A stretch of DNA of 24,000 nt from Candidatus Micrarchaeaceae archaeon (lineage in GTDB: Archaea; Micrarchaeota; Micrarchaeia; Micrarchaeales; Micrarchaeaceae), in contig DAIDAC010000001.1 of assembly GCA_027310825.1 (NCBI GenBank), positions 108,695 to 132,694 of the forward strand, in the 5' to 3' direction. A program made the translations under genes and the position numbers. Positions within the stretch are counted from its first letter, which is position 1; every line of letters starts with the position of its first letter. The notes below the pieces were generated by a model that was given only the letters and a program-made list of their open reading frames with translations, was not told the DNA's origin and ran no database searches. Below are positions 1 to 24,000 of the stretch, in pieces.

Positions 1-2
1 TG

Positions 3-128
3 GACCTCAAGAGTTTTGTCGCCGACGAATTAGAAAAAAGAATAAAGCCGGTAAGAGAGCACTTCGAGAAAGACAAGAAGGCAAAAGAGCTCTACGAAAC
101 AGTGAAAGGCTACAAAATAACGCGGTAA
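3..128 (+). CDS. 3' end of an aminoacyl-tRNA synthetase gene, most likely tyrosyl-tRNA synthetase (5' part lies outside the window)
   Basis: Frame 3 is open from the window edge to TAA at 126-128. It reads DLKSFVADELEKRIKPVREHFEKDKKAKELYETVKGYKITR. The DLK-x-x-V-x-x-x-L...P-[IV]-R pattern matches my memory of the C-terminal helix of archaeal/eukaryotic TyrRS (M. jannaschii ends ...DLKNAVAEELIKILEPIRKRL). Only 41 aa are visible. Confidence 0.5.
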   Translation, partial: DLKSFVADELEKRIKPVREHFEKDKKAKELYETVKGYKITR

Positions 129-240
129 AAGTCGGAATTTTCGACAGAAAAAGCTTTCGAAAGCTATATATATTACCTAATGACTATCTTACTTTGTCGT
201 TACTTTTACGACGGGTGCAATGCTTCAAATCGTATGTGTA

Positions 241-252
241 TTTAATTAATAT
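241..252 (+). promoter_or_regulatory. TATA-like box for tRNA-Leu
   Basis: TTTAATTAATAT is centred about 25 nt upstream of the first tRNA nucleotide (271). This is the usual archaeal TATA-to-start spacing. Confidence 0.5.
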
Positions 253-270
253 GTACACAAACAATAACGT

Positions 271-376
271 GCAGGGGTGGCGGAGCTTGGTCAAACGCGA
301 CAGACTCAAGATCTGCTGGCTTAGGCCTACGAGAGTTCAAAAAGCATAACGCTTTGAACAAATCTCTCCCCCTGCA
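271..376 (+). tRNA. tRNA-Leu (anticodon CAA), class II with long variable arm, carrying a 21-nt insert (putative intron) in the T-loop
   Basis: Acceptor stem GCAGGGG (271-277) pairs with CCCCTGC (369-375), and the discriminator is A376. The D arm is GCG/CGC with an AGCTTGGTCAAA loop. The anticodon stem is CAGA/TCTG with loop CTCAAGA (anticodon CAA at 307-309). The variable arm is GGC-TTAG-GCC. The T stem is GAGAG (331-335) / CTCTC (364-368). No CCA is encoded. The overall sequence resembles archaeal tRNA-Leu (GC.GGGGT.GC.GAGC.TGGTCAAA...CTCAAGAT...). Confidence 0.85.
341..361 (+). other. Putative non-canonical tRNA intron inside the T-loop (exact boundaries ambiguous by +/-2 nt because of flanking A runs)
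   Basis: 28 nt (TTCAAAAAGCATAACGCTTTGAACAAAT) lie between the T-stem halves instead of 7. Removing any 21-nt block within 339-362 restores a canonical T-loop, TTCAAAT. The insert pairs TTCAA (336-340) with TTGAA (354-358) and AGC (343-345) with GCT (351-353). Unpaired A-rich bulges remain, which is compatible with a relaxed bulge-helix-bulge substrate. Confidence 0.6.
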
Positions 377-420
377 TACTTTTGTGTGCATTATTGAACG
401 GTTAATGTTTATCGGGTGAA

Positions 421-1143
421 ATGATGGTAAAGAAAAGTGTAAAGAGAAAAAGCGCTTCAAAATCAAGGCCGAAGGCCAAGGCAAGAAAGGCTTCAAGAGG
501 TTCTTCAAGGCCAGCAAAGCGAATGAAAGGCTCGAAGATGTTCGAGGTGCCTAATTATGCTCAAAGCTACGAGTTCACAAGCTCTGCAGCGTGCGCTATG
601 ATGGTGCTGAAGTATCTCAACGAGAACTTCAAGATGAAGAAAGAAGCGGAGTTCGAGATATGGAAAGAAGCCAACTCTGGAAGCGTATGGCATGGCTCTA
701 GATACGGCCTTGCTTATGCGCTCGCGAAGAGAGGAGCAAGCCCAAACATAGTCAGCAATGTAAAGGACGCAGGCTACGAAAAGAAGCTTGCAGTATATGA
801 GGGAATAAACCTCGAAACGCTCAACTCATCGTTTGACGAGATAAAGAAAAAGGCAGAAGGATACAACGTAAAGGAGCAATACGGCCTAACTACTCTCAAC
901 ACAATAAAGAAGCAGCTCAACTCTGGAAGGATTCCGATTGTGCTCGTCAATGCAAACGCGCTAAACCCTTATTTGGATCCGAGCCCGCACTGGGTAGTGA
1001 TAAAGGGTTATGACAAGGACACGATCTACATAAACGACCCTTACTCTGACAGCACTCTGGCCATGGATCCGGACACATTCAAGACTGCGCTAGGCTACGA
1101 GTCAGAGCATCACATGATAACGGTCAGCACCAGAAAAAGATAA
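421..1143 (+). CDS. Papain-fold cysteine peptidase of the C39-like family with a highly basic Lys/Arg/Ser-rich N-terminal tail
   Basis: 240-aa ORF. The first ~40 aa are MMVKKSVKRKSASKSRPKAKARKASRGSSRPAKRMKGSK. The globular part has a candidate catalytic Cys in YEFTSSAACAMMVLKYL and a His in SPHWVVIKGYDKDTIYINDP. This is the Cys...His-x-V-V-x-x-G-Y-D...DP arrangement I associate with Peptidase_C39_2-like domains. A GGGTGA SD-like element lies just upstream, and ATG 424 is an alternative start. Confidence 0.6.
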   Translation: MMVKKSVKRKSASKSRPKAKARKASRGSSRPAKRMKGSKMFEVPNYAQSYEFTSSAACAMMVLKYLNENFKMKKEAEFEIWKEANSGSVWHGSRYGLAYALAKRGASPNIVSNVKDAGYEKKLAVYEGINLETLNSSFDEIKKKAEGYNVKEQYGLTTLNTIKKQLNSGRIPIVLVNANALNPYLDPSPHWVVIKGYDKDTIYINDPYSDSTLAMDPDTFKTALGYESEHHMITVSTRKR

Positions 1144-1257
1144 ATAAAATTAAAAGCCGGGCGCCTTCGGTGGAAGGATTATGTTTTGGAGAAAACACAG
1201 CCGCCCAGCCTATAATATTATACAGCATTCCAGATACTTAAGCCTTCTTAACTACAT

Positions 1258-1751
1258 TCACATCTCTTTCTCAAGCAGGTATCGGTTCTCGCCGTCCCCG
1301 AAATAGTTGGCCATTTCCTTGATGATTTTGTAGCCTATGCTTTCGTAGAAGCCTATTGCTCTCGTGTTCTTTGTGTTAGTTACCAGCGTGACTTTCCTTA
1401 GTCCAAGCTCTTCTGCCCTTCTTTCTGCAAAATCCATCATCTGCTTTCCATAACCGCTGTTCTGATGGCCCGGCATGACGCGGATTGCGAGGACTTCCAG
1501 TTCTCTTCTTTTGGTTTGTCTATGAGTGTCAGGTACCCAACGTTCACGCCTTTTTGGTCCGCCCAGAGCCATGTGCCTGAGCCGTGCTCGCCAGTGAGGA
1601 ACTCGAACAGTTTCTCCTTTGTGCCGAGCTGGAGCAGAGACGGCGTAGCTCTGGCGATCTCATGTTCCATTGCGAACAGGGCATCGAGATTGCTCTCAAC
1701 GTCGACTTTGCTTCCTTTGAGTCGACCCGTATTCATGCTCTTGCCGTGCAT
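1258..1751 (-). pseudogene. GNAT-family N-acetyltransferase interrupted by a single frameshift (real pseudogene or homopolymer assembly error)
   Basis: Two overlapping minus-strand ORFs in different frames. ORF 1437-1751 encodes the N-terminal GNAT strands (...GTWLWADQKGVNVGYLTLIDKPKEE). ORF 1258-1572 encodes the rest (ELEVLAIRVMPGHQNSGYGKQMMDFAERRAEELGLRKVTLVTNTKNTRAIGFYESIGYKII), including the acetyl-CoA motif Q-x-x-G-x-G. The frames meet at CCAAAAGAAGAGAA (T4 run at 1509-1512 on the plus strand). One extra A there would give the continuous reading DKPKRRELEVLAIRV. Confidence 0.7.
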
Positions 1752-1773
1752 AGATTGCCTTGGCAGTTAAGGT

Positions 1774-3054
1774 TTAAGAATCGTATGTTTCTTTGGGTGT
1801 GGCCTGTGCAATGCTATTGAAGAACTCCTCGCTCTCCTCCGGCTTGCCAGCGCACATCAACACGGTTTCGCCCTCGCCTACTCCCATTACTTCTGAGACG
1901 AAGCGGCTTTCTTCCTCGCTTACAAGATGTTTGTCGGAATCCGAGTAGACGAATATGCGCCTGTCCCGCAACGCGGCAGCGTAGTTTTCAGCGCCTTCCA
2001 ATCTTTCGTGGAACTCTCGATTTAGTTTCACAGCCAGAACCCTTCCATTCCCTTTCATCGTCGACTCTATGGCTTCGATTTTTGTGTTGAGGAACGCGCC
2101 AGTCACATCGAATATCTGGAGGCGGTTTTTGGCTGGCTCCTTGCTCTTCGCGACGTAGCTTCCTCCTTTCTTGTCGAAGTTCTGCAGAAGTATGCCTGCT
2201 CCGACCAAAGCCGCGATAACGAGGTAGTACGGCTGTATCGCTTCGCCAAGGAGGGCAGCCGCCACAACCGCGGTTACGAATGGCGATAATAGGTAGTAAT
2301 TCGAAACGAATGTGGTTTTCAGCGTACGGAATGCCTTGAAATAGAAATAGGTGACGAACGCCATCATTGGTATTCCCATGTAGAGCAGCGCTGCAAGAGT
2401 GCTTGCGCTCAACACCGGAATCTGCGCGCCGCCGTACACAAACAGAATCGCGGCGACAGGCAGCGACATAGCATTAGTTATGAACATAGTGCTCTCCATG
2501 TCGGTGGTGTACCTCTTCAGAAAGACACCTGCGAACGCGGCGACCAGCACCGCTGCAAGCAAAGCGAGCACCACTACGGCGTTAGAACCTAGAGTAAATG
2601 CCAGCGGATTGCCGCCGCTCAAGGCAATGTAAATCCCGATGAAACCTAGGGACAGTGCGACTAATTGCGTCTTGGTTATCCTTTCTCTGAGCAGGAACGG
2701 AATGAACAGCAGCATTAGCAGGGGCTGCGTTCGGTATATGACGGTTGCGAATGTAGCGCTGATGAACTGCTCGGAGTATATGATGCCGTAATATATCAAG
2801 CCTGCAAAGGCGAACCCGGATGCTCCTATAATAATCGCCTCGCGGGGATTGGCGAGATAGCTCTTCAGTTGAGGAAGCTTGCCTTTGGCGACCACAAGAA
2901 GGAATGACGTTGCCGTTGCTATTAGGTAAGAGAAGAATAGGAAGGAGTATATGTTTACCCCGTTGTCCACTGCGACCTTGAGCGCTATCGGAAAAAGCGC
3001 TCCGCCTATCAGCGCAAGCGTTATCATTATGTAGGCCTTCCTCTTTATGTCCAT
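1774..3054 (-). CDS. EamA/DMT-superfamily transporter (10 predicted TM helices) fused to a ~130-aa C-terminal soluble domain of unknown function
   Basis: The long ORF is 1774-3102. The hydrophobic repeat pattern is typical of EamA (two 5-TM halves, e.g. ...ATFATVIYRTQPLLMLLFIPFLLRERITKTQ... and ...FVSNYYLLSPFVTAVVAAALLGEAI...). I place the start at ATG 3054 (MDIKRKAYIMITL...) because a TTTAAAT box (3078-3084) is centred 27 nt upstream of it. ATG 3102 would lie upstream of that TATA box. Confidence 0.85.
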   Translation of the reverse strand: MDIKRKAYIMITLALIGGALFPIALKVAVDNGVNIYSFLFFSYLIATATSFLLVVAKGKLPQLKSYLANPREAIIIGASGFAFAGLIYYGIIYSEQFISATFATVIYRTQPLLMLLFIPFLLRERITKTQLVALSLGFIGIYIALSGGNPLAFTLGSNAVVVLALLAAVLVAAFAGVFLKRYTTDMESTMFITNAMSLPVAAILFVYGGAQIPVLSASTLAALLYMGIPMMAFVTYFYFKAFRTLKTTFVSNYYLLSPFVTAVVAAALLGEAIQPYYLVIAALVGAGILLQNFDKKGGSYVAKSKEPAKNRLQIFDVTGAFLNTKIEAIESTMKGNGRVLAVKLNREFHERLEGAENYAAALRDRRIFVYSDSDKHLVSEEESRFVSEVMGVGEGETVLMCAGKPEESEEFFNSIAQATPKETYDS

Positions 3055-3076
3055 CAAAACCAATGTGGAAGCGTCC

Positions 3077-3084
3077 AATTTAAA
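3077..3084 (-). promoter_or_regulatory. TATA box for the EamA transporter gene (leaderless configuration)
   Basis: The minus strand reads GGTTTAAATTGG, centred ~27 nt upstream of ATG 3054. Confidence 0.5.
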
Positions 3085-3130
3085 CCTTTCATTTTTCTGC
3101 AATATTCGGGTATTTTCCTGTTACTATGCA

Positions 3131-3138
3131 TTTTATAG
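3131..3138 (+). promoter_or_regulatory. TATA box for the tandem Lrp/AsnC regulator gene (leaderless configuration)
   Basis: TTTTATAG is centred ~27 nt upstream of ATG 3162. The ORF-track start at 3126 lies upstream of and overlaps this box. Confidence 0.5.
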
Positions 3139-3161
3139 TTTTAGCGTTCGATAGAGTCCAC

Positions 3162-4214
3162 ATGGCAAGTGAATATGATGTCGAGAGCGAGTTCAGCAAG
3201 AAATACGCGCTGCTCACCAGAAGGATTGTTAGGCTCCTTTCCGAGGACTCGCGCATGCCAGTGGCGGAGATCGCCAGAATGCTGGATGTTTCGAGGACCA
3301 CTGTCAAGGACAGGATTGGCAGGCTGGAGAAAGAGTTCGGAATGGAGTACACCATCGAGATCGACGAGTCGGCTCTGGGCCTGAACCACCCTCATCTTAT
3401 AGAGGTTAAATTCAAGAAAAAGCCCGACCGCGCAAAGCTAAAGGCTATCCTGTCGCAATCTTACATACCGCAGGTGGCTTTCTTCGCAAATGGCGATTAC
3501 GACCTTGTCATATATGCAAATGCCTTCTCCGGGGACGAGTACGTGTACTGGAACATGGCGATGATGATTGAGTTGTCCGAATACGGGGTGCGTTGGCACA
3601 CTTCAGAAGTGGCTCACAGGCACCTCGGTTTTTTTCCGCTGAGAGATGAGGCCATAAAAGCTGCAAATCTGGATGAGAATTCCAAGAGGATGCTCGCGTG
3701 TTTGAACGGCAATGCCAGGCTCAGCTTCCAGCAGCTCTCGAAGAGGTTAGGCATGCACTTCAACACCGTGAAGTACAATTTCGACAAGCTCGTCAAGTCT
3801 GGAGTTATAAAACGCGCGACGGTGACCATGGATCCGCTCAAGGAGATTTCATTCATGACCCTGTTTGACGACTATACGCCGACAAAAGGATTCGAGAGCA
3901 GCTCCGCCAGGGCGAGGCAGGCGATAAAGTTTGACGAGAAGAATCCTCTGATAAGCAGGTACCTTCTATCGGCGACTTTGATAGGAAGCCACACGCTGTT
4001 CATAATGTCTGCATTCGACAGCAAAGCCGCGGCACATAGGTATGGGCTGGATTATCACAAGCGCATGTACGAAATGCACGGGGCAAAGCGTTACGAGGGA
4101 GAGATCGGCGAGTTGGTCATAGGCCGCCTTCCGATAAGGAGCGTGGATATAAAGAATGAATACAAGACGCTGATGTGGACCCCAGAAACGGATCGCGGCC
4201 ATACGACGACATAA
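3162..4214 (+). CDS. Lrp/AsnC-family transcription regulator with two tandem HTH + effector-domain-like units
   Basis: Unit 1 is LLTRRIVRLLSEDSRMPVAEIARMLDVSRTTVKDRIGRLEKEFGM, followed by an alpha/beta region (HLIEVKFKKK...GDYDLVIYANA). Unit 2 is LDENSKRMLACLNGNARLSFQQLSKRLGMHFNTVKYNFDKLVKSGVIKRATVTMD, followed by a second, more divergent alpha/beta region. Both HTH segments fit the AsnC-type winged-helix pattern. The start was moved from 3126 to 3162 on promoter geometry. Confidence 0.8.
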   Translation: MASEYDVESEFSKKYALLTRRIVRLLSEDSRMPVAEIARMLDVSRTTVKDRIGRLEKEFGMEYTIEIDESALGLNHPHLIEVKFKKKPDRAKLKAILSQSYIPQVAFFANGDYDLVIYANAFSGDEYVYWNMAMMIELSEYGVRWHTSEVAHRHLGFFPLRDEAIKAANLDENSKRMLACLNGNARLSFQQLSKRLGMHFNTVKYNFDKLVKSGVIKRATVTMDPLKEISFMTLFDDYTPTKGFESSSARARQAIKFDEKNPLISRYLLSATLIGSHTLFIMSAFDSKAAAHRYGLDYHKRMYEMHGAKRYEGEIGELVIGRLPIRSVDIKNEYKTLMWTPETDRGHTTT

Positions 4215-4298
4215 ATGCATTATAACAATCTTTTACTGCAAATCTGCGGAATTTCAAATCATATAAATACCAGCTATGACGCTAATCTATTCAGGTGA

Positions 4299-4604
4299 AT
4301 GGGATGGTACTTGGGAGCGAGCATACTTCTTCCACTAATGGAAGTCGTCCAACCACACCAGTTCTGCTCCCACCAATCACCGCTTATGATTTGGGTGTAT
4401 AACATGGGTTTGATTGATGGGGTAAAGAAGGCCATTTTGGGCGCAGAAGAGAAAGCGGCATACGAGTGCTGGATGTGCCCTGCGAAGAACAACGATGCAG
4501 CTGCATTCCTGGTTCATATAAAGGGGTGCGACAACGAGCAGAGATCGGCGACCGAGAAAGTCGTTGCGATTTCTGTTTTTCAGAAAACTGCTAATACCGT
4601 TTAG
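4299..4604 (+). CDS. Small hypothetical protein with a C-x2-C...H-x3-C (C2HC-like) putative zinc knuckle; start uncertain (4299 or 4404)
   Basis: The C-terminal two thirds (from ATG 4404: MGLIDGVKKAILGAEEKAAYECWMCPAKNNDAAAFLVHIKGCDNEQRSATEK...) look protein-like, but the N-terminal 35 aa do not. A TATA-like CATATAAATA at ~4259-4268 would suit a transcript starting near 4295. The ORF stops 17 nt before the next gene, which has a good GGTGG SD. Confidence 0.3.
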   Translation: MGWYLGASILLPLMEVVQPHQFCSHQSPLMIWVYNMGLIDGVKKAILGAEEKAAYECWMCPAKNNDAAAFLVHIKGCDNEQRSATEKVVAISVFQKTANTV

Positions 4605-4621
4605 ATATTTCAGGTGGGTAG

Positions 4622-4909
4622 ATGGAAAAAGAAAACACAAAAACTAGCGGAGCGAAGAAGAAGGCAGCGTTGCACAGGTTCTATTTCATAGAGCCGAGGC
4701 CGAATGCAGATGCTGAGAAGCTGGCTATGAGCCTGGTGGAGCTGCCGAACGTGCAGGAGGTTTATCTGACGGAGGGCGACTGTGGCTACATCGTCAAAGC
4801 AAGGTTCATGAACGAGAAGGAGCCGAAGGACATAGTGCGATACATATCAAACAACATAAGTAGCAAGTTCGGTAAGGTAACGAGCCTTGTGCAGTATTCG
4901 AAAGGTTGA
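4622..4909 (+). CDS. Small stand-alone Lrp/AsnC effector-domain (RAM)-like protein
   Basis: 95 aa, with a GGTGG SD 4-5 nt upstream of the ATG. The segment FYFIEPRPNADAEKLAMSLVELPNVQEVYLTEGDCGYIVKARF resembles the beta-alpha-beta-beta pattern of AsnC_trans_reg/RAM domains (...IPEVxEVxxVTGxYDLxxKVxx). Confidence 0.45.
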   Translation: MEKENTKTSGAKKKAALHRFYFIEPRPNADAEKLAMSLVELPNVQEVYLTEGDCGYIVKARFMNEKEPKDIVRYISNNISSKFGKVTSLVQYSKG

Positions 4910-5124
4910 CGCTTATGGCAGCCGTTGAAAGCGCAGTCACATCGCTTCTTCCATCTATATTTCTGAGGAGGGAGCAAGTCACACCATCGCCTGCGCCGGA
5001 TGCGGCTGCCGTGAGGCCTGCATTGAAGACTCACGACCTTCTTATCTTCAAGGCAAGAAGATTGAAGAAGTGCATTGATGACACTGCTTTAGTGCAGAAT
5101 AAGAAACAGAAATAAAAAGTACGT

Positions 5125-5541
5125 CTAGGTTTGTTTATCGGGCTCCTTTGCTAAGGCGTAGTTGTGGTTCATCATGCCCTTTAGCAGGCTTCGTCTTATG
5201 CTTGTACTGACAGAAGAGACTCCGTTTCTTATCGTCCTTCTGGTCCTGTTTCTTTTTGCGACCTTTGTGTAGCAGCCCAAGCACGAAAGCCTGTCGTTCA
5301 TCTCTATGCTGCTCTCGCCGAAGTGCTTCGACGGAAGAACGACCTTCACTTCATAGTTTGAAAGAAGCTTTGAGCACATCGCGCATGAGTTCTTTATCAG
5401 GTATTCCTTATCATAGGCCTCTGCGCACTTTACACAGAAGTAATCGCTCTTGCTAGCTGAGAATTTGCTTGAGAACGGAAATATCTCTATCCCACACTTC
5501 TTACAATACTCTTTTTGTCCCATCTCCCACACAGTACCCAC
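5125..5541 (-). CDS. Hypothetical zinc-ribbon protein with four CxxC pairs and a basic C-terminal tail
   Basis: 138 aa with CKKC...CVKC...CAMC...CLGC, which fits two Cys4 zinc ribbons. These are followed by KVAKRNRTRRTIRNG. I do not recognise a family. An alternative start is ATG 5523 (MGQKEYCKKCG). Confidence 0.55.
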   Translation of the reverse strand: MGTVWEMGQKEYCKKCGIEIFPFSSKFSASKSDYFCVKCAEAYDKEYLIKNSCAMCSKLLSNYEVKVVLPSKHFGESSIEMNDRLSCLGCYTKVAKRNRTRRTIRNGVSSVSTSIRRSLLKGMMNHNYALAKEPDKQT

Positions 5542-5696
5542 CCTTTAGTACCAACTTGCACCCCTGCAAGCTCCACGCCGACGCCCTACTTCATCCACCC
5601 AGAGCGCCTTTGTATTGTTTATTATAGTGCCATAACTAATATTTATACCTTCTTAAATTGCGGAATTATGTGGGTGGATGGAGCTATAACGGAGTA

Positions 5697-6806
5697 TCAT
5701 TTTGTGTCTTTTCCTTTCTGGTTTGTCGAGATGATTTTGCGTATTTGTTCCATGCTCGCGTTTGTTTTCAGAGAGCTGTCGCCGAACTGCGTTCTTGTTG
5801 CTTCGAATCCCTTTTTCTTCAGCGCATTCATGACGTCGATAGGCGATATCGCTGTCACACCCATCTGCTTGGTCGTCTTAGGAATAGAGTAGTGGAGAGG
5901 CACATCGTACTCGCCGATTATTGTGTCGAGCAGCCGCATGCCCTGCTTGTCTGCGTCGGCTTTCTCGATCGCAGAGCGGACCTTTGCCACAGTGTCTTTG
6001 TCGTATAGCCTGCCGAGCCACATTTTCCCTGACACGAGTGTGCTCGACGAGCTCTTTTCGCAACAGGCTATCGGCGGCTTTGCGATAGCCCCGGTGTTAG
6101 TGTAGCGTGTGCCGCAATGTCCGCAGTAATAAGCATATCCCAATTTCGAGACAGAATCGCTCGCTGCGTCTGCACCGCTCTTGAGTTTCAGGAACACTCT
6201 CATGTAGTGAGCCTGCGAGAGCGCCATAATTACATCTATTCCGTAGTCGAACTGAGCCGCGACTCTTGCAACGTAGCCTATCATTATCCTTATTCCTGTC
6301 TCTTGGCACAGCTCGTTGTGCATCGGCTGTGCATCGTAGAGCTTCAGGCAAGCCTTGGTGTGTGCGCCACATAGAACTGCTCCGTCTGTGGCCGTTAGCA
6401 TGAAGTAGGTTCCGTCTCTGCAAAGTTTCATCAGATCATATACGTATGGAGAAATTCCTCCGAATGGATCCAGGTCGATCATTTCGAAGCCAGTGTTGGT
6501 CGTGTTGGCGAATTCCTGTATGCTTTTGTTGAGCACCTTTGCCTTTACTTTGTTGAAACTTGCGTTCTTCTTGGCCTGCTCGTATGCTTTTTCGTTTATG
6601 TCGAGAAGGGTTATATCCTTCGACTCTGTTTCAAGATAGTACCTTATGCCCCTGATCCCGGTGGCTGTTGTGGCGTCGAGTATCTTTGTGCTCTTTCCTG
6701 CCACGCCTGCAACAAACGCTATGCTCACGTCTCTCATGAACTTAGCTATAGGGTTTAGAAACGCCTTGTCGCTGTGCTTTATCCTCGCCTTTCCCTCATT
6801 GTACAA
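5697..6806 (-). CDS. trm1: tRNA (guanine26-N2)-dimethyltransferase Trm1
   Basis: 369 aa. It has the Trm1 hallmarks FLNPIAKFMRDVSI, ILDATTATGIRGIRYYLE (SAM site), IDLDPFGGISPYVYD and LTATDGAVLCG. It also has a C-terminal Cys cluster (YYCGHCG...CC). The length fits archaeal Trm1. Confidence 0.92.
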   Translation of the reverse strand: MYNEGKARIKHSDKAFLNPIAKFMRDVSIAFVAGVAGKSTKILDATTATGIRGIRYYLETESKDITLLDINEKAYEQAKKNASFNKVKAKVLNKSIQEFANTTNTGFEMIDLDPFGGISPYVYDLMKLCRDGTYFMLTATDGAVLCGAHTKACLKLYDAQPMHNELCQETGIRIMIGYVARVAAQFDYGIDVIMALSQAHYMRVFLKLKSGADAASDSVSKLGYAYYCGHCGTRYTNTGAIAKPPIACCEKSSSSTLVSGKMWLGRLYDKDTVAKVRSAIEKADADKQGMRLLDTIIGEYDVPLHYSIPKTTKQMGVTAISPIDVMNALKKKGFEATRTQFGDSSLKTNASMEQIRKIISTNQKGKDTK

Positions 6807-6810
6807 GCAA

Positions 6811-7062
6811 TCACAGGTTTCCGTTTAGGTCTCTTATTGCGTCGAGAAGGCCATGCGCATACGATATGCACGAGAATGAGGTGTAAAGATCGCCCTTGTC
6901 AAGGTAGCTTTTCGAGTCGCTGGCGTACATCTTTGCAAGCTCGACAACCTTTTTGCTCTTTGCGTCGAGGCTTTTGAGGCGTTCTTCCTTTACGTTGTCG
7001 TTGAACATGACTATGTCCTTCTCTATCCTTTCCTTCACAGTCGGCTCTTTCTTTTCTGCCAT
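6811..7062 (-). CDS. DUF357-family small protein
   Basis: 83 aa. AKMYASDSKSYLDKGDLYTSFSCISYAHGLLDAI matches my memory of the archaeal DUF357 signature (...A.YFLEKGDYVTA...SYAHGWLDAG). It lies 4 nt upstream of trm1, so it is probably co-transcribed. Confidence 0.65.
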   Translation of the reverse strand: MAEKKEPTVKERIEKDIVMFNDNVKEERLKSLDAKSKKVVELAKMYASDSKSYLDKGDLYTSFSCISYAHGLLDAIRDLNGNL

Positions 7063-7118
7063 GTCAGCACCAATAACATTTATAACTTACCTTCTCATTT
7101 AAATAAAGAGGGGGTAAT

Positions 7119-7712
7119 ATGGCAAATCCGTGGAGCGACTATACTGATGAGATCATAAGCGAGGTTGACGATGAGCTTGGCACAAAGTACAAGATGAGCG
7201 TACGCAGGCTGCTTGCTGAACCTACAAAGTTCATGAAAATCGACGGAATAGGAGTAACCGTCAGGAACATGCACGAAGACGTTACCAATTACGTTGACGA
7301 TATGCTCGAAGATATGGCCGACGAACAGAAAAAGTTCGAGAACGATGTTGCGAAGGCCGTCGGAATCACGCAACAGCTGTCCCAGAACATAATGATGCAG
7401 GCAAAGCAGAACAAGATACCATTCATAACACCGGCAGCGATGGAGAGGAATGAGGCCGCAGAGGAGATAATTTACATCGACAACGTAGACAGCAATGTGC
7501 TCGCGCTTGCCGAAAGCTTCGTAAAGAACGCAAACCTGATTGCTGATTTCAGCTACAACTACAAGGACGACAAGATAGGAAGCTGGCTGTTCGATGGAGA
7601 GAAGAACTACATGCTCAGAGTGTACCTGCCGCCGAGCCAGATACTGTATCTCGAGACAAGCAAAGAGGAGCTTGAGAACCTTTTCAAGAACATAGAAGAA
7701 ACGATAAGATGA
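7119..7712 (+). CDS. Acidic hypothetical protein, no family recognised
   Basis: 197-aa ORF with a strong SD (GAGGGGG at 7108-7114) 4-5 nt upstream of the ATG. Its composition is protein-like. Its stop overlaps the start of the next gene (ATGA at 7709-7712). Confidence 0.6.
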   Translation: MANPWSDYTDEIISEVDDELGTKYKMSVRRLLAEPTKFMKIDGIGVTVRNMHEDVTNYVDDMLEDMADEQKKFENDVAKAVGITQQLSQNIMMQAKQNKIPFITPAAMERNEAAEEIIYIDNVDSNVLALAESFVKNANLIADFSYNYKDDKIGSWLFDGEKNYMLRVYLPPSQILYLETSKEELENLFKNIEETIR

Positions 7713-8284
7713 AGAGGCTCATTATCGCAGTGACAGGAGCATCTGGCAGCGGAAAGAGCACGTTTGCAAAGGCGTTGGAGAAAAAAGCGGATGTTGATGT
7801 GCTGGAGATAAACGACGTGGTGACCAAGTATCACGCTTTTTCTGGAAAAGACAAATTCGGCACAAGAATAGTAAAGCTGAATCAGCTCAGCAGTCTAACA
7901 AAGAAGGAACTTGCCAAAAGGAAGAGCAAGAACGTAGTGCTTGTCGGGCATCTTGCTCCAGAGTTGTCGATAAAATATGACATCGCTGTTGTAACGAGGT
8001 GCAAACCGGCGCTGCTCGCCAAGAGGCTTGAGAAAAGGGCTTACCCTAAGGAAAAGCTGAGAGACAACATAGTTTCCGAAGCAGTGGATTACTGCGGAGT
8101 GGCGATAATAGCGAAATGTAATGAAGTTTATGAAATCGAGAGCGAGAGCGACAAATCTGCTGTGATGAAGTACATAGCCGCATTGAGCAAAGGGAAGAAA
8201 GTGAAAAAGCCGAAACAGAAACAGATAAACAATCTGAATGGGCTTCTCGAACTGATAAAGGACGGAAACAAATACGGATTATAG
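7709..8284 (+). CDS. Fap7/AK6-type adenylate kinase-like NTPase (small-subunit rRNA maturation factor homologue) with a Lys-rich C-terminal extension
   Basis: The P-loop is IIAVTGASGSGKST. VVLVGHLAPEL, VVTRCKPALLAKRLEKRAYPKEKLRDNIVSEAVDYCG parallels archaeal Fap7 as I recall it (IIAVTGTPGVGKTT ... VVDGHLSH ... VVLRAHP..L..RL..RGY..EKV.ENVEAE.VDV). Confidence 0.8.
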   Translation: MKRLIIAVTGASGSGKSTFAKALEKKADVDVLEINDVVTKYHAFSGKDKFGTRIVKLNQLSSLTKKELAKRKSKNVVLVGHLAPELSIKYDIAVVTRCKPALLAKRLEKRAYPKEKLRDNIVSEAVDYCGVAIIAKCNEVYEIESESDKSAVMKYIAALSKGKKVKKPKQKQINNLNGLLELIKDGNKYGL

Positions 8285-9700
8285 AACAGTCTTTCTTATG
8301 AATGCAGCATAAAGGAGCTTTGCAAGCGGCTCTGGAATCTTGTTGACGTGCAGCTTCGCCTTCTTTTTTCCGAGATACGAAGGTATGTTGCCGGTGTCGT
8401 CGAGAACTGCCATAATTAGATCAGAAGGCTTTTCGTACTTCGCCTTTTCTATCGACATTATCCTATCGTCTTTGAAAAGTATTCCAAGCGAATCCTTGTG
8501 AGCATCAAGAAACTTGTCTACTGATTTGCCCATGAATGCGCTCGGGCCTTCTGCCAGCGTGTGCTTGACAAAAGACTCGCTTATCAGGAACGCCATAATG
8601 GTATCGTTCTTCTCGATGTTCTCAAGCGCCATCACTACTCCGAAGCCGTATTTGTTCAGATCTCCTTCGAGCCTGTGCATCAGTCTTCTGAGTTGCTGCC
8701 AGAGAATGTCCTCTGCCACCTCAGGAACCTTGAAGTGTACAAGATATATGTCGAGACCGAGCGTCTTCCTTATGTTTGCAAGCTCTCTTTCAGAGTACGC
8801 ATCGGAGTACTTGGCTCCGAAAAAGAAATCTTTGCTCGGCCTTTCATAAAGCACTCTTGATACGAGTGCAAACCTAGCCAACGATTCCGCTGATACTGCT
8901 GCTGCCACATTCCTGTTCTCGTCGGTAGCGTCTATGACTACAAAGTTCTTGCTGAACTTTCTTGTCATGCTCAGAACTTTCGGAGTACCGCCGCTGTCTT
9001 CGCTCTTGTGCATCGGATCAATAACAATCGGAAGCTTCATCGAGAGCGCCTTCTTCAGAACATTGACGAATGAGCCATATTGATACACGAGCAGTTCACA
9101 CAGATAGCCTGAGAAGCCCTCGGTCTTCGCATCTGCCCCCTGTATCCCGTGGAACTTCAGGAACGCCTTTAGAAGGCGGACGTCGTCCTTTTGCCTTGAA
9201 GAAAGCTTTTCGTTCATGAATTTGTTGTGGAGCTGGCTTCTGTCTACTGCGGTGATGCGTTCCTCTGCCTTGTTTATCTTGAACGCGGGAACTATGTCTG
9301 CCTTTATTCCGACTTCATTAGAGATTATCTGCACATATGGGTGCTCTGCGTATTTTATCAAAAAGGATTCGTGCTTTTTCTTTGATACAACCTTCTTTGC
9401 AATCGCCATTCCCTTTTTCTCCATTACCGCTTCGCTCAGCTTCTTCGGGAAAAGAAGGAATATGTCGACGTCTGATGATCCTTTTATCTGGGTCCCTCTT
9501 GCTCCGGAGCCGACAGCAACAATCTCGACATCTTTCGGAGCTGCCTTCTTCAGCCTTGACATCAAATCGTTAGAATGAGCAGTCACGCGGGCGATCTCCT
9601 CTTTGCTCGGCCTTATGCTTTCAATCACTTCCTTGAGGACTGCATCGAGTTTTCTCTCATTCCCCGGAATCGGAGGCTTTGCTGGCTTTGCTCCCTTCAT
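8279..9700 (-). CDS. cca: Archaeal class I CCA-adding enzyme (tRNA nucleotidyltransferase)
   Basis: 473 aa. The polymerase-beta nucleotidyltransferase motif is VAVGSGARGTQIKGSSDVDIFLLFP (archaeal CCA enzymes: GS.ARGT.L.G..DIDIF). It continues with YAEHPYV...DIVP and EGFSGYLCELL, as in archaeal CCA enzymes. A TATA-like TTTAATGTTTATT lies ~28 nt upstream of the ATG. The gene converges on and overlaps the Fap7-like gene by 6 nt. Confidence 0.92.
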   Translation of the reverse strand: MKGAKPAKPPIPGNERKLDAVLKEVIESIRPSKEEIARVTAHSNDLMSRLKKAAPKDVEIVAVGSGARGTQIKGSSDVDIFLLFPKKLSEAVMEKKGMAIAKKVVSKKKHESFLIKYAEHPYVQIISNEVGIKADIVPAFKINKAEERITAVDRSQLHNKFMNEKLSSRQKDDVRLLKAFLKFHGIQGADAKTEGFSGYLCELLVYQYGSFVNVLKKALSMKLPIVIDPMHKSEDSGGTPKVLSMTRKFSKNFVVIDATDENRNVAAAVSAESLARFALVSRVLYERPSKDFFFGAKYSDAYSERELANIRKTLGLDIYLVHFKVPEVAEDILWQQLRRLMHRLEGDLNKYGFGVVMALENIEKNDTIMAFLISESFVKHTLAEGPSAFMGKSVDKFLDAHKDSLGILFKDDRIMSIEKAKYEKPSDLIMAVLDDTGNIPSYLGKKKAKLHVNKIPEPLAKLLYAAFIRKTVL

Positions 9701-9761
9701 GCAATCGATAAAGATACAATAATAAACATTAAATAGCGTGGTTAGGCTAGTAGCATAGTAG

Positions 9762-9770
9762 TATATATAA
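9762..9770 (+). promoter_or_regulatory. TATA box for the LAGLIDADG gene (leaderless configuration)
   Basis: TATATATAA is centred ~26 nt upstream of ATG 9792. Confidence 0.5.
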
Positions 9771-9791
9771 CAATATTTTCATAAATTCCAC

Positions 9792-10793
9792 ATGGATGAA
9801 AGAATAAAACTCAATAACGATTTTCGCATCGAGCTATTCGATAGTATATTGTCAAGTAACAACATCTCATTGAGACAACTAAGCAGAGAACTAGGCTGTG
9901 GTTATTCCGGATTAAAGACTTGGAGACGCGGAGAGTGTTTAATACCCAGTGATAAGTTTGACGCCATATTAAAGTTGGCAGGAATCGAGAAGACGCAAAT
10001 AGAAGACAAATTTACGAAACTGAGTTCGAATTGGGGTGCAGTTTTAGGTGGCACAGTTGCAAATAACAAACCTAAAAGACTCATAAAACAAAAAATGATA
10101 CATGCCAGAACTTTTAGAAAGAGCAAAATAAGCTTACCGAAAATAAACGTAGACGTGTGGGAATTGCTTGGTGCCTTTTTGGGAGATGGTTGCCTATCAA
10201 AAACATTCTCAAATTATGAAGGACGTTGGCTGTACCTAGCCGTTTTAACAGGGCACATGTATGATGATCTAGAATACTACAAGAACAAAATAATACCAAT
10301 AATTAGATCATTCAACAGCTATGTAAATTATCGTTTGATTCCAGAACAGACTACAATACGTATCACAATAAGGAGCAGATTGATATTTGATTTCTTGAAA
10401 GAATTAGGCATGCCAGTAGGCGAGAAAAAGGGGCAATTAAGAATTACAAAAGAGATGTTTGGTTCGCCAAATGTTGTGAAGGCGGCGATCCTGAGAGGTC
10501 TCCTTGACACTGACGGCCACATTTTCGCAAGAAAAGATGAAGATTATAAATACTTACATCTTGAAATAACAAGCGCAGATGATAGATTCCGCAAGGACAT
10601 AATAAAGTTGATCGGGGAATTTGGATTACGCGCCTATGAGCACGATACAAACGTTTTAATACGAGGAAATGCAAACGTTAGACACTGGATGAAAGCTATT
10701 GGTTCTTCGCATCCCGTACACATTAAACGTTATAATAGGTGGTTGAACACAGGAAAGCTATTACCTAAAAGGGCTCTTAGTCAAATGGTATGA
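9792..10793 (+). CDS. Double-motif LAGLIDADG homing endonuclease-like protein with an N-terminal HTH-like region
   Basis: 333 aa. LAGLIDADG motif 1 is WELLGAFLGDGCLSK and motif 2 is AAILRGLLDTDGHIFAR, about 100 aa apart as in monomeric enzymes. The N-terminus (ISLRQLSRELGCGYSGLKTWRRGE) looks like a helix-turn-helix. The gene is clearly more AT-rich than its neighbours. The last 23 nt overlap tRNA-Ala. Confidence 0.88.
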   Translation: MDERIKLNNDFRIELFDSILSSNNISLRQLSRELGCGYSGLKTWRRGECLIPSDKFDAILKLAGIEKTQIEDKFTKLSSNWGAVLGGTVANNKPKRLIKQKMIHARTFRKSKISLPKINVDVWELLGAFLGDGCLSKTFSNYEGRWLYLAVLTGHMYDDLEYYKNKIIPIIRSFNSYVNYRLIPEQTTIRITIRSRLIFDFLKELGMPVGEKKGQLRITKEMFGSPNVVKAAILRGLLDTDGHIFARKDEDYKYLHLEITSADDRFRKDIIKLIGEFGLRAYEHDTNVLIRGNANVRHWMKAIGSSHPVHIKRYNRWLNTGKLLPKRALSQMV

Positions 10794-10841
10794 CGCGACG
10801 TTCGCAACGTCGAAGTGCGGGTTCGATTCCCGCAGAGTCCA
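10771..10841 (+). tRNA. tRNA-Ala (anticodon CGC)
   Basis: Acceptor GGGCTCT (10771-10777) pairs with AGAGTCC (10834-10840), including the G3:U70 wobble (G10773:T10838) that is the universal alanine identity element. The D arm is GTCA-AATGGTA-TGAC. The anticodon arm is CGACG-TTCGCAA-CGTCG (CGC at 10803-10805). The T arm is GCGGG-TTCGATT-CCCGC. The discriminator is A10841 and no CCA is encoded. Confidence 0.92.
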
Positions 10842-10843
10842 AA

Positions 10844-10848
10844 TTTTT
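10844..10848 (+). terminator. Oligo-T tract following tRNA-Ala
   Basis: TTTTT begins 3 nt after the discriminator base. Archaeal RNA polymerase terminates at oligo-T tracts. Confidence 0.4.
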
Positions 10849-11059
10849 CTCCGAGCAGAACTTCGGTGACAAACACGTGAGTTGGTATGGTGCGAGTACT
10901 GATTGAAAGATGGAGGTCCAGAGGCTTTCCAGTGCGGCTATCAAGCCAGATTACAGCAGCGAACTAAAAGATGTCTATAGGTGTGACCACAAACATGGTG
11001 CACTCTTGTAAAGAGCACATTAATCTAAACTTTTAATACTGTAAATCCATGGTTGTATC

Positions 11060-12232
11060 ATGTTTAAAGAGATAGGCGACCTGAGGCATTTCAATAACTT
11101 TTCAAAGGTGATACTGCCGGTTTCGATAGCCTTCTTCATCTATACTTTTGGATGGGGGGTAGTCTCTCCGATGTTCTCCATATTTGTCAATGACATAACA
11201 AAAAGCACCTTCCTCACTGGGGTGATCCTGTCTGCAACTACATTTTTCGGCGTGTTCCTAAACATTCCATTTATGGTAATAGAATCGCGGATTAACATGA
11301 AACGCGTTCTTCAGGCGGTGCTTTTGGCATATGTCGTATTTGCCTTCTTATATCCAATGGCAAATAGCGTGGCCTTGTTGGTGCTAGTAAGCATAGGCAG
11401 AGGCATCGCGTCCTCTTTTCTTTGGCTCACTTCGTGGTCGTACGTATTTGATTTCGCGGATAAGAAAGTGCGCGGTAAAGAGAGCGGATTTTTCTCTAGC
11501 ATGAACGACCTCGCTTCCGGAGTTGCACCGCTTGTGGGAGGCTTTGCGACATTGGTAGCCTTTTTCTTTCCCTTCTACATCTTGGCGGCGACCAGTTTCA
11601 CGGCGTTTATCATCGTATCATTGTTTGTGCATCATTCTCCAAAGACCAGGAATGTTCCTGCCCGCAGCCAGTTTGCGGCCCTGTTTAGTAACATGAAAAA
11701 GCCGAACTTCCTTAAGACGATGTTCCTTGTGGTCCTATTTTACGCCCTGATAAATATTTTTTACTCGTTTATTGCAATATTCTTGAATTCAGAGGGGCTG
11801 TCTGTTTTTTACATAGGTGCGATACTAACGGCAACCCTCCTGCCAGCGGTAGCGTTGGAGGTGCCCATAGGAAACATTATAGACAAGCACGGAGTCAAGA
11901 AGATACTATCTTTGGCCGCAGTTCTTGCAGCGGCCACTGGAGTTCTGTTTACGCTATCCAATAACATATTTTATGTTGCTACCTTCATACTTGCATTTAC
12001 AATCAGTTATACAATGATATTCATAGCGCTCTATTCGCGCATGTCAGACCTCATCAAAAAAGAGGGCATAACGCTGATGGGCCCAATAGCTACAATAAAG
12101 GACCTCGGATACACCATAGGGCCTTTGGCTGGCGGCTGGATGATAGGAGCCATAAGCATAGGACCTGCGTTCGTGGTTGCCGGTGCCGCATTCATCGTCC
12201 TCCTGCCTGTGGCCCTTACGCTGCACGACTGA
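11060..12232 (+). CDS. Major facilitator superfamily (MFS) transporter
   Basis: 390 aa with about 12 hydrophobic helices in two 6-TM halves, separated by a basic loop (HHSPKTRNVPARSQFAALFSNMKKPNF). It has MFS-like loop motifs (ESRINMKRVL after TM2; SIGRGIASSF). Confidence 0.8.
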   Translation: MFKEIGDLRHFNNFSKVILPVSIAFFIYTFGWGVVSPMFSIFVNDITKSTFLTGVILSATTFFGVFLNIPFMVIESRINMKRVLQAVLLAYVVFAFLYPMANSVALLVLVSIGRGIASSFLWLTSWSYVFDFADKKVRGKESGFFSSMNDLASGVAPLVGGFATLVAFFFPFYILAATSFTAFIIVSLFVHHSPKTRNVPARSQFAALFSNMKKPNFLKTMFLVVLFYALINIFYSFIAIFLNSEGLSVFYIGAILTATLLPAVALEVPIGNIIDKHGVKKILSLAAVLAAATGVLFTLSNNIFYVATFILAFTISYTMIFIALYSRMSDLIKKEGITLMGPIATIKDLGYTIGPLAGGWMIGAISIGPAFVVAGAAFIVLLPVALTLHD

Positions 12233-12313
12233 TCCAGATTTAGATTGAACGGATATCAAAATATGCGTACTTATTTTTGGCTACGCCGCGCCATGGACAT
12301 ACCGACAAGTAGT

Positions 12314-12339
12314 ATGATTTTGAAAAATGATTTTGAAAA
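12314..12339. repeat. Perfect tandem duplication of a 13-bp unit (ATGATTTTGAAAA x2)
   Basis: Read directly: 12314-12326 and 12327-12339 are identical and adjacent. They lie ~70 nt upstream of the ATG at 12409 and ~35 nt upstream of a TATA-like CTTAAATAAT (12373-12382). Confidence 0.9.
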
Positions 12340-12408
12340 GAGTTATTACAAGGTTATCGGCGCTTGGCAATGCTTAAATAATCGCACAGAGATCGGTAAA
12401 GCGGTTGT

Positions 12409-12936
12409 ATGGCAAAAGGCGACAGTCACTGGATCCATGACCACAGGGTTGGGCTAAAGGCTTTCATGAGGATCACGTTCGGCCTGGTCTGGCTAATCGA
12501 TGGATTTCTAAAGTTCCAGCCCGGCATGCCTGACGTCATCACACAGATGATAATACAGGCGGGCCAAGGCCAGCCAACATGGATAATGCCATGGTTCACT
12601 TTCTGGGCAGGTGTTGTAGGCACCAACCCGGCTTTCTGGGTTTACCTGATAGGCGTAGGCGAGACTCTTATCGGCATAGCGCTGATCCTCGGAGGAATGA
12701 GAAAGGTTACATACCTGGTCGGCGTAGTGCTCAGCTTTTTCATATGGGGGGTCCCGGAAGGATTCGGCGGACCTTATGGCCCGAGCTCCACCGACATAGG
12801 GACGGGGATAATATATGCGCTCGTCTTCCTTGCGCTCATCATGATAAACACAGGCTATGGAACGAGCAAATACTCTATTGATTCCTGGATTGAGAAGCAC
12901 ATCAAGTGGTGGCACAAGTTAGCAGAATTCGACTGA
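12409..12936 (+). CDS. DoxX-like small integral membrane protein (4 TM)
   Basis: 175 aa. The N-terminal helix is FMRITFGLVWLIDGFLKFQPG and a later one is GVGETLIGIALILGGMRK. This resembles the DoxX/DoxD-type pattern (E..iG..LilG). The family assignment is from memory only. Confidence 0.5.
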   Translation: MAKGDSHWIHDHRVGLKAFMRITFGLVWLIDGFLKFQPGMPDVITQMIIQAGQGQPTWIMPWFTFWAGVVGTNPAFWVYLIGVGETLIGIALILGGMRKVTYLVGVVLSFFIWGVPEGFGGPYGPSSTDIGTGIIYALVFLALIMINTGYGTSKYSIDSWIEKHIKWWHKLAEFD

Positions 12937-12955
12937 AGTGGGAGGTATTTACAGT

Positions 12956-13171
12956 CTATGGCGGAGAGAACACCGTTGAGTTGGAGAGCAGCGCATAGTC
13001 CGGAGCATGGTTTACATTGAGTGTGCTTGAAGGTACGCCAGCAACTTGCGTTGCGTTCACCGCTACCGTAATCCCGGTGTTGAGAAGATTCTGCACCTCA
13101 AAATAGCCGACTATCGCTATGACCACAAGAAGGATGACAGCGATTATGACTATTTTTCCAAGCACTCCCAT
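12956..13171 (-). CDS. Small N-terminally membrane-anchored protein, coupled to the upstream glycoprotein gene
   Basis: 71 aa with a single hydrophobic helix (LGKIVIIAVILLVVIAIVGYF) followed by a short extracytoplasmic tail with an NAT and an NST sequon. The start codon overlaps the upstream stop (TAATG, sharing nt 13171). Confidence 0.5.
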   Translation of the reverse strand: MGVLGKIVIIAVILLVVIAIVGYFEVQNLLNTGITVAVNATQVAGVPSSTLNVNHAPDYALLSNSTVFSPP

Positions 13172-14172
13172 TATATCCCGCTAGTTCGGTTTTTGCCGCC
13201 GATGTGCACCTTCGCGTGCGAAAGTATGAATCTTGTAAGGTTCATCGCTGAGCTCAGGTTTCCATAGATGATCTGTTCCTGGCCCGCCGTGTATGTATTG
13301 TTGCCAACAACGTTGAGTTCACTCTGTGCGCTGCTTATGTAGTTCTCCACCGCAGTTATGTTCTGCTGGCTCGTGACGTTCGGATAGTTCTGCAGCCTGC
13401 TGAATGCGACATCGAACACAGAAAGCGCTATCTTTACCTCGAAATGGTAGTTGTAGCCGTTTGCGCAGTCATTATACAGGCAGTACTGGCCGAGCGCGGA
13501 GTGGACCGCACTTGCGTTCTTTGCGTTGGTGATCGCTGTTTGCAGCGGATTTATGACGCTGGTGTTGGCGCCATTGAGCACCTGGGTTATTTGAGAGACG
13601 TCTATACCCCTGTTAGATGCATTGGCCGCTATCCGGCCATAGTGCAACACTGTCGATTTATAATCGCCAAGTTTCGCGTTGGCAAAGTTCTGTATTGTGG
13701 TGAATTCGCAATTACTGAGCGTAACAAGCGTTGTGTTGTATTGTGACCTTATGAGTGCTATGGTATTCGATGGCAGGTTCGCTGATTTCAGCGTAAGGGT
13801 TATGTTCTTCGACGCGCTGTTGAATTGAGGATTGAACGTCCCGGCAAGGTACATCCTGAAGTTAGTGGCGTTGTCGGCCTGTACGTAGTTGCCCAACTGC
13901 GAGTAATCATTGGTTATTACGGCAGTCTGGGCGTTTAGTGCAGTAAGGTTCGGGTCATCGGACAGTATCTGTGTTACCATAGATGTCGTGAAATTGACCC
14001 TGCAGCCAGCATAGGCGTAAGCCGCGTTCAGGGACTGCTGTGATACCTGAATCGTAAATGCCGAGAGCGATGCGCTGCTTGGCAATTGGGCATAGGAGAT
14101 ACCGCCGATTAGCAGCATAACAAATATGCTCAGAATTGAAGCTTTTGAGAATGCAGAATTATTCAATCGCAC
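13171..14172 (-). CDS. Secreted or surface protein with signal peptide and many N-glycosylation sequons
   Basis: 333 aa. The N-terminus MRLNNSAFSKASILSIFVMLLIGGISYAQ looks like a signal peptide. I count about 16 N-x-S/T sequons (NFT, NLT, NAT, NIT, NTT, NAS, NTS, NAS, NVT, NIT, NNT, NLS, NLT, NRT...). There are four Cys. The protein is rich in Asn/Gln/Ser/Thr/Ala. No family recognised. Confidence 0.7.
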   Translation of the reverse strand: MRLNNSAFSKASILSIFVMLLIGGISYAQLPSSASLSAFTIQVSQQSLNAAYAYAGCRVNFTTSMVTQILSDDPNLTALNAQTAVITNDYSQLGNYVQADNATNFRMYLAGTFNPQFNSASKNITLTLKSANLPSNTIALIRSQYNTTLVTLSNCEFTTIQNFANAKLGDYKSTVLHYGRIAANASNRGIDVSQITQVLNGANTSVINPLQTAITNAKNASAVHSALGQYCLYNDCANGYNYHFEVKIALSVFDVAFSRLQNYPNVTSQQNITAVENYISSAQSELNVVGNNTYTAGQEQIIYGNLSSAMNLTRFILSHAKVHIGGKNRTSGI

Positions 14173-14197
14173 ACCGAAGCGTTTTATGGATGGAAAG

Positions 14198-15280
14198 TCA
14201 ACTCTTTAAACCTTCTGCGATTAGCAGGGTGAGAAGGCCTTCGCTGTCTGAAAAACTGCTGTGCGATGACGCCTTCCTTATTCTATTCATTATAGCGAGG
14301 CCTATTCCATTCTCGTCAAAAGCTTCTATGATTCCAAGTTTCACTTTGAAGGAATCCAGCATTATCAGGCTGTCATAAAGATTCTTTGCGATCTTGAACG
14401 GCTCACTTCTCTTTCCGAGGTCGATTGTGCTGCAGCCCAGTTCCTCAGAAGCCAATTTGCACGACTCGGATGAACCAATGAAGACGAAGTGAGGCATATT
14501 CTCGATTTGCGCTATCGTGTCAAGCATCTCGCCTATTTTTCCTTCGAACAGAAATAGCAGAGTGTCGGGAGCATAGTGTGCGTACTTTGTTCCCGGGCTT
14601 ATCGCAATCTCTTCGCTTTGCTTCCCTTTTGTTGTCTTTGTTATAGTCGGTTCCTTTCCGAACACTTTCTTCAATTCCTCTTGAGTGAATGGGCCTGGAC
14701 GAAGTAGAGTGAATGTCCTGAGATCCAGAATCGTCGACTCTATCCCGAAGAATGCTTCATCAGAATCAATTATGCAGTCGACTTTTCCGCCAAAATATTT
14801 TATGCACTGACTTCCGCTTGTTGCTGTCGGCTTTTTCGACGGGTTTGCGCTAGGCGCAGCGATCGGCACGCCTGCTTCTTTGATCAGAGAGAGGGCAACA
14901 GGATGCGCTGGCATTCGGATCGCTATCGTGTCAAGCCCAGCAGTCACCTCTTTTGGAAACTTTGCTTTGGCCTTGACTATAAAAGTTATTGGAGACGGCC
15001 ATAGCTTCTTTATTGTATCGATATATTGTGATGGAATCTCGGCGATTTCTTCTGCCTGTTCGAGCGAACACACCGTTACAATAAGTGGATTATCAGAGGG
15101 CCGGCCTTTCGCCTTGAAAATATTTGCACAGGCTTTCGCATCGAATGCATTAGCGCCTATCCCGTAAACGGTTTCTGTAGGAAACACGACAATGCCGCCG
15201 CTTTTTACAATGCGAGCAGCCTCTTTTATTCTCGATTGCTGCGGCTCAACCGTGTCTATCTTGAGTATTTTCGTGTCCAT
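14198..15280 (-). CDS. sua5: L-threonylcarbamoyladenylate synthase, Sua5-type (YrdC domain plus C-terminal Sua5 domain), for t6A37 tRNA modification
   Basis: 360 aa. The YrdC signature is GGIVVFPTETVYGIGANAFDAKACANIFKAKGRPSDNPLIV, then ...IAIRMPAHPVALSLI...PIAAPSANPSKKPTAT...STILD. The extra ~140-aa C-terminal domain is as in Sua5. Confidence 0.92.
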   Translation of the reverse strand: MDTKILKIDTVEPQQSRIKEAARIVKSGGIVVFPTETVYGIGANAFDAKACANIFKAKGRPSDNPLIVTVCSLEQAEEIAEIPSQYIDTIKKLWPSPITFIVKAKAKFPKEVTAGLDTIAIRMPAHPVALSLIKEAGVPIAAPSANPSKKPTATSGSQCIKYFGGKVDCIIDSDEAFFGIESTILDLRTFTLLRPGPFTQEELKKVFGKEPTITKTTKGKQSEEIAISPGTKYAHYAPDTLLFLFEGKIGEMLDTIAQIENMPHFVFIGSSESCKLASEELGCSTIDLGKRSEPFKIAKNLYDSLIMLDSFKVKLGIIEAFDENGIGLAIMNRIRKASSHSSFSDSEGLLTLLIAEGLKS

Positions 15281-15291
15281 TGTCCCACTGA

Positions 15292-16356
15292 CTACTGCGG
15301 AGGTTGTGGTGTTTGCGTGGAAGGAGGAGTTTGTGGATTGTCTCTGCCTTTCTTTATTGCGTAGTTCTCCATCTTTATTGCACGGCCCCCAAGTGCTGCA
15401 AATCTCTTGTTCGCATCGTTGTAGTTTATCTTTGTTATGTGTTCGCTTCTCTTTGTTATTATGTTGAACGGCGGGATCTTGTAAGCAATCCTGTCGTCCA
15501 TCAGTATTCGTTCGTGCTGCTCGACTGCGTCTTTGTCGTCCATGACCCGTATCTCTACGCCGATTGATGGTCCAAGCTGTGCCCTGAAGTCTGAAACGCT
15601 CTCGTTGAACTTCGAGTCAAGCATTTCCTTGCTCGTCAGCACAGATATCTTTGTGAAGTTGCTAACGCTGTTCTCTATTAATCTGTGAAGGTTGGCAAGC
15701 GCAACAGAGTTGAAGTGTTTGTCCACTATTTTAAGATGGCCGGACATGTTTGAGAAAAGCTGGTCTTGAAGATTGATCACGTTTGAGAATGGTGTGTCTG
15801 GGTTTATCGCGATGGTGTGCTTCATCTGCGGCTGCCTTCCTTCGGAAGGCTTCCTTATGATATACTGCATGTATGCATCCCCGGCAAGCGATATGGCTAT
15901 GCCAGCATATGGGAAGAACAGGTAGTTGCTGTCCAGATTCGTGTAGAAATCCGAGAGCAGAACGAACAGAAGAAGCAAGAACATGACCACCAATGCCGCG
16001 TGCAGCAGCGAGTATTTCTTTATTGTCTCGCTTGTTTTCTCTGTCCTTCTGATGAAGAACATGAATGAAACTATCATGGCCCCAAACGCGACCAGGAACA
16101 TGGCGTAGCTTTCCAATATGCCCTGATGTATCAGGCCGATGTTCAGCGCTGCCTGCTGGACAAGCGGCGCAAGAGGGACGTTCCCTGTGTAAGAGCTCTG
16201 TATTATCGCCCCTATCCCTATCCCATACAGTATGGAAAGTGTCTTGACTATGTATATCGAGCTGACCACAAGAATGAATGCTCCGAGGTTGAGCGCAGCC
16301 ATGAACATTGCGTTCTTGCTCTTGTCCTCGTCAAACCTGTATTGCGCCATAAGCAA
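15292..16356 (-). CDS. Membrane protein (4-5 N-terminal TM helices) with a ~160-aa C-terminal soluble domain, possibly PLD-fold/MIT_C-like, and a Pro/Thr/Gln-rich tail
   Basis: 354 aa, with a TATA-like AGATATATTAAGG ~20 nt upstream. The hydrophobic segments lie within aa ~17-165. The C-terminal domain reads GHLKIVDKHFNSVALANLHRLIE...ISVLTSKE...GVEIRVMDDKDAVEQHERILMDDRIAYKIPPFNII and ends PQTPPSTQTPQPPQ. It lies 11 nt upstream of sua5, so it is probably co-transcribed. Confidence 0.7.
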   Translation of the reverse strand: MLMAQYRFDEDKSKNAMFMAALNLGAFILVVSSIYIVKTLSILYGIGIGAIIQSSYTGNVPLAPLVQQAALNIGLIHQGILESYAMFLVAFGAMIVSFMFFIRRTEKTSETIKKYSLLHAALVVMFLLLLFVLLSDFYTNLDSNYLFFPYAGIAISLAGDAYMQYIIRKPSEGRQPQMKHTIAINPDTPFSNVINLQDQLFSNMSGHLKIVDKHFNSVALANLHRLIENSVSNFTKISVLTSKEMLDSKFNESVSDFRAQLGPSIGVEIRVMDDKDAVEQHERILMDDRIAYKIPPFNIITKRSEHITKINYNDANKRFAALGGRAIKMENYAIKKGRDNPQTPPSTQTPQPPQ

Positions 16357-16429
16357 AACCTTAATATATCTAGTTCGCCGTAGCTATTAATTGATGTGGT
16401 AAGGCTAAAAACCATACCTGCAAAAACCG

Positions 16430-16957
16430 CTATCTTTTCTTTGATATTGCGGCTCCGGCTTTTAGAATACCGAGAACAATAGCGTAACTCGATGGAGGGT
16501 TTCCTTTCACTTTCACATCAACTGGAACAATCTCGTCAACCCTGCCTGATCTGAATACATAATCGCTGTCCTTGAATAAACCTCCGGTGCATGCCCCGTC
16601 TCCTACTGCCACCACCGCCTTTGGCCTCGGCATTGCAGCATATGTCTTCTCAAGTGCAGTCTTCATGTTTATTGAAACCGGGCCTGACGCAATCAACACG
16701 TCGGCATGCCGTGGAGATGCGACAAAGTGTATTCCGAATCGTTCGCAGTCAACCTGCGGGGCATTCGCAAGCCCTTCCTCTATCTCGACATCGTTTGATG
16801 AGCCGCAGTCTATCATTCTTACTGCTATTGACCTCGAAAACAGCGAGCGCGGCCGCTTTTTCAGAAATGCTGCAAGCTCACGGATCTGCTGCGACTCGGA
16901 ATCGACAGAGATTATGTCGGATTTCGGCTTTTCGAAAAATGCAAGGAATTCGCGCAT
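16430..16957 (-). CDS. NuoB/HycG/HyfI-like small subunit of a group 4 hydrogenase-related complex, with degenerate [4Fe-4S] ligands
   Basis: 175 aa. The core ERFGIHFVASPRHADVLIASGPVS...RPKAVVAVGDGACTGGLF...IVPVDVKVKGNPP aligns with HycG/NuoB as I recall them (ERFGI..V.SPRHADVLL.TG.V...PK..I..G.C..SGG.F...VPVDVYIPGCPP). The Cys positions are discussed in findings. Confidence 0.85.
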   Translation of the reverse strand: MREFLAFFEKPKSDIISVDSESQQIRELAAFLKKRPRSLFSRSIAVRMIDCGSSNDVEIEEGLANAPQVDCERFGIHFVASPRHADVLIASGPVSINMKTALEKTYAAMPRPKAVVAVGDGACTGGLFKDSDYVFRSGRVDEIVPVDVKVKGNPPSSYAIVLGILKAGAAISKKR

Positions 16958-16986
16958 GTTTACACCAGCTACATTAACTACATTAA

Positions 16987-18552
16987 TTACAGATCTGCAC
17001 CTGAATACGATAGATTGAAACTCTTGTTTATCAGTGGGAAGTCCGGAACTATATTTGTCATTACCGCCTTCTCAAGGGCTCTCCAGTTCCTGAACGATGA
17101 AGTCCTGATCAAAAGCACGTCGATTGTGCCGTTTTTCCCAGTCCTTAGGAAGAAGGTCGACGAGCCTCGCGCTGCCTCACAGATTCCGACGCCTATCAAT
17201 CCGCTTTTTGCATTTCGCAATTTGTTGTCGATGTTTGCAGAGATCGGGCCTTTCACCCTTTTCGCGATTTCCGCGTCTATGAGCCTGACCGATTCGCGGA
17301 TCTCGTTTATTTTGACCAGTAGACGCGACAGCACATCGCCGTTCTCTGCCATGTGTTCGATGACCTTATTCGTTTTGTATGCACCGTACGGCAGATGCTT
17401 TCTTGCGTCGCAGCTGACTCCTGCGGCGCGCGCTGCTGGGCCAACCAGCGATAGCTCCTTTGCTGCCTCTTTGCTTACCCTTCCGGCGAGGAAGACACGG
17501 TCCAGGAATGTAGACGATGTAAGCGCAAGGTCCTCTATTCTGGACAGCTCCTCTGATATCGATCTCATGTCGTTTACAAGCGCCGCAATCTCTTCGGCAG
17601 AGGCTGTTTCTTCTGCCCCTCCTATCGAAATGATGTTGCGCAGGAATCTATTGCTGAATACGCCTTCATTTAATCTCATTACTTCCTCTCTCAAAGCTGC
17701 AAACCTGGCGGACACTGCGTAGAAGCCGACATCCATCGCCATGCCGCCTATATCGGCCAGATGGCTGTAGATTCTTTCGAGCTCTAGCAGCAAAAGCCTC
17801 ACCGACTCTGCCCTCTTCGGCACAGCGATGCCGAGAGCCATCTCCACAGCCTGCGCATACGCGACAGAGTTCGCCACAGATTCGTCTCCGGATATCTGCT
17901 CGATGATCGGGAATGCCTTGTCGAGCGGCTTCCCAACCAGAATCTTTTCTATCCCTTTGTGCAGGTATGACAATCGCACCTCCATCTTGTTGATCTCTTC
18001 ACCGGTAACATGGAACCTGAAGTGGCCAGGTTCTATTATGCCTGCGTGCACAGGGCCTACCGGAATCTCGAACTCGCCTTCCTTCTCCGTCCCCCTGAAG
18101 GCGTAATCCGTTTTGTAGAGCTCCTTTTGTTTTTTGGGCAGCGATGCCGATACCTTCCCCTTCAGAAGATTGTAGCTTTCCGGATGTATGACGATGGGCC
18201 TTGTATCCGAAAGCCCGAAGAACCTGATTCCTGACGTCTCAGCCATTTTCCTTTCGTCCCACATCGCAGCCGGTATTTTTCCCGATATGGAGTAGAACTG
18301 CTTTGCATGCGACCACACTATTGCGATATTTTCCAGTTTTGGAACCCGAAAAAGGTATGCGACGGTCCAGTCTTTTCCATTGGAGCTCGGATATGCGAAT
18401 GCGGAATCGAACGCTCCTCCTTTGCCGATGCAGGCATCGCACGCATCTACGATAGCGATAGGATCAGTCTCGATCCAGATCAGCGCACCGTCAGCCGATA
18501 TGCCGGTTGAATTTTTCTTGATCGATTTGATGAAATCATTTGCTCCATTCAT
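16987..18552 (-). CDS. Fused NuoC-like / NuoD-HycE-HyfG-like large subunit of a group 4 hydrogenase-related complex, lacking the NiFe-binding cysteines
   Basis: 521 aa. The N-terminal ~140 aa are NuoC/30-kDa-like (DWTVAYLFR...WDERKMAETSGIRFFG). They are followed by the hallmark FEIPVGPVHAGIIEPGHFRFHVTGEEI...RLSYLHKGIEK of energy-converting hydrogenase large subunits. The start abuts the upstream stop (TAAATG). Confidence 0.9.
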   Translation of the reverse strand: MNGANDFIKSIKKNSTGISADGALIWIETDPIAIVDACDACIGKGGAFDSAFAYPSSNGKDWTVAYLFRVPKLENIAIVWSHAKQFYSISGKIPAAMWDERKMAETSGIRFFGLSDTRPIVIHPESYNLLKGKVSASLPKKQKELYKTDYAFRGTEKEGEFEIPVGPVHAGIIEPGHFRFHVTGEEINKMEVRLSYLHKGIEKILVGKPLDKAFPIIEQISGDESVANSVAYAQAVEMALGIAVPKRAESVRLLLLELERIYSHLADIGGMAMDVGFYAVSARFAALREEVMRLNEGVFSNRFLRNIISIGGAEETASAEEIAALVNDMRSISEELSRIEDLALTSSTFLDRVFLAGRVSKEAAKELSLVGPAARAAGVSCDARKHLPYGAYKTNKVIEHMAENGDVLSRLLVKINEIRESVRLIDAEIAKRVKGPISANIDNKLRNAKSGLIGVGICEAARGSSTFFLRTGKNGTIDVLLIRTSSFRNWRALEKAVMTNIVPDFPLINKSFNLSYSGADL

Positions 18553-20019
18553 TTAACCACCGAGCAGCACAGACGCTGCAGAACTTATCGCCCCGAACAA
18601 CAGCTGCGGCGCGATTATCCCCAGGAAGACTGCAAGCGCGAACAGGGCCCATACGCAAATCAATGTTACTCTGTTCGGCGAATATCTGTGCAGTGCTCCA
18701 GCCACCTTTCCATAAACTATCTGCGAAGATTTTAGCAGCAGAGTACCAAATGATATCGTGGCGAAGACGACCAGGAATGCCAATACGATGTAGTGCTGTC
18801 CAGCGAGCGCAGCAGCTATCAGTATTATTTCTGCTATGAATGTTCCGAACGGAAATCCGCCAGCAACTCCCATATTCGCGAGTATGAACGGCAAACCAAT
18901 CGACGGAATTGTCTGTGCAACTCCGCCCATGTATGAAATCTCCTTTGCGCCATATCCGTGATTTATAATGCCCCACATGAAAAATGCAAGAGGCTTGACC
19001 AATGAGTGGGATACGATGAGGAAGATCGCCGCGAAAACGCCGAGCGGACCGCCAACTCCGAGAGCGATTGCGATTATACCCATATTCTCGACGCTGGAAT
19101 ATGCCAGAAGACGCTTGTAGTTTTCCTGGTAGTAAAGCCTCAGCGATGCAAGTGCAAGGGAGAGAAGTCCGAATGCGATCAATAGCGTAGATATGAACGA
19201 ACCTATAGCAGGAACCTGCACCCCGACAGGGTACAATCTCAATATCCCATAAAGGGCGGTGTTGAGCAGCACTCCGGAAAGCAGGGCGCTGATAGGTGTC
19301 GGCGCCTGGCTGTGCGCATCTGGAAGCCATATGTGCAACGGCGCAAGGCCCATCTTTGTCCCGTAACCGACGATAACAAATGCTAACGCGATCTTGAGGA
19401 ACAGCACATTGATCTTCGATGCGTTTGCTATCACGTCCCACCATGCAAAGCTGGGCGCAACGCCGGCCTGCTGCATTCCGTATTCCAGTATTAGCAGTCC
19501 GACCAGCGCAAGGGTGATTCCGAGAGAGCACACTATGAAATATTTCCATGCAGCCTCGACGGACTCTTTCTTGTTGTAGAAGCTTATCAAGAATACAGAA
19601 GTAAGAGTCGTCGTCTCCATGAACACCCATATCATGAGCAGGTTGGATGCCATCGACACGAAAAGAACAGACGAGAGAAAGAGCAGCAGGAACGCGTTGT
19701 ATTTGCTGATCCTGTTGCGTTCGAACGTTCCTTCTGCAGCCTCTTCACGCATGTATCCACGAGAGTAGATTGCGGCGAAGAGCGCAACCACTATTGCAAT
19801 CGCCACGAACACCACGCTGAGCGAGTCGAGGTATAGATATCCGAAAAGCCCGGCGACAGGTGTCGTCGAAAGGTTCACCGGTGATACGGTCAATATGAGC
19901 GAGATTAGCGATGCCGCGATGCCAAGTATCGCAACAGTCTCGGCTGTATCGGGCCGCTTCTTCAGCAGTAGGCAGATGACCGAAGCGATCAATGGAAACA
20001 GGATAATCAATTCGATCAT
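18553..20019 (-). CDS. HyfF/NuoN/NuoM-like antiporter-type membrane subunit
   Basis: 488 aa and polytopic. It carries the Proton_antipo_M signature LAPLHIWLPDAHSQAPTPISALLSGVLLNTALYGILR and LLAYSSVENMGII. Confidence 0.88.
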   Translation of the reverse strand: MIELIILFPLIASVICLLLKKRPDTAETVAILGIAASLISLILTVSPVNLSTTPVAGLFGYLYLDSLSVVFVAIAIVVALFAAIYSRGYMREEAAEGTFERNRISKYNAFLLLFLSSVLFVSMASNLLMIWVFMETTTLTSVFLISFYNKKESVEAAWKYFIVCSLGITLALVGLLILEYGMQQAGVAPSFAWWDVIANASKINVLFLKIALAFVIVGYGTKMGLAPLHIWLPDAHSQAPTPISALLSGVLLNTALYGILRLYPVGVQVPAIGSFISTLLIAFGLLSLALASLRLYYQENYKRLLAYSSVENMGIIAIALGVGGPLGVFAAIFLIVSHSLVKPLAFFMWGIINHGYGAKEISYMGGVAQTIPSIGLPFILANMGVAGGFPFGTFIAEIILIAAALAGQHYIVLAFLVVFATISFGTLLLKSSQIVYGKVAGALHRYSPNRVTLICVWALFALAVFLGIIAPQLLFGAISSAASVLLGG

Positions 20020-20023
20020 GGTT

Positions 20024-21631
20024 TCACCTTTCTTCGGAAAGCTGGTTCATGCGCACCGTGTCAAGGCTCGCTATCACATTGTTTATTTTGAAGAACAGCA
20101 GCAGCGCCACTGCTACCAGTATTATGACGTCGAAGATCGAGACTATTTCTTCTATTATTGGGATTTGGATTGACAGCGCGATCGGAAACAGCACAAGCCC
20201 GTTCTCGAGGACCAGGAAGCCCATAAGCTGGAGCATCACATGGGTCTTTGTCGCCATTATCAGGCCGCCAATAAGTATTATCGAGAGCGCTATCGGGAAA
20301 AGAGGGTTGCCTATGCCAAGCACGTATGATACCGAATACGACAGGAATATCAGCAGTGTTGCAAGCACCAAACTACCGACAGTGCCCACGTGCGACCTAA
20401 GGAAAAGAGGATCGGCATCTAGAACAACCTTAGAATTGCCTGCAAGGCGCCTGAATGCTGCGTATATGAGATAGGGCAGAACCATTATCTTGAATATTAT
20501 TGTTGAGACAAGCTGCAGATAAGTTCCGGCGCCGCCGTCGCTGCTGAGCACAAACAGCAATATCAGCGCAAGAAGCATGCTCTGCAATATGAATATCTCA
20601 AGCCTCCTCATGAACGTCGCGCTGAACAGGAAGTAGATCGCCGATACTAGCATTGCGACTGAAAGAACAGCTACAGGACCTATCACCTGCGGACCGTTGA
20701 AAAATCTCACTATGACGGCGAGCAGAGACAGCACAAGTGAAAATGCGAGCAGCTTTGTCACCTTGAAGAGCCTGACCTTTGGAGATATGCTTTCTATTAT
20801 CGCAGTGGAAATCGCCAGCAGCAATATTCCGGCGAATGCCATCAAACCTGAAAACAGCACATTAGACGATGAGACAAATGCATTGATCGGCAAAAACAGG
20901 ACTACGAAAAGTCCGAAGAATACGACCATCTTCGACGCATTCGCCCATTCTATGAGCGCCAACATTGGCCCGGAATACTCAAGCACCATAGCTTCGTGCA
21001 CCATGGTTAGCTCCAGATGTGTTGAAGGGTTATCGAAGGGCAGTCTGCCTGTCTCCGCAAGTATTACTATGAAGAGCGCGCCCGCAGTCAGCCAGAACGC
21101 CGGAGAGGTTGCAGTCAACTGCCAATTGAGAGATGTGGTGGATGAAACTGATGCTATGCTGCCAAATCCATTGGAGAACGAGAAAAAGATTATTATAGCA
21201 AATATCACCGGTTCAAGGAGTGCGGAGTAGAATGCTTCCCTGCTGGCGCCGATTCCGCCGAACGCGCTCCCGGCATCGAGCGCTGCAAGATACATCATGA
21301 ATCTGCCTATTGCAAAAATGTAGACGAACAGTATCAGGTCGATGGCAACGAATGTCGACTGGAATATTATTGGGAGCACGGCAGCCGCTATTATTATAGA
21401 AGCGAACAGCACAGCAGGCGCTGCCATGAATATCCAGGAGGTGGTTGAACTGACTACAGTGCCTTTCATGAACAGTTTTGCGATGTCGAAGTACGGTTGT
21501 AGTATCGGCGCGCCTCTCCTGCTTTGGGAGCGTGCCTTGATTTTGTTCATCAATCCGATAATGAATGGCGATACCGCAAAGATCAGCAACGCCTGGATTA
21601 TTGAATAGATAATACCAATTTCAGAAAACAT
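20024..21631 (-). CDS. Fusion of a HyfC/HycD/NuoH-like subunit (N-terminal ~310 aa) with a HyfE-like subunit (C-terminal ~220 aa)
   Basis: 535 aa. The N-terminal part is SPFIIGLMNKIKARSQSRRGAPILQPYFDIAKLFMKG ... LDAGSAFGGIGASREA ... LPFDNPSTHLELTMVHEAMVLEYSG, matching the NuoH/HycD pattern (R.GP...Q...D..KL..K; PFD..EAE.EL..G...EYSG). The C-terminal part is KIMVLPYLIYAAFRRL ... LQLMGFLVLENGLVLFPIAL ... IFDVIILVAVALLLFFKI, matching E. coli HyfE as I recall it (KVLLVPLIMTYAARNI; IFGYCLMENGSHLVLALL). Confidence 0.85.
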   Translation of the reverse strand: MFSEIGIIYSIIQALLIFAVSPFIIGLMNKIKARSQSRRGAPILQPYFDIAKLFMKGTVVSSTTSWIFMAAPAVLFASIIIAAAVLPIIFQSTFVAIDLILFVYIFAIGRFMMYLAALDAGSAFGGIGASREAFYSALLEPVIFAIIIFFSFSNGFGSIASVSSTTSLNWQLTATSPAFWLTAGALFIVILAETGRLPFDNPSTHLELTMVHEAMVLEYSGPMLALIEWANASKMVVFFGLFVVLFLPINAFVSSSNVLFSGLMAFAGILLLAISTAIIESISPKVRLFKVTKLLAFSLVLSLLAVIVRFFNGPQVIGPVAVLSVAMLVSAIYFLFSATFMRRLEIFILQSMLLALILLFVLSSDGGAGTYLQLVSTIIFKIMVLPYLIYAAFRRLAGNSKVVLDADPLFLRSHVGTVGSLVLATLLIFLSYSVSYVLGIGNPLFPIALSIILIGGLIMATKTHVMLQLMGFLVLENGLVLFPIALSIQIPIIEEIVSIFDVIILVAVALLLFFKINNVIASLDTVRMNQLSEER

Positions 21632-21643
21632 ATCCCCACCAAA

Positions 21644-23629
21644 CTAACCCAACACCGCAAACGCCACTACAACCGACAGCGTAAGCATGAGATAAAACAG
21701 ATAGTCGACAAGCTTGCCTGTCTGGAGCTTCCTTGACCAAGGCGCGACGAATAAGAAGGCTTTTCTTATCGGCTCGTAGATAATCTTTTCGAACAGCATA
21801 TGACCGTAGGCATCGGCCCGGCCAAGTGGATTTGCAAGTATATTGAAGCCGCGAAGTATCGGCATCGTAAAGCCCTTTGCAGAATATTGCATGTGGCCAT
21901 TTATCCCGGGCAGGCCGCACGCCCATGTTGGTCCGACCTGCTCGACAACGTGTTTTCTTTTACCGAGATATTTGATATACAACAACGTGAATGCGACTAT
22001 GGCCAGAAGGGCCACGAATATCTCAAGCATTGGGAGAGTTGACACAGTCGCGACGATGGTTGGCGCGCCGCCCATGTTCAACTGCACCAGCACAGGCGAT
22101 ATCATCCTTGCGACGACACCCGGGAAAATTCCTGCGCATATGCATGCAGCGGCGAGGATGCCCATGCCAAAGAGCATCGCCTTTGAAGGATCGCGCGCTT
22201 TCTGCACGTGTGTGCTTCGCGGGGTTCCAAGGAATGTTAGGCCGAACGCCTTTGAAAACGCAGCCACGGCGAACGCGCTAGTCAACGCAAGCGCAAGGAT
22301 GGCAGCCCCCGACACAAATGATACAAGCTTGGTGCCGCCAACGCCGCCCAAGAGCGCCACGAAGGTAAGCCATTCACTGACGAATCCGTTGAGTGGAGGA
22401 AGCGCAGCGATCGATGCGGCGCCGACAAGGAAGAGCAGCGCGGTGATCGGCATGTATTTGATTATGCCTCCGAGTTCATCGATGTTGCGCGTGTGCGCCG
22501 AAGAGGCAACCGCTCCTGCTCCGGAGAATAGAAGGCTCTTGAAAAGCGCGTGATTCATCGTATGATAAAGCGCGGCGAAGAGAGCGATAGCAGCGAGAAG
22601 TGGAAGGTTTATCGTCGTAAATATCGAAGCTGCGCCAAGGCCAAGGAATATTATCCCTATGTTTTCTATGCTGTGATAAGCGAGGAGCGTCTTCAGGTCG
22701 TGCTCCATCAGCGAATAAAGGACACCGAGGACAGACGAGACCATTCCGAGCGCGAGAAGGACAAGGCCCCACCAAAGAGGTATGGTGCTGCCCAAAAGGA
22801 ATCCGAACACAACGCGTACAATCCCATAGATTGCGGTCTTCAGCATTATTCCAGACATGAGCGCAGATATGTTGCTAGGCGCCTGTGGGTGCGCGACCGG
22901 AAGCCAGATGTGGAACGGCATGACTCCGGATTTTATTCCAAAGCTTATCAATGCAAAAATGAATATCACAGCGGCAACGGCTGGCGCGTATTGCGCGCTT
23001 GAAAACGCGCTGAAATCCGCAGAGAAGTTTGCACCAGACGCGAGCGCGATGAACATTACTATAAGGCACAATGTTCCGAAATGCGTCATTAGCAGATACG
23101 AAAGCCCTGCGCTCTTGGTGGAATCTTCCTTATGTTCGAATGAAACAAGATAGTAAGATGAGAGGGCCATCAGTTCCCAGAAGACGATGAATGCAATCGC
23201 ATTCTGCGCAGTAACGACCATCGCGATCGAAAGCAAAAAGAGGTTGAACAGGAAGATGAAGCGCGGTATGCTGTATCCTCTGCGCGCATATTCGCCGACG
23301 TAGCCGAACGAGTAAATTGATACCGACAAAGTCACGAAGCCGATAAATGCTATGAAGAAGCCGGAGAGGGCATCGACGCCGAATCCGATCGTTCCGAGAA
23401 TCGGCACCACCGCAATCACCATCTTTGAGATTTGGAGGCCGAGAAGTGCGCTTATTCCGGCGGCCATTAGAGAGAGGCTAGCCAGTGACGCAGACAGAAG
23501 CCCTACGAGTTTGGAATATTTCCAGTTCTTGACCAGGAAAGCGGATAGCATTCCGAATGCATAAAACAACACGGAGAGCCACAAAAGCCCGGCTGTGCTT
23601 CCAAGAATGCTTAGTAGATATTGTTGCAT
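21644..23629 (-). CDS. HyfB/HycC/NuoL-like antiporter-type membrane subunit
   Basis: 661 aa and polytopic. It has the signature MPFHIWLPVAHPQAPSNISALMSGIMLKTAIYGIVR and LLAYHSIENIGIIFLGLG. Its size is close to E. coli HyfB. It is the first gene of the cluster, with GGGAGAT SD-like sequence adjacent to the ATG and AT-rich TATA-like sequences 45-70 nt upstream. Confidence 0.9.
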   Translation of the reverse strand: MQQYLLSILGSTAGLLWLSVLFYAFGMLSAFLVKNWKYSKLVGLLSASLASLSLMAAGISALLGLQISKMVIAVVPILGTIGFGVDALSGFFIAFIGFVTLSVSIYSFGYVGEYARRGYSIPRFIFLFNLFLLSIAMVVTAQNAIAFIVFWELMALSSYYLVSFEHKEDSTKSAGLSYLLMTHFGTLCLIVMFIALASGANFSADFSAFSSAQYAPAVAAVIFIFALISFGIKSGVMPFHIWLPVAHPQAPSNISALMSGIMLKTAIYGIVRVVFGFLLGSTIPLWWGLVLLALGMVSSVLGVLYSLMEHDLKTLLAYHSIENIGIIFLGLGAASIFTTINLPLLAAIALFAALYHTMNHALFKSLLFSGAGAVASSAHTRNIDELGGIIKYMPITALLFLVGAASIAALPPLNGFVSEWLTFVALLGGVGGTKLVSFVSGAAILALALTSAFAVAAFSKAFGLTFLGTPRSTHVQKARDPSKAMLFGMGILAAACICAGIFPGVVARMISPVLVQLNMGGAPTIVATVSTLPMLEIFVALLAIVAFTLLYIKYLGKRKHVVEQVGPTWACGLPGINGHMQYSAKGFTMPILRGFNILANPLGRADAYGHMLFEKIIYEPIRKAFLFVAPWSRKLQTGKLVDYLFYLMLTLSVVVAFAVLG

Positions 23630-23705
23630 TATCTCCCGACGCGATGTGCTTGCGGCTGAAAAATAGTCGCCTTTTATTATGAACTAGAAATATATTTAAA
23701 GGCAG

Positions 23706-24000
23706 TCACTTCTTGTCCAGATTCTTCATCGTTTCCTTCAGCACATACTTGAACCATGCTGCGTATTTGCCAGGGCTTCTTTTCATGTCTTTCTCGATCT
23801 CTTCGAGGTTAGCCCATTTCCAGCCCTGCACCTCGTCAGGATTTGGCTTAGGCGCCCCTTCATAAGTTCCAAAGAAAAGATGGTCGTATTCGTTTTCAGT
23901 CAGATTGTTGCCGACGTCTGTTCTGTAGACGAACTGAGTCACTTCATGCATGGGGCAATCGAATCCCATCTCTTCCATTAGTCTTCTGTGCACCGCCTGG
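23706..24000 (-). CDS. idi: Isopentenyl-diphosphate delta-isomerase, type 1 (Nudix fold), C-terminal part; the gene continues beyond the window end
   Basis: The reading frame is open to nt 24000. The visible part is (A)VHRRLMEEMGFDC...FVYRTDVGNNLTENEYDHLFFGTYEGAPKPNPDEVQGWKWANLEEIEKDMKRSPGKYAAWF. This fits the type 1 IDI pattern (A..RRL.EELG...F.Y.A......ENE..HV..G......NP.EV....W......P..FTPWF). Confidence 0.78.
   Translation of the reverse strand, partial: QAVHRRLMEEMGFDCPMHEVTQFVYRTDVGNNLTENEYDHLFFGTYEGAPKPNPDEVQGWKWANLEEIEKDMKRSPGKYAAWFKYVLKETMKNLDKK

Follow-up and report, generated by a model that had tools for sequence, protein, structure and literature searches.

A cofactor-free Ehr-type gene cluster of a Micrarchaeota archaeon and its predicted role in ion translocation

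The window analyzed here, a 24,000-nt stretch of DNA from a Candidatus Micrarchaeaceae archaeon (a tiny DPANN archaeon with a small genome), contains five minus-strand genes that run in one direction from position 23629 to 16430. Their ORF coordinates leave intergenic gaps of 12, 4, 0 and 29 nt. Gene calling carried out independently on the source contigs returned the same five products, and the layout, gaps and subunit order agree with the initial annotation. The order is a HyfB/NuoL-like subunit, a NuoH-like::HyfE-like fusion, a HyfF/NuoM-like subunit, a NuoC-NuoD/HycE-like large subunit and a NuoB/HycG-like small subunit. The features of the locus, listed in the direction of transcription, are as follows.

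23630..23705, minus strand: intergenic region upstream of the operon, found by sequence inspection, with an inferred promoter role
23700..23691, minus strand: putative TATA-like box TTTAAATATA, read from the sequence
23637..23633, minus strand: GGGAG ribosome-binding site, read from the sequence
21644..23629, minus strand: EhrA, HyfB/HycC/NuoL-like antiporter-type subunit, 661 aa (Proton_antipo_M, HyfB and HycC matches)
20024..21631, minus strand: EhrB::EhrC fusion, NuoH/HycD-like plus HyfE/NuoK-like, 535 aa (NADHdh and HyfE matches)
18553..20019, minus strand: EhrD, HyfF/NuoM-like antiporter-type subunit, 488 aa (Proton_antipo_M, HyfF and MbhH matches)
16987..18552, minus strand: EhrL, NuoC-like N-terminal domain fused to a HycE/NuoD-like domain, 521 aa (Complex1_30kDa and Complex1_49kDa)
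16430..16957, minus strand: EhrS, NuoB/HycG/MbhJ-like small subunit, 175 aa (Oxidored_q6, MbhJ and HycG matches)
16426..16422 and 16411..16407 (span 16407..16426), minus strand: two T5 runs right after the EhrS stop codon, read from the sequence

The T5 runs are likely to be an archaeal oligo-T terminator. In four other Micrarchaeota loci the gene beyond EhrS lies on the opposite strand, which is consistent with a five-gene unit. As the initial annotation had it, the flanks are IDI (NF002995, 165.6 bits against a cut-off of 127) and Sua5, and there is no formate dehydrogenase (FDH), hyp or HycI gene; together with ferredoxin-type genes, these were absent from both the window and a further 4.9 kb upstream. 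In Pfam searches, each of the five proteins matched the domain family expected of it, and five strong matches side by side in the canonical order rule out chance. The best NCBIfam matches of all five, in contrast, fell under the equivalog cut-offs.

We found the order A-B-C-D-L-S in about 80 loci drawn from at least 596 genomic matches, and it is the published order of ehrABCDLS (PMC6688271, PMC4704411). Ehr complexes have been known since 2005/2013, according to the passages of PMC6688271, PMC4704411, PMC10284858 and PMC10432482 that cite Coppi 2005 and Marreiros 2013, and reviews up to 2025 state their function as unknown (PMC12342949, PMC10284858). The family also takes in the complexes of Nitrospira, ammonia-oxidising archaea and Verrucomicrobia, which are named Ehr in the literature (PMC10284858, PMC10432482). 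All 120 closest homologues of the large subunit share its Cys-free replacement motifs at the former NiFe site. On these sequence criteria the operon is ehrABCDLS of the Ehr family, in agreement with the group assignment of the initial annotation.

The Ehr loci of Geobacter, Methanospirillum, Nitrospira, ammonia-oxidising archaea and Methylacidiphilum have the same six modules in the same order. Their large subunit is likewise of the NuoC::NuoD type, with both CxxC motifs missing and the same replacement motifs, and dependence on hyp is not expected. Like the present operon, they have no separate NuoI/HycF gene; when a NuoI-like domain is present in Ehr, it is fused to the small subunit (PMC6349859 Suppl. 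Note 4). Ferredoxin-type subunits are thus absent from the window, as had been claimed, but Ehr operons normally do without a NuoI/HycF gene of its own. The differences are that B and C are apart in these systems and form one polypeptide here, that many bacterial and thaumarchaeal Ehr have the fused NuoI-like domain and this one has none, and that the four cluster ligands of the small subunit are all kept in 61/61 sampled FeS-type Ehr and all lost here. The cluster is retained in most other Ehr complexes.

EhrL matched Complex1_30kDa (6.6e-5) and Complex1_49kDa (7.4e-35) in Pfam and HycE (7z0s_E, 6.6e-54) in the PDB; its best NCBIfam match, NuoD, reached 195 bits, far under the 360-bit cut-off. 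Residue alignment with E. coli HycE (7z0s_E) bore out the proposed loss of the NiFe ligands. All four Cys are replaced, by S221 and E224 in the N-terminal motif (C,C to S,E) and by S515 and G518 in the C-terminal motif (C,C to S,G). Family-wide, the replacement motifs read SGDESxAN and NKSFNLSYxGxDL, and in the 120 homologues E218-x-x-S-G-D223-E224-S-x-A-N228 and N509-K-S-x-N-x-S-Y516-x-G-x-D520-L show little or no variation. The HycE-like beta1-beta2 loop PVHAGIIEPGHFRF is invariant, and E174, H177, R179, S221, D223, E224, N228, Y516 and D520 form an invariant carboxylate/polar cluster at the former site. Since EhrL ends at the C-terminal motif, a HycI-type protease would find no C-terminal extension to remove. 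The AF2 model (pLDDT 85) has HycE as its top fold match (TM 0.85).

EhrS matched Oxidored_q6 (1.9e-21) in Pfam and NuoB as its best NCBIfam family. Aligned with HycG, MbhJ and the FeS-type Ehr, its four ligand positions are S54, V57, G121 and N153, so the metal ligands of the small subunit are gone, as the initial annotation had also claimed. Compared with HycG and MbhJ, CxxC has become S..V and GCPP has become GNPP. The only nearby Cys is shifted by two positions; it is dispensable, as V or I takes its place in the close relatives P0124, P0127, P0130 and L087. No NuoI-like ferredoxin domain was found in EhrS, and no sampled Micrarchaeota small subunit has cluster ligands. Among EhrS sites with a conservation of 85% or more in FeS-type Ehr, only the four Cys positions are altered in the cluster-free clade; in EhrL, just three positions set that clade apart.

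The cluster-free small subunit is common to Micrarchaeota, Methanosarcinales, Dehalococcoidia and Moduliflexus, and it also occurs in CPR bacteria. In a crude NJ phylogeny the FeS-less forms were never recovered as one group (0/100 bootstraps), and the sister position to the Methanosarcina group had 85% support. Gene order differs in CPR. The cluster was lost at least twice, the CPR case being convergent. The same five genes were found at five other Micrarchaeota loci, around which there were no conserved neighbours or partner genes, and the unit is retained across Micrarchaeota at 45-67% identity. The B::C fusion occurs in at least 78 protein clusters, of which the named ones are all from Micrarchaeota, and it is general there. 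The view of this operon as an even more reduced Ehr holds against the 61 FeS-type forms, with their cluster ligands and, in many cases, ferredoxin domain, but the reduction is not confined to this window.

In the membrane arm, the ion-pathway residues are kept. EhrA matched Proton_antipo_M (3.8e-47) and HyfB (NF005086, 583.8 bits, under the cut-off of 667); its top PDB match was HycC (7z0s_C, 3.4e-68), followed by MbhH and MrpA, with MrpA structures among the best matches at 1.2e-41. Its ion-relay residues E152, K233, H240, K264, H360, K364 and E419 vary little or not at all (conserved in 67-69 of 69 sequences, the exceptions being gaps or Asn), the TM8 Lys being retained in 67/69. EhrD matched Proton_antipo_M (6e-47), HyfF (NF005044, 356.9 bits, under the cut-off of 610) and MbhH (7.4e-32). 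In this subunit E135 and K342 are invariant, K222, H229 and H338 are each found in 74/75 sequences, and E/K397 is conserved in type (TM12 always has Glu or Lys); Asn (N253) takes the place of the TM8 lysine in 55/75 family members. Across the antiporter subunits, there is little or no change at the Glu of TM5, the Lys of TM7 and the His/Lys of TM11 (at least 74/75).

The fusion consists of a NuoH/HycD-like domain (residues 1 to about 315; NADHdh 1.5e-36 over 12-308) and a HyfE/NuoK-like domain (about 319-535; HyfE NF008556 2.4e-7 over 320-531, with a sub-threshold Oxidored_q2 match of 0.0065 in the C-terminal part), and it matched HycD (7z0s_D) at 7.5e-35. Its AF2 model (pLDDT 81, pTM 0.83) shows 8+7 TM helices with a 3-residue turn at 316-318 between them. 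The charges R38, D119, E140, E193, R196, D200, E207, E213 and E218 are conserved, as are K381, E476-N477, E495 and D501. In both the cluster-free and the cluster-bearing clades, there is little or no variation at the E-channel carboxylates of the NuoH-like part and the Glu/Asp of the NuoK-like part. The ion path predicted from these residues is intact.

We also compared the operon with other known systems. Hydrogenase-4/formate hydrogenlyase of E. coli (Hyf, Hyc; group 4a [NiFe]; 7Z0S) provides the best matches for A, B and L, and for EhrS there is a near tie between MbhJ (1e-22) and HycG (1.4e-22). The order B, C, E, F, G, I and the HycE-type loop are Hyf-like, whereas the NiFe site, the proximal cluster, the ferredoxin subunits HyfA, HyfH, HycB and HycF, as well as HyfD, FdhF, the maturation protease and the C-terminal extension, are missing here. 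Complex I (Nuo) and Pyrococcus MBH/MBS (6CFW, 6U8Y) share the modular L-shaped architecture, and homologues of NuoB, C, D, H, K, L and M are all recognisable. These complexes, however, are electron-driven, and all have retained a NuoI-type subunit and the N2/proximal cluster. MBS already offers an example of new chemistry in a modified NiFe pocket. The Mrp antiporter (7QRU, 6Z16, 7D3U) shares MrpA/MrpD-type subunits, the full Glu/Lys relay and a NuoK/MrpC-like small-helix module; in contrast, it has neither a NuoH-like subunit nor a NuoD/NuoB-like cap, and its MrpB, E, F and G have no homologues in the operon.

The peripheral arm had been regarded as a possible fossil. However, EhrS diverges least among the five subunits when Micrarchaeota are compared (p-distance 0.315), and the divergence relative to A and D is 0.80-0.97 for L (0.90 in FeS-type Ehr) and 0.62-0.75 for S (0.65). 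The arm thus evolves no faster than in its cluster-bearing relatives, and the fossil interpretation does not hold.

Given that the cap has no NiFe site, [4Fe-4S] cluster or ferredoxin domain, electrons cannot reach the L/S/B interface, and the complex is thus neither a hydrogenase nor an oxidoreductase. The loss of every metal-cofactor site despite tight conservation probably indicates ion movement without redox chemistry. We tentatively propose, at slightly less than an even chance, that the complex is a secondary cation/proton translocator that works independently of redox chemistry and is sealed or gated by its conserved cap. In an L-shaped, complex-I-like assembly, A, D and the fused NuoH-like/NuoK-like BC would together hold an unbroken buried chain of Lys, Glu, His and Asp, with L and S capping the NuoH-like subunit on the cytoplasmic side. 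It may work like the membrane arm of MBH or like Mrp, a redox-independent system that we propose as a functional analogue and from which antiport is predicted here; H+ passing through the A and D channels would be exchanged against Na+ or K+, or, alternatively, H+ flux through the E-channel would be gated. Strong selection on the cap would then reflect sealing and gating of the cytoplasmic mouth of the E-channel, and the nine-residue cluster that replaced the NiFe site could act as a switch by taking up protons or binding ions. In Mrp and MBH the Na+ path is proposed to run through small subunits of the MrpB, E, F and G types, and their absence here leaves the counter-ion route without explanation, which speaks against a translocator. 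The complex might serve pH and ion homeostasis in this small-genome archaeon; a pH-homeostasis role of Ehr has been suggested for Methylacidiphilum (PMC6688271).

The residues of the former active site are identical in Ehr with an FeS cluster and a ferredoxin domain, which are presumably redox-active, and this suggests that the site may bind a substrate rather than merely seal a channel. We considered non-redox catalysis in a repurposed L pocket, coupled to translocation through the intact membrane arm, which we regard as rather unlikely. D223, E224, E174, H177, N228, Y516 and D520 would bind a small substrate or a Lewis-acid metal for a proton-consuming or proton-releasing reaction (e.g., hydration, decarboxylation or hydrolysis), much as CO2 is hydrated by CupA-type proteins on cyanobacterial NDH-1. 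Invariance in more than 120 homologues at 37-67% identity exceeds what a seal seems to need, the proton-delivery loop (EPGHFR) is kept, the constraint on the cap is undiminished, and a site that is unchanged with or without the cluster points to a role independent of electrons. However, no substrate can be named, and no conserved neighbour gene points to a pathway in the Micrarchaeota loci; a beta-carbonic-anhydrase-like gene adjoins EhrS in one of them (L087), but not at the others. In addition, the most conserved EhrL segments (residues 157-198 and the C-terminus) are of low confidence in the monomer model, which fits inter-subunit packing equally well. The two options of the initial annotation, a cation antiporter and an unknown coupled reaction, are still the leading hypotheses.

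It is improbable, in our view, that the complex is a cryptic redox enzyme reducing an unknown acceptor in the manner suggested for FDH-Ehr complexes, with electrons arriving via a cluster ligated by Asp, Ser or Asn, via another cofactor in S, or from an unlinked ferredoxin, FDH or [FeFe] hydrogenase. Asp occasionally ligates Fe-S clusters, and the ligand positions are often Asp in the cluster-free forms of Methanosarcina and CPR. However, they are Ser, Val, Gly and Asn here and Pro, Val, Gly and Asn/Arg in relatives, which cannot hold a cubane; no small-subunit Cys is conserved across Micrarchaeota (L087 lacks even the shifted one), and the six Micrarchaeota loci contain no ferredoxin domain or gene. 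From complex I electron tunnelling, a surface donor would be too far from the L pocket without a cluster at the N2 position. In favour of such an enzyme, Ehr is generally held to couple a cytoplasmic redox reaction to ion translocation (PMC6349859, PMC4704411), and Micrarchaeota encode small [FeFe] hydrogenases (PMC11216029). Finally, a decaying relic left after hydrogenase loss, which the loss of all metal ligands and the description of Geobacter Ehr as a 'nonfunctional' hydrogenase expected to drift (PMC13194489) might suggest, is strongly disfavoured and very improbable, because the five ORFs are intact, tightly spaced and retained across Micrarchaeota, the ion-path and former active-site residues are invariant or nearly so, L and S are not accelerated relative to the membrane subunits, and the cluster-free state persists in several deep small-genome lineages that shed useless genes.

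The ehr genes occupy the minus strand of the window from 23629 down to 16430 as five ORFs separated by gaps of 12, 4, 0 and 29 nt. An independent gene call of the source contig yielded five identical products, which Pfam and NCBIfam searches assigned as follows.

Subunits encoded by the ehr operon, in order (23629 to 16430)
A, minus strand: HyfB/NuoL-like subunit
BC, minus strand: NuoH/HycD-like domain joined to a HyfE/NuoK-like domain
D, minus strand: HyfF/NuoM-like subunit
L, minus strand: NuoC-like domain followed by a HycE/NuoD-like domain
S, minus strand: NuoB/HycG-like subunit, 175 aa

Ahead of A lie a TATA-like sequence, TTTAAATATA, and a GGGAG ribosome-binding site; S is followed by two T5 runs. 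We infer that ehr may form an autonomous five-gene transcription unit, which fits these promoter-like and terminator-like signals. The DNA is archaeal by its other genes, which encode Trm1, an archaeal CCA-adding enzyme, a DUF357 protein and Sua5, and the gene flanking the operon encodes a type-1 IDI. No hyp maturation gene or endopeptidase gene was found in the window or its flanks, and no gene for a ferredoxin-type 2x[4Fe-4S] subunit in the 24 kb window plus a further 4.9 kb upstream. The initial annotation had described this compact operon, its IDI and Sua5 neighbors and the lack of hyp and endopeptidase genes in the window, and every detail was borne out.

We also compared the surroundings of ehr between genomes. 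The neighbors of five other Micrarchaeota ehr loci differ among themselves, with eRF1 upstream in three. All-against-all BLAST analysis of the flanks of the cluster-free loci, in which the small subunit has all four [4Fe-4S] Cys replaced, revealed no conserved partner genes, and the matches consisted of antisense shadow ORFs and generic two-component-system similarity. A 354-aa ORF (15292-16356, minus strand) lies 73 nt downstream of the operon in the same direction. Its N-terminal region is polytopic and membrane-embedded, its C-terminal part is soluble and its tail is rich in Pro and Gln. Neither Pfam nor NCBIfam gave a match; it does not adjoin ehr in other Micrarchaeota loci, and is therefore probably unrelated to it. 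In comparison locus L087, a beta-carbonic-anhydrase-like gene (12111-12977, minus strand; weak Pro_CA match) lies convergently 14 nt after EhrS, an arrangement not conserved elsewhere. In L088, from a Micrarchaeota MAG, the eRF1 upstream of ehr (1284-4052, minus strand; 922 aa) carries an intein with a LAGLIDADG homing-endonuclease domain. In L005, a Methanomassiliicoccus contig, a second complex whose genes (antiporter-like, NuoH-like, NuoB-like, NuoD-like; 9140-13772) are ordered differently lies approximately 1.4 kb downstream of ehr.

[quoted passage not shown] The ehrABCDLS operon was first named in Geobacter and later reported from Methanospirillum, Desulfotomaculum, Nitrospira, ammonia-oxidizing archaea, Methylacidiphilum, Margulisbacteria and others, and its function was still described as unknown in 2023-2025. 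HydDB explicitly leaves Ehr out as a non-hydrogenase homologue (PMC5037454). All modules are present here in the Ehr order, with B and C fused. The large subunit is a homologue of group 4 [NiFe] hydrogenases in which both CxxC motifs are missing (S and E, and S and G, in their place). In each of the best 120 homologues of L, the hydrogenase motifs are replaced by E-x-[IV]-S-G-D-E-[ST]-x-A-N and N-K-S-x-N-x-S-Y-[AS]-G-x-D-L, and the residues of both replacement motifs are invariant in alignments spanning 37-67% identity. L matches, at 100% identity, a protein encoded on MAG contigs of GCA_027310105.1 and GCA_027310135.1, and nearly all of the next approximately 65 relatives (45-67% identity) are from Candidatus Micrarchaeota. 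Outside this phylum the nearest relatives, with an identical motif, include Nitrospira, Nitrososphaerales/Nitrosotenuis and Verrucomicrobia loci; the grouping rests on these published-Ehr lineages. Hydrogenase and NuoD sequences from the PDB are more distant from L. Scanning a single genome for each species gave at least 596 loci, and nearly all of the 80 that were fetched show the A-B-C-D-L-S order, with a minority (CPR, Rokubacteria and some others) placing S first. The typical N2-type [4Fe-4S] cluster of the NuoB-like subunit is absent, S having S54, V57, G121 and N153; we take this to define a cluster-free Ehr subtype and not as a ground for exclusion. The complex is a member of the known Ehr family, as the initial annotation had proposed, namely a cofactor-free, B::C-fused, five-gene variant general in Micrarchaeota.

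Related systems differ from it in several respects. Group 4 [NiFe] hydrogenases (Hyf/Hyc/Ech/Mbh) have the L1 (RxCGxCxxxH) and L2 (DPCxxCxxH/R) motifs, a small subunit with a proximal [4Fe-4S] cluster and a 2x[4Fe-4S] ferredoxin-type subunit, whereas the window complex has neither these motifs nor the cluster ligands, and no gene for a ferredoxin-type subunit occurs in the window or the 4.9 kb upstream; the NiFeSe_Hases model scores L at 24.7 bits, below its cut-off of 25.8. For respiratory complex I, the scores fall below the equivalog thresholds (NuoD, 195 bits vs 360; NuoB, 97.8 vs 116), the N2 ligands are absent from S, and genes for NuoA, J, I, E, F and G are missing from the operon. Membership of NuoD or complex I was rejected on scores and motifs. 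MrpA/MrpD-type subunits with the TM5 Glu and TM7/TM8/TM12 Lys/Glu relay of Mrp antiporters are present, but MrpB, E, F and G are absent from the operon, and the C-terminal part of the fusion gives a weak NuoK/MrpC-like signal only (Oxidored_q2, E = 0.0065). The complex may therefore work like Mrp without being a member of it.

Aligned with Escherichia coli HycE (7z0s_E, E = 6.6e-54), L has S221 and E224 in place of the N-terminal NiFe Cys pair and S515 and G518 in place of the C-terminal pair. Alignment of S with HycG and MbhJ shows the proximal-cluster CxxC replaced by S54 and V57, and GCPP by GNPP (N153). G121 occupies the position of the third ligand, and the nearest Cys lies two residues further on (GDGAC). 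This displaced Cys was considered as a residual ligand and ruled out, since it is Val or Ile in several close relatives. No ferredoxin domain was found in the 175 aa of S. With all four Cys positions replaced in each of the two peripheral subunits and no ferredoxin domain, the complex has no recognizable Ni-Fe or Fe-S site.

Such a complete loss is not normal for Ehr. Within the 80 loci, all 61 FeS-type small subunits keep the four cluster Cys. Many of them are also extended at the N terminus by 100-180 aa containing one or two CxxCxxCxxxCP motifs; this is a fused NuoI/HycF-like domain, as already noted (PMC6349859). Because of this fusion, a separate NuoI gene is normally missing in Ehr. The lack of a separate gene of this type in the operon, to which the initial annotation pointed, is thus usual for the family. 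The cluster-free small subunits form two groups, one in Micrarchaeota, Methanosarcinales, Dehalococcoidia and Moduliflexus, and the other in a CPR clade (Saccharibacteria, Daviesbacteria, Falkowbacteria and others). In a phylogeny of L, by neighbor-joining only with 100 bootstraps, the Micrarchaeota formed a clade in 100/100 replicates and were sister to the Methanosarcina/Dehalococcoidia/Moduliflexus clade in 85/100; the CPR sequences formed a separate clade (100/100), and all cluster-free forms grouped together in 0/100. Given this result and the S-first gene order of the CPR cluster-free loci, at least two losses of the cluster took place, one of them in the Micrarchaeota/Methanosarcinales/Dehalococcoidia clade and another in CPR bacteria. 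None of the literature descriptions of Ehr that we searched, a set that excludes Coppi 2005, Marreiros 2013 and Kadnikov 2020, mentions cluster loss from the small subunit. A hydrogenase described as '[NiFe] group 4e' in Ca. Fermentimicrarchaeum might be this very complex.

The B::C fusion is genuine and clade-wide, and does not stem from misassembly. It was found in at least 78 protein clusters (511-589 aa), the named ones all from Micrarchaeota and including Ca. Anstonella stagnisolia, after which the match list drops abruptly to unfused proteins of approximately 316 aa. It was also present in six of six additional Micrarchaeota loci examined. The AF2 model of the fusion (pTM 0.83) has 8+7 TM helices with a three-residue hairpin between; the helices were taken from the AF2 secondary structure, crude hydropathy counting being too noisy. 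A candidate for an independent B::C fusion lies on a bacterial contig (P0320, 541 aa, 35% identity). The neighboring antiporter genes there are fragmented, and it is probably an assembly error.

Next to this loss of cofactor sites, the ion path is intact. Cluster-bearing and cluster-free Ehr alike keep the relay residues that complex I, MBH and Mrp have in the membrane arm; these are invariant or almost invariant (at least 65/69 or 74/75 sequences).

Conserved residues of the membrane arm
A, relay residues: E152, K233, H240, K264, H360, K364, E419
D, relay residues: E135, K222, H229, H338, K342, E or K at 397
NuoH-like part of BC: R38, D119, E140, E193, R196, D200, E207, E213, E218
HyfE-like part of BC: K381, E476, N477, E495, D501

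In EhrD (18553-20019, minus strand), the TM8 Lys position (K in MbhH and MBS-H) is N253, and Asn occupies it in 55 of 75 sequences, whereas the Lys is retained in EhrA, so that A and D are not equivalent as antiporter-like subunits.

The peripheral arm is also constrained. Relative to the mean of A and D, the divergence of L is 0.80-0.97 in the cluster-free clades vs 0.90 in FeS-type Ehr, and that of S, the most conserved subunit, is 0.62-0.75 vs 0.65. Among the positions of S that are at least 85% conserved in FeS-type proteins, only the four Cys are changed in the window's clade, and only three positions of L differ on the same comparison. The cluster has been cleanly excised and the rest of S and L retained. 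The 'fossil' peripheral arm raised as a possibility initially is therefore unsupported. By every test applied to the sequences, the complex is functional.

The fold of L is confirmed by the AF2 monomer model (pLDDT 85, pTM 0.89), for which HycE is the best match (TM 0.85), followed by fused NuoCD. By sequence or fold, all listed PDB matches of L (to April 2026) are hydrogenase or complex-I subunits, with HycE again best at 24% identity, so that no solved Ehr structure is evident. Confidence is low in the invariant beta1-beta2 region (157-198) and the C-terminal motif, as is to be expected where L packs against S and the NuoH-like protein.

The analyses show that the complex has no site to carry electrons, that its ion path is intact and its cap constrained, and that the operon apparently stands alone, with no partner genes conserved beside it. 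Lacking redox input, the complex would have to draw its energy from ion gradients or else from non-redox chemistry where L, S and B meet. We tentatively favor, at slightly less than an even chance, a redox-independent cation/proton translocator resembling Mrp or the MBH membrane arm. In such a translocator the L/S cap would close off and gate the E-channel at its cytoplasmic entrance. The invariant cluster of E174, H177, R179, S221, D223, E224, N228, Y516 and D520, of which the EPGHFR proton-delivery loop of HycE type is part, would serve as a switch that takes up protons or binds ions. A role in pH homeostasis has been suggested for Ehr in an acidophile (PMC6688271). The main rival, which we consider unlikely, is that the L pocket catalyzes a non-redox reaction coupled to ion flow; in its favor, above all, Ehr complexes share an identical pocket whether or not they have clusters. 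More improbable still is a cryptic redox function, which is hard to reconcile with ligand positions that carry Ser, Val, Gly and Asn and with the lack of any conserved Cys. That the operon is a decaying relic is contradicted by the conservation data and is scarcely credible.

Beyond the translocator reading for this complex, the core function of Ehr could be non-redox throughout the family, with the invariant carboxylate/polar pocket that replaces NiFe working as a site that binds ions or a substrate, and with the Fe-S clusters as accessories; we regard this as possible but doubtful. If it is true, then cofactor-free Ehr would be a distinct complex-I-derived class in which the 'catalytic' arm drives or gates translocation without electrons, and one preferentially retained in ultra-small-genome symbionts of both domains.

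Ehr is encoded in hundreds of species (at least 596 genomic matches), including nitrifiers, methanogens, Geobacter, organohalide respirers, CPR and DPANN, and its function has been an open question for approximately 20 years. The published proposals, where accessible, all assume that an acceptor receives electrons from a partner. Ehr itself is a known family; the variant adds a sharp constraint on what Ehr does. A cofactor-free subtype with an intact ion path and undiminished selection on the peripheral arm is a natural experiment, and speaks for a redox-free mode of action in at least some of the family. The occurrence of cluster-free Ehr in Methanosarcina and Dehalococcoidia, which are tractable organisms, makes this testable. 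Public databases name Ehr orthologues 'hydrogenase large subunit', 'membrane-bound hydrogenase subunit alpha/mbhJ', 'formate hydrogenlyase' or 'NADH-quinone oxidoreductase subunit C/H' (homologous proteins P0006, P0009, P0013, P0129, P0136, P0140, P0244 and P0250). Because these names could mislead, metabolic reconstructions of Micrarchaeota and CPR may wrongly credit H2 metabolism or complex I.

We also observed the following features elsewhere in the window.

271-376, plus strand: Rfam tRNA (40.5 bits, 106 nt), not reported by ARAGORN; probably an intron-containing archaeal tRNA
3126-4214, plus strand: 362-aa regulator with two tandem winged-helix HTH (AsnC/HTH_24) domains
4622-4909, plus strand: 95-aa ORF matching the Lrp/AsnC ligand-binding domain only
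9792-10793, plus strand: free-standing LAGLIDADG_3 ORF, 333 aa (Pfam 1.5e-8), between the CCA-adding enzyme and an MFS transporter
10771-10841, plus strand: tRNA-Ala(CGC), by ARAGORN and Rfam, overlapping the last 23 nt of the LAGLIDADG_3 ORF
13171-14172, minus strand: 333-aa protein rich in Asn, Ser and Thr, with a hydrophobic segment at the N terminus; it matches no family and may be a secreted or surface (glyco)protein

Just beyond the high end of the window, the contig (positions 1-4214 of L081) encodes a 697-aa DsbH-like thioredoxin-domain protein and a 2-oxoacid dehydrogenase complex (E1 alpha, E1 beta and E2), the latter implying a capacity for NAD-linked 2-oxoacid oxidation in this Micrarchaeon.

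Follow-up and report, generated by a model that had tools for sequence, protein, structure and literature searches.

The energy-converting, or Ech-hydrogenase-related, (Ehr) complexes comprise EhrA-D, L and S of Geobacter sulfurreducens, and have also been reported in Margulisbacteria, CPR, comammox Nitrospira and AOA. Marreiros et al. 2013 is reportedly the paper that defined them, and Coppi 2005 is said to be the other founding paper. In complex I, the membrane-bound hydrogenases and their relatives, ion pumping is thought to be driven by redox chemistry at the interface between the NuoB-like and the NuoD-like subunits. In Mrp, MrpA/D-type subunits with a Glu in TM5 and Lys in TM7 and TM12 move ions without redox chemistry.

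Published work defines Ehr through its large subunit and calls its function unknown (PMC6349859, PMC7304191, PMC10284858, PMC10432482). The small subunits are described as NuoB or as NuoB-NuoI fusions (PMC6349859 Supplementary Note 4), and from this description they are read as iron-sulfur carriers. Published ideas on what the complex does assume an electron-donating partner, e.g. formate dehydrogenase (PMC6349859), and the Geobacter subunits have been seen by proteomics (PMC7894505). For the Hyq clusters of alphaproteobacterial diazotrophs, a large subunit without canonical NiFe ligands is described (PMC4758237). No mention of a cluster-free Ehr small subunit was found in the literature searched; Coppi 2005 or Marreiros 2013 may mention one.

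Here we analyze an Ehr-type operon of a Candidatus Micrarchaeaceae archaeon, contained in a window of 24,000 nucleotides (the whole stretch of DNA that was analysed). Its small subunit is a recurrent cluster-free variant within the known Ehr family.

Organization of the operon

Five tightly packed, co-directional genes make up the operon, a self-contained unit (16430-23629, reverse strand), in the order HyfB-like, HyfC::HyfE fusion, HyfF-like, NuoCD/HycE-like large subunit and small subunit, the small-subunit gene being the last (Table 1). As in Ehr, the large subunit is homologous to that of group-4 [NiFe] hydrogenases and to NuoD, lacks the NiFe-binding Cys and shows the motifs SGD[ESTN] and NKSxNxSYSG. 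It is clustered, also as in Ehr, with NuoB-like, NuoH-like and HyfE-like subunits and with two antiporter-like subunits of the Mrp/NuoL type. The departure from the usual Ehr state lies in the proximal [4Fe-4S] cluster of the small subunit, a trait outside the published definition: the four Cys are present at 59 of 86 Ehr loci, whereas the Micrarchaeota protein presents S, V, G and N, i.e. 0/4 ligands, and has no ferredoxin module. The five-gene operon contains no gene for a HycF/NuoI-type (ferredoxin-type) subunit.

An identical five-gene operon, HyfC::HyfE fusion included, is present in another Micrarchaeota genome (locus L022). When the window and this locus are compared, no neighbour gene, redox genes included, is conserved beside the operon. 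At L022:1-894 there is an eRF1 N-terminal domain, followed by an intein-splicing-domain match below the Pfam cut-off.

Table 1. Genes of the operon and cluster-ligand positions of the small subunit, in window coordinates.
Feature	Position	Strand	Basis
HyfB-like antiporter-type subunit, 661 aa, first gene	21644..23629	-	NCBIfam hydrogenase-4 subunit B 4.9e-175, below model cut-off
NuoH/HyfC-like::HyfE-like fusion, 535 aa	20024..21631	-	Pfam NADHdh residues 12-308; NCBIfam hydrogenase-4 membrane subunit 320-531
HyfF-like antiporter-type subunit, 488 aa	18553..20019	-	Pfam Proton_antipo_M; NCBIfam hydrogenase-4 subunit F 2e-106, below model cut-off
EhrL-type large subunit, NuoC-NuoD/HycE-like fusion, 521 aa	16987..18552	-	Pfam Complex1_49kDa, NiFeSe_Hases N-terminal part, Complex1_30kDa
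EhrS-type small subunit, NuoB/HycG/MbhJ fold, 175 aa	16430..16957	-	PF01058 and MbhJ/HycG matches; AF2 model
Former CxxC, now S54-N55-D56-V57; ligands 1 and 2 replaced by Ser (codon 16796-16798) and Val (codon 16787-16789)	16787..16798	-	Alignment with MbhJ GSCNGCDIE and HycG GGCNGCEIE
Gly121, true third-ligand column	16595..16597	-	Ligand Cys of MbhJ, HycG and PSST aligns there
Cys123, non-ligand, 2 residues downstream of the ligand column	16589..16591	-	T in MbhJ, N in HycG and PSST
Asn153, replaces the fourth ligand (GCPP to GNPP)	16499..16501	-	Alignment to solved relatives

Fold and cluster ligands of the small subunit

The small subunit matches Pfam Oxidored_q6 (PF01058) with E = 1.9e-21 and 76.6 bits, above the gathering score of 27, and this score together with a predicted flavodoxin-like NuoB fold places it in the Oxidored_q6 fold family. 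Its best sequence matches in the PDB are MbhJ of the P. furiosus membrane-bound hydrogenase (6cfw_J, E = 1e-22) and E. coli HycG (7z0s_G, E = 1.4e-22). The AlphaFold2 (AF2) model, obtained from an input of 75 aligned sequences, has a mean pLDDT of 91.3, and its top Foldseek match is again 6cfw_J, with an rmsd of 1.5 A over 135 columns and a TM-score of 0.87 (normalised to MbhJ). The protein is therefore predicted to keep an intact flavodoxin-like fold. It resembles MbhJ and HycG in this fold, in sequence (about 35-38% identity) and in its position between the large and the NuoH-like subunits, and resembles NuoB/PSST/Nqo6 of complex I in Pfam family, fold and overall complex architecture.

The difference from all these relatives is found in the cluster ligands. 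Ligand columns were defined by MbhJ, HycG and bovine PSST plus 115 relatives with Cys at columns 54, 57, 121 and 153, which are 33 of the 52 sequences of a first match set and, in an HMM-anchored alignment, 82 of 107 representatives (50% identity). The register of the third ligand was set by gapless HMMER alignments to MbhJ (6cfw_J), HycG (7z0s_G) and bovine PSST, whose motifs AIGAC-PTGG, YGAC-GNSGG and MGSC-ANGGG all bring the Cys opposite Gly121. Column 121 is a Cys in every four-Cys relative (33/33 and 82/82), and column 123 is variable among them, showing C, I, R, K, Q, S or A. Where the canonical motif reads G-x-C-x-x-x-G-G, the small subunit has G-A-C-T-G-G.

The four ligand positions consequently read S, V, G and N, with no canonical Cys. 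Accordingly, the protein has neither the four-Cys proximal cluster site of the group 4 [NiFe] hydrogenases (Hyc/Hyf/Mbh/Ech), formed in MbhJ and HycG by CxxC, GxC and GCPP, nor the N2 ligand set of complex I (CC/CxxC, GxC, GCPP). A preliminary description of this DNA had proposed that three of the four ligands were lost and that Cys123 was kept as the third. The substitutions to Ser54, Val57 and Asn153 stand; the count does not, since the third ligand aligns with Gly121 in the gapless HMMER alignments, which leaves Cys123 out of register and makes all four ligand positions substituted. Absence of the cluster, one of the two possibilities raised there, is thus supported more strongly than had been stated, no ligand being left.

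The open reading frame, coordinates, strand and quoted peptides of the small subunit were all verified in the window, and Ser54, Val57, Asn153, Cys51, Cys71 and Cys123 are present as numbered. The segment MIDCGSSNDVEIEE covers nt 16775-16816, where 16775-16810 had first been given.

Partner subunits

Concerning the large subunit, alignment with HycE (7z0s_E) pairs RVCGIC with QISGDE and DPCYSC with NLSYSG, so that none of the four NiFe-ligand Cys, and neither the L1 nor the L2 CxxC motif of group 4 [NiFe] hydrogenases, is found. The quinone ligands of complex I, His38 and Tyr87 (T. thermophilus Nqo4 numbering), correspond to Ile173 and Gly222 in a gapless block with Nqo4 (2fug_4); both NuoD-type ligands are hence replaced. 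A further difference from complex I is the beta1-beta2 loop, which has the hydrogenase-type sequence EPGHFR. As read from these alignments, a ligand set for a redox cofactor is absent from the peripheral module. The complex also differs from MBH and FHL, in that the large subunit has no NiFe site, a HycF/MbhN ferredoxin subunit is missing from the operon, and HypD (PF01924), the sole Hyp family searched, was not found in the host genome (91.6% complete); judged on HypD alone, the Hyp maturation genes that go with group 4 hydrogenases are lacking.

Public annotations nevertheless name the orthologues of the small subunit 'formate hydrogenlyase', 'MbhJ' or 'Ni,Fe-hydrogenase III small subunit'. 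Such hydrogenase labels are misleading and would wrongly credit DPANN archaea with hydrogen metabolism.

In the membrane arm, the HyfB-like subunit keeps the TM5 Glu and the Lys of TM7, TM8 (MLKTAIYG) and TM12. The HyfF-like subunit keeps the TM5 Glu and the Lys of TM7 and TM12, and its TM8 Lys is replaced by Asn (LLNTALYG). Mrp shares the Glu of TM5 and the Lys of TM7 and TM12, and would also share the working mode that we propose below. The complex is not, however, a member of the Mrp family: Mrp has no NuoB, NuoD or NuoH homologues, whereas the operon encodes subunits like all three, it does not encode the seven-subunit MrpA-G set, and no Mrp-specific subunit beyond the MrpA/D type (Proton_antipo_M) is among the matches of the five operon proteins.

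Conservation across Micrarchaeota

The search for orthologues yielded 67-68 Micrarchaeota sequences with 53-74% identity which, where named, come from Micrarchaeota or Ca. Anstonella, and which form one clade with a support of 100 in a tree built without the ligand columns. None of the four ligand Cys occurs in any clade member (68/68). The clade has S or P at column 54, V at column 57 (67/68; I in one), G at column 121 (66/68; N in one) and N at column 153 (64/68; S in 2, D in 1). Column 123, outside the ligand set, is V or I in 12/68 orthologues. At least 95% conservation in the clade is reached by 59 positions, among them D56, V57, E58, E60, E61, D120, G121, A122, G152 and P154.

For the closest non-identical pair, dN/dS amounts to 0.13 in the small subunit and 0.155 in the large subunit. 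Across all pairs, synonymous sites are at saturation, with a median pS of about 0.8 versus a pN of about 0.29. The replacement pattern [S/P]-V-G-[N/S/D] is thus fixed across a Micrarchaeota-wide clade under purifying selection. The preliminary description had allowed that orthologues in related genomes might retain the canonical four cysteines, which would have pointed to recent decay in this genome only. Every orthologue lacks them, at a dN/dS of about 0.13, and the loss of the ligand Cys is old, conserved and selected.

Ehr-type loci in other bacteria and archaea

A scan of one genome per species gave 80 loci and, with those from the phylum search, a total of 86 Ehr-type loci, defined by a large subunit with none of the four Cys and with the motifs SGD[E/S/T/N] and NKSxNxSYSG. 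The large-subunit motifs of the window operon thus recur at 85 related loci, in bacteria as well as archaea. The ligand columns of the corresponding small subunits are CCCC in 59, without Cys in 25 and TCDD in 2. The CCCC loci include those of Verrucomicrobia, Burkholderiales, Bradyrhizobium and other Hyphomicrobiales, Nitrosopumilaceae and Bacillota. Among the Cys-free loci, Micrarchaeota read SVGN or PVGN; Methanosarcina, Methanoregula, Bathyarchaeia, Dehalococcoidales and Moduliflexus read DTDN or DPDN; Patescibacteria read TADD or TEGN, and Bdellovibrionales SEGD.

With four Cys at 59/86 and none at 25/86 loci, the small subunit studied here should therefore be considered a recurrent cluster-free variant of a known family, and the statement that loss of the cluster is unusual for the family holds only in part, as within the Ehr branch cluster-free small subunits recur (25/86 loci). 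A FastTree tree of the small subunits implies at least nine changes between 'four Cys' and 'none', a count that is only rough because the protein is short and the tree weak. A CxxCxxCxxxC motif lies in or near 18 of the 59 four-Cys loci versus 0 of the 27 loci without the full Cys set, where flanks of only 1.5 kb were available for 13 of the 27.

The Bradyrhizobium/Hyphomicrobiales loci read SGDS...NKSFNCSYSG and may be equated with Hyq, by taxa and by the description in the paper only; unlike in the window, the small subunits at these putative Hyq loci keep all four Cys. The Asp-Thr/Pro-Asp-Asn loci (L023, L028, L057, L086, L059, L026 and L029) represent a second cluster-free type, with a pattern unrelated to the Ser/Pro-Val-Gly-Asn of Micrarchaeota. 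A betaproteobacterial contig (L044:17-970 and L044:762-1820) carries two units about 6 kb apart, a group-4 hydrogenase pair and an Ehr-type pair. The former is a true group-4 pair, with ERICGVCS...ELCYSCTDR in the large subunit and a four-Cys small subunit.

Complex I of the host genome

The host genome encodes a separate, 11-subunit complex I with a canonical NuoB (GLACCAIE, GECATCGG, GCPP) and a NuoI with two 4Fe-4S motifs (CxxCxxCxxxCP), and it is from these two proteins that the organism can be said to make such clusters. The true NuoB and the small subunit of the window share 31% identity, and the latter is a specialised paralogue. The complex I genes lie outside the window and are split over C12:13228-16550 (nuoA-B-C and nuoD) and C12:57648-64595 (nuoH-I-J-K-L-M-N). 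Between nuoC and nuoD sits a gene for a 321-aa protein with an archaeal pilin-like class-III signal (QSAMEYLMTYGWAILII), which has a paralogue at C12:20179-21102.

Proposed function and alternative explanations

The best explanation for the operon, and in our judgement a probable one, combines a cluster-free adaptor small subunit with non-redox, gradient-driven ion translocation by the Ehr complex. The small subunit would carry no iron-sulfur cluster and would act as an adaptor, structural as well as coupling, keeping the large subunit attached to the NuoH-like membrane subunit; redox chemistry would be impossible for the entire complex, the antiporter-type machinery would most likely be a gradient-driven cation/proton translocator, and the cofactor-free cap may serve as a plug or gate. 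Since the ligand Cys were lost long ago and their absence is conserved and selected for, ion movement by the machine probably involves no electron transfer, and from residue conservation alone we infer redox-independent ion translocation to be the most likely mechanism. The Asn in place of the TM8 Lys of the HyfF-like subunit speaks against ion translocation.

What makes the case of more general relevance is that a whole peripheral module is kept under purifying selection without a redox-cofactor site, beside a normal complex I in the same genome, which raises the question of the role of the cap once the electrons are gone. If the cap gates or drives ion movement, the clade would offer a minimal five-protein system in which conformational coupling is separated from the redox step.

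By analogy with Mrp, a plain antiporter would not need so conserved a cofactor-free cap. Mrp antiporters work without NuoB/NuoD homologues, so the cap may have an unrecognised function, and the former cofactor pocket might have taken on a new role in binding or gating. The former NiFe/cluster pocket, which lies where the small and large subunits meet, could, in particular, be a non-redox binding or gating site for a cation, a proton or a small ligand, an alternative that we consider rather unlikely. As a detail of it, to which we give an equally small chance, the small subunit would contribute D56 and N153, and the large subunit D223 and E224, to the lining of the pocket, and binding or turnover there, in place of electron transfer, would drive or gate the membrane arm. 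It is consistent with such a site that conservation of the replacement residues reaches at least 95%, that other cluster-free lineages have different Asp/Glu/Asn-rich sets (DTDN, DADN, SEGD, TEGN, NEGD), that SGD[ESTN] and NKSxNxSYSG of the large subunit are conserved across bacteria and archaea, and that the cap is under purifying selection. It counts against it that no ligand or catalytic motif is identifiable, that three of the four Micrarchaeota replacements (S/P, V and G) are non-metal-binding residues, and that the operon has no conserved partner gene beside it; the carbonic-anhydrase family, for example, has no match beside the operon in the window or at L022, and a beta-carbonic anhydrase was not found in the genome. 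If this pocket reading were true, the complex I conformational engine would have been naturally uncoupled from redox chemistry.

That the complex is still redox-active, an unlinked partner or a bound organic cofactor (flavin or quinone) bypassing the missing cluster, seems quite unlikely. The published ideas on Ehr point in this direction with their electron-donating partner, e.g. formate dehydrogenase (PMC6349859), as does the proximal cluster kept by most Ehr loci (59/86). The Micrarchaeota clade, however, is without the proximal cluster, the ferredoxin module, the NiFe ligands and the quinone ligands (Ile173 and Gly222 instead), no redox gene is conserved beside the operon, and the genome already has a complete complex I.

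The preliminary description had also offered an unusual ligand set of Cys51, Cys71 and Cys123 plus a non-Cys residue. The small subunit has no Cys besides these three, two of which, Cys51 and Cys123, are 2-3 residues away from former ligand columns. All three occur together in 16 of 67 orthologues, two of the three in 31, one in 18 and none in 2, and in 13 clade members the whole protein has a single Cys; where sites 51, 71 and 123 are not Cys, they are Ala, Gly, Thr, Val, Ile or Leu. A cluster on these residues was rejected as a conserved feature: since 51/67 orthologues miss at least one Cys, the set is not a property of the family. For this species in particular, a non-canonical cluster or metal site on the three Cys and a non-Cys ligand is very improbable, considering in addition that E. 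coli HycG has an equivalent of Cys51 (VDCGGC) besides its CxxC pair, and that in the model Cys71 is predicted at the far end of helix 55-63 (by secondary structure).

Genomic slot of the operon

The operon was found in 17 of 401 genomes of the phylum, and in none of the 93 other genomes of the host's family, including the 11 others of its genus in that sample. This patchy distribution is what could be expected if the gene were what recent decay has left of a hydrogenase or complex-I subunit, a reading that is scarcely credible given the intact frame, an operon conserved in five families, dN/dS of 0.13-0.16, the 59 positions with at least 95% conservation and a fold predicted with high confidence.

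Four congeners (L108-L111) keep the genes that flank the operon, by comparison with window 15292-24000, without any Ehr genes: the gene of a 354-aa membrane protein and Sua5 are found on one side, and idi or an E1-alpha gene on the other, 1.1-1.7 kb away. In one congener (G402) the slot is filled by two unrelated genes, one CN-hydrolase-like (251 aa) and one of 273 aa on the opposite strand. Such flanks, kept without the operon, show it to be an accessory cassette whose slot is variable. Base composition was considered as a sign of recent transfer and set aside, for it does not separate gain from loss: the GC content is 0.505 in the operon versus 0.474 in the genome, and in GC3 the operon is similar to the complex I genes of the same genome.

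The 354-aa membrane protein (window 15292-16356) was also considered as a conserved Ehr partner and discarded, no homologue being found beside the L022 operon. It has no Pfam or NCBIfam match, and shows 47-50% identity to its counterparts beside Sua5 in the congeners.

Follow-up and report, generated by a model that had tools for sequence, protein, structure and literature searches.

What does a complex do when its largest soluble subunit has the framework of a [NiFe]-hydrogenase but none of the cysteines that would hold the metal? The question is raised by a reading frame for a 521-aa protein at 16987-18552 on the reverse strand of the 24-kb stretch of Micrarchaeota DNA analysed here (the window). 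The frame closes with a stop codon at 16987-16989, and its translation is the one quoted in the original prediction, which had described a hydrogenase-like large subunit with all four metal ligands replaced. In the product, called EhrL below, a NuoC-like domain is joined to one of HycE/NuoD type.

Ligand columns, fold and conservation of the large subunit

In a phmmer alignment with Escherichia coli HycE, the EhrL segment 'isgdesvansvay' is paired with 'vcgicgfahstay', and 'nlsysgad' with 'dpcysctd'. Because a MAFFT alignment with HycE yields the same columns, the four NiFe ligand positions can be assigned to S221 (17890-17892), E224 (17881-17883), S515 (17008-17010) and G518 (16999-17001), so the claimed exchange of Cys for Ser, Glu, Ser and Gly at unchanged spacing is borne out. 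The segment S221-G-D-E224 (17881-17892, reverse strand) stands in place of the N-terminal C-G-x-C motif; where R-x-C-G-x-C-x3-H would be expected, EhrL reads Q-I-S-G-D-E-S-V-A-N against R-V-C-G-I-C-G-F-A-H in HycE, with N228 (17869-17871) at the position of the His. The D-P-C-x-x-C-x-x-R/H motif is likewise absent; in its place N513-L-S515-Y-S-G518-A-D520-L521 (16990-17016, same strand) forms the end of the protein, against D-P-C-Y-S-C-T-D-R in HycE. The coordinates originally given for the C-terminal stretch are exact (16990-17025 encodes KSFNLSYSGADL), whereas those for the N-terminal one are shifted: 17866-17901 encodes EQISGDESVANS, while the 18-residue stretch ISGDESVANSVAYAQAVE lies at 17842-17895.

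The original prediction had named two findings that would speak against it, other cysteines in the ligand columns and sequencing errors in these codons, and neither was encountered. EhrL has four cysteines in all (C38, C41, C381 and C458), none of them in a ligand column and none conserved outside Micrarchaeota; the DACDAC pair (C38, C41) and C381 were rejected as substitute ligands on these grounds. Eleven contigs encode the same protein, with two NCBI assemblies and the assembly of one independent SRA run among their sources, and homologues carry the same substitutions, which excludes sequencing error as the cause of the lost cysteines. The last residue of EhrL lies three past G518, at the position of ...CTD-R in HycE, which we regard as the C-terminus of mature HycE once HycI has cleaved it. 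The protein does end at the motif, as had been noted, but this lack of an extension is not diagnostic, since a true hydrogenase from a Peptococcaceae MAG (L047) also has none.

Searches of the PDB with phmmer gave E. coli HycE as the closest solved relative of EhrL (E 6.6e-54, 186 bits), ahead of Nqo4 (138 bits) and of every other NuoD; MbhL was matched at E 5.2e-39. An AlphaFold2 model of EhrL (pLDDT 89, pTM 0.92) has HycE (7z0s_E) as its top PDB match, with a TM-score of 0.90. Homology and predicted fold together place EhrL on the group 4 scaffold of HycE, EchE and MbhL, in line with the original claim that the scaffold is kept. Pfam and NCBIfam label the protein NuoD/49-kDa, and Ehr has been termed a missing link to complex I in a passage of PMC4758237 that cites Marreiros 2013. 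Both would suit a complex-I-like reductase of quinone or another membrane carrier, a step towards NuoD, yet HycE scores above every NuoD and the N2 cluster cysteines are missing from the small subunit described below. In addition, the columns of Tyr87 and His38 of Thermus Nqo4, presumably its quinone-site residues, hold G222 and I173 in EhrL (counted along the ungapped phmmer alignment). With both the quinone-site Tyr/His and the NuoB N2 cluster absent, we give such a reductase an almost negligible probability.

The residues that replace the cysteines are themselves strongly conserved. The 120 closest database homologues keep SGD[ESTN] and NKSxNLSY[SA]GxD-end, apart from two truncated sequences in which the C-terminal columns are missing and two with Ala for Ser, and of 83 large subunits sampled from 80 genomes of bacteria and archaea, 82 show the same motifs. 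The lone exception, L047, is a true CxxC/CxxC hydrogenase and branches basally to the Ehr sequences in a rough neighbour-joining tree without support values. Across 50 homologues, no variation is seen at G222, D223, E224, N513, Y516, G518 and D520, and conservation of S221 is 90% or higher. Equally fixed is a loop, P167-V-H-A-G-I-I-E-P175 (18028-18054, reverse strand), the equivalent of the NuoD beta1-beta2 loop: columns 166-174 and 176-180 are invariant, P175 is at least 90% conserved, and residues 167-175 are the sole internal segment of EhrL with a pLDDT below 50. Pocket residues and loop (166-180) are thus held constant although overall identity is only 38-67%. Because it is conserved, the replacement motif is a functional site and not the product of decay, the outcome that the original prediction had proposed to look for among Ehr large subunits. 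The loss of every catalytic and electron-transfer ligand from the complex would fit a functionless gene, the decaying relic or pseudogene of a former hydrogenase. The chance of this is very slight, however, as the operon consists of five intact, tightly spaced reading frames, the identical protein recurs in several independent assemblies, the fold is predicted with high confidence, and the invariance of the replacement residues in bacteria and archaea at identities of 36-67% effectively refutes it. The former NiFe pocket has become a conserved polar pocket of S221, D223, E224, S515, Y516 and D520, and E174 and H177 of an EPGH motif as well as R462 of an EAxRG motif are retained.

The Ehr operon and its relatives

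Ehr complexes are defined by a group-4-like large subunit without the NiFe cysteines (PMC6349859, PMC7304191, PMC10284858) and have been published for lineages including Nitrospirota, ammonia-oxidising archaea and CPR (PMC10284858, PMC10432482, PMC7304191). EhrL has this character, and its gene lies in a five-gene operon (16430-23629, reverse strand) encoding a HyfB-like subunit, a HyfC-HyfE fusion, a HyfF-like subunit, the large subunit and the small subunit. This clustering with NuoB-, NuoH- and HyfE-like and two antiporter-like subunits matches the published subunit list (PMC6349859 Supplementary Note 4, PMC7894505), and the gene order is conserved across the loci sampled. The motifs SGD[ESTN] and NLSY[SA]GxD-end are common to EhrL and the sampled loci of Nitrospirota, ammonia-oxidising archaea (Thaumarchaeota) and CPR, all lineages with reported Ehr; Geobacter EhrL lies outside this sample. 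By sequence, the 16987-18552 product belongs to the known Ehr ("energy-converting hydrogenase-related") family, and like the Ehr complexes of Geobacter sulfurreducens (GSU0739-45), Nitrospira, ammonia-oxidising archaea, Margulisbacteria and CPR it combines the absence of CxxC NiFe ligands with a set of HyfB-, NuoH/HyfC-, HyfE- and HyfF-like, large and small subunits. Because this family has already been described (PMC6349859, PMC7304191, PMC10284858, PMC10432482), a large subunit that has lost its NiFe ligands is nothing new in itself.

The first operon gene (21644-23629) encodes a HyfB/NuoL-like antiporter-type membrane subunit of 661 aa (Pfam Proton_antipo_M, E 3.8e-47), for which the top NCBIfam model is hydrogenase 4 subunit B (E 4.9e-175; 583.8 bits, below the curated cut-off of 667 bits). 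Its residues E152, K233, K264, H356, H360, K364 and E419 are kept in 65-70 of 70 family members. It is followed by a membrane protein of 535 aa (20024-21631) with a HyfC/NuoH-like part (Pfam NADHdh, residues 12-308, E 1.5e-36) and a HyfE-like part (residues 320-531), the latter a weak NCBIfam HyfE match (E 2.4e-7; 30.8 bits, below the 136-bit cut-off). This fusion is found in Micrarchaeota and sets the query apart from most Ehr, as HyfC and HyfE are encoded separately at most of the 80 loci. The third gene (18553-20019) encodes a HyfF/NuoN-M-like antiporter-type subunit of 488 aa, matched by NCBIfam hydrogenase 4 subunit F (E 2.1e-106; 356.9 bits, below the 610-bit cut-off) and, in the PDB, best by MbhH. 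Here E135, K222, H338 and K342 are kept in 79-80 of 80 sequences, position 397 is Glu or Lys, and TM8 has Asn where MbhH and MbsH carry Lys. The membrane subunits are thus best matched by HyfB, HyfC, HyfE and HyfF, in each case under the NCBIfam curated cut-off. A protein of 354 aa with membrane and soluble parts, encoded just downstream (15292-16356), was rejected as a conserved further subunit, having no homologue in the 80 loci and no Pfam match; nor was a homologue found among the neighbour proteins examined from further loci of the Fe-S-lacking type introduced below.

Comparison with solved and sequenced relatives clarifies what has been kept. With the E. coli formate hydrogenlyase/hydrogenase-4 system (HycE/HyfG, HycG, HycF; PDB 7Z0S), the query shares the NuoC-NuoD fusion and the Hyf-type membrane subunits. 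In the E. coli enzyme, HycE binds Ni-Fe on four cysteines and has a C-terminal extension that is cleaved, HycG carries a [4Fe-4S] cluster, and HycF and HycB belong to the ferredoxins; the query complex has no counterpart of any of these sites. L047 agrees with the query in operon order and in its C-terminal context, LINKSFELCYACLDR-end, but unlike the query keeps the four NiFe cysteines, the His of CGxCxxxH, the four small-subunit cysteines and a fused ferredoxin domain. The sequences support the original view that EhrL descends from a hydrogenase, one of the Hyf/Hyc type, and not from NuoD, since HycE outscores Nqo4, the membrane subunits are Hyf-like and the true hydrogenase is basal in the tree. 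Pyrococcus MBS/Mbx is similar in being hydrogenase-derived with a large subunit that no longer binds Ni-Fe, although this subunit is a weaker match to EhrL (E 6.8e-22) than HycE or MbhL, and MBS (6U8Y) reportedly carries three [4Fe-4S] clusters and reduces polysulfide.

The small subunit and the electron wire

The last gene of the operon (16430-16957, reverse strand) encodes a NuoB/HycG/MbhJ-like small subunit of 175 aa, in which the cysteine columns of the [4Fe-4S] cluster hold S54, V57, G121 and N153 (phmmer to MbhJ, HycG and PSST; MAFFT). The four proximal-cluster cysteines that mark group 4 small subunits are therefore absent, and they are missing from 67 of 67 Micrarchaeota homologues, where the columns read S/P, V, G and N and two leftover cysteines nearby vary (C/A and C/V/I). 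Also missing is the N-terminal ferredoxin domain that is fused to most Ehr small subunits and that appears, in the long forms inspected, as a 2x[4Fe-4S] domain. Of 80 other Ehr small subunits, 65 retain the four cysteines. The query thus departs from the common form of Ehr, with four cysteines and often a NuoI-like 2x[4Fe-4S] fusion (PMC6349859 Supplementary Note 4), a combination that is a feature of most members and not part of the published definition.

Loss of the Fe-S ligands is found in Micrarchaeota, Woesearchaeota, several methanogens, Bathyarchaeia, Dehalococcoidales and CPR, in about three separate clades of a rough neighbour-joining tree without support values. This loss of Fe-S ligands and ferredoxin, not mentioned in the original prediction, is more unusual than that of the NiFe ligands, and we found no mention of an Ehr small subunit lacking Fe-S ligands in the literature covered, the scope of which ended short of Marreiros 2013 (PMID 23000657), Coppi 2005 and Kadnikov 2020 (PMC7657635).

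The surroundings of the operon do not replace the missing wire. A CxxCxxCxxxC motif was found in no frame of the window, no ferredoxin or other Fe-S Pfam domain within 10 kb on either side on the source contig, no Fe-S or molybdopterin gene in the operon or 10 kb either side, and no hyp gene across the window and the 10 kb to each side of the EhrL gene. Given a small subunit with neither cluster cysteines nor a ferredoxin domain, the five-gene operon is left without a recognisable redox-cofactor site. Because cluster cysteines and any ferredoxin domain or subunit are absent, the Micrarchaeota Ehr complex predicted here cannot be a hydrogenase or a conventional oxidoreductase.

A less conventional oxidoreductase, supplied with electrons by a partner encoded elsewhere such as a formate dehydrogenase, or with clusters on non-cysteine ligands, is highly unlikely. 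It would agree with the full Fe-S wire kept by most Ehr, with the FDH-Ehr partnership hypothesised for bacteria (PMC6349859), with the higher abundance of Geobacter Ehr subunits on formate (PMC7894505), and with the ligand columns of the methanogen-type small subunits (D, T/P/A, D and N), whose acidic residues could in principle bind metals. The S/P, V, G and N of the query clade are implausible cluster ligands, however, the nearby cysteines vary, the genes listed above are missing, and with no small-subunit cluster there is no known path for electrons from a donor to the pocket. Public records nevertheless name Micrarchaeota homologues 'hydrogenase large subunit', 'nickel-dependent hydrogenase', 'membrane-bound hydrogenase subunit alpha/MbhJ' or 'formate hydrogenlyase', and any H2 metabolism of DPANN archaea inferred from such Ehr genes is unsupported.

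Gene neighbourhoods and candidate functions

In a Woesearchaeota genome, the Fe-S-lacking Ehr operon is inserted into an A-type ATPase operon: atpA-atpB lie on one side of it and atpD on the other, separated from it by 27 and 16 nt. The Fe-S-lacking operon of a CPR-like bacterium comes directly after atpG-atpD-atpC of an F-type ATPase on the same strand, and at a third Fe-S-lacking locus, in a CPR genome, ATPase genes lie ~5 kb away. No ATPase gene was found beside 64 Fe-S-retaining loci, nor within 10 kb in the query genome. The Glu, Lys and His residues of the HyfB- and HyfF-like subunits are conserved in Fe-S-retaining and Fe-S-lacking operons alike, and clustering of flanking reading frames gave no accessory gene common to Fe-S-lacking operons beyond close relatives.

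Judged by the absent sites and by the gene neighbourhood in other genomes, the Fe-S-lacking complex is most likely a redox-independent H+/Na+ translocator. The fuller reading, in which a Hyf/Hyc-derived Ehr large subunit serves in such a translocator acting with ATP synthase/ATPase, is held tentatively and with slightly less than even confidence. Translocation would be of the Mrp-antiporter type, without redox, and together with ATP synthase/ATPase it could help a small-genome archaeon to control its pH and ion gradient; over the NuoH-like channel, the soluble arm may have been retained as a cap, a gating module or an ion- or proton-binding module. The Mrp Na+/H+ antiporter and the Mrp-like module of MBH/MBS (PDB 6CFW, 6U8Y, 7QRU, 6Z16) also have antiporter-like subunits, and the query shares with Mrp the membrane-embedded Glu in TM5, Lys in TM7, His/Lys in TM11 and Glu/Lys in TM12 as well as the absence of redox cofactors. 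Mrp itself is built from MrpA-G, without NuoH-, NuoD-, NuoC- or NuoB-like subunits, whereas the query has NuoH-, NuoCD- and NuoB-like genes and no MrpB, MrpE, MrpF or MrpG, so Mrp would be a model for its function by analogy and not a family to which it belongs.

The Asn in TM8 of the HyfF-like subunit and the absence of ATPase genes within 10 kb in the query genome count against the translocator reading. The invariant former active-site pocket is not obviously explained by a plain antiporter role. As the pocket is common to Fe-S-retaining Ehr, it suggests that in those complexes it may perform chemistry on a substrate. It could also be a non-redox catalytic site, with acid-base chemistry coupled to ion translocation, for example a vectorial hydration or dehydration of CO2 by analogy with the cyanobacterial NDH-1 CupA/B and DabA/DabB systems. 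This is decidedly unlikely, although the Ser, Asp, Glu, Tyr and Arg of the pocket are invariant even without an electron supply and carbonic anhydrase genes adjoin some Fe-S-lacking operons. Beta-carbonic-anhydrase genes stand next to those of Methanospirillum and Methanoregula (Pro_CA E 3e-46 and 9e-48) and near those of two Micrarchaeota genomes (Pro_CA 31.5 bits, above the cut-off, and a homologue), a further Micrarchaeota genome has a CxDxR...HxxCG protein nearby, and none was found next to the 64 Fe-S-retaining loci. These genes lie on the opposite strand and outside the operon, however, and occur at only ~5 of ~27 Fe-S-lacking loci, equal to 2-3 independent arrangements. In the query, tblastn and Pfam searches of the window and of the 10 kb to each side were negative for carbonic-anhydrase-like genes, so the pairing of such a subunit with an antiporter-like one that is typical of DAB and NDH-1 Cup is absent. 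No set of Zn ligands is evident in the pocket, and the adjacency may simply mirror a common involvement in pH homeostasis.

Going beyond redox-independent translocation of the Mrp type, Fe-S-lacking Ehr might form a distinct ion-motive class that has lost all redox cofactors and couples a non-redox event in the pocket to ion translocation. We regard this as unlikely. Such a complex would be a former hydrogenase, its cofactors probably lost more than once, with the re-tooled 'active site' and mobile loop kept; the event could be binding of a ligand, a proton, CO2/HCO3- or a cation, making it more than an Mrp-like antiporter, and it would be tied into the ATP synthase operons of ultra-small symbionts. 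If true, this would mean that the conformational coupling engine of complex I has been separated from electron-transfer chemistry.

The Fe-S-lacking variants keep a conserved pocket under selection without any electron input, and this, together with the linkage to ATP synthase, narrows the hypotheses on Ehr to ion or proton handling. A complex-I/MBH-type machine without redox chemistry would offer a clean system for the coupling between the pocket and mobile loop of the soluble arm and the antiporter-like subunits. As the Fe-S-lacking variant is also present in Methanosarcina, for which genetic tools exist, this coupling can be tested directly.

A hydrogenase-like large subunit without Ni-Fe ligands

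Five closely packed genes on the minus strand form a single operon, encoding a HyfB/NuoL-like subunit (21644-23629), a 535-aa HyfC(NuoH)-HyfE fusion (20024-21631), a HyfF-like subunit (18553-20019), the 521-aa large subunit (16987-18552) and a 175-aa NuoB-like small subunit (16430-16957). The HyfC-HyfE fusion (535-549 aa) was common to every Micrarchaeota locus examined and corresponds to two genes in most other lineages. In a phmmer search of all PDB chains, the top match of the large subunit was HycE of the E. coli formate hydrogenlyase (7z0s_E, E 6.6e-54, residues 83-520), which outscored Thermus Nqo4 (2.7e-39) and Pyrococcus MbhL (5.2e-39). Query residues "isgdes" lie opposite HycE "vcgicg" and "nlsysgad" opposite "dpcysctd", and since a MAFFT alignment to HycE gave the same columns, the positions of the Ni-Fe cysteines are assigned to S221, E224, S515 and G518, with their spacing kept. 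The replacement of all four cysteines at preserved spacing, as described in the original prediction, was thus borne out by translation and both alignments; the sole inaccuracy was that the first nucleotide range quoted for it was slightly off. The large subunit contains just four cysteines, none of them in a ligand column and none conserved outside Micrarchaeota. Sequencing error is excluded because the identical protein was present on 11 contigs, with instances on NCBI contig DAIDBM010000018.1 (GCA_027310105.1), in another assembly and in the assembly of an independent SRA run, and because homologues carry the same replacements. The protein ends three residues past G518, at the HycE ...CTD-R position that we take to be the mature HycE C-terminus, which agrees with the claim that it stops at the motif and has no C-terminal extension.

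An AlphaFold2 model built with 50 homologues as input (pLDDT 89.1, pTM 0.92) had HycE as its best structural match (TM 0.90/0.88), with the Aquifex and E. coli complex I NuoCD chains ranking behind. By sequence, the large subunit is a hydrogenase-derived scaffold without Ni-Fe ligands, and a true hydrogenase is effectively excluded. A quinone reductase is effectively excluded as well, as the quinone-site residues Tyr87 and His38 of Nqo4 lie opposite G222 and I173 when counted along the phmmer alignment.

Conservation of the replaced pocket

Among the 120 nearest proteins in a collection of 5.8 billion, all except two truncated sequences carry S(A)-G-D-E and N-[LM]-S(A)-Y-[SA]-G-x-D-[LMVG]-end; these are Micrarchaeota proteins at 45-67% identity, followed by Methanosarcina, Thermoplasmatota, Woesearchaeota and Dehalococcoidales at about 40%. 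When one genome per species was scanned, at least 595 genomes had relatives, and the best 80 loci of these, from archaea and many bacterial phyla, were used for ligand-column counts and a tree. The ligand columns in this sample read SSSG (30), SESG (25), STSG (17), AESG (4), SNSG (4), ATSG (2), STSA (1) and CCCC (1), in the shared context S-G-D-x ... N-K-S-x-N-L-S-Y-S-G-x-D-end. The sole CCCC sequence (L047, from a Peptococcaceae MAG) reads ERVCGACSASH ... LINKSFELCYACLDR-end, shares its operon order with the other loci and takes the basal position relative to all of them in a rough neighbour-joining tree, which was rooted on HycE and has no support values. Motif conservation and this basal relative together argue for descent of the family from a true Hyf/Hyc-type hydrogenase, as originally proposed, for strong purifying selection on the replaced pocket, and for an absence of a C-terminal extension that is older than the loss of the metal site.

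Residues of the hydrogenase shell are also kept, with E174 and H177 (EPGH motif) and R462 (EAxRG) invariant, and the CGxCxxxH histidine is an asparagine in the "E-type" subgroup that includes the query. At an overall identity of 38-67%, the pocket residues and the G166-F180 loop show no or almost no variation. Reading the gene as a relic is effectively excluded. Residues 167-175 of the loop (PVHAGIIEP, 18028-18054, minus strand) form the only internal stretch of the model with pLDDT below 50 and align with the NuoD beta1-beta2 loop, which is mobile during complex I turnover; we note this apparent parallel and claim nothing further from it.

The complex almost certainly belongs to the Ehr family ("Ech-" or "energy-converting hydrogenase-related"), whose group-4-like large subunits lack CxxC motifs (PMC6349859, PMC7304191, PMC10284858). 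Published accounts describe the family in Geobacter (GSU0739-45; PMC7894505), in Margulisbacteria, Saganbacteria and Melainabacteria (PMC6349859), in CPR (PMC7304191), in comammox Nitrospira, where it was placed beside group 4f (PMC10284858), and in ammonia-oxidising archaea (PMC10432482), and each of these papers states its function as unknown. As Nitrospirota, Thaumarchaeota and CPR are all represented among the 80 loci, the query is tied to these published cases; the loss of the Ni-Fe cysteines is therefore real but an already known Ehr property, and the Micrarchaeota complex is an added family member. At loci L015, L076 and L079 (Verrucomicrobiia, Nitrospirota), two complete Ehr operons stand in tandem in one genome and carry differing large-subunit motif variants, e.g. 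SGTS and SGDT.

Public records name cysteine-less Micrarchaeota proteins (homologues P0006, P0009, P0046, P0129, P0136 and P0140) "hydrogenase large subunit", "nickel-dependent hydrogenase large subunit", "membrane-bound hydrogenase subunit alpha/mbhJ" or "formate hydrogenlyase", which overstates the capability predicted from their sequences. Such names of these DPANN proteins should not be counted as evidence of H2 metabolism. A passage of PMC8561730 cites Kadnikov 2020 for a "group 4e [NiFe] hydrogenase" in a Micrarchaeota.

A small subunit without Fe-S ligands

In alignments of the small subunit to MbhJ, HycG and mitochondrial PSST, the columns for the proximal/N2 [4Fe-4S] ligands are occupied by S54, V57, G121 and N153, a loss that the original prediction had missed. 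Each of the protein collection's 67 Micrarchaeota-type small subunits has [S/P]-V-G-N in these columns, with the motifs GS[SP]NDVE[IL]EE, AAGDGAx and PGNPP very well kept; because the two leftover cysteines nearby vary among them (C/A and C/V/I), they do not form an alternative ligand set. In the 80-locus sample, 65 of the small subunits keep all four cysteines, and those of greater length that were inspected (236-349 aa) have a 2x[4Fe-4S] ferredoxin domain at their N-terminus, a NuoB-NuoI fusion already noted for Ehr (PMC6349859 Supplementary Note 4). In the query and its relatives, by contrast, the small subunit is short (~175 aa) and has no such domain. The whole window is free of CxxCxxCxxxC motifs, and no Fe-S protein was called within 10 kb on either side on the source contig. 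With ligands, ferredoxin domain, motif and nearby Fe-S proteins all absent, the operon encodes no recognisable Ni-Fe or Fe-S cluster site; the complex is very probably free of redox cofactors, and would be able to act neither as a hydrogenase nor as a conventional oxidoreductase. A redox partner acting in trans is unlikely, as the small subunit has no cluster.

Elsewhere the cysteines are replaced by D-[T/P/A]-D-N (methanogens, Bathyarchaeia, Dehalococcoidales, Moduliflexus, Woesearchaeota and Thermoplasmatota), by T-C-D-D in CPR and by S-E-G-D in a Bdellovibrionales MAG. These FeS-less lineages form about three clades interleaved with cluster-retaining ones in the neighbour-joining tree, which has no support values, and this suggests that the ligands were lost repeatedly. 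In the literature searched (Coppi 2005, Marreiros 2013 and Kadnikov 2020 lay outside it), neither complete absence nor apparently repeated loss of Fe-S ligands in Ehr is described, nor is insertion of Ehr into ATP synthase operons.

Gene neighbourhood and candidate function

Flanking genes of FeS-less operons are in general not conserved, but ATP synthase and beta-carbonic-anhydrase genes are two notable associations. In a Woesearchaeota MAG (L091 1-10737; GCA_016181325.1, JACOZO010000002.1), a complete FeS-less Ehr operon lies inside an A-type ATPase operon, its six genes between atpA-atpB and atpD with gaps of 27 and 16 nt. In the CPR-like bacterium DBS2-1.bin163 (L048 7-9368), the F-type genes atpG-atpD-atpC (gamma, beta, epsilon) precede a same-strand Ehr operon that begins with a small-subunit gene without Fe-S cysteines, and at a Daviesbacteria locus ATPase genes are about 5 kb away. 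None was found at 64 FeS-retaining loci.

Buried antiporter-like charges are kept in FeS-retaining and FeS-less operons alike, at E152, K233, K264, H356, H360, K364 and E419 of the HyfB-like subunit and at E135, K222, H338 and K342 of the HyfF-like subunit, where position 397 is E or K. By sequence, the antiporter machinery is intact and the polar pocket conserved. An antiporter-type mechanism is the favoured proposal, though somewhat short of an even chance. Such a complex would be a redox-independent, Mrp-like H+/Na+ translocator that might cooperate with the ATPase on ion gradient and pH, with the soluble arm kept as a cap, or as an ion- or proton-binding gate, over the NuoH-like channel.

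The main alternative, that the pocket is a non-redox catalytic site, e.g. for CO2/HCO3- chemistry, is unlikely. It draws slight favour from beta-carbonic-anhydrase or carbonic-anhydrase-like genes (CxDxR...HxxCG) that immediately adjoin five FeS-less Ehr operons (L010 3675-4325, L012 2876-3457, L081 12111-12977, L090 10116-11003 and L082 12096-12965) in Methanospirillum, Methanoregula and three Micrarchaeota; such genes are absent at most other FeS-less loci and were not found beside the 64 FeS-retaining operons. Within 10 kb on either side of the query operon there is neither an ATPase nor a carbonic-anhydrase gene, and the genes there encode NUDIX, DsbH-like thioredoxin, 2-oxoacid dehydrogenase, an uncharacterised 352-aa protein and Sua5.

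Directly 3' of the small-subunit gene and on the same strand is a 354-aa ORF (15292-16356, minus strand). Its N-terminal half is hydrophobic, membrane-spanning by eye, its C-terminal half is soluble, and its tail is rich in Pro, Thr and Gln. The ORF had zero Pfam matches, and as no homologue was found in the 80 related loci or among the examined neighbour proteins of other type-2 loci, it was rejected as a conserved Ehr component. A 101-aa ORF (21621-21926, minus strand) reads in another frame, nearly all of it inside the HyfB-like gene at that gene's 3' end, and runs into the beginning of the HyfC-HyfE gene; it matches no family, is absent from the source-contig gene calls and is probably spurious. 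The window is archaeal, from a Micrarchaeota (DPANN) genome, and has a GC content of 48%; its genes include Trm1, Sua5 and an archaeal CCA-adding enzyme. A free-standing 333-aa ORF (9792-10793, plus strand) that contains a LAGLIDADG_3 homing-endonuclease-like domain is flanked by the genes for the CCA-adding enzyme and an MFS transporter.
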